From Obrimoposthia wandeli (Eukaryota), in contig CDROCS010000410.1 of NCBI GenBank assembly GCA_977020255.1, forward strand, positions 558,001-622,000: DNA of 64,000 nucleotides, written 5' to 3'. Made by a program: the position numbers and the translations under genes. This document shows, piece after piece, positions 1 through 64,000 of this stretch (the first letter of the stretch is position 1; every line of letters starts with the position of its first letter). The notes under the pieces are model-generated. The model did no database searches. It saw nothing but the letters and a program-made list of their open reading frames with translations, and had not been told where the DNA came from.

Positions 1-1594
1 GCTGCTGCGGCGCTTCTTGCGGTTGTTGTTGCGCAGAGTTAATTGGTTCGTGTTGTATTGGCGCAGCTGGTGTCGGTGCGATATTCATCGGCTGTGGCGC
101 GTATGCTGGCACGGCACTATCTTGTGACGCGACATTATTTTGCGCATAACTCTGTGGAGCTGCAGCACTTTGTAGATAAGTAGCTTGCGGCTCAACACTT
201 TGTTGTTCTACATTTTGTGGTTCGACATGACCCATCGCTTGCGCAGCTTGTAATAGCTCGTTTTGCTCTAGGTTTAAATTCATCACCGCGTCATCAGCTT
301 GTTCTGTTGCGACGACTGGTTGTGCTTGCTGCTGCAGTGATTCAGTTACTGGAACTGGTGCTTGTACTGAAACCGGAGCTTGTATTGTAGCAGGCTCAGG
401 CACTTCAGAAACGGGAGTTTGCGTAACTGGTGCAGCCACTACTGTTTCAGTCACTACTGGTGCGATTGCTACAGGTGCAGGTGTTACATCTCTCTCAGGC
501 GCTTGTAAACGCCCTTGTGGACGAAACGCTAACATACGTAATATCGTCATTTCTAACGCACTACGTGGATCTGGAGCAAGCGGTAATTCTTTACGACCTG
601 TTAAGGTAATTTGATAATACAGCTGCACATCTTCCGGTGACATTTCGTCACATAAAGCTTTCACTTTATCTGCATTCTCGGAATCTACCACGGATGACGG
701 CAAAATTTGCGCCATCGCAATGCGGTGTAACAAGCTTGCTAATTCAATGTGCAGTTGGTCGAAGTCAGGCCCTAGTGAGCTTACTTCGGCAATTTTAGCC
801 ATGCAGTTATTAGCATCACCACTGACAATTAAGCGCAGTAGTTGCAGCATATGGGTGTGATCTAGCGTACCCAACATATCTAACACTGTTTGGTATAATA
901 CTTCACCCGCACCATGAGATAATGCTTGGTCGGTTAGACTCAAGGCGTCACGCATACTACCATCAGCTGCTTTCGCGATTGCATTTAATGCTGACAATTC
1001 GTATTGGCAATGCTCGCGCGATAAAATATGCACTAACTGCTGAGAAATCTGCTCAGTCGTTAGAACTTTTAAATGGAACTGCAAGCAACGCGATAAAATA
1101 GTAATTGGTAATTTTTGCGGATCAGTTGTCGCCAGTAAGAACTTCACATATTCAGGTGGTTCTTCTAACGTTTTTAATAACGCATTAAAACTGTGCTTAG
1201 AAAGCATGTGTACTTCATCGATTAAGTACACCTTGAAACGGCCACGAGCAGGTTTATATTGCACGTTATCAAGTAACTCACGCGTATCTTCCACTTTAGT
1301 TCGCGATGCCGCATCGATTTCGAGCAGGTCAACGTAACAACCTTGATCGATCTCTACACACGTAGAACATTCGCCACATGGAGTACTCGTGATGCCTTTC
1401 TCGCAATTTAAGCTTTTGGCTAAAATTCGTGCAATGGTGGTTTTACCCACACCGCGCGTACCACTGAGCAAATATGCATGGTGTAAACGGTCTTGCTCTA
1501 GCGCATTAACTAAAGCGGTCAGCACGTGTTGTTGACCAACAACTTGCTGAAAATTATGCGGGCGCCATTTACGCGCTAAGACTTGATAACTCAT
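1..1594 (-). CDS. dnaX: DNA polymerase III subunit gamma/tau, 5' part (3' end lies beyond the left edge)
   Basis: ATG at 1594 reads MSYQVLARKWRP; Walker A GTRGVGKT; SRC motif; then a long Pro/Ala/Gln-rich linker; apt-dnaX synteny. Missing from the ORF track because no stop codon falls in the window. Confidence 0.97.
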   Translation of the reverse strand, partial: MSYQVLARKWRPHNFQQVVGQQHVLTALVNALEQDRLHHAYLLSGTRGVGKTTIARILAKSLNCEKGITSTPCGECSTCVEIDQGCYVDLLEIDAASRTKVEDTRELLDNVQYKPARGRFKVYLIDEVHMLSKHSFNALLKTLEEPPEYVKFLLATTDPQKLPITILSRCLQFHLKVLTTEQISQQLVHILSREHCQYELSALNAIAKAADGSMRDALSLTDQALSHGAGEVLYQTVLDMLGTLDHTHMLQLLRLIVSGDANNCMAKIAEVSSLGPDFDQLHIELASLLHRIAMAQILPSSVVDSENADKVKALCDEMSPEDVQLYYQITLTGRKELPLAPDPRSALEMTILRMLAFRPQGRLQAPERDVTPAPVAIAPVVTETVVAAPVTQTPVSEVPEPATIQAPVSVQAPVPVTESLQQQAQPVVATEQADDAVMNLNLEQNELLQAAQAMGHVEPQNVEQQSVEPQATYLQSAAAPQSYAQNNVASQDSAVPAYAPQPMNIAPTPAAPIQHEPINSAQQQPQEAPQQ

Positions 1595-1699
1595 AACAGT
1601 TCAATGATTACTTAATATAGACAAGCACTAATATGCTCGGGACTGAAAATAGCTGGCAGTCGGCCACCAGCTAATCACGATAGTTAGAATGATTGCGGA

Positions 1700-2245
1700 T
1701 TATTCGCCGTCAAAATCAACTAATTTAGTAATATTAACATTAAGATTCTTCAATACAGTTTCACCACCTAGGTCTGGTAGTGAGATAACAAATGCAGCGT
1801 CTTCAACAATACCGCCAAGCTGACGGATTAAAGAAACCGTCGCCGCCACAGTACCACCAGTTGCTAATAGATCATCAACGATAAGTACTTTATCGCCTGC
1901 GTCTACTGCGTCTACGTGAATTTGTAATGTATCAGTACCGTATTCTAACTCGTAGCTTTGTTCAATCGTTTTACGCGGTAGTTTGTTCGGCTTGCGCACT
2001 AGAATAAAACCAAGGCCAAGTGCTTTTGCTAACGGAGCGCCAAAGATAAAACCACGCGCTTCAGTGCCCGCAATTTTAGTAAAACCAGCATCTTTAAAAC
2101 GTTCTGCAAGTAAATCGATAGTAGCAGCAAAAGCTGGACCATTCTCAACTAAACTTGTTACGTCACGGAAGATAATGCCTGCTTTTGGATAATCTGGAAT
2201 TGATTTAATACTGCTTTTAATAAACCCGAGTGTATCTTGGTTCAT
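1700..2245 (-). CDS. apt: Adenine phosphoribosyltransferase
   Basis: [25 protein letters not shown]-binding [10 protein letters not shown] motif. Confidence 0.98.
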
Positions 2246-2476
2246 ATTACAACCTGTTAATTTGATGAGCGAACTGTCATATCACCAAATAACTTTGGCT
2301 ATAACATGTGCTCAATATATAAAATAAATATTGGGGATAAATTTTAAGTAACTGCTTGTTGATATGCAAGCGAGTATTAAAATTAACGTCCTTTTGAAGA
2401 AATTATTATACGATATATTTGGCAATTATGGTTAATTCTGTTTTAATCGCTCATTTTGCCAACGCAGGATAATCAC

Positions 2477-3415
2477 ATGCGCGTAGTTTTAGCCCCAATG
2501 GAGGGCGTTGTTGACAATTTGATGCGCGAGTTACTCACAGCGCAAGGTGGTTACGATTTATGCGTAACCGAGTTTATTCGAGTCGTCGAACAGCTATTAC
2601 CAGAGAAAATTTATTACCGCTATTGTGCAGAATTAAACAACGGTTGCCGCACTCAAGCTGGTACGCCCGTGCGTATTCAGTTATTAGGGCAACACCCAGA
2701 GTGGATGGCAGAAAATGCGGTTCGTGCAATTGAACTGGGATCTCACGGCTTAGATATCAATTTTGGCTGTCCAGCAAAGCAAGTGAATAAATCATCAGGC
2801 GGCGCCGCGTGTTTACGTGAACCGGAACTGGTGTATCAAATCGTCAAGCAGGTACGTGAAGCGGTCCCTGCAGAGCATGTTGTCAGTGCCAAGATCCGCT
2901 TAGGTTGGGAAGACAGTAATCAAAAGTTAGAAATTGCCGATGCAGTACAGCAAGCAGGAGCGAATGAACTAACCGTACATGGCCGCACCAAAGCCGATGG
3001 TTATCGCGCAGCAGCGATTAATTGGGAAGCAATCGGCGAAATTAAAAAGCACGTTTCAATCCCAGTTATAGCCAATGGTGAAATTTGGAACTACGAAGAT
3101 GGTCAGCGTTGTTTAGCTGTGACGGGTTGTGAAGATCTTATGGTCGGGCGTGGCGCATTAAACTTACCCAATTTAGGCGCAGTGGTTAAACACAATCAAG
3201 CACCTATGCCTTGGGTTGATGTGGTCACGTTATTACAAAATTACTGCCAATTAGAGATTCGAGGCGATAAAGAGAAGTATCTACCGAACAGAATAAAACA
3301 ATGGTTTAGCTACCTACGTAAACAGTACCCTGAAGCCGGTGACTTGTTTACCCAGTTAAGAGCCTTACGTCAGTCAGAAGAAGTGATTAATACACTAAAT
3401 AATTATCGTATGTAA
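2477..3415 (+). CDS. dusC: tRNA-dihydrouridine synthase C
   Basis: [16 protein letters not shown]-like [14 protein letters not shown] and ANGEIW motifs. ATG at 2477 preferred over the TTG at 2456. Confidence 0.93.
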
Positions 3416-3492
3416 CTATCGCATACATGTAACTATCTAATATAAATAGCTATCGCATGTAAAAATGACCAGCCCTAAAGGCTAAATATTGT

Positions 3493-3591
3493 GACTACCT
3501 CATATTGAAGTGTATTAAAAAACAGAGGTAGTCGTACGAATAGATTGTTAATCTTAAGCTAAAAACAAGTATGGTAGCTCGTTTTTAGCTT
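3493..3591. terminator. Two hairpins between the convergent dusC and DUF3726 genes
   Basis: GACTACCTC/GAGGTAGTC (3493-3533) and AAGCTAAAAAC/GTTTTTAGCTT (3556-3591). Confidence 0.45.
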
Positions 3592-3605
3592 GGTAACCAC
3601 GACGG

Positions 3606-4337
3606 TTAAACCAGTTCCCCTGCGCCTTTAACGGATGCCTCACTATTTTCGACCAGCATCGCTGTGGCGGTTTTTTTCAATTTTTCCCACTCCGCATCAT
3701 CAACTAAAATACCATCATACCAAGTATCGCGTTGCGCACTATTTAGCGATGACGATCTAATGTGTTTGGTGTAACCAGCTGAGTAACCAGCAATATCGAA
3801 ATTTTTCACTGATAATTGAATGGTCATATCATGTAATGTTCGCCCAGCTAAATCGAGATGATCGGATAAAAACAATTCTGGTGACACACACCCTTGATTC
3901 AAAATATACAGGGTATTTTGTGGTGACGAGCCATTATTCCACTGTGCTTTACAGGCCAAGCCTTTAGCGGCTAGCTTCACCAGTTCGTTATACGCCAACC
4001 AACGGTTGTGACAATTCTTCAATTCAATCGTCAGATGCTTTTTACCAACCATTTTTTCAAGCGCGTAATCAATCACTACCGGCAAGTGACAAGCTAAACT
4101 GCAGCCATGTAGATCAACGACTAAGCCACCGTCATTGGTAATGAAAATATCAACAGGGGAATCTTTTTCTGCCGTTAAAAATCGCGCCGCATTGTTAAAA
4201 TGGCCAATACCATTTAACCCCACGATCTGTAAACCAGCGACCATATTGGCAATCACATCGGCTTCACCGCAGCTACGACGCATTCCCAAAAAGGCTTTAT
4301 TCACCACCGAGACTAATTCATTATGTGAAACGATCAT
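3606..4337 (-). CDS. DUF3726-family protein (possible distant Ldh_2/AllD-like oxidoreductase fold)
   Basis: N-terminus S-x-NE...KA..G....G.A...A.......GL.G matches the DUF3726 pattern; C-terminal GILVDDAEWEKL; start overlaps the stop of the upstream ORF by 4 nt. Confidence 0.7.
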   Translation of the reverse strand: MIVSHNELVSVVNKAFLGMRRSCGEADVIANMVAGLQIVGLNGIGHFNNAARFLTAEKDSPVDIFITNDGGLVVDLHGCSLACHLPVVIDYALEKMVGKKHLTIELKNCHNRWLAYNELVKLAAKGLACKAQWNNGSSPQNTLYILNQGCVSPELFLSDHLDLAGRTLHDMTIQLSVKNFDIAGYSAGYTKHIRSSSLNSAQRDTWYDGILVDDAEWEKLKKTATAMLVENSEASVKGAGELV

Positions 4338-6058
4338 GATGCTTCTCCTTCTGCTACAGCTTGATTTAATGCATTACTCGGTAATAACGGAAACAACCAC
4401 TCCCCATCATGGATCTCGTTAAGTAACGGCGCGCCTTGGAAAAAGGTTACACGTACCCAACGTTCTGAACGAGGGTCAAATTTTGTTGCCCCCAACACCG
4501 CTAATTTACAACGTAATAAGTGCATCGGTAACGATTTTTTATGTAATACATTCATCTGAATTTCACCCATCTGCTTATTACCCAACGTCCAAACACGCCG
4601 TGAAATAGAACGATATTGAGGGTGTAACACTAAAAATTCAGCCAATTGCATATTAGGTTTACATATCAAGAGCGCATGATAAAGGCGATTGGCTTGACGG
4701 CCAATATCCAATGGTAATTCACGATCTTCACCCGGCTCTTCACCGCGAATGCCTAGACGAGGTTCTTCTTTGTCTTGTGAGCGATACCAGAACCAATAGT
4801 TATTTTCTGGTCGCTTAAAATCAGTCTCAATAGCCCAACGATAACTACTTTCCAATACCGCGATTAAATCTTCAATACGTTTACCGCTGGGTAGACTTAA
4901 ACTCTCATCACAATTCATTTTGGTTTCATAGCTATCCACCAGTGCAGGGTAAAGTTCCATCAAGCACGAAAGCAGTATTTCTTGAGTTTCCAGACTATAA
5001 CGACTGGTATATTCCACTAATTCAGACCATGTTTGACTCTGTATCAACAAAGTTTCGAGGTCACTCAACAGATCATGTAATTCTTCTATAGCGGTATTAT
5101 TAAGCGTGTTTTGATCTGCATTAATCGTGATAATTTGCTCTAAATGACAAAGCCCTTTATGTAATAAATACTGCAACGGCACTAGTTTTTTCATTTCCAC
5201 CGCTGTATTCAACACATCCGTCAACGCAGATTCACGTGACGATAACCATTGATCCACAACACAAGGATGATTAATTAAGTACGGTGCCATGCCCAATCCT
5301 GTCGCGTTACCAATACCCAAGTAGCGTTGTAAGCCAAGATCTAAACTAACCGCTTTATCTCCACCTTGCTGCTGGGCTAAATAGTGCACCCAGTCGAGGC
5401 TGAATTCACGCAAGATATATACAGCACACATTTGCGCGCTAAATGATTGATTAAAGTCTGCAGTGGTTTCTAGCCAGCCAAAATCAGCAATACCAAATTT
5501 ACCATTACCGTAAACGGCGGTAGTACGTAGGATGTAACCGACTTCTGCGAGTTCTTTAGCATTCGGCTGCTGCCCTTTAGCAAGGTGTGAAACTAAATGT
5601 TCAAACACTCGCACACTCTTGTTTGCTCTTGCTAATACCAATACTTTATTTGGATTTCGTCCAGCTTCTTGCAACGGTACATTGGCACGTAAGCGACTCA
5701 ATAACTCAACATCAACATCGCCATAAACCAGCGCGAACGTCACGTCCCACTTTTCGGCAATAACGCGATCATTACGATCTTCATCGGCGATCTCATCACA
5801 AAAAATAACTAAGTGATAAACATGATTCAGCGTTGTAAGCTTGTAAATCACATGACCAAAGCCTTGTGCTGACAACTGCCAATCGTGCTTAGTCACTTGC
5901 CATTTTTGTTGTGCCATTTTACGAATTAAAGAGCGCACAAAGCTAATCCGATTTTGATGCATTGCGCCAAGTCTTTCTGGCGCCATAACGGTTACAGGAT
6001 CACGCATATAAGTGCCACCGCAAGTTGAAGGACGAGCATCCATATTATTAACTTCCAT
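4334..6058 (-). CDS. Conserved hypothetical protein, 574 aa (likely start at 6043)
   Basis: Long intact ORF within an operon; motif-like blocks RTTAVYGNGKFG, GIGNATGLGMAP, WYRSQDKEEPRLG, GATKFDPRSERW; no recognisable cofactor motif. Confidence 0.85.
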   Translation of the reverse strand: MEVNNMDARPSTCGGTYMRDPVTVMAPERLGAMHQNRISFVRSLIRKMAQQKWQVTKHDWQLSAQGFGHVIYKLTTLNHVYHLVIFCDEIADEDRNDRVIAEKWDVTFALVYGDVDVELLSRLRANVPLQEAGRNPNKVLVLARANKSVRVFEHLVSHLAKGQQPNAKELAEVGYILRTTAVYGNGKFGIADFGWLETTADFNQSFSAQMCAVYILREFSLDWVHYLAQQQGGDKAVSLDLGLQRYLGIGNATGLGMAPYLINHPCVVDQWLSSRESALTDVLNTAVEMKKLVPLQYLLHKGLCHLEQIITINADQNTLNNTAIEELHDLLSDLETLLIQSQTWSELVEYTSRYSLETQEILLSCLMELYPALVDSYETKMNCDESLSLPSGKRIEDLIAVLESSYRWAIETDFKRPENNYWFWYRSQDKEEPRLGIRGEEPGEDRELPLDIGRQANRLYHALLICKPNMQLAEFLVLHPQYRSISRRVWTLGNKQMGEIQMNVLHKKSLPMHLLRCKLAVLGATKFDPRSERWVRVTFFQGAPLLNEIHDGEWLFPLLPSNALNQAVAEGEAS

Positions 6059-6119
6059 TGTAAATATAAGAATTTTAATTAAGCGGCTTGCTAACCGCCC
6101 TGCTTCACATTGTTTTCGT

Positions 6120-6157
6120 TATTAACGGTCAGTCATTCAATCGACTGACCGTTAATA
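6120..6157. other. Perfect 15-bp intercistronic hairpin without a U-tract
   Basis: TATTAACGGTCAGTC/GACTGACCGTTAATA around an 8-nt loop, between the BCCT gene and the 574-aa gene. Confidence 0.7.
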
Positions 6158-6161
6158 CTTG

Positions 6162-7790
6162 CTATAAACCTTGATCTTTCGCCATCTGTATCGCGATTTG
6201 TGGTGCGTTCCAGAGCGAGGGTAATAAGATTAAAGAAACCGGTACTGCAGTAATAACAATGAACGATTGCAGTGCGGATATCCCCCCCGATCCCAGTGAA
6301 ATAAGCACCAACGCAGTGATCCCCATCACCACACCCCAGAATGTACGAATAAAGGCATTTGGTTCTTGTTCACCACTGATCACTACACTAATTGTGTAAG
6401 TCATCGAGTCACCCGTCGTAACGATAAAGATCGTCGTCAAGATAAGAAACAGTACCGAAGTCACCATCGGAAATGGCAGTTGCGTAGTCACAGCAAGTAG
6501 CGCACCAGGTAAATTAAAACCTTCAAATGCGGAGCTGACTGAACCCGGTTCTGCGATTTCAAATGCTAAACCCGAACCACCGACAATCGTGAACCAAAAG
6601 CACGTGGTTAGCGGCGCAATAATACTGATTGTAGAGACGAGCTGACGAATCGTTCTACCACGTGAAATACGTGCAATAAAGATTGCCATCATCGGGCCAT
6701 AACCCAAGAACCAGCCCCAGAAGAATACTGTCCACCAGCTCAACCAACCTTCATCACCACGATATGTTGCCATGGGAATGAAATTATCTACCATGCTACC
6801 CACACCTTGGATATAGCCATTAAAGATAAAGTTAGTTGGACCAAAAATAAGAATGTAAGCCATCAATAAACACGCTAAAACAACGTTGTAACGGCTAAGC
6901 ATTTGCATGCCTCGATTTAAGCCACTTAACGCCGAAATGGTATATAACGTGATAGCAAATAACACGATGATAAGCTGCGTAGTAAACCCGTCTGGAATAT
7001 CAAACAAAACGTTTAATGCGTAGCTCACCTGTAAACCAAGGAAACCAATCGGACCAATAGTCCCTGCGGCAACAGCAACGATACAACACGCATCAATCAA
7101 TGCGCCTGTGTGCCCCGTTAATACTCGTTTCCCAAACACTGGGTAAAGTAAGATACGTGGTTTAAGCGGTAACCCTTTGTCATAATGCAGATGCATGACA
7201 ACGATAGAAGTAAGACTACCGACAATAGCCCAAGCCAGAAAACCCCAATGCATGAACGACTGCGATAAAGCATTAACAGCGGTTTGATGAACATCTTCTT
7301 GCGCACCATACAGAGGCGGTGGATTAACAAAATGCGCTATCGGCTCTGCAGCAGCCCAAAACACACCACCACCCGCAAGTAATGTACAAAAGATAATAGC
7401 CATCCAACGAAAGCCATCCATTTCAGGTTTAGGCAGTGCACCTAAAACAACTTTACCCGTACGACCAGCGGCTAACGCGATGCCAATCAAAAAAGTTAAT
7501 AGCAACAAGACTTGCCAATAAGGACCAAAGAATTTGACCGCCCATGAGAACCCTGTATTAACAAGACTTGATAACAACGCTTCATCGTATAACGCTAAGA
7601 GTACAAACAAGGCAAGAAAGCTGCCGCTGTACCAAAAAGCGGGATTACTAAAACCCAATTTATCCGCTGTAGAATTACTATCACTTACTGCGCTATTGCT
7701 TGCTAAATTTGAAGAGCTTGATGCGCTAGCGGTATTACTACCATCGCTATTTAAGCTCGCCGCTTTCGCGCTTTTGGTTAAATCTGACAT
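6162..7790 (-). CDS. BCCT-family (betaine/carnitine/choline) transporter
   Basis: GGVFWAAAEP, HWGFLAWAI, WTVFFWGWFLGYGP and FIARISRGRTIR motifs; about 12 hydrophobic segments; Ser-rich N-terminal tail. Confidence 0.93.
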   Translation of the reverse strand: MSDLTKSAKAASLNSDGSNTASASSSSNLASNSAVSDSNSTADKLGFSNPAFWYSGSFLALFVLLALYDEALLSSLVNTGFSWAVKFFGPYWQVLLLLTFLIGIALAAGRTGKVVLGALPKPEMDGFRWMAIIFCTLLAGGGVFWAAAEPIAHFVNPPPLYGAQEDVHQTAVNALSQSFMHWGFLAWAIVGSLTSIVVMHLHYDKGLPLKPRILLYPVFGKRVLTGHTGALIDACCIVAVAAGTIGPIGFLGLQVSYALNVLFDIPDGFTTQLIIVLFAITLYTISALSGLNRGMQMLSRYNVVLACLLMAYILIFGPTNFIFNGYIQGVGSMVDNFIPMATYRGDEGWLSWWTVFFWGWFLGYGPMMAIFIARISRGRTIRQLVSTISIIAPLTTCFWFTIVGGSGLAFEIAEPGSVSSAFEGFNLPGALLAVTTQLPFPMVTSVLFLILTTIFIVTTGDSMTYTISVVISGEQEPNAFIRTFWGVVMGITALVLISLGSGGISALQSFIVITAVPVSLILLPSLWNAPQIAIQMAKDQGL

Positions 7791-7889
7791 GCTCTGACTC
7801 CAGAGGTATGCTTTGCAACTGCAAAGGTGTATTTACGTCAGCCCTCTCGATTTATAATAATGGACTGACGTTCTATGTGTCGTAACGAC

Positions 7890-8879
7890 TTACGAAATAG
7901 GCTCTAATCCTTGCTTTAAAAAGTTAAACCAATTTTCGCCTAATACTTGCCCCGCTTCAGATTCTGAAAATCCGTAGCGCATTAATCCGTTATAAATATT
8001 CTCCATACCTGCGCTTCCGCAGAACCAAGGCAATGAATCAGGCCACCCTGAATTATTTGCCGACCCTTCACCATAATCCATCGCTTTAGACCAGCGACCA
8101 TTACGCATCCATTCCAATACAGCCTGTGGTTGGTTAAGACATAAATCACTACCAATCCCCAAGTGTTCAACACCCACCATATCAGCTGTTTTCGCAACCA
8201 TCTGACAAAAGTCATCTAAGCTACACTGGCTGCCATTGGGTAAGTGAAATGGATATAAACTGAACCCTAACAATCCACCACGTGCTGCTAATGACTTAAT
8301 CACCGTATCCGATTTATTACGCAATGCTTCAAACGCAAACGTCGGGTTAGCATGACTAATACAAATAGGACGTGAAGACAAATCAATCGCTTCAAGTGTA
8401 GATCGCTCTGCGCTATGTGACATATCGATAATCATGCCAACACGGTTCATCTCTGCAATTGCTTGTTTACCAAAACGGGTAATACCATTATCATTTTTCT
8501 CATAACACCCTGTTGCCAGTAGGCTTTGGTTGTTATAAGTCAGCTGCATAATAAGTAAACCTTGTTGGCGCATTACTTCAATTAAACCGATTTCATCATC
8601 AATCGATGAGCAATTTTGTGCGCCAAAGAAAATACCCACTTTACCGAGTGCTTTGGCCTTTTCGATATCTGCAACTGAGTGAATAGGCATGATCAAGTCA
8701 GCATTTTGTTCAAATCTTAAATTCCACTCCGCAAAACGGCTTAACGTTTCACGCGCTGTTTCGTGATAAACAATCGTTGCGTGAACAGCGGTGATGCCAC
8801 TGTTTTTCAATGTCTGGAAGTACTCTCGATCCCAATTGCAATACTGCAATCCATCAATCACAATCCTTTGGCTATACAT
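7890..8879 (-). CDS. M19 membrane-dipeptidase-family amidohydrolase with a degenerate metal site
   Basis: IVIDG, AEMNRVGMIIDMSH, ISHAN, RNKSD and GIGSD motifs. Confidence 0.9.
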   Translation of the reverse strand: MYSQRIVIDGLQYCNWDREYFQTLKNSGITAVHATIVYHETARETLSRFAEWNLRFEQNADLIMPIHSVADIEKAKALGKVGIFFGAQNCSSIDDEIGLIEVMRQQGLLIMQLTYNNQSLLATGCYEKNDNGITRFGKQAIAEMNRVGMIIDMSHSAERSTLEAIDLSSRPICISHANPTFAFEALRNKSDTVIKSLAARGGLLGFSLYPFHLPNGSQCSLDDFCQMVAKTADMVGVEHLGIGSDLCLNQPQAVLEWMRNGRWSKAMDYGEGSANNSGWPDSLPWFCGSAGMENIYNGLMRYGFSESEAGQVLGENWFNFLKQGLEPIS

Positions 8880-8934
8880 ACCGACTCCTAATTATTCATC
8901 TGACTTTAATTCACTTAATCATGCTGAAAACCGC

Positions 8935-10398
8935 TTAATAAGCGCGTTGATAAGCCGTTTTCACTACTGTATAGAATTCTTTTGCATACTGACCTTGTTC
9001 ACGAGGGCCAAAGCTTGATTCTTTACGACCACCAAATGGCACATGGTAATCCGTACCTGCCGTTGGTAAGTTCACCATCACACAACCGGTTTGCGCTTGT
9101 TGCTTAAACAGTGCACTTGTACGTAAGCTCTGGGTGATGATGCCGCTGGTTAAACCAAAGCGGGTATCGTTAGTTGTTGCAATCGCTTCTTCTAAATCAG
9201 CCACACGAATAACACTCGCCATCGGTGCAAAAACTTCTTCTTGATTCACTGACCAATCATTTTTAGTATTAATAAACAGTGTCGGTGACATATAGAAACC
9301 TTCATGTTCTAGGTTTAAACGCTCACCACCAAATGCCAGTTCACCACCACTTTGACGTGCCGTATCAATCCAATCGAAGTTCGCATCTAGCTGCTTACCA
9401 TCAACAACCGGGCCCATAAATACACCGTCTTTAAGAGCATGACCCACTTTCAGTTCGCTCATACGTTTAATTAGCGCTTCAACGTATGCATCATGAATAC
9501 CATCCATAACAACTAGGCGAGAAGATGCTGTACATTTTTGCCCAGCGCCCGAGAATGAACCAGCAATCGTCGCTTCAACCGCAATATTAATGTCTGCATC
9601 ATCGGCAACGATTAAGGCATTTTTACTGCCCATTTCTAACTGGCAACGTACAAAGTTAGGCGCTGTAGCAGCTGCAATTTTACGGCCTGTATCAACAGAA
9701 CCGGTAAAACTAACCCCGTTCACTTCGGTTGAATTAATTAATACATTACCCACTTCCGAACCACTACCCAGTACCAGGTTAAATGTACCTGCTGGTAGGC
9801 CTTGACGATGAATAATCTCTGTTAATGCAACTGCACTTGCAGGTGTTAGATTTGCAGGCTTCCAGATAACGCTGTTACCAAAGGCTAAAGCTGGTGCAAT
9901 TTTCCATGCTGCTGTTGCAGTAGGGAAATTCCACGGCGAGATAATAGCGACAACACCTACAGCTTCACGTGTTACTTCAACTGTCACACCAGGTCGAACA
10001 GATGCAGCACTATCACCGATTTGGCGTAGCACTTCAGCAGCAAAATACTGGAAAAATTGACCCGCACGATAAATCTCGCCACGACCTTCTAGGAATGGTT
10101 TACCTTCTTCACTTGATAGTAAGCGACCTAGTTCATCACAACGTGCTATTAGCTCATCACCGATACCTTGTAGTACAGCTTGCTTTTGTTCTAGCGGCGT
10201 CTTTTCCCATGTTGGCTGTGCATGTTTTGCTGCCGAGATAGCCTGATGAACTTGCGCCGTACTCGCTTGAGCAAAGTTACCTAAATTTTGGCTGATATCA
10301 GACGGATTGATATTGGCGACAGTACTTACACCTGCTTGCCATTCGCCGCCAATATAAAGTGAGCTTTCTGCTTGAATGCGTTGTGTTTGAGTTGTCAT
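8935..10398 (-). CDS. NAD(P)+-dependent aldehyde dehydrogenase
   Basis: PWNFP, FTGS, catalytic Glu in LEMGSKN, catalytic Cys in GQKCTAS, EEVFAP, PFGGRKES. Confidence 0.96.
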   Translation of the reverse strand: MTTQTQRIQAESSLYIGGEWQAGVSTVANINPSDISQNLGNFAQASTAQVHQAISAAKHAQPTWEKTPLEQKQAVLQGIGDELIARCDELGRLLSSEEGKPFLEGRGEIYRAGQFFQYFAAEVLRQIGDSAASVRPGVTVEVTREAVGVVAIISPWNFPTATAAWKIAPALAFGNSVIWKPANLTPASAVALTEIIHRQGLPAGTFNLVLGSGSEVGNVLINSTEVNGVSFTGSVDTGRKIAAATAPNFVRCQLEMGSKNALIVADDADINIAVEATIAGSFSGAGQKCTASSRLVVMDGIHDAYVEALIKRMSELKVGHALKDGVFMGPVVDGKQLDANFDWIDTARQSGGELAFGGERLNLEHEGFYMSPTLFINTKNDWSVNQEEVFAPMASVIRVADLEEAIATTNDTRFGLTSGIITQSLRTSALFKQQAQTGCVMVNLPTAGTDYHVPFGGRKESSFGPREQGQYAKEFYTVVKTAYQRAY

Positions 10399-10566
10399 AC
10401 GACTTTCCTTGTTTCGGCGATACGTTAAGTTAGATTGAATTCGTTAAAATAAATTAGTTATAAATAGGTTCGCTATAAATAGATCATATTCGTTAGTATA
10501 GTTCGGGTTTATACCGTTAGAAATATTGGCTTTATGTTGCTTGGATTGAAGTTATAACAATGCTGA

Positions 10567-10953
10567 TTATTCACTAACCGCGGCATAGACAACAAACTCA
10601 ACTAGCATCTCTTCACGTGCGAGTCCAGCGACGACCATTGCAGCGCGATTTGGATAAGGCGCATCAAAATATTCTGCATATACCTTATTAACAGTGGCGA
10701 GATATTCGCGGTCTGTCACATAGATTAATACCTGCAGCACTGAATTAAGCGATTCACCTGCGCATTCCAGTGTGTGGACTAAATTGTCAAAGGTTTGGCG
10801 AGTTTGTGCTTCAATGCCACCAGCAACAACAGCGCCCGTTTGATCAATTGGGATCTGCGCTGTATAGAGTGTGCCATTATTTACGATAGCCCATTCAAGT
10901 GGCGCTTTAGACGCAAATAATTCAGTTTTTACCGGGTAGTGTTGAGTTGTCAT
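10567..10953 (-). CDS. RidA/YjgF family imine deaminase
   Basis: QIP, EAQTRQTFDNL, PYPNRAA (catalytic Arg present), LVEF. Start MTTQH at 10953 preferred over 10986. Confidence 0.9.
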   Translation of the reverse strand: MTTQHYPVKTELFASKAPLEWAIVNNGTLYTAQIPIDQTGAVVAGGIEAQTRQTFDNLVHTLECAGESLNSVLQVLIYVTDREYLATVNKVYAEYFDAPYPNRAAMVVAGLAREEMLVEFVVYAAVSE

Positions 10954-11042
10954 GTTTACATCCATTTTGTAACTGCTTTGTTTCAATGTTGTAAATATTG
11001 CCAGTTGACGTTTGATAAATCTAACGGTAAATTCTGTACGAT

Positions 11043-11061
11043 TGATAAGAAAAACTTATCA
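11043..11061. promoter_or_regulatory. Candidate LysR operator
   Basis: Perfect palindrome TGATAAG-AAAAA-CTTATCA containing T-N11-A (11046/11058), between the divergent ridA and lysR genes. Confidence 0.7.
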
Positions 11062-11107
11062 CTGGACAAAAGCGTGATCGCAGCATACTTTTTATGAAGC
11101 CATAATT

Positions 11108-11155
11108 TCATGACGACACTCTTTATCAAAATCATGACGATACTCTTTATCAAAA
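11108..11155 (+). repeat. 24-bp tandem duplication with 1 mismatch
   Basis: TCATGACGACACTCTTTATCAAAA followed by TCATGACGATACTCTTTATCAAAA. Confidence 0.9.
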
Positions 11156-11192
11156 AACGTTTTACCACAAAATACCTCATAGGCTATTAAAT

Positions 11193-12077
11193 ATGGATAT
11201 TAAAATACAGCAGTTACGACATTTCGTTTTAGTCGTTGAAGAAGGTGGATTCCGCGCGGCATCAAGCAGAGCCAACCGTTCCCAGGCGGCACTATCAACC
11301 TCGATCAAAGAACTTGAGCGCACCTTGGAACAACCGTTGTTTGAACCTGGTAACAAGTCAACACTCACGCCTTTCGGCCAACTCTGTTTACCAAAAGTCA
11401 GCCAATTCCTGCATATTTATAAGTCATTAGATAATGACTTACGGGCTGCAGCGGCTGGTCAACAGGGTCGTGTACGTATTGCTAGCGTACCTTCCGTAGC
11501 GGCAAAGCTCATTCCCAATGTACTAGGACGGTTTTGTCTGGAGTACCCTAATGTCGAGGTCAGCTTAATTGATGATAACGCAGCAGGCGTGGAAGCCAGA
11601 TTATTGTCAGGTGAAGTTGATTTAGCGCTGGGGAATTGTGCCAATTTAGATGCGGCAGCCATCGATTTTACGCCACTGATTGCAGATCCAATTGGCGTGG
11701 TGTGCTTAAAGGATAATCCTATAGCGAGTAATATGAACGGTATTGAATGGCGGGCATTATTGGAACAACCATTTATTAATAATGGCACCTGCACGCTGCT
11801 AGAACCAACTGCGGCAAGGGTTTTAATTGATCAGGCGCTCTACTCTGTAGAGAATATAACGTCTTTATTTGCAGTACTGAAACTGGGTATTGGCATAACC
11901 ACACTGCCTAAACTGGCCTTCCCCAGTAATGAAACTGATTTAGTGTGGTTACCCCTTATTGACCCCCTGCTAGAACGAAAAATGGGTATTTTTCGACTGG
12001 CAGAACATACTATTTCTCCTCAAGCCCAGGCTTTTTATGATTTGTGTATTAAACACCTCATCTGCTCCGATGAGTGA
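11193..12077 (+). CDS. LysR-family regulator, divergent from the catabolic operon
   Basis: N-terminal HTH (LRHF...GFRAAS..ANRSQAALSTSIKELE) and a substrate-binding domain. Confidence 0.95.
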   Translation: MDIKIQQLRHFVLVVEEGGFRAASSRANRSQAALSTSIKELERTLEQPLFEPGNKSTLTPFGQLCLPKVSQFLHIYKSLDNDLRAAAAGQQGRVRIASVPSVAAKLIPNVLGRFCLEYPNVEVSLIDDNAAGVEARLLSGEVDLALGNCANLDAAAIDFTPLIADPIGVVCLKDNPIASNMNGIEWRALLEQPFINNGTCTLLEPTAARVLIDQALYSVENITSLFAVLKLGIGITTLPKLAFPSNETDLVWLPLIDPLLERKMGIFRLAEHTISPQAQAFYDLCIKHLICSDE

Positions 12078-12158
12078 ATAGTCGATAAATCCATCGATTT
12101 ATTGCTCTAGGTGCTATTCCAGATAATACGCTAAATAATCAGAATATTATGCTAGTCA

Positions 12159-12623
12159 TTACTCAACAATTAAAACATTACCATCGACGGCAACGATGGT
12201 AACCCGTTGGCCAATATCAATAGATTCAACCGTCGCGGTTTCACTTAAGCGCGCATTCCAGTTAATACCTGAATGACGAACCTTGCCACCGTTAGTAGTC
12301 ACAGCTTCGCTGACAGGTACTTTTTGACCAATCATATCGCTACTGGTGTCAGCTACCAACTTATTACCCTGGAAATGCTTAAGCGGTTGCCATAATAATA
12401 ACGCCGCGGCGCCTGACAATAGACTCACCGATAATACTTCAAACTCCCACCCTTGGATGATGCCGGCACTTACCAGCAATCCAGAGAGCAGACAACCAAG
12501 ACCAAAAAACAGTAATGGTCCGCTTAACCCAGTCACACTCAGTTCAACAATCAAGGCAATCGCGCCAATAACATAAAGTAATTGATCATGATTGTTCTGT
12601 AAGTAGTCAATTAATGTATCCAT
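12159..12623 (-). CDS. NfeD-like (YbbJ) membrane protein
   Basis: Three N-terminal TM helices, GKVRHSGINWNA, V.IVAVDGNVLIVE OB-fold end; paired with an SPFH gene. Confidence 0.88.
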   Translation of the reverse strand: MDTLIDYLQNNHDQLLYVIGAIALIVELSVTGLSGPLLFFGLGCLLSGLLVSAGIIQGWEFEVLSVSLLSGAAALLLWQPLKHFQGNKLVADTSSDMIGQKVPVSEAVTTNGGKVRHSGINWNARLSETATVESIDIGQRVTIVAVDGNVLIVE

Positions 12624-12655
12624 TTAATAAACTCCATTGATGGACGACCAAGCCA

Positions 12656-13630
12656 CTATTCAGATAACTTTAGTGCACTTGATACTGCGATTGCTTGAGC
12701 AACCGTATTACCAATATTATCGCCCGTTTTACCATCGGTTAAAATCACTGAACCTTCAGATGCAATCGCTTTATGCGCAGCAATGGTATCTTGTGCCAGT
12801 GTTAAACGCACCGCTTGCTGACCTTCAGCAGTAATAGCGGCAGCACCAATGACATTTAGCGCGTTAGAATCTGCATCAGCAACCAAGCGAATGGCTTCGG
12901 CTTTACCCGTCGCTTCTAATATTTGTGATTCCTTACTTGCTTCAGCTGCCAGTACTTGCTCTGCTTTAGCACCTTCGGCATCTAAAACCCTTGCTTGTTT
13001 CAAACCTTCAGCTTTCGTGATTGCCGCAGTTTTAACACCTTCAGCAGTCAAGATCACCGAACGTTTTTCACGTTCTGCTGCCATTTGTTTTTCCATGTCT
13101 TCTTTAATGGAAATAGGCGGCGTAATATCTTTGATTTCGTAACGTGTTACCTGTACGCCCCAAGGTTGAGTCGCCTCTGTCATCGACGCTAAGATAGACG
13201 CATTAATGTTATCTCGGTTTTGGAAACATTGGTCAAGCTCCATTGAACCAATGGCATTACGCATGGTCGTTGTTGCTAGTTGCACTACCGCTAATTTATA
13301 GTCAGTAATGTTATTCGTCGCCGCTGCAGCATCAATCACTTTCATGAATAAAATACCGTCGAGTTCTAAAGTAATGTTGTCTTTAGTAATCGCTAATTGT
13401 GAAGAAATATCTAACGATTGTTCTTTTAAATTACGATCGGCAGCAACGCGCTGGATAAAAGGCACGATAAAATTAAGTCCAGCTTGTAATGTGCCACTGT
13501 AACGTCCGAAGGTATAAATAACGTAGCCGCGGTTTTGCGGGATGAATAATATGCTTCTTTGAATGGTAAAAATGACGGCAATAGCAATCCAAAGCCACGG
13601 GGTTAACAGTATATCAATTGCAGTATTCAT
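12656..13630 (-). CDS. qmcA: SPFH/band-7 stomatin-like protein (QmcA/paraslipin type)
   Basis: FGRYSGTLQAGLNF, ITKDN, PWGVQVTRYEIKDI, QMAAEREKR. Confidence 0.88.
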   Translation of the reverse strand: MNTAIDILLTPWLWIAIAVIFTIQRSILFIPQNRGYVIYTFGRYSGTLQAGLNFIVPFIQRVAADRNLKEQSLDISSQLAITKDNITLELDGILFMKVIDAAAATNNITDYKLAVVQLATTTMRNAIGSMELDQCFQNRDNINASILASMTEATQPWGVQVTRYEIKDITPPISIKEDMEKQMAAEREKRSVILTAEGVKTAAITKAEGLKQARVLDAEGAKAEQVLAAEASKESQILEATGKAEAIRLVADADSNALNVIGAAAITAEGQQAVRLTLAQDTIAAHKAIASEGSVILTDGKTGDNIGNTVAQAIAVSSALKLSE

Positions 13631-13958
13631 AGATGCGTTCCTTAATGATTAAAATAAAAAATACTTTTTAAGTAATGGCTTACGTCGAATTTTAATAAAT
13701 ATTTAGTACTAAACATAGAATAAATGATTACCGATGAGGAGACAGCCTTTATATTAAATTATCCTTGTTGTTCTGATGTTTACCTCAAAAGTGTGACTTA
13801 AAACCATAATATGCTTTATATTATAGGTGTAACTGCTCCGACCTTTAGTGGTATACGGTCGTTTTATTGGTTATACGATAGTTTAATATTGAGTCGTTTT
13901 GATCTGCGCAGTAGTATAGGGACTCTATTTTTCCGCACATCATTGTTTAGGAAGTATC

Positions 13959-14870
13959 ATGTCATTTGTACGAGGCTGTTTAGCGTTTGTATTTTGGTTT
14001 ATAAACTTATTGTTTTGGGTCATTCCAATCATTGTTTTAAGCCCTATAAAATTACTGCCGATTAAAAAACTACAATCAACTTGTTCTGCATTGTTAGTTT
14101 TCTGCGCCAGTAGTTGGATCCGCGGCAACGTGATAATCGAACGCCTTATACACCCCGTGAATATTCACTTTCACAGTGCTGATATCGAACTGTCTGAAAA
14201 AGAATGGTATATGGTGCTTGCTAACCATCAATCTTGGGTTGATATCTTAATATTGCAACGTGTATTAAATAAAAAGATCCCCTTCTTAAAATTCTTCTTA
14301 AAAAAAGAACTTATTTTTGTGCCTTTTTTGGGCATGGCTTGGTGGGCATTAGATTTCCCATTCATGCGTCGTTATACCAGCGCGCAGTTAAAGAAAAACC
14401 CGAAATTACGCGGCAAAGATATCGAGGTAACACGCAAAGCCTGTGCTAAATTCAAATCAAGCCCAGTAAGTGTGATGAATTTTGTCGAAGGTACGCGCTT
14501 AACCACTGCAAAGCATGAAAAACAGAACTCACCGTTTAAGCACCTATTAAAACCCAAATCAGGTGGACTCGCATTTGCACTTTCTGCATTGGGCGATCAC
14601 ATTCATAAAATCGTTGATGTCTCGATTTATTACTCAGGCCAGACACCCAGCTTTTGGCAATATCTGTGTGGTGAAGTAAAAGATGTGCATGTCCATATCC
14701 GTGTATCCGATATTGATGACAAGATGCGTGGCGATTACCAAAAAGACCGCGCGTTTAAAATTGGCTTTCAGCAACACCTGAATGATATTTGGCTAGAAAA
14801 AGACGCAATTCTAGAATCAATGGCACAAAGCGATAAGACGAACGCAGGTAACACAACACCGCAGAAGTAA
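13959..14870 (+). CDS. yihG: Acyltransferase (PlsC/YihG family)
   Basis: NHQSWVD, FFLKKEL, FPFMRR, FVEGTR, LLKPKSGG. Confidence 0.9.
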   Translation: MSFVRGCLAFVFWFINLLFWVIPIIVLSPIKLLPIKKLQSTCSALLVFCASSWIRGNVIIERLIHPVNIHFHSADIELSEKEWYMVLANHQSWVDILILQRVLNKKIPFLKFFLKKELIFVPFLGMAWWALDFPFMRRYTSAQLKKNPKLRGKDIEVTRKACAKFKSSPVSVMNFVEGTRLTTAKHEKQNSPFKHLLKPKSGGLAFALSALGDHIHKIVDVSIYYSGQTPSFWQYLCGEVKDVHVHIRVSDIDDKMRGDYQKDRAFKIGFQQHLNDIWLEKDAILESMAQSDKTNAGNTTPQK

Positions 14871-14891
14871 ATTCATATCACGTATATCACT

Positions 14892-14937
14892 AAAACCGCC
14901 TCATTTGTTTAGCAAAATAAATGAGGCGGTTTTTTTT
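14892..14937 (+). terminator. Rho-independent terminator
   Basis: AAAACCGCCTCATTT/AAATGAGGCGGTTTT followed by a T run. Confidence 0.85.
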
Positions 14938-15154
14938 CGCCTCGACTTTACCGTTAACCTTGCTGTGAACTTTATGAACTAAATACACGCAATGTGATTA
15001 ATTACCATTATTTACACTTTCCACTCCGTCACAACAATAACCGAAACATTAATTTAACATCACGCCCCATAAGCGTTAACCATAACAACCATGTAAAAGC
15101 GCTAGCCATTAACATCAAATGTTAAATTCAACTCTTCAACAATGAACACAAGGA

Positions 15155-16144
15155 ATGGAAACCATGCTAAAGCAATTTAGAAAATGTGTAACCTCATCAC
15201 TGATTGTCGCCAGTATTGCCACTTTATCATCTGCCGCTTGGGCTGCTGATTTAGAAAAAATCCACTTTATCGTACCAGGTGGTGCAGGCGGTGGTTGGGA
15301 CATGACAGCCCGCGGGACTGGCGATGTGTTAATGAAGGCCGACTTAGTTAACAAGGTGTCTTATCAAAACCTGTCTGGTGGCGGTGGCGGTAAAGCGATT
15401 GCGCACATGATTGAGACTGCGGCTCGTCAGCAAGACACTTTAATGGTTAACTCGACACCGATTGTGATCCGTTCTTTGACTGGTATTTTCCCACAGTCGT
15501 TCCGCGATCTAACACCCGTTGCAACAACGATTGCCGATTATGGCGCAATTGTCGTGGCAGCAGATTCGAAATTTGAAAATTGGTCACAAGTTGTTACCGC
15601 ATTTAAAGAAAACCCACGAAAAGTAAAAATTGCTGGCGGCTCTGCGCGCGGTAGTATGGATCACCTGATCGCAGCAGCGGCATTTAAAGGTGAAGGTTTT
15701 GATGCTCGTAAAGTACGCTACATCGCTTATGACGCTGGCGGTAAAGCAATGGCAGCGGTATTGTCAGGTGAAACACCACTCCTATCAACGGGTCTAGGTG
15801 AAGTACTGGAAATGTCTAAAAGTGGTCAAGTACGTATTCTTGCAATCACAGCACCAGAACGTCTAGCCGCAGCGCCAAATGTGCCAACGCTTACCGAGAT
15901 GGGTAACGACACTGTATTTGCTAACTGGCGCGGATTCTTTGCTTCACCGGGTATCAGTGACGCGAAAGTCGCCGAGTGGAACAAAGTATTAAGTGAGATG
16001 TATAAGACTGACCAATGGGCTACAGTACGTGACCGTAACGGTTGGATTGATAACTACAAAGCAGATAAAGACTTTTATGCATTCTTAGAACAACAAGAAG
16101 AGCAAATGGGTGCCTTGATGCGTGAGTTAGGTTTCCTAAAATAA
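15155..16144 (+). CDS. tctC: Tripartite tricarboxylate transporter substrate-binding protein
   Basis: Signal peptide; PGGAGGGWD, NLSGGGGG, GGSARGSMDHL, NWRG. Confidence 0.92.
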   Translation: METMLKQFRKCVTSSLIVASIATLSSAAWAADLEKIHFIVPGGAGGGWDMTARGTGDVLMKADLVNKVSYQNLSGGGGGKAIAHMIETAARQQDTLMVNSTPIVIRSLTGIFPQSFRDLTPVATTIADYGAIVVAADSKFENWSQVVTAFKENPRKVKIAGGSARGSMDHLIAAAAFKGEGFDARKVRYIAYDAGGKAMAAVLSGETPLLSTGLGEVLEMSKSGQVRILAITAPERLAAAPNVPTLTEMGNDTVFANWRGFFASPGISDAKVAEWNKVLSEMYKTDQWATVRDRNGWIDNYKADKDFYAFLEQQEEQMGALMRELGFLK

Positions 16145-16165
16145 ACTGACTCATCACCATGATAT

Positions 16166-16198
16166 AGCCACAGTAATAACTCACTGTGGCTTTCTTTT
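16166..16198 (+). terminator. Intercistronic hairpin after tctC (attenuator or mRNA stabiliser)
   Basis: AGCCACAGT/ACTGTGGCT followed by TTCTTTT. Confidence 0.6.
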
Positions 16199-16212
16199 AA
16201 ATCGGAGCATCC

Positions 16213-16728
16213 ATGCAATCAACACCTTTACCACGCTTAAACCGAGATCAAGTCAGTGGATTAATATTCCTCCTGGTTTGCTTAATTTACGGATATCAAG
16301 CTACCCAAATTCAGCTTTTCCCTGGTGACGAATACGAGGCCTTTACGGCACGTACTTTACCCTATTTACTTACCGCCGGTGGCATCATCATGTCACTGCT
16401 GCTTATTGTCATGTCACCCGCGACAAAGTCTAGTGCTAACGTTTGTGAGCAACAAGGTGCTTGCGAAAATACCAATGAAAACAACTTAGATTGGCGTCTA
16501 CTCGGCGCATTCGTTGCCTTAATGACAGCTTATGGGGTCGGACTCACTTGGCTTGGATTTGTATTGGCCACCAGCTTATTCTTATTAGTCGGTTTTTGGC
16601 TACTTGGCGAGCGCCGTAAAGCGGTATTGTTTGGTGCCTCTTTCCCTTTTGTAACTGTGTTTTGGTTACTACTGACCAAAGTTCTGGATATTTATCTTGA
16701 ACCTGGTTACCTCTTTTTAAGCTTGTAG
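16213..16728 (+). CDS. tctB: Tripartite tricarboxylate transporter small subunit
   Basis: Four TM helices between tctC and tctA; LGF..AT and LDIYLEPG end. Confidence 0.88.
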   Translation: MQSTPLPRLNRDQVSGLIFLLVCLIYGYQATQIQLFPGDEYEAFTARTLPYLLTAGGIIMSLLLIVMSPATKSSANVCEQQGACENTNENNLDWRLLGAFVALMTAYGVGLTWLGFVLATSLFLLVGFWLLGERRKAVLFGASFPFVTVFWLLLTKVLDIYLEPGYLFLSL

Positions 16729-16738
16729 GACGATAATT

Positions 16739-18274
16739 ATGTTAGATGGAATTTTAGCAGGCTTATCCACAGCAATCATGCCAACCAATTTAATGATGGT
16801 GATGGTCGGCTGTTTTGTTGGTACTTTTATTGGTATGTTGCCCGGTCTTGGACCGATTTCCGCGATTGCGTTAATGATCCCCATTACTTATGGTTTAGAC
16901 CCTTCTTCGGGCATGATCTTAATGGCTGGCGTTTACTATGGTGCTATTTTTGGTGGTTCAACATCATCAATCCTGATCAATGCGCCCGGTTGTTCATCCA
17001 CCGTGGTCACCGCGTTTGATGGTTATCCGTTAGCCAAGAAAGGCCAAGCTGGTAAAGCCTTAGCACTTGCTGCCTACGCCTCATTTACTGGCGGTACCTT
17101 GTCTGCGATCATGTTATTAATCGCCGCCCCTGCACTGGCCAGAGTATCATTAAGTTTTCAATCATCAGATTACTTTGCTCTGATGCTAGTTGGTCTGTCT
17201 GCCGTTGCTGCATTTGCGGGTAAAGGTCAGGTATTAAAAGCCTGGATGATGACTATTTTTGGTTTAATGTTATCTACCGTCGGTATTGATAAAGGCATTG
17301 GTGTTGAACGTTTCACCTTTGGCTTAACTGATTTGATGGATGGTTTTAGTTTCTTACTATTAGCGATGGCGACTTTTGCCCTCGGTGAAATATTATTCAG
17401 TATTTTAAAACCCGAACCAGATACCTCAGCTGAAGAAAACAGTGCCCTATCTGAAATCGGTAGCATGAAGGTCACCAAAGAAGAATTTAAAGAAGTGGCT
17501 CCCGTGGCAATACGTTCTTCTATTCTGGGTTTCTTTGTCGGGGTATTACCCGGTGCTGGCGCAACGATTGCCGCATTCCTAAGTTATGGCTTAGAGCGTA
17601 ATCTTGCGCCTAAAGATAAACGTGATGAATTTGGTAAAGGCAGTATCCGTGGTCTAGTAGCCCCTGAAGCTGCTAACAACGCTGCATCAAGTGGTTCATT
17701 TGTACCGCTATTAACCTTAGGTATTCCAGGGTCTGGTACTACAGCAATTATGCTGGGGGCGATGATCTCTTACGGTATCCAACCTGGTCCGCGTTTGTTT
17801 GTTGATAACCCAGAAATTTTCTGGTCTGTGATCATCTCAATGTACTTCGGTAACCTAGTATTGATGGTGCTGAACCTGCCGCTGATCCCGTATATTGCCA
17901 AACTGCTAGCAGTGCCAAGAACGGTATTACTGCCGATGATTATCTTCTTCTCAATCACTGGTGTGTATCTGGTTTCGTTTAATACTGTTGATGTGTTTAT
18001 CATGATCTTAGTAGCCGTGATAGCGATATTCCTCAGGCTCGCGACCTTCCCCTTAGCGCCATTATTACTAGGCTTTATTCTGGGTGGCTTGATGGAAGAA
18101 AATCTACGCCGTTCATTAATGATCAGCGATGGTGAGCTAAGTTTCTTGTGGGAACGTCCTATAACACTGACGTTCACGGTTATTTCTGCCTTAGTACTGG
18201 CGGCACCAATATTGCTAACTGCATTTAACCGTCACCGCGCAAAGAAAACTGTATTTGTAGATGATTGTGATTAA
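16739..18274 (+). CDS. tctA: Tripartite tricarboxylate transporter large subunit
   Basis: GMLPGLG, YYGAIFGGS, PEAANNA, LTLGIPGS. Confidence 0.95.
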   Translation: MLDGILAGLSTAIMPTNLMMVMVGCFVGTFIGMLPGLGPISAIALMIPITYGLDPSSGMILMAGVYYGAIFGGSTSSILINAPGCSSTVVTAFDGYPLAKKGQAGKALALAAYASFTGGTLSAIMLLIAAPALARVSLSFQSSDYFALMLVGLSAVAAFAGKGQVLKAWMMTIFGLMLSTVGIDKGIGVERFTFGLTDLMDGFSFLLLAMATFALGEILFSILKPEPDTSAEENSALSEIGSMKVTKEEFKEVAPVAIRSSILGFFVGVLPGAGATIAAFLSYGLERNLAPKDKRDEFGKGSIRGLVAPEAANNAASSGSFVPLLTLGIPGSGTTAIMLGAMISYGIQPGPRLFVDNPEIFWSVIISMYFGNLVLMVLNLPLIPYIAKLLAVPRTVLLPMIIFFSITGVYLVSFNTVDVFIMILVAVIAIFLRLATFPLAPLLLGFILGGLMEENLRRSLMISDGELSFLWERPITLTFTVISALVLAAPILLTAFNRHRAKKTVFVDDCD

Positions 18275-18326
18275 TCACGAAAACCGTCATCGTAGGTGTC
18301 ATTAAAACTATAAATAATGTGGAAAC

Positions 18327-18356
18327 AAAAACAGCGCTCAAGGCGCTGTTTTTTTT
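18327..18356. terminator. Bidirectional rho-independent terminator
   Basis: AAAAACAGCGC/GCGCTGTTTTTTTT between the convergent tctA and response-regulator genes. Confidence 0.85.
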
Positions 18357-18418
18357 ATCTCATTATTAGCAATTCACAATAATCAATAATCAATAATCAC
18401 AGTTTGCATGAACAAGCA

Positions 18419-19108
18419 TTATTTAACTTGTTTTTTATAGGTTCTTTCTGGGCGGCCTACTGTGCCATAGTTTAAATCAGCTACCAGTTCACCAGTACTA
18501 ATCAAGTGTTCCAAATAACGCCTTGCAGTGGTGCGACTCGCGCCAATCAATGCACCAGCGTTATCCGCAGTAATATCTGCATGTTCAGCAAACAAAGCAC
18601 GCACTTTATCCAAGGTCACACTATCAATACCTTTCGGTAAACGTGATGCTGCAGGGCTTTTGACGCTAACTGAAATCATGGCATCAACCATATTTTGATC
18701 AACATCATCAAGATTAACAAATTGATTTTTCTGTTTAAGGTACTTATTTAATGATTCTTCTAAACGCGCAAAAATCACCGGTTTTAAAATGTAATCAACT
18801 ACCCCACCACGCATAGCTGCTTGTAGTGTTTCCGCATCACGATCAGCAGTAATTAAGATCACGTCACAAGCATGCTGCTGTTGACGTAAATCACGTAGAA
18901 TATCCAAGCCATTACCATCAGGTAAATACACATCTAACAAGATCAAATCGGGCGTAAGCACATCCAGTAACACTTCAGCTTCAGCTTTAGTCGTCGCAAT
19001 ACCAATGACGTCCAAGCCATCAATTTTCATTAGATTGCGGCGGTGGATCTCAGCGATACCCACATCATCCTCAATGATTAATACTTTAATCGAATTAGCT
19101 GATGTCAT
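18419..19108 (-). CDS. CitB/DpiA-family response regulator
   Basis: IIEDD, LLDVYLPDGNG, SRTTARRYLE, YGTVGRPER. ATG at 19108 has an AAGGA SD (ORF track starts at 19129). Confidence 0.92.
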   Translation of the reverse strand: MTSANSIKVLIIEDDVGIAEIHRRNLMKIDGLDVIGIATTKAEAEVLLDVLTPDLILLDVYLPDGNGLDILRDLRQQQHACDVILITADRDAETLQAAMRGGVVDYILKPVIFARLEESLNKYLKQKNQFVNLDDVDQNMVDAMISVSVKSPAASRLPKGIDSVTLDKVRALFAEHADITADNAGALIGASRTTARRYLEHLISTGELVADLNYGTVGRPERTYKKQVK

Positions 19109-20753
19109 GTTTAATATCCTTATCTGCATGCTCTTTTGGTAAATACACCGTCATTCTTGTTCCTTTATTATCAATACTTTCCATCATTAACTGACCGTTA
19201 TATTGGTTAATGATTTGATCGACAAGATGCAGCCCTACGCCTCGGTTACTGTCCGATTTGCTAGAGACACCTTGCTTAATTAATTCTTGCTGGGCGATAC
19301 CTTTTGGTAAACCACAGCCATTGTCTTCAACTTCCATGATGATTTCATCACCAAAGTCAGAAATACTCACCGAGACTTTTCGTTCAGATTTTGGCGTATC
19401 ACTGCTAATACAAGCATCAAAACCATTATCGATAAAGTTACCGAGTATGGTCACTAAGTCTTCTGCGCGAATATGTTCAGGTAAGGCAAGTAGCTGTGAG
19501 CCGTCATCAATATCTAATAATAGCCCTAACTCTCGCGCTCTTTCACTTTTACCCAGCAATACACCAGCAATCATCGGCTCGTGAATAGCCTCACGTAAAA
19601 ACTCAATTAAGTGTTGATAACGTTCAGTCTCTTGTCCAATCAAACCTAGCACTTCTTCATTTCGCCCTAGGTGGATAAGGCCACTGATGGTATTTAATTT
19701 GTTACTGTGTTCATGGGTTTGCGAGCGTAACAAGTCTGAGTACTCACGTACTTGTGATAGCTGCTTAGTCAGTTCGCTGATCTCATCTTTAAGGCGAAAA
19801 CTCGATACCGCGCCAACGACTTGATTATCAACAATAAGGATTTGCCTATTAGCGACAATAGCTTGGCCTTTAATCATCATTTCAACATTATATTCGTTGG
19901 CTTTAGTCGTCAAAATTTCGGTTAAATTATTCTCGGGTAATACTTCATCCATTCTATGGTTAAGCACATCTTCCGCTTTCACTTTAAAAATATCACAGGC
20001 ACTACGGTTAATAGAGCGTAAGTAACCATTCGCATCAATACTCACCACCCCTTCTTTAATCGTACTCAGGGTAACTTCAAGTTCCATATACAAACGACCG
20101 AACTCTTCAGGTTCAAAACCAAATATCGCATTCTGAAATTTCTTCGCGGTAAAGTTAGAAATCAAAGCGTTCGTCAGTACCACCAGCGTGATCATAATAA
20201 GCAGGAAGATAAAGAAGTGATCGGCTTTACTCTCAATACTCGTTAGCAGGTAACCAACCGACACAACGCCGACAATATTACCATTAGTATCAATAATCGG
20301 CGTCTTGCCTCTGACTGACCGGCCTAATGAGCCATTGGCAACCGAGACATAAGATAGACCTTGTTTTAAGGCGCGATCATTATCATCGCCCTTCATCGGC
20401 TTACCAATTCGTTCATTTATAGGATGAGATAAACGGATACCATCTTTATTACCGACGACAATAAACGCCGCATTAACAGACGCGCGTAAATATTCAATTT
20501 TATTACGGATCAGTTCAGGGTTATTCGTTTCTATCGCTTTAATAACACATGGCGATGTAGACAAAAATTTAGCGATACCAAGGGCATTATTACCACTGTC
20601 TTGTTCTTCCCAGTGCTTTAAATAAACAAACCCGGCAACAGATAAGATCAATAATTTAACAATACCGGACAAAGTCATGATCAATAATAAGCGCCGTCTA
20701 AAGCTTAATTTCTGCCAATTAAACAAGGCGTTATTTTTAAAGATTGTAATCAT
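19095..20753 (-). CDS. CitA/DpiB-family sensor histidine kinase
   Basis: Cache-like periplasmic domain (RLSHP, GSLGRSVRGK), PAS, LRSQTHEHSNKL, EDNGCG, RGVGL. Confidence 0.92.
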   Translation of the reverse strand: MITIFKNNALFNWQKLSFRRRLLLIMTLSGIVKLLILSVAGFVYLKHWEEQDSGNNALGIAKFLSTSPCVIKAIETNNPELIRNKIEYLRASVNAAFIVVGNKDGIRLSHPINERIGKPMKGDDNDRALKQGLSYVSVANGSLGRSVRGKTPIIDTNGNIVGVVSVGYLLTSIESKADHFFIFLLIMITLVVLTNALISNFTAKKFQNAIFGFEPEEFGRLYMELEVTLSTIKEGVVSIDANGYLRSINRSACDIFKVKAEDVLNHRMDEVLPENNLTEILTTKANEYNVEMMIKGQAIVANRQILIVDNQVVGAVSSFRLKDEISELTKQLSQVREYSDLLRSQTHEHSNKLNTISGLIHLGRNEEVLGLIGQETERYQHLIEFLREAIHEPMIAGVLLGKSERARELGLLLDIDDGSQLLALPEHIRAEDLVTILGNFIDNGFDACISSDTPKSERKVSVSISDFGDEIIMEVEDNGCGLPKGIAQQELIKQGVSSKSDSNRGVGLHLVDQIINQYNGQLMMESIDNKGTRMTVYLPKEHADKDIKHDIS

Positions 20754-21059
20754 GCCAGTAAAACCGATGGTAAAGAGAAGCTAATGATAACATTAATCCG
20801 TATTTATAACTCGGAATTAGCATAAACTCTGCTTAACCCCCTGTTCAGTAAAATAGTATTAACATGATTATAAATACTAACCAGCCAAAGCCAGAATAAA
20901 TAAAAGTGTTTGTAAGATAGTTAGTAATAATAAATTTACACTAATTTAACTTTTGAAACGCTATTATCAAAAAATTTAAGGTATCATGCTCCCTCTTAAG
21001 AGGCATATTAGATATCTATTTAATATGCACGATGCAACGACTGCGGAGATAAACAAGTA

Positions 21060-22589
21060 ATGAATAAAAGAAACACTCAGATCATTAATGAAGAAGTTTC
21101 ATTTGATGTGCAAGATGAACTCGTTTCTACCACCGATATTCGGGGGGTCATTACGTACGCGAATACGACGTTCTGCCAAATCGCAGGTTTTGAACTTGAT
21201 GAATTAGTCGGTGAAAATCATAATATTGTCCGCCACCCTGATATGCCGATGGCAGCATTTAAAGACCTTTGGACCAACCTACAAGCCGGTAAACCTTGGC
21301 GCGGCGCGGTTAAAAATCGCTGTAAAGATGGCCGCTATTACTGGGTTGATGCTTTTGTTACCCCAATCCATGAACAAGGCCAATTAGTGGGCTATCAATC
21401 AGTTCGAAAAAAACTAGCCCTTGCAGACAAACAAAGAGCAGAATCTGCCTACGCAACCATCAATAACGGTAAAAGTTTATTTCAGTGGTACCAGCGTCCG
21501 GTATTAAAACCACTGGCATTTTCTATCATCAGCGCCTTGATCTTGTTTTTCGGCCAGAGCATACCTTATTTAAACATCGCATTACCCTTGCTGCCTTTCA
21601 TCATATTCTATAACGAGTTGATCACAGTGCCACGCTACTTTGCCAGCTTGAAACAACGTTATGATAGTGTCTCACGCTATGTATTCTCGGGCTTGAAGCC
21701 ACAAGGTATTGTCGATTTTCAACTGAAGATTGAAGAAGGCAAGATCCAAACGATTCTAGGCCGCGTGGTTGATAGCAGTCGCGCACTGGAGATGGGGGCA
21801 GATAACCTCACCTCTGCAGCGCATCGAGCGAAAGCAGGTGTCGAACAAGAAACCGCTGAACTGCATCAAGTCGCCACTGCAATAACAGAAATGGCATCAA
21901 CGATTGCTGAGGTATCGCAAAATACACTATTAACATCAGAGAAAGTACAGCTCGCCCACGACGATTGTGAAAGTGCCACCAAAGCCATGTCAGAGACCAT
22001 GTTACAAGTGGGTCAACTCGCCACGGATGTTGCACAGTCTGCCGCATCAGCAAGTATGCTATCGGATGAAGCTCAGAAAATCAGCGTTATCATGTTAGAG
22101 ATACGTGGCATTGCCGACCAAACTAACTTGTTGGCACTGAATGCTGCCATTGAAGCTGCGCGTGCTGGTGAACATGGACGTGGATTTTCGGTTGTTGCCG
22201 ATGAAGTGAGGGCATTATCGACTCGTAGTCATAAAGCCACAGAGCAAATTCAAACCTCGATTAACGAGATCCAACAAACGTTAGTAAAATGGTCCACAAC
22301 CATGCAACAAGGTAAAGAGTCTGCCGAATTGTGTGTCGGGGAATCGCAGAAAACGCAAACCATGATGCAAAATGTATATGGTGCTATCACCGATATTTCC
22401 GATCTTGCGATCCAAATATCCAGTGCATCAGAAGAACAGAATATGGTGTCGCAAGAAATCAGCCGTAATATCGTCAATATCAGTGATGCTTCACAGCACA
22501 ATTTACAACAAACAGAGTTAGTCGAGCGTGAAGCCAATGATATTAATACCAACTCTAAATCGCTAGCAGCCTTGGGCTTAACCTTTTAA
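21060..22589 (+). CDS. aer: PAS-containing methyl-accepting chemotaxis protein (aerotaxis receptor)
   Basis: [60 protein letters not shown]. Confidence 0.9.
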
Positions 22590-22609
22590 CCTTTTAACCT
22601 TTTAACCTA
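22578..22609 (+). repeat. 8-bp tandem repeat x4 spanning two convergent stop codons
   Basis: (TTAACCTT)3 followed by TTAACCTA. Confidence 0.9.
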
Positions 22610-23497
22610 GCACCATAAATGTTGTTTAAGATAATCTAAAAACACCCTGATTTTAGGGGAAATAAGATCACGTTTTAAGTACAGCGCATACGTTGAACTA
22701 AGTCGCTCATAGGGACTAAAGCAGTGTTGCGCGAGTACTTGCACCAAACGGCCATTTTCTAACTCACTATTCACCGCCCAGCGCGCGGCCAACACTAAAC
22801 CTGCATGGTTTAATACTAATTGCTTTTGACCATTCACCGAATTAACAACCAAACCCGCTTTAATAGCCAATTTACGCGGTTTCTCCCCCATCAAATACCA
22901 ATCGCGCCAGCCACTATAGCCATAGCTAATACAGTTGAAATTGATTAAATCATCCGGCATTTCAGGCGTGCCATTTGCAGCTAAGTATTGTGGTGTCGCA
23001 CACAACAAAAAGTCGTTATCCGTTAACTTACTAGCAATCAGATTTGAATCTGGAATACGACCACTGCGAATCGCAATATCAACATTATCCTCGACTAAAT
23101 CAACCACCCTTTCTGTTAACTCTAATTCAATATTTACATCGGGATAAGCCTGCATAAATCCCGGTACCAGTGGTAATACACATGATTCGCCAAACCCAAC
23201 TGTCATGCTGACTTTTAGATTGCCTTTTGGGCTTTGCTGTAAGTCATTAACCGCACGGTTAGCTTCATCTAATTCAGCAACAATACGTTGTGAATAATGA
23301 TAATAAGTCGAACCCGCTTCTGTTAAACCAATATTGCGCGTGGTGCGGTTGAGTAAACGAATACCGAGTTCAGCCTCTAGCGCCGCAAGCTGCCGTGATA
23401 TTGAAGAGGGTTGTACGTCGAAAAAACGACTTGCTGCAGAAATACTGCCCATTTCGACTACACAATTAAAATAGTGTAGTCGTGTGATCATACTCAT
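22607..23497 (-). CDS. LysR-family regulator (CrgA/DmlR type)
   Basis: HTH, LLNRTTRNI.LTEAG, DLVEDNVDIAIR. Confidence 0.94.
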   Translation of the reverse strand: MSMITRLHYFNCVVEMGSISAASRFFDVQPSSISRQLAALEAELGIRLLNRTTRNIGLTEAGSTYYHYSQRIVAELDEANRAVNDLQQSPKGNLKVSMTVGFGESCVLPLVPGFMQAYPDVNIELELTERVVDLVEDNVDIAIRSGRIPDSNLIASKLTDNDFLLCATPQYLAANGTPEMPDDLINFNCISYGYSGWRDWYLMGEKPRKLAIKAGLVVNSVNGQKQLVLNHAGLVLAARWAVNSELENGRLVQVLAQHCFSPYERLSSTYALYLKRDLISPKIRVFLDYLKQHLWC

Positions 23498-23529
23498 TAA
23501 TGTGTTTTACCTTTTTTCATATAGAAAGA

Positions 23530-24741
23530 TCAGTCTAAATCTCGGTGTTTTTTACTGTACACATTTGCCAAAGGCTGCGCACTAAATCCATGAGCAAAAA
23601 TACTCATCAGGATAGTCAGGGTCACGATGGCATACACAACTGTAAAGTCACCCACACCTTCCAGTTCATGCGCCACAATCAATACATACAAAATTGAGGC
23701 AATACCGCGCGGCCCAAACCAAGCAATAAACAGACGGCTCTCATAATCTAACTTAGTCCCAATTAATGAAATCATTACAGGTAACATGCGTAACACAGTA
23801 AGGCTTAACAAGGCATAGATAACCACGTTTAAGCTAATACTATGCAGCGTTAATGGCACAAATGCCAAGCCGAAGAGGAAGAAACTGATCAAGATAAATA
23901 ACTCCCCTTCACTCTCTGCAAACTCTTCAATATGCTCCCTTGCTTGCTGACTGGTATTGCCAATGTATAAACCAGCAAAAAATGCCGCAATAAAGCCATT
24001 ACCAAGTAAAAGTTCAGCAAGGTAGAAAGCTAAGATCGCCAGCGCTATCGGGATCAAGTTTTGGTAGCTTTCTTCTATCCAGTTAAATTGAATGGCCTTA
24101 TTTAATAATTTCGCGCCAAGATAACCCACAATACCACCGACTAACACACCAAAGACGATTTGCTCGGCCACATACCAAACCCAATCGAAATTCTCAGATT
24201 TAGCCATACCGCTGGTTATCAGCGCCACAACAGTCAAGATCACAGGAAAAACAATACCATCGTTCAAGCCACTCTCTACATTGATACTTGAGCGGATAGT
24301 TTTCGGTACTTTCGGATCAGTTACCACAGCCTTGCCTAACGCTGCATCCGTTGGCGTTAACAATAGCGCGAGTAAAATCATGTAGGTAAGCGGTTGTTCT
24401 GGGAATAACCATACTGCAACAGCTGTGCCGGCAATAATGGTCAAAGGCAACCCGATAAACAGTAATCTTGCTGGTATTTGCCACGAACGTCGCAGTAACT
24501 TAAGGTCTAACAATGCCGCATCACTGAATAATACTAATACCAGTGCAATTTCCACCAGCACAGTGACAAATTCAGCATCAATTTCAACCGCGGTAATGTT
24601 CAATCCAAACGGTGAACAAATAAGTCCCAATACGGTAAACACCATAGGACCGGATATATCATATTGCGCAAGTTTTTTGGAAATAAAACCATAAAACAAA
24701 ACGATCAAGGCAATAATTAAAATAACGACGTGTTCGTCCAT
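23530..24741 (-). CDS. Cation:proton antiporter, CPA1/NhaP type
   Basis: LTPTDAALG, VESGLNDG, WFGPRGIAS. Confidence 0.9.
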   Translation of the reverse strand: MDEHVVILIIALIVLFYGFISKKLAQYDISGPMVFTVLGLICSPFGLNITAVEIDAEFVTVLVEIALVLVLFSDAALLDLKLLRRSWQIPARLLFIGLPLTIIAGTAVAVWLFPEQPLTYMILLALLLTPTDAALGKAVVTDPKVPKTIRSSINVESGLNDGIVFPVILTVVALITSGMAKSENFDWVWYVAEQIVFGVLVGGIVGYLGAKLLNKAIQFNWIEESYQNLIPIALAILAFYLAELLLGNGFIAAFFAGLYIGNTSQQAREHIEEFAESEGELFILISFFLFGLAFVPLTLHSISLNVVIYALLSLTVLRMLPVMISLIGTKLDYESRLFIAWFGPRGIASILYVLIVAHELEGVGDFTVVYAIVTLTILMSIFAHGFSAQPLANVYSKKHRDLD

Positions 24742-24756
24742 GACTAAAACTCCAAC

Positions 24757-25131
24757 CTAAAGTGAATTAATTTCTTTGACCATCGCAATCACTTGCTGAT
24801 GGGTCTTCGCGTTTATTTTTGCTGAACAACAATAATTTTCAATAACCGCATGCTTACGGACTAACTCGACAAATTCGGGTACTTGAATTGGTTTGTTCAA
24901 ACACAAAAACAGCTTATCCTCTGCCACATCGTTAGTCGTGGGTAATGAAAAAGTAGCGCCTGAACCATCGATTAACCTGTCTTCTGTTTCATAATTAGCT
25001 TGATTCAAGTCAGCGTCATTTAACCACTCCGTCAATGACTCAACATAAATAAGTTCGTCTTCACCGTGATACTTGATCACTGCTGGCCAGTTTATCATTT
25101 GCAGGTTCCTTACATGCTTAGCTGTTCGCAT
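24757..25131 (-). CDS. DUF4144-like small protein (likely start MINWP at 25098)
   Basis: WPAVIK..G.DEL.Y, D.LIDG.G and ELVRKHA....CCSAK pattern. Confidence 0.65.
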   Translation of the reverse strand: MRTAKHVRNLQMINWPAVIKYHGEDELIYVESLTEWLNDADLNQANYETEDRLIDGSGATFSLPTTNDVAEDKLFLCLNKPIQVPEFVELVRKHAVIENYCCSAKINAKTHQQVIAMVKEINSL

Positions 25132-25289
25132 ATGTTAATAGACTACTGTAACAGCTTGTTATTCGCATTTCAGTTATCAAATTCAGATACTTAGCTTTTG
25201 GTCTAGATACCTATCTCGACAATAGTTATTTTTTATCATATTTATGTGGATGAAACTGGGTATAATGCTGCCATCATCACCTCACATAA

Positions 25290-25946
25290 ATGACCAATGT
25301 GGAAACAGAACAAATAACCTCAAAAAATAACCTTCGTACAACAATGGATACCATTTTAGATAATATCCATGAGCATGGTTATGCAGTCATCGAAGATGCA
25401 TTTCCAGAAGGTGTTATTGAAGCATTACTGGCAGATTGCCTTGAAAACCAACCTGATTTTAAAGCCGCAGGTATAGGTCGTCATCAAGATTCACAATTAA
25501 ACAAACAAATACGTAAAGATAAGACGCTATGGTTAACAGGCTCAAGCCCTGCACAAGCTGATTTTATGGCGCTAACAGATGAGATTAGACTGGAAGTAAA
25601 CCGTAACTTTTACTTAGGTTTGTTTGATTACGAATGTCATTACGCAAAATATGAAGTAGGTGATTTTTATCAAAAACACCTAGATGCGTTTAAAGGTAAA
25701 TCCAACCGCGTGTTCACGACTGTCTGTTATCTCAATACACCAGATGCTGGCGGCGAGTTACTTGTCTATGCACAAGATTCAGATGATGTGATCGCACGCG
25801 TGTCACCAAAAGCAGGTACCTTGGTGGTATTTGAAAGTGAACGTTTTCCGCATGAAGTACTTGCAGCTGAGTCCGAGCGTTATTCAATTGCAGGCTGGTT
25901 TAGAACGAACAATTCAATTGCTGGCACGATAGACCCAACGTCATAG
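25290..25946 (+). CDS. 2OG-Fe(II) oxygenase (prolyl-hydroxylase-like)
   Basis: FYQKHLD (HxD), PHEV and RYSIAGW. Confidence 0.9.
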   Translation: MTNVETEQITSKNNLRTTMDTILDNIHEHGYAVIEDAFPEGVIEALLADCLENQPDFKAAGIGRHQDSQLNKQIRKDKTLWLTGSSPAQADFMALTDEIRLEVNRNFYLGLFDYECHYAKYEVGDFYQKHLDAFKGKSNRVFTTVCYLNTPDAGGELLVYAQDSDDVIARVSPKAGTLVVFESERFPHEVLAAESERYSIAGWFRTNNSIAGTIDPTS

Positions 25947-26030
25947 GCTGTTATTAATACAGCTATACAGGTGCGGTTACGAGCCTATATACGAAATTAT
26001 ATACAGAGCTATATAAAGAACTATAAGCAT

Positions 26031-26070
26031 AAAAAAGACGAGTGATATTGCTATCACTCGTCTTTTTTTT
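26031..26070. terminator. Bidirectional rho-independent terminator
   Basis: AAAAAAGACGAGTGATA/TATCACTCGTCTTTTTT. Confidence 0.88.
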
Positions 26071-26164
26071 CATTCTTTCAAGCGCTCTGTTTAACACTTA
26101 GTTCAAAACTCTTTATTCAAACCTTATCTCAAACCAGCCTTCAAACTAAAGCTTAAAATAGCGT

Positions 26165-26539
26165 TTAGCGTTCGCCTTGTACTTCAAAGTCATCAGCTGC
26201 TAATAACGCGCTGCCATCTGCTTGAATACGCCATTGTTCGTGATGAACTTCGCCAAATGCTTTGTTCATTGTCCATTTAGCTGTTAATACATAACTGTCG
26301 TCATTCATCGCTACCCATTCAATGTCAGTGTAATCAACATCGTTAAAACCTTGGTCGATGATACCTTGCCAAAATGTTTGGATCTCTTCACGACCAGTGA
26401 ATGTGCCAAACGGACGCGCGTGCATCACAGTGCCTTCTTCATATTGCGCGGCACAACCTGCTGCATCTTGACTGTTAAAAGCTGTCTGCCATGCTGCGAT
26501 TGCTGTTTTACATGCTGTTAAGATTTGATCTTGTGTCAT
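26165..26539 (-). CDS. SnoaL/NTF2-like (DUF4440-type) small protein
   Basis: AFNSQDAAGCAAQY...GREEIQTFWQ pattern. Confidence 0.72.
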   Translation of the reverse strand: MTQDQILTACKTAIAAWQTAFNSQDAAGCAAQYEEGTVMHARPFGTFTGREEIQTFWQGIIDQGFNDVDYTDIEWVAMNDDSYVLTAKWTMNKAFGEVHHEQWRIQADGSALLAADDFEVQGER

Positions 26540-26750
26540 TGTTCTTGCTCCGATGAAGTATCTGGCTGTTATATAAGTGTTTAGTTCTTCTCTTATATAA
26601 GTGTCTAGCTATTATGTAAGTCTATGGCGTTACTTTAGCGTTATAATTAACAAACAAAAACAGACTAATTAGAAAACACTGTTAAGATAAACAGAACAAT
26701 AGCCATAATGAACAACCAACACGCTAGATGACATTAGGTAAGCATAAACC

Positions 26751-27665
26751 ATGAGTAAATTAAAACAGATGACGGTATTCATGTATGTCGTCAAACTCGG
26801 TTCGATAACTAAAGCAGCAGAAAAGCTCGACGTATCCAAGTCGGTTGTCAGCCAACACCTTAAACAATTGGAGTCAGAGCTTGCTGTTACCTTGCTTAAA
26901 CGTACTACGCGTAAGCAGAGCCTGACAACCGCAGGTGAACACTTTTATCTACAATGTTGCACCATGCATGAATTGGCCGAACAAGCTTGGCAAGACGCCC
27001 AACAATTACAGTTAACGCCGCAAGGATTAATCAAGATCACTGCGCCGCATGCGTTAATGGATCATTTGGTGTTGCCCGCGCTACACGAAGTATTTCATGC
27101 CTATCCAGACGTTGAGCTTGAATTGATTAGTCACGATGGTCGTTCTGATTTGATGCAAGAAGGTATTGATATCGCGATACGGGTTGGCGAGTCGAAGATA
27201 AGTAATCTTAAGCAAAAGCGTATTGGTGATTTTAGGGATGTGCTGTGTGGTTCAGTCGCAACGATTAACAACCACCAAGCAGATATAGCGGCATTAGAAG
27301 TAGAGAATATCAGATACGTTGCTAATCACTGGCAAGAAAAGTCGATTCATCACAGCTTTAGTCGTAAGAACAGTCACAATGATAAAAGTCGCTCAAATCG
27401 AAATGGCTCGCCACGCTTTGAACTTAACTTTAAAACCCATCATAAGGCTAATACCCTGCCCACTTGTTTGAGTATGCTAGAGCAAGGTTTTGGTGTGGGT
27501 ATTATTCCGGACTTTATCTTTGCTAAACATAAGCATGCATTGGCAGAGTTATTACCAGACCATCAACTCGACAAGGTCAATGTCTATGCATTGCATTCTT
27601 ATCAAGCTGCGGTACCGATTGGCGTGACGATGGCGATAAAGGCTATTGCCAAGCGTCTTGGGTAA
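26751..27665 (+). CDS. LysR-family regulator
   Basis: HTH, LLKRTTRKQSLT.AG, GIDIAIRVG. Confidence 0.93.
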   Translation: MSKLKQMTVFMYVVKLGSITKAAEKLDVSKSVVSQHLKQLESELAVTLLKRTTRKQSLTTAGEHFYLQCCTMHELAEQAWQDAQQLQLTPQGLIKITAPHALMDHLVLPALHEVFHAYPDVELELISHDGRSDLMQEGIDIAIRVGESKISNLKQKRIGDFRDVLCGSVATINNHQADIAALEVENIRYVANHWQEKSIHHSFSRKNSHNDKSRSNRNGSPRFELNFKTHHKANTLPTCLSMLEQGFGVGIIPDFIFAKHKHALAELLPDHQLDKVNVYALHSYQAAVPIGVTMAIKAIAKRLG

Positions 27666-27682
27666 TTGCTAATGCCTAGTTA

Positions 27683-27719
27683 TATAACGAGCTATAACGA
27701 GCTATAACGAGCTATAACG
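27683..27719 (+). repeat. 10-bp tandem repeat, about 3.7 copies
   Basis: (TATAACGAGC)3 followed by TATAACG, between convergent genes. Confidence 0.92.
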
Positions 27720-27926
27720 TTAAGTTTTAGCTTTTTGGCGGAGTTCAGTTACGACTTCGCCACCAATTCCCCAGTTGTCAGTATTCACTTCGTCGATAAC
27801 GACAACGGTGGTTTTCGGATTCTTCCCTAATACATCCACCAGCAATTGCGTTGCACCAGCGATTAACTGGGCTTTTTGCTCTTTCGTTACTTGTTCATCA
27901 GTGATTTTAATATTGATATACGGCAT
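27720..27926 (-). CDS. 4-oxalocrotonate tautomerase family protein
   Basis: N-terminal Pro (MPYINIK), VVVIDEV..DNWGIGG. Confidence 0.9.
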   Translation of the reverse strand: MPYINIKITDEQVTKEQKAQLIAGATQLLVDVLGKNPKTTVVVIDEVNTDNWGIGGEVVTELRQKAKT

Positions 27927-27960
27927 AGTGTTGCATCCTGCATTACTTTAGAGGTAATAA

Positions 27961-28113
27961 CTTTACCTGAGATATAGTATTTATGCTATTGGCAGTGTTG
28001 GTTTTTTAGGAGCTTGGCTTGGTGGTGCTCTAAGCAATTACTGGCCATTACTGGACAATAATGGCTTAGAGGTTACGATTCAAAGAATATGCTTCGCATT
28101 ACTAAAAGTATAG
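27961..28113 (+). pseudogene. Possible start-less membrane-protein remnant
   Basis: 50 open codons (IYAIGSVGFLGAWLGGALSNYWPLL...) with no ATG or SD. Confidence 0.3.
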
Positions 28114-28121
28114 CGAAATTG

Positions 28122-28163
28122 AAATAAACGCCTGCGTGTGGGGCGCCGAAGGTGTTTCAGGCG
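28122..28163 (-). terminator. Probable terminator of the pilin-like gene
   Basis: CGCCTG/CAGGCG stem; TTTATTT follows on the minus strand. Confidence 0.5.
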
Positions 28164-28195
28164 GCCGCTGTAGCCATATGAATTTGAGGTGACTT

Positions 28196-28801
28196 CTACT
28201 CAACTGGAGACAGCTCTTTTGGGTACTTGCCACCTGTCAGACAGACTATTCCACCGAGCATTCCATTGTCATACCTGACTCTTCCCGCTGAGTCTGAATC
28301 TGCTTTGCTATCAACGCCGTCAATCTGCACATTGACCTGACGGGTTGTTTCGCCAGGCATCAGCCAGATGCAGGCAGAAATAGAGCAGGATCCTGATGAT
28401 TTTCTACAGCCGTCCGGCGAACTGCCTTTTACCCAGTCGGTGCCGTCTTCTTTACTGAGCAGTTGAGCTGCATTATAAACCGGGTGATCAATATACTGCT
28501 CGCCGCCGAGCCAGTAGTCCTGATACGGAATATAGGGACCTTTCCAACCAGGAATACCCGGATTTTCAATCAGGTGAACAATTTTCAGATAGCCATAAGC
28601 AGGGTTTGTATCGGATGTAATAGTAAGCTCTTCACCGGTATCTTTCGCGTACTGTTCTGCCGCACTCAGGAGTTTCTGCAGATCGTTGATAACAACCGTG
28701 GCTTTTTCAGTGTGGTCAGTCGCGTATGAAACTGAGCTGATACCCAGCCATAAGCTGACGATCAGCATATGGCTGGCGGATTTTATAGCTGCTTTAAACA
28801 A
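28196..28801 (-). CDS. Secreted protein with a GspG/PulG pseudopilin-like head
   Basis: TTG start with AGGAG SD; Sec-type signal ending SYA; DL..L..A...Y..DTG helix; L..L...PG..GWKGPY; four C-terminal Cys. Confidence 0.7.
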   Translation of the reverse strand: MFKAAIKSASHMLIVSLWLGISSVSYATDHTEKATVVINDLQKLLSAAEQYAKDTGEELTITSDTNPAYGYLKIVHLIENPGIPGWKGPYIPYQDYWLGGEQYIDHPVYNAAQLLSKEDGTDWVKGSSPDGCRKSSGSCSISACIWLMPGETTRQVNVQIDGVDSKADSDSAGRVRYDNGMLGGIVCLTGGKYPKELSPVE

Positions 28802-29001
28802 GGCACTTCTCCTAGTCAGGGTAAAATTCGATATAGATGATTTATTTTGGTTGTTAACGTCAATGATCCTGTCAGCTGTTTATACTGACATGTGTCAAGT
28901 TGACCTAATGAATGTCCGGATATAGCTTTAGCAACTAAATCTCTACTACATTATCCCCTAATAGTGATAAAATCTCCGCACCAAAATAACCGAGAAACTC
29001 T

Positions 29002-29340
29002 ATGTTAATCCATCATGTTAACGGCATCGACTGGCTGGTGATTACAGCTTTTGAAGAACTGAAAACTATATTTATCGAAGAAGCGGCTGCGATCACCTTT
29101 TGCTTCTCTACCGCCAGCGAATTGAACCTGATTGATCAAGCCAAGCGCACTTATGGATATTTGCCTACACTCAGGGGCGTAATTACCGATACCGGTACTT
29201 TTCAAAGCCAGGATAACGATGAAGATTTGAACCCACAGCTTGCCTGCCTAGTTGAAGGGCGTGGTCGGGTATTTATCTACCACGGCGGCTTTGTGGCTTT
29301 TGTGGATGACGAGCAAACCTTTATTACCCGAATGGATTGA
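29002..29340 (+). CDS. Hypothetical cytoplasmic protein, 112 aa
   Basis: Intact ORF with protein-like composition; no motif recognised. Confidence 0.65.
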   Translation: MLIHHVNGIDWLVITAFEELKTIFIEEAAAITFCFSTASELNLIDQAKRTYGYLPTLRGVITDTGTFQSQDNDEDLNPQLACLVEGRGRVFIYHGGFVAFVDDEQTFITRMD

Positions 29341-29342
29341 CG

Positions 29343-29837
29343 TTAGTTCATTTTTGATACTGCGTGCTGCTCTACCATGAACGTAATCACCTCATCACTT
29401 AAGCAAGATTTACTGACGTATTGGCGCTGTTTTCCCATATGAAGGATAAACCCTAAATCGGTTTGTTGAAGTTGGTCGATTTCAGTCCATGCGATATTGC
29501 GGGTGTTTTTACCGTTTTTATAACTCACACCGTTAGCGTCACCCTGAAATACCACTTTGCTGCCTGAGTTCAAGCTGAACTTTTGTCGGCATAACCACCA
29601 GCTTCTCTTAAAATAAATACTGAACGCCTCAATGATACTCAAAGTAATAAAGAACCAACCAACGTAACTGCTAGGTAATAGCTCAAACTTCACTAAAACC
29701 ACACCAAAAATAAGAAAAATCATTCCTTTTAAATAGGCTTTTGGAAATTTAGCAGGACTGTTAGTTTGACCATAACACTCAGCAAAAAAGGGCTTGTCGA
29801 GGGTGTATTCTGTGATGAAATCAAAATCTTTAGACAT
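29343..29837 (-). CDS. YcxB-family membrane protein
   Basis: Two TM helices followed by IAWTEI..L..TDLGFIL. Confidence 0.75.
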   Translation of the reverse strand: MSKDFDFITEYTLDKPFFAECYGQTNSPAKFPKAYLKGMIFLIFGVVLVKFELLPSSYVGWFFITLSIIEAFSIYFKRSWWLCRQKFSLNSGSKVVFQGDANGVSYKNGKNTRNIAWTEIDQLQQTDLGFILHMGKQRQYVSKSCLSDEVITFMVEQHAVSKMN

Positions 29838-29958
29838 ATGTGACTACTTTGAAGTTTTCTGTGAATGAGTATCTATGCTGCGATCTTGCAACTAGACTAT
29901 TGTATAGCTTTTGGTGCTTTTCTTTAGCTGTTTTGATCCTCTTTTGTAAATCTAAGAC

Positions 29959-30159
29959 TTAGCTAACTTTATTGCCCATCTTAGAATATCCAAATACTAA
30001 ATGAAGCGCTTCGGCCTGACTTTTACCTTCAGACATTAATCGTGTGATGTCTTCAACGATATTTTCTTGAACAGCTAGCGGAGGTGGTGTTTCTATCTCC
30101 ATATTCATAATATCGTCGATGCTAATTTCCATTTTATTCCTTGTCATTGATTTGTTCAT
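29959..30159 (-). CDS. Small hypothetical protein
   Basis: 66-aa ORF with a plausible helical composition. Confidence 0.45.
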   Translation of the reverse strand: MNKSMTRNKMEISIDDIMNMEIETPPPLAVQENIVEDITRLMSEGKSQAEALHLVFGYSKMGNKVS

Positions 30160-30217
30160 GTTATTAAATAGCCGACTCAGTTTAGCATGTTAGCTATATT
30201 AAAATTCAGTCCATCCC

Positions 30218-31123
30218 CTACCCACGATTAAAATACTGCGTATTCGCAAACCAAACGCCAATACTCACAGCAGCCATTGCAATAATCAAACTCAGCTTAG
30301 CAGGTTCATCGAACACAAACAGCGCACTGATACCAGCTATCACGGGGACCATTGCCATCATAGTTCCCATGTTCGCTGCGCCAATAATCTGCACTGCGCG
30401 TACATACAACAGCATTTGTACTATCGTCGCCATGAAACCCTGATAAAAGCTTTGCAGTAACATATCGCGCCATAACTCATTGTCGAATAGTCCTGTGTTA
30501 ATCAATTCCAAGCTAATGTTACTCGGTAGAAACAGTAAGTAAATCGGCATGTAAATGCTGCAAGTTATCATCGCCAGACTTGCAGTTGCTTGCCAAGGCG
30601 TGACTTGCCAACGGCTTAACAGCACCGAAAATATGCCCCAGCAGAATGCCGCGCCAGTTAAACTTAAATGACCAATCGATAACGTCCCTTGAGCAAGAAA
30701 TTCTTGTAGAAACAACACAACAATACCCAGCGTGATAATGCCAACACCTAACCATTTACTCCAAGAGTGACGCTGTTTATTGATCACCACAGACAACGTA
30801 ATAATCATCACAGGGATCAAGCCAGGTAACAACACCGCAGACTGCGAACCCGGCGTGGTTTCAAAACCTTGGAAAGCAAATAGCGCATAACCCAGGCCAC
30901 CAAATAAACTGCAGATAATAAACTTGGGTTGCCATAGTTTGAATCGGAATCTAAACAGCCAGAAAGGCAACACCAACGCCGCACACGTTGCATAGCGAAT
31001 GGCGATAACATCATAAGACAGCAACTCGCTGATCCCGCCCATACGCGACACTAAAATAAACCCTGACCAGATCAGCACTGCGCCAAATGCAGCCAAATAT
31101 CCCTGTCGTGTTGAATTATCCAT
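30218..31123 (-). CDS. DMT/EamA-family transporter
   Basis: About 10 TM helices; IWSGFIL.SR and VPVIAGI.A..VFDE. Confidence 0.9.
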   Translation of the reverse strand: MDNSTRQGYLAAFGAVLIWSGFILVSRMGGISELLSYDVIAIRYATCAALVLPFWLFRFRFKLWQPKFIICSLFGGLGYALFAFQGFETTPGSQSAVLLPGLIPVMIITLSVVINKQRHSWSKWLGVGIITLGIVVLFLQEFLAQGTLSIGHLSLTGAAFCWGIFSVLLSRWQVTPWQATASLAMITCSIYMPIYLLFLPSNISLELINTGLFDNELWRDMLLQSFYQGFMATIVQMLLYVRAVQIIGAANMGTMMAMVPVIAGISALFVFDEPAKLSLIIAMAAVSIGVWFANTQYFNRG

Positions 31124-31296
31124 AATCTGTCCTTAATTAAGCTTATGTGTCACAGTATAAGAGCAAGGTGCTCATATTAATATTAAATTTCAGTTATTTA
31201 AAAGCATCCGACCAGACACCTAAACAATGATAAATTATTTTATTGCTTTATACTGCGATAAAATTCTGTATTTTCGTATTTCAACAAGGACAATCA

Positions 31297-32079
31297 ATGA
31301 GCCTGCTGCTTATCTCTTTACTTATCATCATCTTATTATTACTGCGTTTCTTTAACTGTCACCGCGCCAAATCAGTCGTACTATGTATCACGGTGTTACT
31401 GACCCTACTTATCAGCACAGGTGTTATTCCTAAGTATTTACTGGATAAACTGCAACAAGATTATGCGCAAAAACCAACAATACAGTGGCAGGATAATAAC
31501 GCCATTATTGTACTCGGCGCAGGTTTAGAAAAAGTCGGGGATAGTATTGATAATGTTATCGAGCCGCCTTTCCATGCTTTTGGGCGTATCTACGAGGCTG
31601 CAAAGCTTTACAACGAATGCACTATTACAGAGCAAAGCAGTGCAGAGCAAAAATGTAAGATCATTGTCAGTGGTGGTGATACCCATAAACTGGGCACGAC
31701 AGAGGCCGCTGTATATAAACAACGTTTAGTACAAATTGGCATTAACAGCGATGATATTATTACCGAAGCAAACAGCCTTAACACATGGCAAAATGCTCAA
31801 TTTACCAGTGAGATACTCAACAAGGGCAATTTCGACAATAGCGTGTTAGTGTCATCAGGATTACACATCAAACGTAGCCAACTGTATTTTGAACACTTCG
31901 GCGTACGCGCAACACCTGTCAGAGCCGATTATATGTCAGCACAAGTATCATGGCTGCCATTGGGTTATAACTTTGCCCTGACTGATTTTGCATTACACGA
32001 ATGGATTGGTTTTTGGCGATATGATATCTATAACATGCTTGGCGCGAATCAAAAGCGTGTAGACGCTGGCGACGCTTAG
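31297..32079 (+). CDS. YdcF/DUF218-family protein
   Basis: IIVLGAG, IIVSGG, SLNTWQNA, VSSGLHIKRS, HEWIG. ATG at 31297 has an AAGGA SD. Confidence 0.88.
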   Translation: MSLLLISLLIIILLLLRFFNCHRAKSVVLCITVLLTLLISTGVIPKYLLDKLQQDYAQKPTIQWQDNNAIIVLGAGLEKVGDSIDNVIEPPFHAFGRIYEAAKLYNECTITEQSSAEQKCKIIVSGGDTHKLGTTEAAVYKQRLVQIGINSDDIITEANSLNTWQNAQFTSEILNKGNFDNSVLVSSGLHIKRSQLYFEHFGVRATPVRADYMSAQVSWLPLGYNFALTDFALHEWIGFWRYDIYNMLGANQKRVDAGDA

Positions 32080-32100
32080 TATTGGGATTAGATGGAATAA

Positions 32101-32136
32101 AGGTAACGAGCGGCAGTTAAGTTGTGCTCGTTACCT
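32101..32136. terminator. Hairpin between convergent genes
   Basis: AGGTAACGAGC/GCTCGTTACCT. Confidence 0.6.
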
Positions 32137-32146
32137 CATCATTAAT

Positions 32147-33757
32147 TTATACTTTATCAGCCGCTTGCGAACTTGGTATCTTTAACTCAGTCCAAACATG
32201 GTGAGCGAAACCAGCACCGGCCTCTTCATACATGTTATAAACCGGATTAACACCCAGCGCTCGCAGCTCATCTTCATCAGTCTTAAAGTGAGCCAGTGCT
32301 GCTACTTGGAAACTACAGCGTTCCATTTTGTGTAACTGCTCTGCCGCATAATGATTACCGTGGTGATCTGGCATCGCCAATAACACCAGCTTGATGTTGT
32401 CAGTCATTTCCAGCTTATTCCAAAAGTCCGTATCCAGTGCGTCCCCCGTGATAACACGACGGCCTAACTCAAGATGATTCAAAGTCTTTTGGTTATTGTA
32501 ATCAAGCCCGAGTACCTTTTCGCCAAACTGACTGCGTAATTCATCATAAGCACCGGTGCCAATACGACCCATACCCATGACTAATATTTCTGCGTCACCT
32601 AATGATACTGGGCGGTCTTCCATGTGTAGGTTTTGCACCTGAAAACGCGCTAACTTACCGGTAAATCGGTTATAAATGTCATCCGCGTATTTGTTCAATA
32701 ACGAGGCAATAACAAAGCTCAACGATACCGCCAACGCAGTGATAATCAACCAATCCTGTGACAACCAGCCTTTATACGTCGCTAGTGCCGCTACAATCAA
32801 ACCAAACTCGCTGTAGTTAGCAAGTGAGAACGCCGCAAACAATGAGGTACGCGCGCGTAATCTGAATTTAGCCAAGGTAAAAAAGTACAACGCAATTTTA
32901 CCAAACAATACTACCGCTAGAATCACTGCAACAAACAAGTGGTCAACGGTCGGCAAGCCACCTAAGCCAATGCTCAAGAAGAAACAAACCAAGAGCATTT
33001 CTTTCATATTAAACAGCGCTTTTGCCATCTGTTTTGCACTTGCATGACCCGCTAATAACATACCCGCAATCAAGGCACCTAAATCGGCTTTCATACCAAC
33101 AGATTCAAACAGTCCAGCTCCCAGTACTAACGCAAGGAAAATACCGTACAAGACGAGTAGTTCACCATGGCCAACGCGGTCTAATAATTTGAACAGTAAA
33201 GGTCTAATTAATGGTAGCGCTAACAGAATTACCGCAAATAATGATGGGATCTTACCAACCGATACTGTTAAGAATACCACTGCAAAGATGTCCTGCATGA
33301 TCAGGATACCAATCGCGATACGACCGTAAAGTGAATTGGTTTCACTCTTTTCTTCAAGAATTTTAACAGCAAACACCGTACTTGAAAAACTCAATGCAAA
33401 CGCAACAAGTACCAACGCGAAGCTATCGAGGTTAGTAAAGAAGGTCAAACCGATTTGCTTTAAAACAAATAGCACGACGGCGTAGAAAGCGATACTGGCA
33501 AAGATATGTACACTTGCCCCGCCCCACACTTCTGCTTTAAACAAGGTGCGGATATCTAACTTCAAACCAATAGAGAATAACAGTAAAGTCACGCCAAGAT
33601 CAGCAAATGTTTGCAGGCCTTCCGTTGCTTCAAAACCATAAAAATTAAGCGCAAAGCCCGCTAATAGGAAACCAACCATAGGTGGTAACCCCGTAAGATT
33701 AACTAACATGCCAAAACTGAATGCGGTGGCAATAAAGAGTATAAGAGTTGTATCCAT
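32147..33757 (-). CDS. Kef-type (CPA2) K+/H+ antiporter with a C-terminal TrkA-N/RCK domain
   Basis: LPPMVGFL.AG, LLFSIGLKL, ILIMQDI, GMGRIG. Confidence 0.9.
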   Translation of the reverse strand: MDTTLILFIATAFSFGMLVNLTGLPPMVGFLLAGFALNFYGFEATEGLQTFADLGVTLLLFSIGLKLDIRTLFKAEVWGGASVHIFASIAFYAVVLFVLKQIGLTFFTNLDSFALVLVAFALSFSSTVFAVKILEEKSETNSLYGRIAIGILIMQDIFAVVFLTVSVGKIPSLFAVILLALPLIRPLLFKLLDRVGHGELLVLYGIFLALVLGAGLFESVGMKADLGALIAGMLLAGHASAKQMAKALFNMKEMLLVCFFLSIGLGGLPTVDHLFVAVILAVVLFGKIALYFFTLAKFRLRARTSLFAAFSLANYSEFGLIVAALATYKGWLSQDWLIITALAVSLSFVIASLLNKYADDIYNRFTGKLARFQVQNLHMEDRPVSLGDAEILVMGMGRIGTGAYDELRSQFGEKVLGLDYNNQKTLNHLELGRRVITGDALDTDFWNKLEMTDNIKLVLLAMPDHHGNHYAAEQLHKMERCSFQVAALAHFKTDEDELRALGVNPVYNMYEEAGAGFAHHVWTELKIPSSQAADKV

Positions 33758-34005
33758 TAACGAGGCCTATTTAAGGTAAACGAAGTACTGATACCCTCGG
33801 TAAGATACCGTGAGTCTGATTCGTATTAGCGTTTATGCTTTGAGATAAGACATAAACTTAGGTTACTAATTTTAAGATAATTAGTGGCATAGAACAATCT
33901 CTTTATACTACTTAAGCGTTAAATTTATATTACATATAACCAATGTTTATATCTGCGGGCCTATTTCACCTAGATATTTAACCTTACAAGGCTGATGTCG
34001 CAAAG

Positions 34006-34088
34006 TGAATATAACAAATATTGCATATAACATTTGACGCATATAACATTTGGCGCATATACTACATATAACAAAACGCGCATATAAG
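34006..34088 (+). repeat. 16-bp-period direct repeat array upstream of arsR containing a sigma70-like promoter
   Basis: Core YGCATATAAC-like units at 34006, 34022, 34038, 34054, 34063 and 34079; TTGACG (34034) N18 TATACT (34058). Confidence 0.8.
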
Positions 34089-34097
34089 TGAATTGAT

Positions 34098-34445
34098 ATG
34101 GAACCAACGCAACTTTTTAAAATTCTCTCAGATGAAACTCGACTCAGAATATTAATGTTAATTGATATTGAAAAAGAGCTTTGTGTATGTGAATTAATAT
34201 CTGCAGTAACCGCAAGTCAGCCGAGTATTTCGCGTAATTTAGCGCAACTGCGTAAGTCTGGTTTGTTAATTGATAGAAAATATAAACAGTGGGTGTTCTA
34301 CGCCATTAACCCTGCACTACCAGCATGGCAGAAAACCATTTTAGATTTAAGCTCACAGCAAAATAACAGCTTAGTGAGTGCTGACATACAACGACTAAAC
34401 GACATGGGTAAACGCCCTGAACGTACACAACAACTCTGCGGGTAG
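34098..34445 (+). CDS. arsR: ArsR arsenic-responsive repressor
   Basis: LSDETRLRIL, ELCVCEL, SQPSISRNLAQLR. Confidence 0.93.
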   Translation: MEPTQLFKILSDETRLRILMLIDIEKELCVCELISAVTASQPSISRNLAQLRKSGLLIDRKYKQWVFYAINPALPAWQKTILDLSSQQNNSLVSADIQRLNDMGKRPERTQQLCG

Positions 34446-34454
34446 GAAAAAAAC

Positions 34455-35489
34455 ATGGGTATATTTGAACGGTATTTATCAGTATGGGTAGCGCTTGCTA
34501 TCGCCGCTGGGGTTATTCTTGGTGTGTGGCAGCCTGACGTTTTTCAGTTAATCGCAGGATTAGAAATAGCGCACGTTAACTTAGTTGTCGCCGTCTTTAT
34601 CTGGATCATGATTTATCCAATGATGGTGCAAATCGACTTTTCAGCCATTAAAGACGTCGGTAAAAATCCAAAAGGCTTGTTCCTCACTGTCTTTATCAAC
34701 TGGATCATAAAACCTTTTACCATGGCTGCTTTTGCCTGGTTATTTTTCAAAGTATTCTTCGCTGATATGGTAGATCCTAGCTCTGCGCAAGAATATATCG
34801 CTGGTATGATCTTATTAGGTGTAGCGCCTTGTACAGCAATGGTATTTGTATGGTCACAACTGACCAAAGGCGATGCCAACTATACTTTAGTACAAGTATC
34901 GGTGAACGATATTATTATGGTGTTTGCATTTGCTCCTATCGCCGCATTTCTACTGGAAGTTAGTGATATCAACGTACCTTGGGAAACCTTGCTATTCTCT
35001 GTTGTACTCTATGTGGTACTGCCATTAATTGCAGGCGTTCTGACCCGTAAAAAGTTAAACAAAGGCAATGATGAAGCGGCCATCTCACACGTACTTGCTA
35101 AGCTCAAACCTTGGTCTATTTTAGGCTTGCTAGCGACTGTGGTTTTACTGTTTGGTTTTCAGGCCAACACGCTAATCAATGACCCGACGACTATTGTACT
35201 AATCGCGATTCCGCTAGCGCTGCAGACCTATATGATCTTTGCTATTACGTTTTTTGCGGCTAAAAAGCTAAAATTACCGCATAACATCGCTGGTCCTGCC
35301 TGCTTGATTGGTACGTCAAATTTCTTTGAACTCGCGGTAGCGGTAGCTATTTCGTTATTCGGTTTGCATTCCGGCGCAGCACTGGCCACTGTGGTAGGTG
35401 TACTTGTCGAGGTACCCATTATGTTATCCTTAGTTGCCATTATTAACCGCAGCCAAAATTCGTTTAACTATTCAAAAGATGAACAATAA
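34455..35489 (+). CDS. acr3: Acr3 arsenite efflux transporter
   Basis: [40 protein letters not shown]. Confidence 0.96.
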
Positions 35490-35534
35490 ATAAAGCATCT
35501 ATATAATTAAAGCATATACATTATGGAGAATAAA

Positions 35535-36542
35535 ATGACTATTAAAATAGGTATTAACGGCTTTGGTCGTATGGGTCGCCTAGCAATGCGTGCTGCGTTT
35601 AACTGGGATGACGTTGAGATTGTCCAAATCAATGATCCTGCAGGGAATGCAGAAACATTGGCGCACTTACTTAACTTTGACTCGATTCATGGTCGTTGGG
35701 AACATCAGGCTGATTTTCTTGGTGATCGCATGATCATTGCCGATCACTTTATCCCTTGCACACGTAATACAGCCGTTGCCGACACTGATTGGTCTGGTTG
35801 TGATGTGGTACTTGAGGCGTCTGGTAAAATAAAAACCAGTGCGCTATTACAAGCTTATTTAGACCAAGGCGTTAAACGTGTTGTCGTCACCGCACCAGTA
35901 AAAGAAGATGGTGTATTAAACGTGGTCATGGGCGTTAACGACAACCTATATAACAAAGACCTGCACCCAATTGTAACTGCAGCGTCATGTACAACCAACT
36001 GTCTTGCCCCTGTGGTCAAAGTATTAAAAGAAAAAATCGGTATTAAACACGGTTCAATGACGACGATTCACAACATCACTAATACCCAAACCATTCTTGA
36101 TGCACCTCATGCTGATTTACGCCGCGCGCGTGCTTGTGGTACATCGTTGATCCCAACGACAACAGGTTCTGCAACTGCCATTACCAATATCTTCCCTGAA
36201 TTAACAGGCAAGCTAAACGGTCATGCTATCCGCGTACCGCTAGCAAACGCTTCATTGACTGACTGTGTTTTCGAAGTCGAACGTGAAACGACATCCGAGG
36301 AAGTGAATGGTTACTTCGAACAAGCAGCCAAAGCAGAGTTAAAAGACATATTAGGCTATGAAGAACGTCCATTAGTCTCTGTTGATTACAAGACCGACCC
36401 TCGTTCGTGCATTATTGATGCCTTATCAACTATGGTCGTTAATGGTACGCAAGTTAAGATCTATGCGTGGTATGACAACGAGTGGGGTTATGCTAATCGC
36501 GCCGCTGAATTAGCGCGTATGGTTGGTCGTTCAGACAAATGA
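35535..36542 (+). CDS. ArsJ-associated glyceraldehyde-3-phosphate dehydrogenase
   Basis: [30 protein letters not shown]; lies between acr3 and arsJ. ATG at 35535 follows a GGAG SD. Confidence 0.93.
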
Positions 36543-37765
36543 TAAAAGCGTTAGCGGGTATTTCCCCTCAAATAAAACAATATCTTATCATTACCGGTAA
36601 TTATTGGGCGTTCACCTTAACTGACGGCGCATTGCGCATGTTGGTCGTGCTGTATTTCCACCAGCTAGGTTACAGCCCGATTAATATCGCCATGTTATTT
36701 GTGTTTTATGAAGTGTTCGGCGTCATCACTAATTTAATTGGTGGCTGGTTAGGGGCGCGTTTAGGCCTCAACAAAACCATGAACATTGGCTTGGCGATGC
36801 AAATAGTCGCCTTGATGATGTTAGCCGTACCCGCTGACATGCTGACTGTCGTTTATGTAATGATCGCCCAAGCTTTATCAGGTATTGCCAAAGACTTGAA
36901 TAAGATGAGCGCCAAAAGTGCCATTAAGTTATTAGTGCCAAAAAGCAATAACGACGCCGCGACTAGTGAAAATAGCAGTGATAACAAGCTTTATCACTGG
37001 GTTGCGGTCTTAACCGGTTCTAAAAACGCACTTAAAGGCGTCGGCTTTTTCTTAGGTGGCGTACTGCTAACGGCGTTTGGTTTTAAACAAGCCATTCTGC
37101 TTATGGCAGCGATGTTATTGCTCGTTTGGATCTGGAGCTTAATCAGTTTAAAAGCTGAATTAGGCAAAGCCAAAAACAAGCCAAAATTTACCGAGATATT
37201 TTCTAAAAGCCGCTCGATAAACCTATTATCAGCAGCGCGATTATTTCTATTCGGCGCCCGTGATGTTTGGTTTGTCGTCGCCCTACCCGTTTTCTTAGCA
37301 ACGACCTTTAACTGGGACCATTGGTGGGTCGGTGGCTTTATGGCAAGTTGGGTTATTGGTTATGGCATGGTGCAGTCAATCGCGCCACGCTTTACTGGCA
37401 ACACGCCTGCGCCCCAAGCTGCAGCACGCTGGGCAGGTTACTTAGCGGTAATACCAGTATTGATCGCCATTGCCCTGCACTATCAATTCTACGTGCAGTT
37501 TTCCATTGTCGTTGGCTTATTGGTTTTCGGTGGGTTGTTCGCGATCAATTCATCATTACACAGCTACTTAATTGTTAATCTAGCTGACAGTGATGGCGTG
37601 TCGATGGACGTTGGCTTTTACTATATGGCGAACGCGATGGGTCGATTGATTGGTACGCTATTGTCAGGCTGGGTATTTCAAGTTTACGGCTTGGAAATGT
37701 GTTTATGGATATCGGCGCTGTTTATCGCAACTTCAGCAGGCATTGCATTAAAGTTAAAAAATTAG
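36539..37765 (+). CDS. arsJ: Organoarsenical (1-arseno-3-phosphoglycerate) efflux MFS transporter
   Basis: [41 protein letters not shown]; 4-nt overlap with gapdh. Confidence 0.93.
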
Positions 37766-37838
37766 CTACAAACCTAATTGTTTATTCTAAAATATAACTC
37801 TATCTTCATTGCTATACCCTACAACTTGAGTTAGCGAC

Positions 37839-39128
37839 ATGATTATCGATTTTGGATTAAAAAATTTAGTACGCGCAAGCAGGTATTTACGCCTTGGTAA
37901 TACCATACACCTACCAGAATCACTCGCCACTGTGACAACGATTAATCGACACGAAGAAGTCGAACCCTTGTCTGTAGGCATGACCCGAGATGGTGTTGAT
38001 GCCATCTGGCAGTCCGTCGAAGAGATCTATAAAACCGCGACTCATCCCGCTATCTCATTGTGTTTTCGTCGCCAGGGTAAGATTATCTTAAGTCGTTCTA
38101 TTGGTTATGCGAACGGTCACAAACCCAATGAAAAAGCAGATGTAGATGCTCGATTAATGCAACCTGAAACGCCTCTTTGTTATTTCTCGGGCTCAAAGGC
38201 GGTGACGGCATTCTTAATCCATTTACTCAATGAAGATAAGCTCATCAACTTAAACGATGCGGTGAGCACTCACTTGCCTGAATTTGGTCGACACGGTAAA
38301 CAAGACATCACTATCCATCAAGTCTTGTCACATCGTAGCGGTATGGCTGCGATGCCAAGTTCACTGGGTATTAATACCCTTGCCGACCATGACGAAATTT
38401 GGCGACAGCTTTGCGCCAAACAATTACCGAAAACAGAAGTGGGTAAACTCAATTATCACGCGGTCAGTGGCGGCTATATTTTAGAACGAATCATTACACA
38501 AGTCAGTGGTATGAGCATACAAGCATTTCTTGATTTAAGAGTGCGAAAACCAATGCAAATGAAATACTTTCGTTATGGATTAGATGAAACACAAACCTGC
38601 GATTTAGCGGATAATTATGCGACTGGTATCAAAGCCATGTACCCGATTTCATACTTCGTTAAACGAATATTGGGTGGTTCATTTGAGCATGTCGCCGAAG
38701 TCAGTAATACCGCCATTTTTCAACACGCGGTCATTCCATCTGCAAACCTGATGGGAACGGCAGAAGAAATGGGCCGCTTCTATCAAATGTTATTAAATGA
38801 TGGCGTCTGGGAAGGCAAACAAATATGCCAGCCGATAACAGTACAAGGTTTGATCGAAGAAACGGGAACATTAGAATTTGATCGTACGTTGATGGCACCA
38901 ATGCGTTATAGCGCGGGCATGATGCTCGGCGCAAGTCCTGTCGGTTTATGGGGCATAAATAGCGCCCAAGCATTTGGTCATATAGGGTTGATTAATAAAC
39001 TATTATGGGCAGACCCTGATCGTGAAATATCGGTGTCTTTAGTCAATACAGGCCTGCCGCTTGTGGCGAATCACGTACCGTCATTACTCAACTTTATGGC
39101 AAATATCAATAAGCATTGCTCGCGTTAA
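37839..39128 (+). CDS. Serine hydrolase, class C beta-lactamase/esterase family
   Basis: SxxK (FSGSK), LSHRSG, YHA, FGHIG. Confidence 0.88.
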   Translation: MIIDFGLKNLVRASRYLRLGNTIHLPESLATVTTINRHEEVEPLSVGMTRDGVDAIWQSVEEIYKTATHPAISLCFRRQGKIILSRSIGYANGHKPNEKADVDARLMQPETPLCYFSGSKAVTAFLIHLLNEDKLINLNDAVSTHLPEFGRHGKQDITIHQVLSHRSGMAAMPSSLGINTLADHDEIWRQLCAKQLPKTEVGKLNYHAVSGGYILERIITQVSGMSIQAFLDLRVRKPMQMKYFRYGLDETQTCDLADNYATGIKAMYPISYFVKRILGGSFEHVAEVSNTAIFQHAVIPSANLMGTAEEMGRFYQMLLNDGVWEGKQICQPITVQGLIEETGTLEFDRTLMAPMRYSAGMMLGASPVGLWGINSAQAFGHIGLINKLLWADPDREISVSLVNTGLPLVANHVPSLLNFMANINKHCSR

Positions 39129-39133
39129 CACGA

Positions 39134-40105
39134 TCATTCGACAAGCTGGGCAATACGTTCACTGGCCCAGCTTTCAAACTGCCAATTTTTAATAAACGCA
39201 CAGTGCCCGCCTTTTGCTTGCAAGTCTATACTTAGCCATTGCGATTGGTGTAACTGCGCGAGGTGACCAGGTGGGATCATAGGATCGTCTTCAGACGTAA
39301 TGATCGTGGTCGGTATTGCTAATTGGCTCAAGCCAGCATCAACAACCGAGTAAGCCTCGAAGTATTCATCACGGCTGGTAAAATTGGTATAACGGTCAAC
39401 AAAAAACAAGTTCATTTCATCAAGTGTCTTTAGTTCTTTCAATGCCTTGCCATAACCTAACTGTGGATAATAGCGTAACTTTTTGACTAACGAACGCTTC
39501 CACTTTGCCACAAAATACTGTTCATACAATGGGAAACCGGCACTTAATTCGGCCATTGTGGTCGGTGGATGTAACACAGGACAGATCGCAATCGCTTGGT
39601 GTAACGCAATACCCGCAGACTTGGCTGCATTTGCTACGCGTAAACAGAAATTACCACCGAGAGAATAACCGCATAACACGTTATGTTTACCACCAAATTG
39701 ATGGCAAAGGTATTTAACCGCTTCAGCGACTTCTTCTAAGCGTGACGAGTTAAATAATTCCGCATTTAGATGGTGGGTATCACCGTGATCGCGAAAGTTA
39801 AGACGGAACACATCGTAACCCGCATCAAGCAGCTTTTGGCCACTGGATAATACATACAGAGAATCAGCACAGCCTTCCCACCCATGCAGGATAACAGCAA
39901 GCCCTTTCGATGGCGTTGTAGTGTTATTTTTGCTGAGAAAACCTTCTAATCTAACCCCTTGTGGCGTAGTGATAATATGCTGTTTTGCCAAGCAGAGTAA
40001 TTGGTTAGCACGTCGTTTCTCGAAATATTTTCTAGGGCCAGAGCTAGACAACATAGATTGAAGATGATTATTGCTCAGCCCTAACGCCGGTTTAAATTTA
40101 GTCAT
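39134..40105 (-). CDS. YheT-like alpha/beta hydrolase
   Basis: HGWEG, RDHG, GYSLGGN nucleophile elbow, EDDP, GGHC. Confidence 0.88.
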   Translation of the reverse strand: MTKFKPALGLSNNHLQSMLSSSGPRKYFEKRRANQLLCLAKQHIITTPQGVRLEGFLSKNNTTTPSKGLAVILHGWEGCADSLYVLSSGQKLLDAGYDVFRLNFRDHGDTHHLNAELFNSSRLEEVAEAVKYLCHQFGGKHNVLCGYSLGGNFCLRVANAAKSAGIALHQAIAICPVLHPPTTMAELSAGFPLYEQYFVAKWKRSLVKKLRYYPQLGYGKALKELKTLDEMNLFFVDRYTNFTSRDEYFEAYSVVDAGLSQLAIPTTIITSEDDPMIPPGHLAQLHQSQWLSIDLQAKGGHCAFIKNWQFESWASERIAQLVE

Positions 40106-40388
40106 GCTTTTCGCTGTTACGCTCTTAACCCAAAATGAAGCCTTAACTGTACAGCATTATTTACCTTAGGTAATTCAGTTCTGTCATATCCATGCCCGAG
40201 CGAGTCACACTTCTAACATCTTGCTGTAATTTAGCCATCGACGACTAAGATGAGTATATGAATATGATTACAATGCGTTATAATTCATTTTATAGACATT
40301 GCAGGCTACGATGCTGCTTCAATAGTTAGCCCAACAGTTAGATCAACTATTCGCTTAGCTATTATCCCAACTTGGAAAAGGAAATTTC

Positions 40389-41546
40389 ATGCGTAAACTC
40401 ATACATCAACTATTCGTTGGTTTTAGCTTATTGTTAATCAGTACATTTAGCCAAGCAGCAGATCTAGACTGGTCGGCTGTAGAACAAAAAGCCAAAGGAC
40501 AAACCGTATATTTTTATGCATGGGGTGGCAGTCCAGAAATCAATAACTACTTACGTTGGGCGGATAAACGTTTAAACAGTGAGTACGGCGTACGTCTTAA
40601 ACACGTTAAAGTCGGTGATATTGCCGAAGCAATCACCCGTTTAGCAGCAGAAAAAACAGCGAATAAGAACACCAACGGCAGTGTTGATATGGTTTGGGTG
40701 AATGGTGAAAACTTCAAATCAATGAAACGTTATGACCTTATTACAGATTCATTCGCCACGCAGTTACCCAACTGGCGCTATGTTGATAAGACCTTGCCTG
40801 TCGACAGTGATTTTTCAGAACCGACTCTCGGATTAGAAGCACCTTGGGGTGTCGGCCAACTTGTGTTCATTTATGACACTAAAAATTTAGCTAATCCACC
40901 AACAAGTTTTAACGAATTGCTGGCTTACGCAATTGCTCACCCAAATAAAATCAGTTACCCAAAACCACCCTCGTTTCACGGCACCAGCTTTTTAAAAGCA
41001 GCATTGTTAGAATTAGCCAGTGATAACACACCATTATATAAACCTGTAGATACTCAGACGTTCGCAGCTATATCAGCGCCGTTATGGGATTATCTCGACA
41101 AATTAAATACCGTCGCTTGGCATCAAGGTAAGCAATTCCCAGGTAGCGCATCTGAAACAATTCAACTACTCGATGATGGCGAACTCGATATTGCCATTTC
41201 GTTTAATCCCAATGAAGCGACCACATCACAGCAAAGTGGCAAGCTCAGCGACACCACGGTTGCTTATGCAATGAAAGCCGGTGCACTATCGAACATCCAT
41301 TTCCTTTCTATCCCTTGGAATGCCGCAGCAAAAGAAGGCGCGCTAGTGGCGATTAACTTCTTGTTAAGCCCAGAAGCACAGTCCCGCAAAGGTGATTTAT
41401 CGATTTGGGGCGACCCAACGGTATTAGCACCGCAGCACATCACAGGTTCAGCACAAAAAACCAAATTGTTTAAATCAATCCCAGAACCACACCCAAGTTG
41501 GCAAGCAGCACTTGAAGCTGAATGGCAAAAACGCTACGGACACTAG
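40389..41546 (+). CDS. ynjB: ABC transporter substrate-binding protein YnjB
   Basis: FYAWGG, VDMVWVNGENF, LEAPWG, YPKPP.FHG. Confidence 0.88.
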   Translation: MRKLIHQLFVGFSLLLISTFSQAADLDWSAVEQKAKGQTVYFYAWGGSPEINNYLRWADKRLNSEYGVRLKHVKVGDIAEAITRLAAEKTANKNTNGSVDMVWVNGENFKSMKRYDLITDSFATQLPNWRYVDKTLPVDSDFSEPTLGLEAPWGVGQLVFIYDTKNLANPPTSFNELLAYAIAHPNKISYPKPPSFHGTSFLKAALLELASDNTPLYKPVDTQTFAAISAPLWDYLDKLNTVAWHQGKQFPGSASETIQLLDDGELDIAISFNPNEATTSQQSGKLSDTTVAYAMKAGALSNIHFLSIPWNAAAKEGALVAINFLLSPEAQSRKGDLSIWGDPTVLAPQHITGSAQKTKLFKSIPEPHPSWQAALEAEWQKRYGH

Positions 41547-41559
41547 CTACGGACCTTAA

Positions 41560-43350
41560 TTGAACGCTTTATTAAAATCAGTAAGCAACCAGTCGATCGC
41601 ATCAATCACCTTTAAAGTGATTGTGCTGCTGACGGTTATTATCAGTTTTTTACCTTTATTGCCTGGGCTGGTTGGATTAATTTTTGCCGCCTTTGGTTAT
41701 ATCCCTGCGATTGATCAATACACATTTTCATTTACTGGTTTTAATGCCCTGCTTGCTTGGCCGGGATTAAACCAATCAATCATGCTGACTTTATTTGTTA
41801 GTATTGCCAGTACGTTATTGTCTGCACTCTGTTGTTTCGCGATTTTACAGTCCTGCTGGCATAGCCGATGGTGGAAAAAAATAGAAACCCTGTTAGCGCC
41901 TATCATGGCACTGCCGCATGTTGCGTTTGCGGTCGGTTTTGCATTCCTATTTACCCCTAGTGGCTTTATTGCTCGAGTGTTTGGTGAGCAAATAAATTGG
42001 CAATTAATTCATGATCAATATGGGTTTGGCCTCATCGTTGCGCTAACACTGAAAGAAATCCCCTTTCTACTGTTCATGAGTATTCCATTGCTCAAGCAAT
42101 TAAACATTAATACCACGCTAATCACGGCGCAGAGCTTGGGTTATAACAACGCCCAAGCATGGCAAAAAATCATCTTGCCGCAATGGTTACCTAAGATCCG
42201 TTTTTCATTGTTTGCCGTGATGGCGTATAGCATTTCAGTAGTGGATGTAGCCCTGATCATTGGCCCAACCCAACCGCCGACATTGGCTGTATTAGTATGG
42301 CAATGGCTCAATGATGCCGATCTTGCCACGCTGCCTAAAGCCTCTGCAGGTGCCTTACTATTATTATTGCTGTGTTTAATCACCTTGTTTAGTATCCGTT
42401 TAGCAGAATGGTTAATTACGGTAAAGTGTAAGACTTGGCAGTCAAATGGGCGCTATTCGCTGCCAATTGGTGGTAAAGTCATTATTACCGTCACTTATCT
42501 CATCGCCCTTATCACTTTACCTATTCTATTAATCTGGTCGTTTGCACAACGCTGGCGATTCCCAGATATAACCCCTTCTCGTTGGTCACTGCGGTTTTGG
42601 CAACAAGAATGGTATTACTTACTCGATATTATCGCCAATAGCATGATGATCGCGTTAGTTAGCGCCACAATTGCCTTAATATTTGCAATTATTGTGCATG
42701 AGCATAGCGCTAAAGCCGAAATCAATAAACAAGGGTTAAAAGTACCAAGATTGTTAATTGCGATCCCGATGCTGGCCCCGCAGTTGTCATTATTATTTGG
42801 CATTCAAGTAGCAACGTTATACATAGCAAATCAGTACTATTATTTGTGGGTGATCTGGGCACATACCTTCTTTGCTTTTCCTTATATTTTCCTTGCTCTG
42901 GATGGGCCATGGCGCAGTTATGATCGACGTTTAGATAATGTTGCGCTGAGTTTGGGCATGTCACCGCTTAAAACTTGGTGGCAGATAAAACGGCCATTAT
43001 TACTCCCGGCTATTTGGATAGCTTGGGCTGTGGGCATCAGTGTCAGCTTGGCGCAATATCTACCGACATTAATGCTCGGTGCAGGGCGTATCTCAACCTT
43101 AACGACCGAGGCAGTCGCGCTATCGAGTGGACAAGATCGTCGAGTAAGCGCTATTTATGCGTTATTACAATCCATTACACCCTTCATATTTTATATTATT
43201 GCGATAGTGGCAAGTCGTAAAACAGGCTCACTCGAACAACGAAGTGCTGGCGCTAATCATCATGCCTATACGGCTACGTCAGCACCGACCTCGTCATCGT
43301 CATCAACAAATAACAGAGTAACGACACGCAATGTCTCTATCAGTAAATAA
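41560..43350 (+). CDS. ynjC: ABC transporter permease YnjC (fused double domain)
   Basis: LPHVAFAVG, KEIPF, GPTQPPTL, QYLPTL..GAGR..TLTTEAV. Confidence 0.86.
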   Translation: MNALLKSVSNQSIASITFKVIVLLTVIISFLPLLPGLVGLIFAAFGYIPAIDQYTFSFTGFNALLAWPGLNQSIMLTLFVSIASTLLSALCCFAILQSCWHSRWWKKIETLLAPIMALPHVAFAVGFAFLFTPSGFIARVFGEQINWQLIHDQYGFGLIVALTLKEIPFLLFMSIPLLKQLNINTTLITAQSLGYNNAQAWQKIILPQWLPKIRFSLFAVMAYSISVVDVALIIGPTQPPTLAVLVWQWLNDADLATLPKASAGALLLLLLCLITLFSIRLAEWLITVKCKTWQSNGRYSLPIGGKVIITVTYLIALITLPILLIWSFAQRWRFPDITPSRWSLRFWQQEWYYLLDIIANSMMIALVSATIALIFAIIVHEHSAKAEINKQGLKVPRLLIAIPMLAPQLSLLFGIQVATLYIANQYYYLWVIWAHTFFAFPYIFLALDGPWRSYDRRLDNVALSLGMSPLKTWWQIKRPLLLPAIWIAWAVGISVSLAQYLPTLMLGAGRISTLTTEAVALSSGQDRRVSAIYALLQSITPFIFYIIAIVASRKTGSLEQRSAGANHHAYTATSAPTSSSSSTNNRVTTRNVSISK

Positions 43351-43984
43351 CCTCAGTATTCTTGATAATAACCAGCAAGCTTTGTTTGCACCGATCTCGT
43401 TTACTGTGAAACCCGGTGAAATATTAACGTTAATGGGGCCGAGTGGCTGCGGGAAATCGAGCTTGTTAAGCGCTATCGCGGGGCATAAGTCCGCTGATTT
43501 TAGCTATCAAGGTGAATGCTATTATCAACAGCTATTATTAAATGAGCTGCCAGCCGATAAACGCAACGTAGGCATCTTATTTCAAGATGATTTATTATTC
43601 CCGCATTTAAATATTTGGCAAAATTTGGCGATTGCATTACCGAACAAAATCAAAAAGTCGCAACGTAAAGCGCAAGCACTGCAAACACTGGCAGAGATCA
43701 GTCTTGTTGAATTGGCAGATAAATCGCCCATGCAAATATCTGGCGGCCAACGTGCTCGAATTAGTATGATGCGCATGTTACTTGCAGAACCTGCAGTGGT
43801 GTTACTCGATGAACCATTCAGCAAGTTAGATAAATCATTACGCAGCGAATTTAGGAATTGGGTGTTTGCCCAAACAGTTAGCAGAAAACTGCCCGTATTA
43901 ATGGTGACACATGACGTTGACGATGTCCCTAGCGGCAGTAAATGCCTACACTGGCCTTGGAATAAGGAGACTCAAGATGCTTGA
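43331..43984 (+). CDS. ynjD: ABC transporter ATP-binding protein YnjD
   Basis: GPSGCGKS, ISGGQRARI, LLDEPF, VTHD. Confidence 0.9.
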   Translation: MSLSVNNLSILDNNQQALFAPISFTVKPGEILTLMGPSGCGKSSLLSAIAGHKSADFSYQGECYYQQLLLNELPADKRNVGILFQDDLLFPHLNIWQNLAIALPNKIKKSQRKAQALQTLAEISLVELADKSPMQISGGQRARISMMRMLLAEPAVVLLDEPFSKLDKSLRSEFRNWVFAQTVSRKLPVLMVTHDVDDVPSGSKCLHWPWNKETQDA

Positions 43985-44603
43985 TCGTTATGCGATTAAA
44001 ATTATCCGTTGGCCAATCAATACTACGGCCAAGCTAGTACATAAAACCGGTATAAAAGCCGATCAAGTCACCTTGTTAGGCTTTGTTATTGGCTTGATGT
44101 GCTTTCCCGCATTAGCACTGCAAGAATACAACATAGCCTTGGCATTTATCGTTTCAAATCGCATACTTGACGCGATAGATGGTGCTGTCGCACGTATACA
44201 GGGAATTAGTGATAGTGGTGGGTTCTTAGATATAACCTTGGATTTTCTGTTTTATTCATTGGTGCCGTTTGGCTTTGTGGTGGCCGACCCTAGCGCCAAT
44301 GCGGTTGCGGGTGCATTTTTGATTTTCGCGTTTATTGGCACAGGCACCAGCTTTTTAGCCTTTGCTATCATGGCGAGTAAGCAAAACATTGAAAACCCAG
44401 TTTATAAAAATAAATCTATGTACTACATAGGCGGACTGACCGAGGGTACTGAAACAATCTTCTGCTTTATTTTATTGTGCTTATTACCACAATACTTTGC
44501 CATCATTGCCTACACATTCGCCGCACTATGCTGGATCACGACAGCGACACGTATTTGGGCTGGTTATCACACCCTAAAAACAGCTAATAATGAGCATGCT
44601 TAG
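43977..44603 (+). CDS. ynjF: CDP-alcohol phosphatidyltransferase family protein YnjF
   Basis: DAIDGAVAR-x8-GGFLDITLD motif; ATG at 43977 with an AAGGAGA SD. Confidence 0.9.
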   Translation: MLDRYAIKIIRWPINTTAKLVHKTGIKADQVTLLGFVIGLMCFPALALQEYNIALAFIVSNRILDAIDGAVARIQGISDSGGFLDITLDFLFYSLVPFGFVVADPSANAVAGAFLIFAFIGTGTSFLAFAIMASKQNIENPVYKNKSMYYIGGLTEGTETIFCFILLCLLPQYFAIIAYTFAALCWITTATRIWAGYHTLKTANNEHA

Positions 44604-44637
44604 TCAAAGATAGATCGTTGAATGATCGTTGAATCAA

Positions 44638-46371
44638 TCACAGGGGCTGGTTTAAGCGCTTGCCCCAATGATTTAACATTTTTTCCAAGTCTTTTAATTG
44701 ATAGGGTTTATTGACAATATCATCCATGCCACAAGCCAAGCACTCTTCACGCTCAATATTTGTTGTCCCCGCAGTTAATGCAATAATAGGTTTCGTATAT
44801 CCCTGTTGTCGTAATGTCCTTGTCGCTTCTAAACCATCCATGATAGGCATGCGACAGTCCATTAAAATAATATCAACAGTATGATCTTCCAGATAGCTAA
44901 GCGCCTCTTTACCATTATTCTGGATATCACAATTCAACCCTAATTTTTTCAGCATCATTTCAATAACTACTTGATTCATCTTAATATCTTCAACGACAAG
45001 CAGGCTTAACTCATGAATTGGGTAATCAATTTCGTCTTCAACTTGTACCGATTTCTCTTGTTGAACAGATATAGGTAAAGGCAATCGCACTTTAAATTCA
45101 GAACCTTTATCTACTTCACTCGTTAGCAACAATTCACCCTGCATTTCTTTAATTAAATGCAAACAAATTGATAGCCCTAACCCTGTGCCTTCGTGTTTTC
45201 GATTACTGGAATTATCAACCTGTACAAAGGGTTCAAATAGATTGCTTTGCTTATCTAGAGGAATGCCACAGCCCGTATCGACGATATTAAATACCAGCTG
45301 TTCGTTTTCCCACAAAAAATAGACCGAGACTTTGCCTTCACTGGTAAATTTCATCGCATTGCCAATCAAATTGACTAATATTTGCTTTATACGCTCTGCA
45401 TCCCCGAGTAACTCAGGCGGGATCTGTTTGGAAAAAAACAGTTCAAACGCTAAGCCTTTCTCTTCAGCTCGAATAGAAAAGATATCCTCAATAACGCGAC
45501 TAATACTAACTACGTCAAAAGGTTTTATCTGCAGTTCCAACATACCCGCACTCATTTTACTAAAATCTAATAAATCATTAATAATAACCCGTAATAACTC
45601 ACCAGACTGATGGATAGTAGTCAGCAGTCTTGCTTGCTGCTTATCAATCTGAGTATCCCCCATTAAATCTGCTGAACCAAGCAAGCCATTTAATGGTGTG
45701 CGTAATTCATGGTTAATCATCGCGACAAAATCACGGGTCGACTTTTCTGAGTTTTCTGCGCGATGCATTTCTAAAATAGTTCGGTCGAGTAAGTATTTAC
45801 GTTGGTAGGCGACACTGATCATGTCTGAAAATAATGACAATTGTTTTTCAATCGTTTGCTGCCATTCTAGCTTAGTGTCAAGCGCAACAGATAACACACC
45901 CAGTTGCGAATCTTCACCATTAATAATAATGTGTAGATGCCGATTATCACCACTCCAATAACAAGATAAATTATGTTTAATTGGTTCTTGCCATCGCGTC
46001 CACATTCCAGCGTGTAACATCGTAATACTATCAATATCATCAATGGATTGGATTTTTAATTGCACGGCAGTGATAGTATCAATATGCGATATATTATTTA
46101 ACAGTCGTTGTAATAGCGTGGCAGATACTGAATTTTTAAGGAATAACTGACTGAAGTCGAGAAGAATAGAGTCGAGGTAAGTTTTAAAGGTCAACAATGC
46201 CATATCTTGTTCGGCTTGTTGCTGCACGTGAACGAGTGTGTCTTCAACCATTTTTTTAGCCAAAAAAAGCTCATTACTTTTATATTCAAGTAATTGTTCT
46301 GCCGCCTTTCGCGAAGCTTTTTCACGCGCAATTTTCTTCTGTAATAAAACAACTTGCTGCTCTAAATCCAT
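44638..46371 (-). CDS. Soluble hybrid histidine kinase (HisKA-HATPase-REC), H-NOX partner, HqsK-like
   Basis: N-terminal coiled coil, MINHELRTPLNG, NLIGNAMKF, GTGLGL, receiver LMDCRMP; no TM segment. Confidence 0.9.
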   Translation of the reverse strand: MDLEQQVVLLQKKIAREKASRKAAEQLLEYKSNELFLAKKMVEDTLVHVQQQAEQDMALLTFKTYLDSILLDFSQLFLKNSVSATLLQRLLNNISHIDTITAVQLKIQSIDDIDSITMLHAGMWTRWQEPIKHNLSCYWSGDNRHLHIIINGEDSQLGVLSVALDTKLEWQQTIEKQLSLFSDMISVAYQRKYLLDRTILEMHRAENSEKSTRDFVAMINHELRTPLNGLLGSADLMGDTQIDKQQARLLTTIHQSGELLRVIINDLLDFSKMSAGMLELQIKPFDVVSISRVIEDIFSIRAEEKGLAFELFFSKQIPPELLGDAERIKQILVNLIGNAMKFTSEGKVSVYFLWENEQLVFNIVDTGCGIPLDKQSNLFEPFVQVDNSSNRKHEGTGLGLSICLHLIKEMQGELLLTSEVDKGSEFKVRLPLPISVQQEKSVQVEDEIDYPIHELSLLVVEDIKMNQVVIEMMLKKLGLNCDIQNNGKEALSYLEDHTVDIILMDCRMPIMDGLEATRTLRQQGYTKPIIALTAGTTNIEREECLACGMDDIVNKPYQLKDLEKMLNHWGKRLNQPL

Positions 46372-46415
46372 TTGTTAACTCCAACCATCAAATATCGATT
46401 GATAGGCTATGTTGA

Positions 46416-46949
46416 TTACAGATAGCGTAACGTGAATCGTACTTCTGATTGATCTTGTTGTAATGGTTCCATCTTAATGTCGACTTGCTGATTAAAATGT
46501 TTGCTACAACCTTTGATTAAACCGAAACAAACATGCGACATACAGCGAGCTGAAATGTAATCCATGACCATTTCCATTTCAGTCACAGAAATAAATTTAA
46601 ACATGGGAGGTTTAGAGTCTGGGTACAACTTTTTCACTTCAATATGAATGTAATCTTCCACCTTCTGGATAAAATCAAAGGTCGATACCGCTTTGCCCTC
46701 TAGTCCAGGCATGCTGTTATAGAGAGTCTTAAATACAGATTCACCATACACGGCTTGTAAGTCTTCAGGCGAAATACCGGTCAACTTACTTAATGCCATG
46801 ATTAGCTTTATCAACGCTTTATGATCATAAGTACCGACAGTAGTATAAACGCCTTCGTCACCGCTATCGTCGAGCATGTCCTGACAAACGGCTAGACCAA
46901 ACTTGTCTTCCACTAGCTCTAAAAATTCAGAAAAGATTATCCCTTTCAT
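46416..46949 (-). CDS. H-NOX heme-NO binding protein
   Basis: MKGIIF, proximal His in IHIEVKKLYP, YxSxR (YISAR). Confidence 0.9.
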   Translation of the reverse strand: MKGIIFSEFLELVEDKFGLAVCQDMLDDSGDEGVYTTVGTYDHKALIKLIMALSKLTGISPEDLQAVYGESVFKTLYNSMPGLEGKAVSTFDFIQKVEDYIHIEVKKLYPDSKPPMFKFISVTEMEMVMDYISARCMSHVCFGLIKGCSKHFNQQVDIKMEPLQQDQSEVRFTLRYL

Positions 46950-47070
46950 TTCTGCTACTCACTTATTTATAAGATACCTTTAAATATAGTGATCTTTTTG
47001 TTAAACAGCTAAAAATGAAAGTAAAGTTGTGAGCCATAAGAACTAAATATGAGCAATTAAATATGTGCGA

Positions 47071-47499
47071 TTAAACATCAGCAACTAACTTTTTCAACAA
47101 GTTAATTATCTGTTTTTGCTCTTGCGCATCTAACGAGCTTAATAAATCCTTATTAATCGCCATCGGGATCGGCAGTAATGTTTCTTTTAAGTCTCTGCCT
47201 GCGTCAGTGAGGTAAATACGAAAAGAGCGACGACTATTTGGATCATTACGACGTTCTACCAGTTCTAAAGCCACTAATTTATCAAGCGTTCGTGTCGTAG
47301 TTGAACTCTCGACTTTAGATTTCAAGGCTATTTCACGTTGAGTAACCCCCTCCTCTTCCCATAAACACATCAGCGTAGGCCACAATGCTAACGATAGTCC
47401 GTGTTTTTTTAACTCCGCATCAAAGTCTTTAGACGCCTTATTGGCAACGACATTGAGTAACCAGCCAAAGCTATTCTGACGATCAAATTTTGTTTCCAT
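47071..47499 (-). CDS. MarR-family regulator
   Basis: wHTH TRTLDKL...ELVER..DPNSRRS..IYLT.AG; ATG at 47499 preferred. Confidence 0.93.
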   Translation of the reverse strand: METKFDRQNSFGWLLNVVANKASKDFDAELKKHGLSLALWPTLMCLWEEEGVTQREIALKSKVESSTTTRTLDKLVALELVERRNDPNSRRSFRIYLTDAGRDLKETLLPIPMAINKDLLSSLDAQEQKQIINLLKKLVADV

Positions 47500-47535
47500 T
47501 TTGTACCTAATATAATGATGAAAGCGCAGCACTAA

Positions 47536-48228
47536 CTATGAACGCATAACTATTGCCATGGTAACTAATACCGCGGCAATAAGCACCAATAAGGCTTTTA
47601 AATTTGAGCCAAAATACAAAGGTACTTTCATACTCACGCCCACAGACTTGGCTTGATAACCTATGATCATCGCCAATACTAGCGGTTTGTTAGCGAGCTT
47701 ATAACCAATAATAGCGGCAACATGAATAGATACAAGAGCAGGTAATACATAAAAAAGTACATTATGAACAAGGTAAAAAATATCATAAAATTCATCCGTT
47801 AACCAAACTTCAGCCGATGGTAAATTATCAGCAAAGCCAGCAATCACTAACCCGGATATACACTGTAATAATAAACACAGTAATAGGCTTATAACCATCC
47901 AACCACCAGCAGGGTTATGCCCTGCCTTCACTATTTTTTTCCCGCGTATACAGTGATCTCGTACGTCTTGTTCTTGTGGAAGGGGGCCTCGCAAAAATAA
48001 CCCTCGAAGATATTGTAACAGCACGCTTGGTGAACAAATAAACTGTCTAAATCGGCTAGTGTCGCTACCTATAACACCCCAGATTAACCGCCAAATAAGT
48101 AATGTAAGTAACCCCAAACCGAGTTGTACATGCGGCCCTTCGCCATTATAGCCAGTAACAATGAGAGCCATAAATAACCCTGCTTGTAGCCAATGATATA
48201 AGCGTGTTGGTAGATCCCATATTTTCAT
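47536..48228 (-). CDS. Di-heme cytochrome b (cytochrome b/b6 or Ni-hydrogenase b-type family)
   Basis: WDLPTRLYHW, GHNPAGG, LVH...IHVAAI; ATG at 48228 with an AGAGG SD. The Cys-rich extension in the ORF track is probably not translated. Confidence 0.88.
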   Translation of the reverse strand: MKIWDLPTRLYHWLQAGLFMALIVTGYNGEGPHVQLGLGLLTLLIWRLIWGVIGSDTSRFRQFICSPSVLLQYLRGLFLRGPLPQEQDVRDHCIRGKKIVKAGHNPAGGWMVISLLLCLLLQCISGLVIAGFADNLPSAEVWLTDEFYDIFYLVHNVLFYVLPALVSIHVAAIIGYKLANKPLVLAMIIGYQAKSVGVSMKVPLYFGSNLKALLVLIAAVLVTMAIVMRS

Positions 48229-48291
48229 GTTTAAACCTCTCGATAATTTAAATAGATACATTCCAAAGAGACAACAATTTACAACAAAACA

Positions 48292-48320
48292 GTTGCAAGA
48301 GCAACAGTTGCAGTGTAACT
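48292..48320. promoter_or_regulatory. Two adjacent palindromes, candidate MarR operator
   Basis: GTTGC-AAGA-GCAAC (48292-48305) and AGTTGCA-G-TGTAACT (48306-48320) in the divergent cytochrome b / cytochrome c-prime promoter region. Confidence 0.5.
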
Positions 48321-48377
48321 TAATATGCAAATACACAGACACCACCAAAACATTCAATTAGGAATTAGGGATAAACA

Positions 48378-48857
48378 ATGTCAATGTCACGATTACGTCC
48401 AAGCGCATTATTACGACCGCTATCAATCCTCTTCAGCTTGGCTATCACCTCGGTTGCAGCCGCTGAAAGCACGTTGAGCACATCATTAACAGACGATGTG
48501 GAACAACGCCAAACGGCATTTTCACAAATTGAAAAACAACAAAAACAGATAGATAAAGCTTTAGGTAAGTCAGTACCAGACTGGCAACAGCTCGAAGCAG
48601 TAAGTGCAGAATTGACCGCTAACTCAGCATCACTACAGTCTTTATTCGTACCGGGAAGTCAGTTAGACAGCAAAGCTAAAGAGAAGGTATGGGATGACAA
48701 CATGAAGTTTAAAGCGGCATTAGCAAAAATGGATGCTAACTTCATCAAAATGAATACCGCCATCCAGCAAAAAGATAAAAACACCGCCGAAGAAGCATTA
48801 GAACAAGCGAACAATACTTGCCGTAATTGTCATCGTCAATATCGTTCTCGCTGGTAA
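48378..48857 (+). CDS. Periplasmic cytochrome c-prime (class II cytochrome c)
   Basis: Signal peptide; RQTAF, VWDDNMKF and C-terminal CRNCH heme motif. Confidence 0.9.
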   Translation: MSMSRLRPSALLRPLSILFSLAITSVAAAESTLSTSLTDDVEQRQTAFSQIEKQQKQIDKALGKSVPDWQQLEAVSAELTANSASLQSLFVPGSQLDSKAKEKVWDDNMKFKAALAKMDANFIKMNTAIQQKDKNTAEEALEQANNTCRNCHRQYRSRW

Positions 48858-48883
48858 TTCAATCACGTATTCTGGAGTTAAAT

Positions 48884-49345
48884 ATGAAAACTAAAACATT
48901 AAAAAACATACACAAAATAGCAGCGATATTGGCATTTTTATTCATCACCTCTTTTCTAACCAGCACCATTATTGCTGATATTTTCGCAACGCCTGCACAA
49001 ATAGCACAAGTGAAACAGACGATTCTATTGTGTATTCCTGGATTGATTTTGGCCATGATAGCCACAGGTAAATCAGCAAAAATATTGTATCCGAATACAA
49101 TGACGGGTGTATTTAAAATCAAGCAGCGTCGACTGAAAATAGCAGCTGTGAATGGCACACTCATTTTATTACCTGCCGCGTTAGTGTTAGCAAAATGGTC
49201 TGCATTAGGTCAATTTGATGACTTATATTGGACGGTTCAAATTGTTGAAATCATCGCAGGGGGAACAAATTTAACTATGATTGGTTTAAATATTCGAGAT
49301 GGGATACGTTTAGGTCGAAAGGCTAAAAAACACGGTGAAATATGA
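48884..49345 (+). CDS. Hypothetical 4-TM membrane protein
   Basis: ATG at 48884 with a GGAG SD; four hydrophobic segments. Confidence 0.75.
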   Translation: MKTKTLKNIHKIAAILAFLFITSFLTSTIIADIFATPAQIAQVKQTILLCIPGLILAMIATGKSAKILYPNTMTGVFKIKQRRLKIAAVNGTLILLPAALVLAKWSALGQFDDLYWTVQIVEIIAGGTNLTMIGLNIRDGIRLGRKAKKHGEI

Positions 49346-49396
49346 AGTTTTGAGGGGGTAGTTAGTAACTAGAAGATAACGAAAAGATGATATAAA

Positions 49397-49423
49397 AGTG
49401 CTCTAAAAATATAAGAGAGCACT
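49397..49423. terminator. Hairpin between convergent genes
   Basis: AGTGCTCT/AGAGCACT. Confidence 0.5.
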
Positions 49424-49492
49424 ATTTATCTATAATTATAATATCTAATTTTTTGCTGAGTACATCCAGTTAACCATCACAATATAAATTGA

Positions 49493-49927
49493 TTATCCCA
49501 ATAAATAAGGGCTGATAAATTCACTGACTTCTCGTTGGCAAACACCAATTTCCACATCAATACCCGCATCTGTTAACACTGTAATTCCCTTACCACTGTT
49601 ACGAGGATCAGGATCAAGCATTGCGACGACAACACGCTTAACATCAAGCCCAGCAAGTGTATGTGCGCAAGACGGCGTACGCCCTACAAACGAGCAAGGT
49701 TCTAACGTCACGTAGGCTGTAACATCTTCTAACGTGTGTGGATAGTTTGCGATTGCTTGGGCCTCGGCATGATGTTGGCCTGGCGCTTGCGTAAATCCTT
49801 CACTGACAATTTGGTTATTCTTGACTAACACGCAACCCACGGGTGGATTAGGTCGACAATTTGGTAGTGCCAATTTTGAAAGTGCTAATGCGCGCAGCAT
49901 AAACCCTTCATCATTTATTAAATCCAA
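49493..49927 (-). CDS. Stand-alone RibD-type deaminase domain (no reductase domain)
   Basis: PNPPVGCV, HAE, VTLEPCS..GRTPSC, DPDPRNSGKG; stop after 144 aa. Confidence 0.88.
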   Translation of the reverse strand: MDLINDEGFMLRALALSKLALPNCRPNPPVGCVLVKNNQIVSEGFTQAPGQHHAEAQAIANYPHTLEDVTAYVTLEPCSFVGRTPSCAHTLAGLDVKRVVVAMLDPDPRNSGKGITVLTDAGIDVEIGVCQREVSEFISPYLLG

Positions 49928-50104
49928 AACTTATCCTTTTACCTGATATTCATGTCATGCAGCTGCATACATATTACAGATAACGACCATGCTGCCGCTA
50001 CACGTAATAATTTCGAACTACAGACTAATTCATAATGGTAATCGTTTTACCTGCAAAGGTCGAACAGTGTACAAAATTACAGCAGGTATACGAGGATGAA
50101 TCTG

Positions 50105-51046
50105 TCATTCTTTTTTATAACGAATACCCTTATTTTGATTATCTGGCATCGTTTTAAAGCGGCGATGTAACCACATCCATTGATCCAGGCCACGCAGGAT
50201 CACTTTTTCTAATGCGCCATTCATCACCCGTGCAGCGCCCTCTGGATCACGGCGTGGAAACTGACTGCTAATATCAGGGTCTATTTCGAGCATGTAAATC
50301 TCGTTTTGACGAAAACTTGATGCAGTGATCACTGCGCATTTACTGGCATCAACCAGCACACTCGTCCCTGATGTTGTAGCAGCCTCTTCGACAGCAAAAA
50401 ATGGGACAAATACAGCATGCTCAAAACCATAATCTTGATCTGGTAGATACCACAAACGCCCGCCATTTCTGAGTACCCGCAACATGCCTTTGACATCTTT
50501 TCTGTCCACCATTTTGTTGCCATGATGCGTGCGTCCCCAATGCTGAATAAAATTATACGCCGGATTACTGTGCTGGCGATATACACCATAACCCGGTGCA
50601 AATAAGGTAAATGCTCGCGCTGTTATTTCTAAATTTAAAGCATGAACCGCAACAACCAATACACCTTTTCCCTGCTGCTCTAGCGCTAAGACTTCTTCTA
50701 CGTTATTTACAGTCAGGTGTTTTTTAAATCGCCACGTTGGCCAAAACCAAGCAATGCCCATTTCAATAATAGCTAAACCAGTATTTTTAATATTTTCTTC
50801 ACTGAGGTTTTTACGTTTAGCAGCCGTCATATCAGGAAAAGCCAGTTCCAAATTACGCTGTACGATTGCCACTCGGCTTTTTGCTAGTTTGATAACAACA
50901 TAACCAAGGCCGCGACCAAGCCGCAATAGCAGACCATAAGGTAATAGTAAAACAGTAAAAGCTAATAGACCGACAAAGAACCAAACAGCCCAATACTTGG
51001 GATGCAGTAATGCGAGTTTAAAGGTTGGCGCTTGAAATTTTGACAT
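50105..51046 (-). CDS. lpxL: Lipid A late acyltransferase, LpxL/LpxP family
   Basis: LLHPKYW, H-x4-E, YLPDQDYG, VPFFAV, QWMWLHRRFKT. Confidence 0.85.
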   Translation of the reverse strand: MSKFQAPTFKLALLHPKYWAVWFFVGLLAFTVLLLPYGLLLRLGRGLGYVVIKLAKSRVAIVQRNLELAFPDMTAAKRKNLSEENIKNTGLAIIEMGIAWFWPTWRFKKHLTVNNVEEVLALEQQGKGVLVVAVHALNLEITARAFTLFAPGYGVYRQHSNPAYNFIQHWGRTHHGNKMVDRKDVKGMLRVLRNGGRLWYLPDQDYGFEHAVFVPFFAVEEAATTSGTSVLVDASKCAVITASSFRQNEIYMLEIDPDISSQFPRRDPEGAARVMNGALEKVILRGLDQWMWLHRRFKTMPDNQNKGIRYKKE

Positions 51047-51235
51047 AATGATTTCTAATATGAGGTGATTTATCGCATCCTACAAAGCACAATGTAGAAT
51101 TTATGTTGAATGGAAACGATGAAACAGAATAAAAGACATTACTATAAAGTATTTAATTACTTTTTTGAGGAGTTCTGACAAACGCTTACAGTTTAGTCAC
51201 TGTAAACGTTGAGTTTATCATTCTAATGCAGGATT

Positions 51236-52159
51236 CTATTTATTGTGCTGAAGTAAATAATCAAGGCCACTGGTGATCGCGATAACTTGTGCTTGAATAC
51301 AGTTCTCATCATCAACTAACGGGCTATCAGGATACACTTCCGTCGTCGTGCCGTAAGCACAATCACTAAAACCTGAGCATAAGCCTAATGCCTTGGTCGC
51401 ATAATTAATCACGCCAAATTGCTCTAGTTTTGCACCAATAATACGGCCACTATCATCTGCAGGGGCAATATGCGTTACTTTGCTGACCGCATTAATAATA
51501 TGGGTTTGGAATTCAGTGTTCGGATTAAGCGTATCACCGACTAAATAAAATCCGTCAGGGATATTCCAATTATCATGCACAACTGCATCACGGGCTGCTA
51601 ATGCCGGTCTAAATTCGCTATTATCGGTATCTGTCGTTTCGTGTAAATCGATATGTGCAGTGATCTTTACGCCTAGTTTAGCAATACATTGCATTAATGC
51701 AGCGGACTCTTCAGCAGGACTATTTTCAACAAAAGAACGGTTTGGATCGACAGCGTTTGGGTTCCAGCGGTTAATGGTTTCATAACCCCAAGGGCTCACA
51801 CAAGGCGCGACAATTATATTAAACTGCGCACTGTAATTCAGCGCTTGAGTTTCGATGAAGCGGATAGCACCTTGTACGCCACTGGTTTCATAACCATGCA
51901 CACCACCAGTCACTAATATTGTCGGTTTCGCATTATCCCAATCACGTGTTTTCACCACAAATAACGGAAATCGAGCTGGATCATACGACAAGGCACCATA
52001 CTGCTCAACATCAAAATCTTGCTGCAGCGGTGTTAACTTAGCCAAAACCTCTTGCTGGTAAGTTCGTACTACGGTTTGTCTGGCTAACCATACTGCTTTA
52101 TCTTCAGCTGTCCATTTTTGACCTGGGGTACCAACTTCATATGCTTGTTCGTGATCCAT
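51236..52159 (-). CDS. M14-family metallocarboxypeptidase (ASTE/ASPA-like)
   Basis: GGVHGYE, NRWN....DPNRSF, DLHET, TTEVYP; ATG at 52159 with an AAGGA SD. Confidence 0.88.
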   Translation of the reverse strand: MDHEQAYEVGTPGQKWTAEDKAVWLARQTVVRTYQQEVLAKLTPLQQDFDVEQYGALSYDPARFPLFVVKTRDWDNAKPTILVTGGVHGYETSGVQGAIRFIETQALNYSAQFNIIVAPCVSPWGYETINRWNPNAVDPNRSFVENSPAEESAALMQCIAKLGVKITAHIDLHETTDTDNSEFRPALAARDAVVHDNWNIPDGFYLVGDTLNPNTEFQTHIINAVSKVTHIAPADDSGRIIGAKLEQFGVINYATKALGLCSGFSDCAYGTTTEVYPDSPLVDDENCIQAQVIAITSGLDYLLQHNK

Positions 52160-52382
52160 CTTGTAATCTTCCTTAAGGATAATAATGTTTATATTTTCAT
52201 TAGTATAATGCGCTAATAAGGAGGATGTTAACAAGTGAAAGTTTTATGATTGATAAAATTAATGGAAGAAAATAACATCTAATTACAATACAAAACCCAA
52301 TAATAACATTAGGTTGAATTTTTAATTAAAATAGCAGTAATCTATTACTTAAACATGAGTACAACTTAATGGAATAGCTGTA

Positions 52383-53030
52383 ATGCATCAAAGATCAAGA
52401 AATATCGCCAGTTTCGATGTTGACCCACAAAAAGGTTTTACCGAACTATGTAATGAGCTACAAGTAAAAGGAGGTCACCTTATCCTTGATGAATTGAAGC
52501 TTAATCATGAATACTCTTCTATAAAGGTGGTTAGTCGCGATACCCATCCACCTCAGCCACATTGGCTTGCAGCTTCAATCAATGAAATGGGAGCCCCCGT
52601 TGAAGGCGACAATGTTGATATCTCCTGGGTGATGCATTGTGGGTTAGGTACAAAAGGCGCTGAATTACTTGATGGTTTGCCGCATCCAATAATGGGCTAC
52701 GATTATTGTGTCAGTAAAGGCTTAGATGTAGATATGCACCCTTATGGCGCTTGCTATCATGATCTTAACGACACGAAATCAACAGGCGTAATAGAATTCT
52801 TAAAGTCCCATAATATTTGTACCGTTATAGTGGGTGGTCTAGCGACTGATTTTTGTGTTCGTCTAACCGTTTTACAATTATTGAAAGTCGGTTTTGAGGT
52901 GATATTGAATACAGGCGCTTGTCGTGCGGTATCTAATGATAGTGGCATAAATGCAATAACTGAAATGGAAAATGCAGGGGCTATTATTTGTAAGAGTGCA
53001 AATGAATTAAACAACCTATTACACTATTAA
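52383..53030 (+). CDS. pncA: Nicotinamidase/pyrazinamidase (isochorismatase family)
   Basis: DVDPQKGF, RDTHP, W.MHC, SKG, GLATDFCV. Confidence 0.82.
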   Translation: MHQRSRNIASFDVDPQKGFTELCNELQVKGGHLILDELKLNHEYSSIKVVSRDTHPPQPHWLAASINEMGAPVEGDNVDISWVMHCGLGTKGAELLDGLPHPIMGYDYCVSKGLDVDMHPYGACYHDLNDTKSTGVIEFLKSHNICTVIVGGLATDFCVRLTVLQLLKVGFEVILNTGACRAVSNDSGINAITEMENAGAIICKSANELNNLLHY

Positions 53031-53046
53031 ATATTAGGTCTCTAAC

Positions 53047-53075
53047 AAAAAAGCCCACCAGCGGAACTGATGGGC
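53047..53075. terminator. Terminator-like hairpin with an A-tract
   Basis: AAAAAA-GCCCACCAG/CTGATGGGC. Confidence 0.65.
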
Positions 53076-53114
53076 ATTACGATTTAGCACTTAATTCTGA
53101 CTTAGTTCAGCGCT

Positions 53115-54965
53115 TTATTCAATATTATCAGCGCTAAAGACATCACTCCATAAATCACCAGTAGCCGTATCGCCTACCCCGTTCCATTCAGTACTACGGC
53201 TAAATATTTTAACACTGAAATCGATGCCGTTGGTTTCAACAATAGCAAGAAAATCATGTACTGTTTGCTCATTATTATCATCATCGGTATAAACTAGCAC
53301 AACTTTAACAATACCATCTTCTTGGATTGTCCAATTCATTGGAACCGCAGTATCAACAGCGCCGTCATTGTGCGTAAATATACCAGTACCATCTTTATTG
53401 AATTGATACGATTCAACATCATCAGCGGGCGTTAACGCATCGCTAGTTGTCAAAATAATACCTTGGTCAATAAATCCAGTACTTAAATCCGCAACAAGTT
53501 TACCTTCCTGACAAGTTGTAATTGATTGTTTAAACTGATCGTAACTACGATAATCCTGCGGTTGATCAGCCACATCATCCCATCCCGAGCTAAGATCTTC
53601 ACATGCTAGCACACCAACAGAAACATCAAGGTCTTTGTAGCTAGTTGTCCAGACTGATTGTTTACCGCTATCGTACACAGCAAACTTCCAGTTTTCGGTT
53701 GAATTATCAATCAGACGCATAAGATAATTAAGTGTTTGTCCATCACCATTATAAAGCGCTAAGTTACCATTTTCATCAACGTTCCATACTCGATTATACT
53801 TAATACCATTACGATAAAAGTCAGCTGTATAATCCATATTAAAAACATAGGCGCGTGGTAGTGATGAACCAGTAAGACGTATAATTGCATTACCCGCTAA
53901 ATCCATTTCAGGTAAGCCTTCACAGGTTGCTAAAGTGGTATTAAAATCATCAACTGAAACATCGCCCGACGTATACTGAACGACACATTCAGCATATTCA
54001 CTGACATCCGGATCAAGTGGTGCAGGGTCAGCACTATCTTCCACACCATCATTATCATCATCGGTGTCAGCATTATTACCTATAGTATCTTTATCGGTAT
54101 CTAGCCACTCACTAGCATCTGCTGCGAATGCATCAAACCCATCAGGCACACCATCCGCATCCCCATCGGCATCTAAATCTCCGCTAAACAGCTCCTCTTC
54201 GTTCGCCGCAAGCTCATCTTCAGCAACAGTACCCACAACACCTTTAATTAAATGACTAACTACAGCGACCTGTTTATTAAATGCTGAGGAATCAGCGTCA
54301 TCGCTAACAACAATAACGAACTCACTTTCGTCTTTAGGCAATATTTGCGAATTAACGATATTCTTTGCTACGTATGTAGAACTACTACTGCTACTGGCAA
54401 TATAATCACTTAAAACATCGGATTCTTGAATACCAAAATTATTTGCAACTTCAGCTATCGCAGCTTCTTTCACGACTTCCAGCGCTTCTGGTGTTTCAGT
54501 GCCATCCGTATTTTGTTCTATGGTGATATGAACTAATGTCGACAGAGGCGTCACGTCAGTTTCTCCTGGTGACGCTGACATAATATAATCGCTTGCGATA
54601 ACATCACCATCTTCATCTGTTGTTTGGCCAACAATCACTTTTGCGTAAATCGCATATTGCTGTGGGTTTACGATGCCAGTGACATCTAATTTTGCAACAC
54701 CGCCATCTCCTGAAAGTGTTGATGGTTCATTATTGTCGAGTTGTTTATCGCCATTAACGTCGAGCCAAACTTCTGCATTTTTTAAATAACCATCAATTAC
54801 TTTTGCATTATAAAAAACAAGGGGAGCTGGTGTTGGTGTAGGTGTCGTAGGTGTTACAGCTGAACCAGTTGACCCAGTTGACCCCGTACTATCATCACTA
54901 CCACAACCTGCTAATATCATAGAGCTAGATAAGCCAAGAGCTACGACTAATAGTTTTTTCTTCAT
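53115..54965 (-). CDS. Acidic lipoprotein with thrombospondin type-3-like Ca-binding repeats and two tandem C-terminal modules
   Basis: Lipobox LAGC; KVIDGYL..A.VWLD.NG; DxDxDGxxD repeats (DLDADGDADGVPD, DTDKDTIGNNADTDDDNDG). Confidence 0.8.
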   Translation of the reverse strand: MKKKLLVVALGLSSSMILAGCGSDDSTGSTGSTGSAVTPTTPTPTPAPLVFYNAKVIDGYLKNAEVWLDVNGDKQLDNNEPSTLSGDGGVAKLDVTGIVNPQQYAIYAKVIVGQTTDEDGDVIASDYIMSASPGETDVTPLSTLVHITIEQNTDGTETPEALEVVKEAAIAEVANNFGIQESDVLSDYIASSSSSSTYVAKNIVNSQILPKDESEFVIVVSDDADSSAFNKQVAVVSHLIKGVVGTVAEDELAANEEELFSGDLDADGDADGVPDGFDAFAADASEWLDTDKDTIGNNADTDDDNDGVEDSADPAPLDPDVSEYAECVVQYTSGDVSVDDFNTTLATCEGLPEMDLAGNAIIRLTGSSLPRAYVFNMDYTADFYRNGIKYNRVWNVDENGNLALYNGDGQTLNYLMRLIDNSTENWKFAVYDSGKQSVWTTSYKDLDVSVGVLACEDLSSGWDDVADQPQDYRSYDQFKQSITTCQEGKLVADLSTGFIDQGIILTTSDALTPADDVESYQFNKDGTGIFTHNDGAVDTAVPMNWTIQEDGIVKVVLVYTDDDNNEQTVHDFLAIVETNGIDFSVKIFSRSTEWNGVGDTATGDLWSDVFSADNIE

Positions 54966-55160
54966 GTTTTTATCCTTAACACTTTAATAATAAGAGTCAA
55001 ATACAAACAAGGAAATGGTAGACACGTACTAGATTGAAAGAGCATACCATCGGCACATTCTAACTATACTAGACATCGATCCTGCTATTCGCACAAAGCA
55101 TAAGTAATGTAAGCCTACTAAAAACAGCATTTAATGTTTAAAAAATGTTAATTTAAAAAT

Positions 55161-55182
55161 TGACGTGATATAAATCACATTA
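55161..55182. promoter_or_regulatory. CRP-binding site upstream of the lipoprotein gene
   Basis: CGTGA-TATAAA-TCACA, one mismatch to TGTGA-N6-TCACA, with AT-rich flanks. Confidence 0.7.
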
Positions 55183-55260
55183 AAATTACTATATTTAACA
55201 ACACCAAACTTGGAGGGGGTAAATGTAGAATTTTTGTACCAGTTCCGTTAGAAAAAATTA

Positions 55261-55288
55261 AAAAAAAACCCGCTACAAAAGCGGGTTT
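55261..55288 (-). terminator. Rho-independent terminator of ackA
   Basis: AAACCCGC/GCGGGTTT with a T8 tract on the minus strand. Confidence 0.85.
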
Positions 55289-55317
55289 CACATCATCGAC
55301 TTTTTAAAATCGATTAT

Positions 55318-56505
55318 TTACAGCAGTTCAACCGACTGCTGAGCAATAACGAATTCTTCGTTGGTTGGGATAACCATAACAGCTGGTGTGCCTGCTACAG
55401 TAATCAGGCCGCCATTACCAAATCGAGCAGCTTTATTTGCTTCCAGATCTTCTTTATAACCAAAGATCTTCAAGTAAGATAATACTTCACTACGGATTGG
55501 CAGTGCATTTTCACCAATACCGCCAGTAAAGATGATGCCGTCAAGTGATTCAAGCGATACCATGTATGATGCAATGTATTTCGCTACACGATATGTGAAT
55601 ACTTGGAATGCTAATGTCGCGCCTTTATGGCCCTGTTCCATTGCTTCGATAATACCACGGCAGTCACTGGTTAAGCCTGATACGCCCATAAAGCCAGAGT
55701 TAGTATTCAACTCTTTAAACACTTCAGCTTGTGACCAACCTTTTTTCAGCAAGAACTCAATGATACTTGGATCTAAATCACCACAACGTGTACCCATCAT
55801 TAGACCAGCAAGTGGTGTAAAGCCCATGCTTGTATCAACACTTTGACCATCACGAATCGCGCATACAGATGCACCGTTACCTAAATGCACAGAAATGAAG
55901 CTGCTTTCTTCAATCGGTTTATTAATCATCTTAGCGGCTTCACGACTCACGAAGTAATGGCTTGTACCATGGAAACCATAACGACGAATACCATAGTCTT
56001 TGTAAAGCTTGTGAGAAATTGCACCGGTAAATGCTTTTGCAGGCATTGTTTGGTGGAATGCGGTGTCAAACACTGCAAATTGTGGTAACACAGGGAAGGC
56101 ATGCATTGCCGCTTCAATACCTTTGGCAGCAGCAGGATTATGCAATGGCGCAAGGTCTGACAGGTTACGAATTTCGTTTAAGACAGATTCATCAATTTTG
56201 ACAGTGCTAGTAAACTTCTCTCCACCGTGTACAACACGATGACCAACAGCCACAATCTGTGACGTAAGACCTAGGCTTTCGAGTAATACCACGATACGTT
56301 TAATCGCCAACTCATGGTGATCACCTTCAGCTGTAATAGCTTCTTCAGACTTCTGCCCTTCATACTTCCAGCTAACTGCTGCCTCAGGAAGGCCAAAGCA
56401 CTCTCCTAGTCCATTAAGAACAGCATCTCCGGTATTGGAATCGATAAGTGCAAATTTTAATGATGAGCTACCAGAGTTGATCACGAGTACAAATGAGTTC
56501 GGCAT
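55318..56505 (-). CDS. ackA: Acetate kinase
   Basis: VINSGSSSLKF, GHRVVHGG, APLHNP, FDTAFH, RRYGFHGTSH, HLGNGAS. Confidence 0.97.
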   Translation of the reverse strand: MPNSFVLVINSGSSSLKFALIDSNTGDAVLNGLGECFGLPEAAVSWKYEGQKSEEAITAEGDHHELAIKRIVVLLESLGLTSQIVAVGHRVVHGGEKFTSTVKIDESVLNEIRNLSDLAPLHNPAAAKGIEAAMHAFPVLPQFAVFDTAFHQTMPAKAFTGAISHKLYKDYGIRRYGFHGTSHYFVSREAAKMINKPIEESSFISVHLGNGASVCAIRDGQSVDTSMGFTPLAGLMMGTRCGDLDPSIIEFLLKKGWSQAEVFKELNTNSGFMGVSGLTSDCRGIIEAMEQGHKGATLAFQVFTYRVAKYIASYMVSLESLDGIIFTGGIGENALPIRSEVLSYLKIFGYKEDLEANKAARFGNGGLITVAGTPAVMVIPTNEEFVIAQQSVELL

Positions 56506-56535
56506 GTGAGTATGATTCCTGTTTCAGACTATTGT

Positions 56536-56551
56536 TGTGACTTAGGTCACT
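56536..56551. promoter_or_regulatory. CRP-like site just upstream of ackA
   Basis: TGTGA-CTTAGG-TCACT, 31-46 nt from the ATG. Confidence 0.5.
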
Positions 56552-56883
56552 TATAATGTGCCCCTATTATTCAACATTTTTTGAATAATTCAACTTAATT
56601 TTACATTAAGATGATTAACAGGCAACATTTCGTTGATCTGAGACACATATACAGCGACTAAACAGATCAACTCACGCGCTTATCGCAATATACGGATCTT
56701 ACTGAAAGCCAACAAAGCTTACTTGTAAACCGTCTATGGACCTATTACTTAACTCTAACGTAGTATTATGCTGTTGACAAATTTGTTGCACAACAGCAAT
56801 AACTAGAATTATGGTAAGCCCTAAACCATCGCCTAATTGTTGCTAATCTGAACCAAGGTAGCGCTTCAAAAGTAACCGCTATA

Positions 56884-56961
56884 CTAACAAATAAAGCCAA
56901 GTATTCGACGAGTTTTAAAACAAACAAGAACGAGTTGTTTAGACCTGCAAGGTAAATCCAT
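56884..56961 (-). CDS. Candidate 25-aa small ORF
   Basis: AAGGAGA SD 6 nt before the ATG; MDLPCRSKQLVLVCFKTRRILGFIC. Confidence 0.3.
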   Translation of the reverse strand: MDLPCRSKQLVLVCFKTRRILGFIC

Positions 56962-57246
56962 GACTAGTCTCCTTAATCATGGTTTTTTACTTTCTTTAAT
57001 ACTTTAAATTCAAATATTTAGATATTCTCGAATTTAAATATTCTAGAACATACCAGTATTTAAAAATATAACAGTACCTTATATGTCAAAAAGTAATATC
57101 TAATGAAATTTAATTCTTTTTGCTGAGAAAGCGACTAGTGTAATCTGCTGAACATATCCAACCCATTGTAATTAAATAGCTTAAAAACACTGCACAAGGT
57201 AGTGCTATCAGGTTGTTTAAGCTATCAGCACTCACAGGAATTAATC

Positions 57247-58626
57247 ATGTCATTAGTAGTTGCCGCTAACTTAGCGGTGTTTGGTATCCTCATTTATTTA
57301 ATAAATACCCAACAACGTAAAGGCCATACCCTTTCACGCCTGGTTTTATTAGGTCTTATTTCAGGTAGTGTATTTGGTTTACTACTACAACTTGGTTACG
57401 GCGAAGGCAGCAGTACTATTCAAGAAACCCTTGCTTGGGTCGATATTGTTGGCAAAGGTTACGTTGGTCTACTGAAAATGGTGATCATGCCATTAGTATT
57501 AGTTTCGATGATCTCTGCGGTTGTTAAGCTAGAACGTTCAGGTTCTCTTGGCAAAATAAGTGGCTTAACCATAGGTGTATTGTTGTTTACGACGATGATC
57601 TCAGCACTTATTGGTATTGGTATCGCGCAACTGTTTGGTTTATCAGCTGAAGGGCTAACAGAAGGTACTCGTGAAATAGCACGTGTCGCGGTGATCGAAT
57701 CACGCGCAGGGCAAGTTAGCGATTTAAGTATCCCACAAATGTTAGTGAGCTTTATTCCAACTAATCCGTTTGCTGATTTAACAGGTGCACGTTCAACGTC
57801 AATTATTGCCGTCGTAATTTTTGGTATTCTAGTTGGTATTGCAGCGCTTAAAGTCAGTGCAGAAAATGCAGAATTAGCAAAACCTATCAATACTTTTGTC
57901 GATGTATCACAAGCGATTGTAATGCGTTTGGTGAAAATGATCATGGCGATCACACCTTACGGTATCTTAGCGTTAATGATGAAAGTAGTCGCGACATCAA
58001 GCGCTGGCGATATTCTTAACTTACTTGGCTTTATCGTGGCATCTTATGTGGCTATCTTACTGATGTTTGTTGTACATGGTATCTTGGTTTCATTTGTTGG
58101 CGTTAAACCAACAGAGTACTTCAAAAAAATCTGGCCAGTACTGACCTTTGCTTTTAGCTCACGCAGCAGCGCAGCAACAATCCCATTAAATGTAGAAGCA
58201 CAAATCAACGAGCTCAACGTGCCACCAGCGATAGCGAACCTATCAGCATCATTTGGTGCGACGATTGGTCAAAATGGTTGTGCAGGTATCTATCCTGCAA
58301 TGCTAGCGGTGATGGTTGCGCCAAGTGTCGGTATCGACCCAATGGACTTTAGTTTCATCTTATCGCTAGTGGCTATTATCATGGTCAGTTCGTTTGGTAT
58401 TGCCGGTGTAGGTGGCGGCGCAACATTCGCAGCACTTATCGTATTACCAGCAATGGGTCTACCTATCGCCATTGCTGCACTGCTTATTTCGATTGAACCA
58501 TTAATTGATATGGCGCGTACAGCACTGAATGTCAGTGGTTCAATGACGGCGGGCACCATCACGAGTCGCTTGTTAAAGTCAAAAGATGAATCAATAGACA
58601 GCCCTGTAGAACAAACAACGGCTTAA
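57247..58626 (+). CDS. tcyP: L-cystine:cation symporter (DAACS family)
   Basis: LLKMVIMPLV, IPTNPFADL, FSSRSSAATIP, IGQNGCAGIYP, EPLIDMARTALNVSG; ATG at 57247. Confidence 0.93.
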   Translation: MSLVVAANLAVFGILIYLINTQQRKGHTLSRLVLLGLISGSVFGLLLQLGYGEGSSTIQETLAWVDIVGKGYVGLLKMVIMPLVLVSMISAVVKLERSGSLGKISGLTIGVLLFTTMISALIGIGIAQLFGLSAEGLTEGTREIARVAVIESRAGQVSDLSIPQMLVSFIPTNPFADLTGARSTSIIAVVIFGILVGIAALKVSAENAELAKPINTFVDVSQAIVMRLVKMIMAITPYGILALMMKVVATSSAGDILNLLGFIVASYVAILLMFVVHGILVSFVGVKPTEYFKKIWPVLTFAFSSRSSAATIPLNVEAQINELNVPPAIANLSASFGATIGQNGCAGIYPAMLAVMVAPSVGIDPMDFSFILSLVAIIMVSSFGIAGVGGGATFAALIVLPAMGLPIAIAALLISIEPLIDMARTALNVSGSMTAGTITSRLLKSKDESIDSPVEQTTA

Positions 58627-58645
58627 TCTATACCTTTTAAAATGT

Positions 58646-58697
58646 AAAATGCCGATTAATAAGTGATAGTAACTCATCACTGTTAATCGGCATTTTT
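58646..58697. terminator. Bidirectional terminator
   Basis: AAAATGCCGATTAA/TTAATCGGCATTTT. Confidence 0.8.
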
Positions 58698-58751
58698 GTA
58701 TTCTAAACTTTTGTTTATACGATTTACTTATGCATTCACTTATACATGCTC

Positions 58752-60650
58752 TTATAAAATGTATTGACGCGTAAAGTCATCAACATGTACCGGTCTACCA
58801 AAATGATAACCTTGGTAAATATGCCCACCCGCGTTTTCAATAAAGTTAGCTTGGACTTTATCTTCGATACCTTCTGCAACCACTTTAAGATCAAACGCAT
58901 TAGCCATAGATATAATCGCAGTCACTAAATGCTGATTAACTGACGATGTTTCAAGGTTAGTAATGAAACTACGGTCAATTTTCACCGTACTAAACGGGAA
59001 ACGATGAATATAGCTCAACGATGAATAACCCGTACCAAAGTCATCTAAGGCAATTCTGATCCCCAATGCATCAATACGTCTTAATACTTGTAAGACACCA
59101 TCTTGATTTCCTAAAAATACATTTTCAGTAATTTCGATTTCCAGCGATGTCGCTTTAACACTATGGGTTTCTAGTAAGGCTTCAATCGTATCAACTAACA
59201 TTGGATCGGCAAGTTGTAATGGTGAGATATTCACCGCGACAAAGAAGTCATCGTTACCAGACTCCTGCCAACTAGCAAGTTGCTTAATCGCGCTGCGCAA
59301 CACAAAATAACCGATTTCAATCATCATCCCCGACTCTTCGGCAACAGGAATAAATTGATCTGGTCCCACAAAGCCTAACAGTGGATTATGCCAGCGCAAT
59401 AATGCTTCAGCGCCAATTAGCTTTTCATTCGCCACATCAAACAATGGTTGATAGTGCAGGCTTAATTCCTTGTTAGGCAATGCATGCATTAATTGTGATT
59501 CGAGCTGGAATCTATCCATCAACTCGGCTTTTAACGAGGCATCATAAACCTGATAATCACGATTATGCAATTGACATTCAGAGGCTGAAACGCTGGTATT
59601 GTGCATCAATTCTAAGAAGTTTGTACCGTGTTCCGGGTAAATAGAGATCCCCATACAGCGTGTCAGCTTAACTCTCTGGCCAGAAAACGAAACTGTTTCA
59701 TTAAGCCCTGAAATTAAATCATTAATGATAACCATTAATTCATTACTAAGATCATCATTACGTTGTTGATAAATTATGGCAAAATCGTCATCTGACAACA
59801 AAGCCAAGTAAGTATCTACGGGACACAACTGTCTTAATTTATCAGCAATATAACAGGTTATTTTTTGCGAATACTCTAAGCCTAAATTATTACGAATTTG
59901 CGTTAAGTTAGTAATACGTAAATGCACTAACGCCGCACGTTTGTCACTAGTAATAATATTCGCGTTAAACTGCTTTTCTAATTCATGAATATTAGGAAAA
60001 CCAGTAAGGTCATGACTGTATTTTTGATGTTCTATAATTTGTTCTGCGGCTGCATATTTAGCTAACGCTTTAGTTAATTTTAAATTAACTTGTTCAAGCT
60101 CTGCAGTCCTGTGTTTCACTTTCTCTTCTAAAATATGCTGTTGGTATAAGATCGTAAGACTATTTTCGACCATTTTCTTAAATAAGATTAACAGTTGGCG
60201 TTCTGAATCTGTATAACCATTCTCTTTACTATCAAGCATACAGATTGTCCCAAACACTTTACCTGTTGGCCAATTAATCGGTAATCCACAATATGAAATA
60301 AGTCCTAATTTAGCATCTGGATTATCGCACCAACGTTTGGATTTTAACGCATTTTCGACAATGAGTATTTGTTGTGAATCAATCACTGTTTTACACATTA
60401 AGTTGCCGCTTAACGATTCAACATCACCGACATTAAAAGGATTTTGTTGATGAGTATTAGTCACACAAACGTCTATCGTTTCTGACTGTAATCGCATAAT
60501 AAGTGATGTTGGTATCGAGGCTATATCCGCAATATGTTCAATCAGTCCTTGCCAGTTTTCTAGCATTTCAATAGGGATATCAAGATCGCTATAATTCTCA
60601 CTTTCCATGTTCACATAGACCCTTTCAACATGACTAAAAATACAGTTCAT
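58752..60650 (-). CDS. GAF + degenerate GGDEF + EAL protein (probable c-di-GMP phosphodiesterase)
   Basis: GAF (YCGLPI.WPTG.VFGTIC.LD); GGDEF position reads SDDDF; GAEALLRW, EITE, DDFGTGYSS, AEGIE. Confidence 0.9.
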   Translation of the reverse strand: MNCIFSHVERVYVNMESENYSDLDIPIEMLENWQGLIEHIADIASIPTSLIMRLQSETIDVCVTNTHQQNPFNVGDVESLSGNLMCKTVIDSQQILIVENALKSKRWCDNPDAKLGLISYCGLPINWPTGKVFGTICMLDSKENGYTDSERQLLILFKKMVENSLTILYQQHILEEKVKHRTAELEQVNLKLTKALAKYAAAEQIIEHQKYSHDLTGFPNIHELEKQFNANIITSDKRAALVHLRITNLTQIRNNLGLEYSQKITCYIADKLRQLCPVDTYLALLSDDDFAIIYQQRNDDLSNELMVIINDLISGLNETVSFSGQRVKLTRCMGISIYPEHGTNFLELMHNTSVSASECQLHNRDYQVYDASLKAELMDRFQLESQLMHALPNKELSLHYQPLFDVANEKLIGAEALLRWHNPLLGFVGPDQFIPVAEESGMMIEIGYFVLRSAIKQLASWQESGNDDFFVAVNISPLQLADPMLVDTIEALLETHSVKATSLEIEITENVFLGNQDGVLQVLRRIDALGIRIALDDFGTGYSSLSYIHRFPFSTVKIDRSFITNLETSSVNQHLVTAIISMANAFDLKVVAEGIEDKVQANFIENAGGHIYQGYHFGRPVHVDDFTRQYIL

Positions 60651-60981
60651 TATTAAGCTTCATTTTACAATCTAATTAATATTAAAATCAAAATATTAAA
60701 TGAGTTAAACATCAAAAAAAGACAACCTGACTACTCTCTTTAAAAAAATAGCTGTATGCATATTTATCTTTATATAACTTTAATATTTACTCTCGAGCCT
60801 CGTTCCTTAAATAGTACCGTAGAGAATTCGTCAGGTCGAGCGCGACTAAGTAATAACCAAATACAGCACAGGTGCCGCTTATCTTCTATCAGATTCAAAA
60901 CACTTAAACTATCAATTTAGACCACAAAATAAAGAGAGATAGGCCATACTATAATGAACAAAACAAAATGGATTAAATACG

Positions 60982-62763
60982 ATGAAACGGATTTTAATGA
61001 CAGGCGTGATAGTGGTGGCAGCGGCGGCAACAGCTGGTTATTTTGTCACTCAAAACACAACTTCAAATAAACACTCGGTGCTAAATTATATTCCGGAAAA
61101 TACCCCACTATTCTCTGGTCAATTAACTCCCTTCCCTATCAAGACTTACATTAATACGATCGCCGATACTTACAGCACACCACCTGATGAAATAATCAAT
61201 TCTATATATGCCAGTGAGAATTATGATCCAGACAACAGCAAAGTAAATTTTTTCTTAGCATTAACCCAGCATTACCTCGCTAGCATGCAAGATGCAGATA
61301 CCTTTATGACAACGTTTGGCCTTGCAGAAGAGCTACAGGCTTACTTTTACACTCTCGGTATTATTCCAGTATTCAAAATAGATGTGGTCAACCCTGATGC
61401 AATATGGGCACTATTAGATAAAGCAGAGGCAGAAAGTGGCTTCACTCATGAACTACGACAAATAAAACAACGTGATTATCGCGTCTATCAACTGACAGAT
61501 GACACGAATACAGATACAGATAAAATAAACTTAGAATTGATTATTAGCCAACATGATAGCCTATTGACCATTACCTTAAATAGCGGATTGAATGATCCCT
61601 TACTGCTGGAAAATGCATTAGGGCTAACGCCAGTGAAACAATCACTAGCCGATTCTGACTCACTCAATCTGCTCATTAAAAAACATGATTTTACAGAACA
61701 ATCAATCGGCTACATAAACCACCAAGCAATCATTCAAGCAATCACAAGCCCTGAAGACAGCTTACTCGGCCAGCATATCGCTAAGTTAATGACGCTACAA
61801 ACTGAAGATCCTCTGCAGATCTACCAACAGCCTAATTGTAAAGCGGAGCTAACCAGTATTGCCCACAACTGGCCACGTACGGTATTTGGCTTTAAGCAAT
61901 TTGATATAAACGACGATAATGCCACGTTTGATATGTCGATGGTGATCGAGAGTAATAACCAGACTATACTCACAGCACTAACACAGATGACAGGGTTTAT
62001 ACCCGAATACGTCAGCGATTTAAATAACACGGTGCTAGCCCTAGGTATTGGCATTGATGTTGGCAGTTTATCACCCGCAATCAGTAGCCTATGGAATGAG
62101 TTACAACAGCCTAGCTATACCTGCCCACCACTACAGCAGGCACAATCAGTGATCCAACAGAATAATCCGGCCATGCTTGGTGTTATGACGGCAATGGCCA
62201 ATGGCATTAAGGGGATTTCGGGGGCTGTGATGGATTACAGCTTAGATGAAAGTCAAACTGAGCTAGCGATTAAGAGTTTAGATGCGATCATCAGCTTATC
62301 GGCCGATGATCCAAGAGCACTCTATAATATTATCGCTACTTTTAGGCCTGAACTGGCCGGCGTGAAATTACCAGCAAACGGTATCATAGTTGAACTGTCA
62401 TCATTAATCCCAATCACTCCCATACCTGGAATCAATCCTAAGCTGATCATGCATAAAGAACACATGGTTATTTTTAACGGTGATAACGCTGAAAAAGTAG
62501 CGGTAGAACTGGGTAATAAACCTATTACAGCAACAGGTATTTACAGCCTCTCAATCAATTATAGTAAAGCATTTACCCCCTTGGTAACTGCTGCTGAACT
62601 CAGTGGCCAAGAAGTACCACAAGAATTGAAAGATATGCAGGATTATAATTTACGCTTGAACACCGGTTTACAGATCAATGAACTCGGTATTGAAACAAGG
62701 TCGTATGTTGATTTGAAATCGAACCCGACGGCGACAACAAGTACCACAACGACTACGCCTTAA
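60982..62763 (+). CDS. Membrane-anchored or exported hypothetical protein, 593 aa
   Basis: N-terminal hydrophobic anchor; long intact ORF; Thr-rich tail. Confidence 0.8.
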   Translation: MKRILMTGVIVVAAAATAGYFVTQNTTSNKHSVLNYIPENTPLFSGQLTPFPIKTYINTIADTYSTPPDEIINSIYASENYDPDNSKVNFFLALTQHYLASMQDADTFMTTFGLAEELQAYFYTLGIIPVFKIDVVNPDAIWALLDKAEAESGFTHELRQIKQRDYRVYQLTDDTNTDTDKINLELIISQHDSLLTITLNSGLNDPLLLENALGLTPVKQSLADSDSLNLLIKKHDFTEQSIGYINHQAIIQAITSPEDSLLGQHIAKLMTLQTEDPLQIYQQPNCKAELTSIAHNWPRTVFGFKQFDINDDNATFDMSMVIESNNQTILTALTQMTGFIPEYVSDLNNTVLALGIGIDVGSLSPAISSLWNELQQPSYTCPPLQQAQSVIQQNNPAMLGVMTAMANGIKGISGAVMDYSLDESQTELAIKSLDAIISLSADDPRALYNIIATFRPELAGVKLPANGIIVELSSLIPITPIPGINPKLIMHKEHMVIFNGDNAEKVAVELGNKPITATGIYSLSINYSKAFTPLVTAAELSGQEVPQELKDMQDYNLRLNTGLQINELGIETRSYVDLKSNPTATTSTTTTTP

Positions 62764-62794
62764 AAATTAAGTCTTAAAAATTAAGTCTTAAAAA
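62759..62794 (+). repeat. 14-bp tandem repeat (about 2.6 copies) containing the stop codon
   Basis: (CTTAAAAATTAAGT)2 followed by CTTAAAAA. Confidence 0.85.
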
Positions 62795-62822
62795 CCAAGC
62801 CTATATTTATTTTTTAAACGAT

Positions 62823-62858
62823 AAACCGACTTTTACAATGAATAGAAGTCGGTTTTTT
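62823..62858 (+). terminator. Rho-independent terminator
   Basis: AAACCGACTT/AAGTCGGTTTTTT. Confidence 0.8.
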
Positions 62859-62980
62859 GTAAGCGCTAGTAAGAGAAACATATTTACACCTGCCACTATG
62901 TTACCTTCCGCACGTATATTATTCTTTATACAAAACACGTTAATAATAAACATCAATAGTAACAATAATGGAAGTTGAAA

Positions 62981-63238
62981 ATGATTGTATTCACGATAGC
63001 GTCGGTTAGTTCGCTCTGTGGTTTGCTTAAAAATACCCCTAAAAACCAAATAACAGACGTATTTTTTGATGACGGTACTCAGCATCATAAAATAACTGAA
63101 TTTTCCCCTGTAGAACAATGCTTTGATGTGAATGGTATGTACCAAACACACACTGTCGGATATACGATTAATTTAGCGAATGGAAGTGCGGTAATACTCG
63201 ATATTAACGGGGAATTACTGAGTACGGTGCCGGTTTAA
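62981..63238 (+). CDS. Small hypothetical protein, about 85 aa
   Basis: ATG at 62981 after GGAAG; followed by a hairpin at 63258-63292. Confidence 0.5.
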   Translation: MIVFTIASVSSLCGLLKNTPKNQITDVFFDDGTQHHKITEFSPVEQCFDVNGMYQTHTVGYTINLANGSAVILDINGELLSTVPV

Positions 63239-63333
63239 AACCGTATTTAGGTAATATAAATTGAGGGGCAATGTAAAGTCGCACCTCAATTTACAGTTCC
63301 ACATTACAGCATCATAATCTCATTAATCGCGTA

Positions 63334-63966
63334 CTAGAATAATTCAACTCTACGATTTTGCTTACGACCTTCGGCATTACGGTTATCTTCTAAAGGCTTA
63401 TCTTCACCTTCACTTATTGCGTTTAATACTTCTTCTGAAAGCCCATTTTCAATTAAATATTGTTTCGTCTTAATCGCTCTCTGCATACCAAGCTCACGAT
63501 TATATTTACTATTACCAACGCTATCGGTATGACCTACAAGCTCAACCATACCTCCATTCACTTTTAAGCGATTAACTACTTTGTTTAATATCGAGATGGA
63601 TTCAGGTGTTAATGTATAACGATCAAAGTCAAAATATACACGAGCGATTAACTCTTTATCAACGGATGCACTCATTGATAACAGCCTCATCGCATCAAGG
63701 AATTCCATACATTGGCTATCTATTCCGACTTTCTCTGTACGTTTTGCTAACTCCAACTTTAACTCGTTGTCATCAACGGACTGTTCTATTTGTAGATAAC
63801 CATTACGATGGTAGCCAATAGCGGTCACCTGTTCGATGCTCACCGATTGACTGGTAGTATGGTTTTCTTCTCCACAATATTTCACTAATAATTGATTAAC
63901 ATTACTTTCTGCGTTTACAGTCGCAACATTGAAACATGCTAATAATAACAATATATTTTTTTTCAT
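63334..63966 (-). CDS. Exported OmpA-C domain (peptidoglycan-binding) protein
   Basis: Signal peptide; VYFDFD, VGHTDSVG...YN..LG.QRA, GE.KP, NRRVE. Confidence 0.9.
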   Translation of the reverse strand: MKKNILLLLACFNVATVNAESNVNQLLVKYCGEENHTTSQSVSIEQVTAIGYHRNGYLQIEQSVDDNELKLELAKRTEKVGIDSQCMEFLDAMRLLSMSASVDKELIARVYFDFDRYTLTPESISILNKVVNRLKVNGGMVELVGHTDSVGNSKYNRELGMQRAIKTKQYLIENGLSEEVLNAISEGEDKPLEDNRNAEGRKQNRRVELF

Positions 63967-64000
63967 TTTAATTTAAAACCTTCTCATAGCTTAGTTTAAA

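Follow-up and report, generated by a model that had tools for sequence, protein, structure and literature searches.

A seven-gene Moritella locus as a probable homarine catabolic operon, with predicted folds for its HomA and HomB proteins

Which compound is consumed by a gene cluster that joins a betaine-type carrier, an aldehyde dehydrogenase, a RidA-family protein and an M19-like amidohydrolase to a DUF3726 protein and a 574-residue protein outside any described family? The question is posed by positions 3,606 to 12,077 of a 64,000-nt stretch of DNA (the window). Judged on its sequence, this region is very probably a self-contained, HomR-regulated operon for the uptake and catabolism of homarine (N-methylpicolinate), that is, the Moritella counterpart of homABCDER plus homT.

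Gene layout and match to the published homarine operon

A LysR-type regulator gene, homR (11193..12077, plus strand; 294 aa, Pfam HTH_1 and LysR_substrate), is divergent from six genes on the minus strand. In the direction of transcription these are homE (10567..10965), encoding a RidA/YjgF-family protein that is a probable enamine/imine deaminase (Pfam Ribonuc_L-PSP, 83 bits); homD (8935..10398) for an NAD(P)+ aldehyde dehydrogenase of 487 aa (Aldedh, 492 bits); homC (7890..8879) for an M19-like amidohydrolase of 329 aa with a predicted non-canonical metal site (Peptidase_M19, 234 bits); homT (6162..7790) for a BCCT-family carrier of 542 aa (BCCT, 491 bits); homB (4334..6058; 1,725 nt) for a 574-aa subunit; and homA (3606..4337; 732 nt) for a DUF3726 protein of 243 aa (60 bits) with a predicted compact Ldh_2-type fold. 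According to the ORF list the homB and homA frames share positions 4334-4337, an overlap of 4 nt. The layout is the one that the first-pass annotation had described from the letters of the stretch, and both the ORF list and Pfam agree with it. For homE the listed frame starts at a TTG (10986..10567, 139 aa); the most likely start is the ATG at 10965, since the resulting length of about 132 aa matches the orthologues of 127-132 aa in Aliivibrio and Vibrio.

The same annotation had pointed to a homABCDER operon that converts homarine to N-methylglutamate. This work exists (Ferrer-Gonzalez et al., Nat Microbiol, March 2026, PMC13236597), and the article describes a homA of ~700 nt, a homB of ~1,700 nt, a homC peptidase, a homD aldehyde dehydrogenase, an auxiliary homE and homR, with a betaine-type transporter gene, homT, lying within the operon of Cobetia. 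The suspected fit in gene count and families holds as well: the window has a 732-nt DUF3726 gene, a 1,725-nt gene and M19, ALDH, RidA, LysR and BCCT members. Its homA-size gene directly adjoins the homB-size gene, as in the published operon (where this adjacency is given as 97.7%), and the M19, Aldedh and LysR genes lie in one unit, as do homC, homD and homR.

The experimentally tested hom genes are SPO3188-SPO3192 and ACFLL8_11490-11520, to which the window was likened through synteny, phylogeny and published descriptions; from these we infer orthology for homR, homE (the RidA gene), homD, homC, homT, homB and homA. Compared with the operons of Cobetia sp. OBi1 and Ruegeria pomeroyi DSS-3, the window shows the same seven functional types, with an internal betaine-type carrier as in Cobetia. 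Besides the host, which is Moritella here, the gene order differs: in the window homE comes first and homA last, whereas the Cobetia locus tags run homE, homA, homB, homT, homC, homD, homR.

The authors of PMC13236597 also report that homarine induces the hom genes in Cobetia and R. pomeroyi, that growth on homarine requires homB, homC, homD and homR, and that deletion of homT results in slower growth on homarine. N-methylglutamate and then glutamate are given as products, with C7H9NO5, C6H9NO4 and C6H9NO3 as intermediates.

Recurrence of the genes and of their regulatory region

Aliivibrio salmonicida and Vibrio harveyi share this layout of seven genes exactly, amid unrelated neighbours; in Caballeronia the seven families recur with RidA in last position. 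A scan of genome contigs seeded with a Phaeobacter HomB further retrieved 59 genomes, mostly Rhodobacterales (R. pomeroyi is not among them), in which the core homR-homD-homC-(BCCT)-homB plus a homA with the 4-nt overlap recurs. A word search that started from a Ruegeria atlantica HomB yielded at least 120 Ruegeria/Roseibium clusters, with DSS-3 missing among these best 120, and of ten cluster representatives looked up, the names obtained were those of Caballeronia and SAR116. Identity of this core to the window amounts to 57-62% for the ALDH, 51-57% for the M19 protein, 54-60% for the BCCT carrier and 36-40% for HomB. A LysR gene likewise diverges from the operon in Aliivibrio, in Vibrio, in Caballeronia and at the majority of the 59 loci. 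Co-occurrence of the genes in other genomes, which the first-pass annotation had named as a test, is thus seen across gamma-, beta- and alphaproteobacteria; because numerous genomes have the set between flanks that differ, it is not a matter of chance.

In a maximum-likelihood tree, HomB of the window groups with sequences from Ruegeria, Phaeobacter, SAR116 and Caballeronia (SH-aLRT 100 for the clade), apart from the S. meliloti-type paralogues; hom genes are reported in Vibrionales, SAR116 and Rhodobacterales in PMC13236597. RidA is present in the gamma- and betaproteobacterial loci (Moritella, Aliivibrio, Vibrio, Caballeronia) and was not detected by tblastn in the 59 mostly Rhodobacterales loci. 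This fits the published lineage pattern of homE, which the same article places in 93% of gammaproteobacterial operons and describes as missing from most Alphaproteobacteria; from its position and lineage distribution we infer that the RidA protein is HomE. In Roseobacter loci the place that RidA holds in gammaproteobacteria is taken by a DpkA-like reductase; of the 59 related loci, 42 have a DpkA-like gene of full length (E 1e-58 to 1wtj) after homA.

Conservation extends to the homR-homE intergenic region. On reading the sequence, a dyad of LysR-box type, TGATAAG-N5-CTTATCA, was recognized at 11043..11061 (minus strand); alignments show it preserved in the corresponding region of both Aliivibrio salmonicida and Vibrio harveyi, and to some extent in that of Caballeronia, and it is probably the HomR operator. 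A second, TTATCA-containing half site (11008..11021, minus strand; direct repeat family D2) lies 30 nt downstream of the first, is also kept in the Aliivibrio and Vibrio regions and is a candidate activation site. Nearer to homR, a 24-nt unit stands twice in tandem (11108..11155, no strand assigned; repeat family D1, 96% identity); this duplication is specific to Moritella and missing in the Aliivibrio and Vibrio regions of the alignment. In one contig of run X1, 22 other letters stand in place of 11063-11139, so that the homR-proximal intergenic region varies between strains. HomR itself reaches no NCBIfam equivalog cut-off.

A promoter scan returned 15 sites against 20.6 in shuffled sequence, and the predicted sites were given no weight because they are fewer than in the shuffled control. 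About 120 nt past the homA stop a terminator-like stem-loop (3469..3485, minus strand) was picked up by a consensus scan, which is not evidence of function. Marine metatranscriptome contigs cover 5200-11190 at an identity of at least 90% (five of the nine at 99% or higher), and one of 4,184 nt runs across homB, homT and homC; these contigs may originate in contaminating DNA.

Predicted folds and a proposed pathway

HomA and HomB gave chance-level matches only when searched against the PDB with single sequences and profiles, and HomA has no Pfam match to PF02615 (Ldh_2). The AF2 model of HomA (mean pLDDT 88.7) is more informative. All 27 Foldseek matches at E <= 0.001 are Ldh_2-family enzymes, and in VIA the 14 best PDB entries reach Z 15.6-18.4 at an rmsd of 2.9-3.7 A over 210-223 of the 243 residues, followed by an AllD chain (Z 13.8 over 190 residues) and then an unrelated match at Z 4.8. 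On this model HomA has the three-domain Ldh_2 fold of DpkA/AllD type and no recognizable flavin-binding one. A weak hint from the sequence search of the PDB, to the C-terminus of YiaK (E 0.17), points in the same direction. In hhalign the match to Ldh_2 (E 0.004) is confined to the first 53 columns, the N-terminal helices. HomA would thus share its fold with a family that comprises DpkA (delta1-piperideine-2-carboxylate reductase / N-methyl-amino-acid dehydrogenase), AllD, YiaK and type-2 malate/lactate dehydrogenases, but it is ~100 residues shorter. Furthermore, that family has two invariant histidines (His44 and His116 in AllD) alongside its NAD(P)H site residues (PMC3527362), whereas in an alignment of HomA homologues no histidine is conserved throughout, the invariant pair included.

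HomB belongs to a family of 1,201 representative clusters and matches nothing in Pfam or NCBIfam; all 66 members of its alignment, scanned against Pfam at E <= 1, yielded no recurring family. Its AF2 model is confident (mean pLDDT 92.8) and has no convincing PDB match: Foldseek returned nothing from the PDB at E <= 0.001, and a wide VIA search gave a best Z of 5.5 (urate oxidase and an axonemal protein) and, below it, a series of GNAT-like matches at Z 4-5. Since these scores, obtained with the whole model of more than 400 residues rather than with single domains, lie below the tool's own noise level, we claim no T-fold or GNAT relationship. Natural HomB-HomA fusions exist, and the C-terminal portion of one of them (P0123) aligns with the whole of HomA at 35% identity; the fusions support an obligate HomA-HomB complex.

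The closest parallel is the tgn cluster of Acinetobacter baylyi ADP1, where TgnAB opens the pyridine ring of trigonelline (as summarized in PMC13236597). Both systems catabolize an N-methylpyridinium carboxylate, the two substrates being isomers, and they seem to run in parallel in the C7H9NO5 intermediate and in needing an aldehyde oxidation and a hydrolysis afterwards. The end products differ, however (N-methylglutamate for hom, succinate semialdehyde plus methylamine for tgn), and the tgn pair consists of a flavin-supplying TgnA and an oxygen-activating TgnB, whereas Pfam and NCBIfam detect neither a flavin reductase nor a flavin monooxygenase domain in HomA or HomB. That the cluster has no flavin, Rieske or molybdenum oxygenase had been remarked in the first-pass annotation, and Pfam and NCBIfam indeed find none in the seven proteins; nor was an O2-activating cofactor domain for the proposed C-C cleavage found among them. 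On the predicted folds this remark appears sharper than the TgnAB analogy drawn in PMC13236597, which the fold results do not support.

For HomC, Pfam M19 scores 234 bits against a cut-off of 26, over the length of the protein. In M19 enzymes such as renal dipeptidase the binuclear zinc ligands are HxD, a bridging Glu and two His, and dehydropeptidase-I hydrolyses N-acyl dehydroamino acids. Aligned to 2i5g and 3id7, HomC has D-G-L for D-G-H-x-D and G-A-Q for G-A-E, and it keeps both S-H histidines; it therefore appears to lack the canonical dipeptidase ligands HxD and bridging Glu while retaining the two metal-binding histidines. Its best solved relative is not a dipeptidase but the uncharacterized 2i5g (an 'amidohydrolase' of unknown function, E 7.6e-64), and the bond proposed for HomC below would be of the dehydropeptidase-I kind. 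HomD comes nearest to the NCBIfam models for alpha-ketoglutaric semialdehyde and 2,5-dioxovalerate dehydrogenases (460 and 447 bits, in each case under the cut-off), which act on C5 2-oxo-semialdehydes. HomE scores 75.6 bits with TIGR00004, under the cut-off of 106, and exceeds the cut-off of Ribonuc_L-PSP; by eye, the Arg of its P-N-R-A-A motif stands at the position of the RidA catalytic Arg105. HomT stays below every NCBIfam equivalog cut-off.

The following route, in which all chemical steps are derived from formulae and family chemistry, can be proposed. HomT would import homarine, and a HomA-HomB complex would open the pyridinium ring at C5-C6 to give 2-(N-methylformamido)-5-oxopent-2-enoate, whose aldehyde HomD would oxidize to the C7H9NO5 diacid. 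HomC would then strip the N-formyl group from this N-acyl dehydroamino acid, leaving the enamine/imine 2-(methylamino)pentenedioate (C6H9NO4), which could either be reduced to N-methylglutamate or be hydrolysed by RidA (HomE) to 2-oxoglutarate and methylamine. Genes for N-methylglutamate of the mgd or sox type are missing from the 64-kb window. As alternative substrates, ectoine, proline betaine, carnitine and glycine betaine were rejected, since Pfam and NCBIfam show the signature families of these pathways in none of the seven proteins.

Alternative readings and significance

Could the Moritella/Vibrionaceae version of a hom-family operon act on another N-alkylated heteroaromatic or cyclic betaine instead, for example trigonelline or a pyridinium compound? 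We consider this unlikely. Although HomB of the window is just 36-40% identical to the Roseobacter proteins, Vibrio HomB is 69-75% identical to it (among the matches listed), and according to PMC13236597 homarine supports growth of a Vibrio isolate that has the hom operon, and Vibrionales-assigned homB transcripts track homarine. The family has radiated, and the neighbours of its second clade (ABC transporters, aminotransferases or TPP enzymes) imply that other substrates are used there, but the window falls within the hom-type clade and all of its accessory genes are co-orthologous with those of Roseobacter loci. The carrier leaves some latitude, since BCCT proteins are often promiscuous and HomT is under all equivalog cut-offs.

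That the genes are accidental neighbours, or form a general dipeptide/aldehyde detoxification cluster rather than a dedicated betaine pathway, is highly improbable. The same set and order recurs in three proteobacterial classes (gamma, beta and alpha) with changing flanks, homB and homA are translationally coupled or fused, and knockouts reported in PMC13236597 tie the hom genes to homarine. M19 proteins are usually annotated as dipeptidases, and RidA and ALDH are generic detoxifying families, yet HomC appears to be without the canonical dipeptidase metal ligands.

Under the favoured homarine reading the cluster is already known and ordinary as a locus: since the operon has been described and surveyed in more than 11,000 genomes (PMC13236597), its presence in a psychrophilic Moritella is expected. 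New are the predicted Ldh_2 fold of HomA, the HomB model, the HomB-HomA fusions, the exchange of RidA for a DpkA-like gene, and a core of HomB, a HomA-like partner and M19 that the hom type has in common with a second clade linked to ABC transporters. An example of this second clade is found on S. meliloti pSymB.

Taken together, these observations allow a tentative reading, in which we place limited confidence. HomA-HomB would be a new type of ring-opening enzyme and not a Tgn-like flavin two-component oxygenase, in which a large subunit without convincing PDB match would be bound or fused to a degenerate subunit of Ldh_2 fold, the latter possibly serving in hydride transfer or in positioning the substrate, and an atypical M19 protein would be the obligate partner. 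The module would have radiated into at least two clades, namely the BCCT-associated hom type and an ABC-transporter type that would degrade other N-heterocyclic or betaine-like compounds. As a corollary, RidA (in gamma- and betaproteobacteria) and the DpkA-like reductase (in Roseobacters) would be two alternative means of dealing with one and the same N-methyl imine intermediate. If true, this would explain how Vibrio isolate PS01 grows on homarine without mgd genes, as reported in PMC13236597.

For the annotation of such genomes, six genes gain a pathway role; database relatives of HomA and HomB are labelled 'hypothetical' or 'DUF3726', and the four others match broad family models only. The results also bear on how a marine flux of nitrogen and carbon that matters globally begins: the pair assumed to be a flavin reductase and oxygenase shows neither fold in the models, and HomA would be a reduced relative of imine reductases that form N-methyl amino acids. 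HomA, HomB and their atypical M19 partner define a widespread family whose enzymology is directly testable.

The probable hom operon of Moritella and its regulatory region

Combining the six-frame ORF list with Pfam and NCBIfam, we recover exactly the layout described in the first-pass annotation, in which a LysR-type gene stands opposite six co-oriented genes. The regulator gene homR is found on the forward strand (11193-12077), and the reverse strand carries homE (RidA/YjgF, to 10567, with 10965 a likelier start than 10986), homD (aldehyde dehydrogenase, 10398-8935), homC (Peptidase_M19, 8879-7890), homT (BCCT carrier, 7790-6162), homB (a 574-aa protein without a family, 6058-4334) and homA (a 243-aa DUF3726 protein, 4337-3606, called from the ORF list and Pfam), the latter two overlapping by 4 nt. 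The HomB and HomA proteins find their best matches in Moritella (91-95% identity), so the window is read as Moritella DNA. According to Pfam and NCBIfam, one flank holds DusC and phosphoribosyltransferase genes and the other NfeD/Band7, acyltransferase and TctCBA genes and a two-component system; these are housekeeping or transport genes unrelated to the operon. Further along (15155-20753) a TctC-TctB-TctA tripartite tricarboxylate transporter lies beside a DpiA/DpiB-like response regulator and an sCache_3 histidine kinase, after which a PAS-domain chemoreceptor gene is found (21060-22589); this stretch looks ordinary.

In the homR-homE intergenic region, the dyad TGATAAG-N5-CTTATCA (11061-11043) is a candidate HomR site that is conserved in Aliivibrio and Vibrio and partly in Caballeronia. 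A second TTATCA site, kept in Aliivibrio and Vibrio, lies 30 nt beyond it, and together the two would form the usual LysR activator arrangement. Near the homR start, a 24-nt tandem duplication in perfect register (11108-11155, 96% identity) is seen in Moritella alone and is absent from Aliivibrio and Vibrio. Among contigs of the marine metatranscriptome run X1, one has 22 other letters in place of window positions 11063-11139 and another shows a loss of 30 nt from the homE-homD spacer (at 10447), showing that the regulatory spacers vary between Moritella strains. Marine metatranscriptome contigs cover positions 5200-11190 at an identity of at least 90% (at least 99% for five of the nine), with a single contig of 4,184 nt covering homB, homT and homC. 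This coverage is compatible with in-situ transcription as one unit, but is no proof of it since such libraries can contain DNA.

Relation to the published homarine operon

The homarine operon named in the first-pass annotation does exist. In PMC13236597 (Ferrer-Gonzalez et al., Nat Microbiol 2026), homABCDER is defined from transcriptomes and gene knockouts of two strains, Cobetia sp. OBi1 and Ruegeria pomeroyi DSS-3. Its homC product is a predicted peptidase and its homD product a predicted aldehyde dehydrogenase; homR encodes the regulator, homE is an auxiliary gene that occurs variably, and the Cobetia operon also encloses homT, which encodes a transporter of the glycine-betaine type. The window carries the identical seven functional types at fitting sizes (732 nt for homA and 1,725 nt for homB, published as about 700 and about 1,700 nt). 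The same text reports homA-homB adjacency in 97.7% of 11,755 genomes, and finds homE retained in 93% of the gammaproteobacterial operons and missing in 94% of the alphaproteobacterial ones.

Aliivibrio salmonicida LFI1238 and Vibrio harveyi share the seven-gene layout exactly, between flanks wholly different from those in the window. In Caballeronia, a soil betaproteobacterium, all seven families are present and RidA comes last. An uncultured relative has the order ALDH-M19-BCCT-HomB-DUF3726, and M19-HomB-DUF3726 is found on a JGI contig (here additionally with ALDH) and on a SAR116 contig that stops about 400 nt upstream of the M19 gene. Scanning species-representative genomes with HomB of a Phaeobacter plasmid as seed yields 59 loci (L003-L061), mostly of Rhodobacterales. 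With the window proteins as tblastn queries, nearly all of these show the order homR, homD, homC, (BCCT), homB, at identities of 57-62% for ALDH, 51-57% for M19, 54-60% for BCCT and 36-40% for HomB; RidA is not detected in any of the 59. As in the window, an ORF of about 193-217 aa starts 4 nt before the HomB stop in 45 loci, and in most of the other 14 it starts within a few bases past that stop. The genes thus recur together in Vibrionaceae, Caballeronia and these mostly Rhodobacterales loci, which clearly goes against the refuting condition set in the first-pass annotation (no co-occurrence in other genomes), and self-contained is a fair term for the operon. Just past homR in A. salmonicida (L068, FM178379.1; locus 75-1631) we find two neighbouring ADP-ribosyltransferase-domain genes (PF01129/PF03496), which are unconnected with the operon and simply illustrate how its flanks differ between genera.

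A maximum-likelihood tree built from 80 members of the HomB family falls into two clades (SH-aLRT 100 each). The first holds the window, Vibrionaceae, Caballeronia, SAR116 and every Roseobacter sequence (Ruegeria, Phaeobacter, Leisingera); the second holds a Sinorhizobium meliloti pSymB protein (28% identical) and fusions of 850-950 aa. Gene types, sizes, shared gene order and the placement of HomB in the tree support the homarine reading of the locus. This position in the tree, the co-orthologous genes around homB, and the homarine-growing Vibrio isolate and Vibrionales-assigned homB transcripts reported in PMC13236597 make it very probable that the Moritella operon is a true homarine operon. 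That the same machinery would here act on a related compound rather than on homarine itself appears improbable.

HomA, HomB and the second clade

The FAD-binding motifs ascribed to HomA in PMC13236597 are not reproduced in our analysis; Pfam yields only the N-terminal DUF3726. We built an AlphaFold2 model of HomA from 30 homologues (mean pLDDT 88.7), for which all 27 Foldseek matches at E <= 0.001 are Ldh_2-family oxidoreductases, the top one being the delta1-piperideine-2-carboxylate reductase DpkA. VIA-align places the 14 best PDB entries at Z 15.6-18.4 (210-223 of 243 residues aligned, 2.9-3.7 A), the fifteenth, an AllD chain, at 13.8 over 190 residues, and the next unrelated match at 4.8. 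In sequence, HomA resembles Ldh_2 only marginally (hhalign E 0.004, with the first 53 columns aligned; profile match to the YiaK C-terminus, E 0.17), and it falls about 100 residues short of the enzymes of this family. The two invariant histidines of Ldh_2 (PMC3527362) show no conservation across the HomA homologues, where E7 and the C-terminal tail S-x-x-x-G-A-G are invariant. Independent backing for the kinship comes from a second-clade cluster, in which the HomA position is taken by a full-length protein of 350 aa that gives a faint PF02615 match. Taking the model, the shorter length, the histidines and this paralogous partner together, HomA is best described as a degenerate Ldh_2-fold subunit.

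At the sequence level HomB matches nothing in Pfam, NCBIfam or the PDB, either as a single sequence or as a 66-member profile, and belongs to a family of 1,201 representative clusters at E <= 0.001. Its structure is predicted confidently (mean pLDDT 92.8, pTM 0.92); the model yields zero Foldseek matches at E <= 0.001, and the top hit of an exhaustive VIA search (Z 5.5) falls under the stated noise level of the tool. Conserved positions include many arginines, just one well-conserved histidine, and a glycine-rich strand-loop-helix G-x-G-N-x-T-G-x-G at residues 248-256. Such a pattern hardly resembles a His-rich metal centre, and we base no cofactor claim on it. Many family representatives measure 760-960 aa, with DUF3726 at the C-terminus in those of 760-816 aa, and one natural HomB-HomA fusion (P0123) aligns across the whole of the window HomA at 35% identity. 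Both the fusion and the translational coupling agree with the HomA-HomB heterodimer predicted by AlphaFold at high confidence in PMC13236597. In an otherwise Roseobacter-like locus of a MAG labelled Gammaproteobacteria (L033, 7866-10424), an 852-aa ORF spans the HomB and HomA positions; it may be a fusion or a frame artefact of ORF calling.

In the second clade, too, the HomB gene adjoins M19 and a partner resembling HomA or Ldh_2; around them lie ABC transporters and, depending on the locus, an IclR or LacI regulator, aminotransferase, TPP enzyme, ALDH or RidA. As the same trio recurs among different neighbours, it appears to be a conserved catalytic core that is reused on other substrates. 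On pSymB of S. meliloti 1021 (L002, record 389135-406808; locus 7139-16854), a paralogous cluster encodes a HomB-like protein (28% identity), an M19 amidohydrolase and, in the HomA position, a 251-aa ORF that has no Pfam match. It also includes an IclR regulator, a class-III aminotransferase and an ABC transporter whose binding protein is of the SBP_bac_8 family; the plasmid table used for this analysis lists no genes in this stretch. On the second-clade contig of P0213 (ENA ERZ28763718), the HomB-like gene is preceded by a TPP enzyme and by an ABC transporter whose binding protein is of the NMT1 type. M19, the full-length 350-aa protein (faint Ldh_2 match), ALDH and RidA come after it, a layout that keeps the hom logic but has an undegraded Ldh_2 partner.

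Accessory enzymes and a putative pathway

HomC matches Peptidase_M19; among solved structures it is closest to 2i5g (E 7.6e-64), an 'amidohydrolase' of Pseudomonas aeruginosa that has not been characterised. Alignments show that the dipeptidase HxD motif and bridging glutamate of HomC are replaced and two histidines retained; HomC and 2i5g form an M19 subgroup lacking both motif and glutamate, and 2i5g may represent a HomC-type enzyme that was solved but never given a function. The nearest NCBIfam models of HomD, both below their cut-offs, are alpha-ketoglutaric semialdehyde and 2,5-dioxovalerate dehydrogenases, which act on C5 semialdehydes. Directly after homA, 42 of the 59 loci carry a DpkA-like Ldh_2 gene (E 1e-58; about 10300-11450 in each), which is not named among the operon genes in the accessible text of PMC13236597. 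DpkA is an imine reductase that forms N-methyl amino acids (PMC6110843). Some of these Roseobacter loci have a distant BCCT gene (25-28% identity) after the DpkA-like gene.

From formulae and family chemistry, from which every step is deduced, a pathway can be proposed. Cleavage of the C5-C6 bond would give an N-formyl-N-methyl dehydroamino-acid aldehyde, to be oxidised by HomD and then deformylated by HomC; the resulting enamine/imine would be 2-(methylimino)glutarate, which could either be reduced to N-methylglutamate or be hydrolysed by RidA to 2-oxoglutarate and methylamine. The labelled intermediates (C7H9NO5, C6H9NO4 and C6H9NO3) and the product N-methylglutamate given in PMC13236597 fit this sequence. 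The net equation from homarine to N-methylglutamate plus formate is balanced by four waters and a single two-electron oxidation, which leaves no strict need for an oxygenase. If true, the RidA branch would account for the Vibrio isolate that grows on homarine without mgd genes (PMC13236597). The locus belongs to a kind of operon that is already published; what stays of interest is how HomA and HomB work as enzymes, together with the uncharacterised sister clade.
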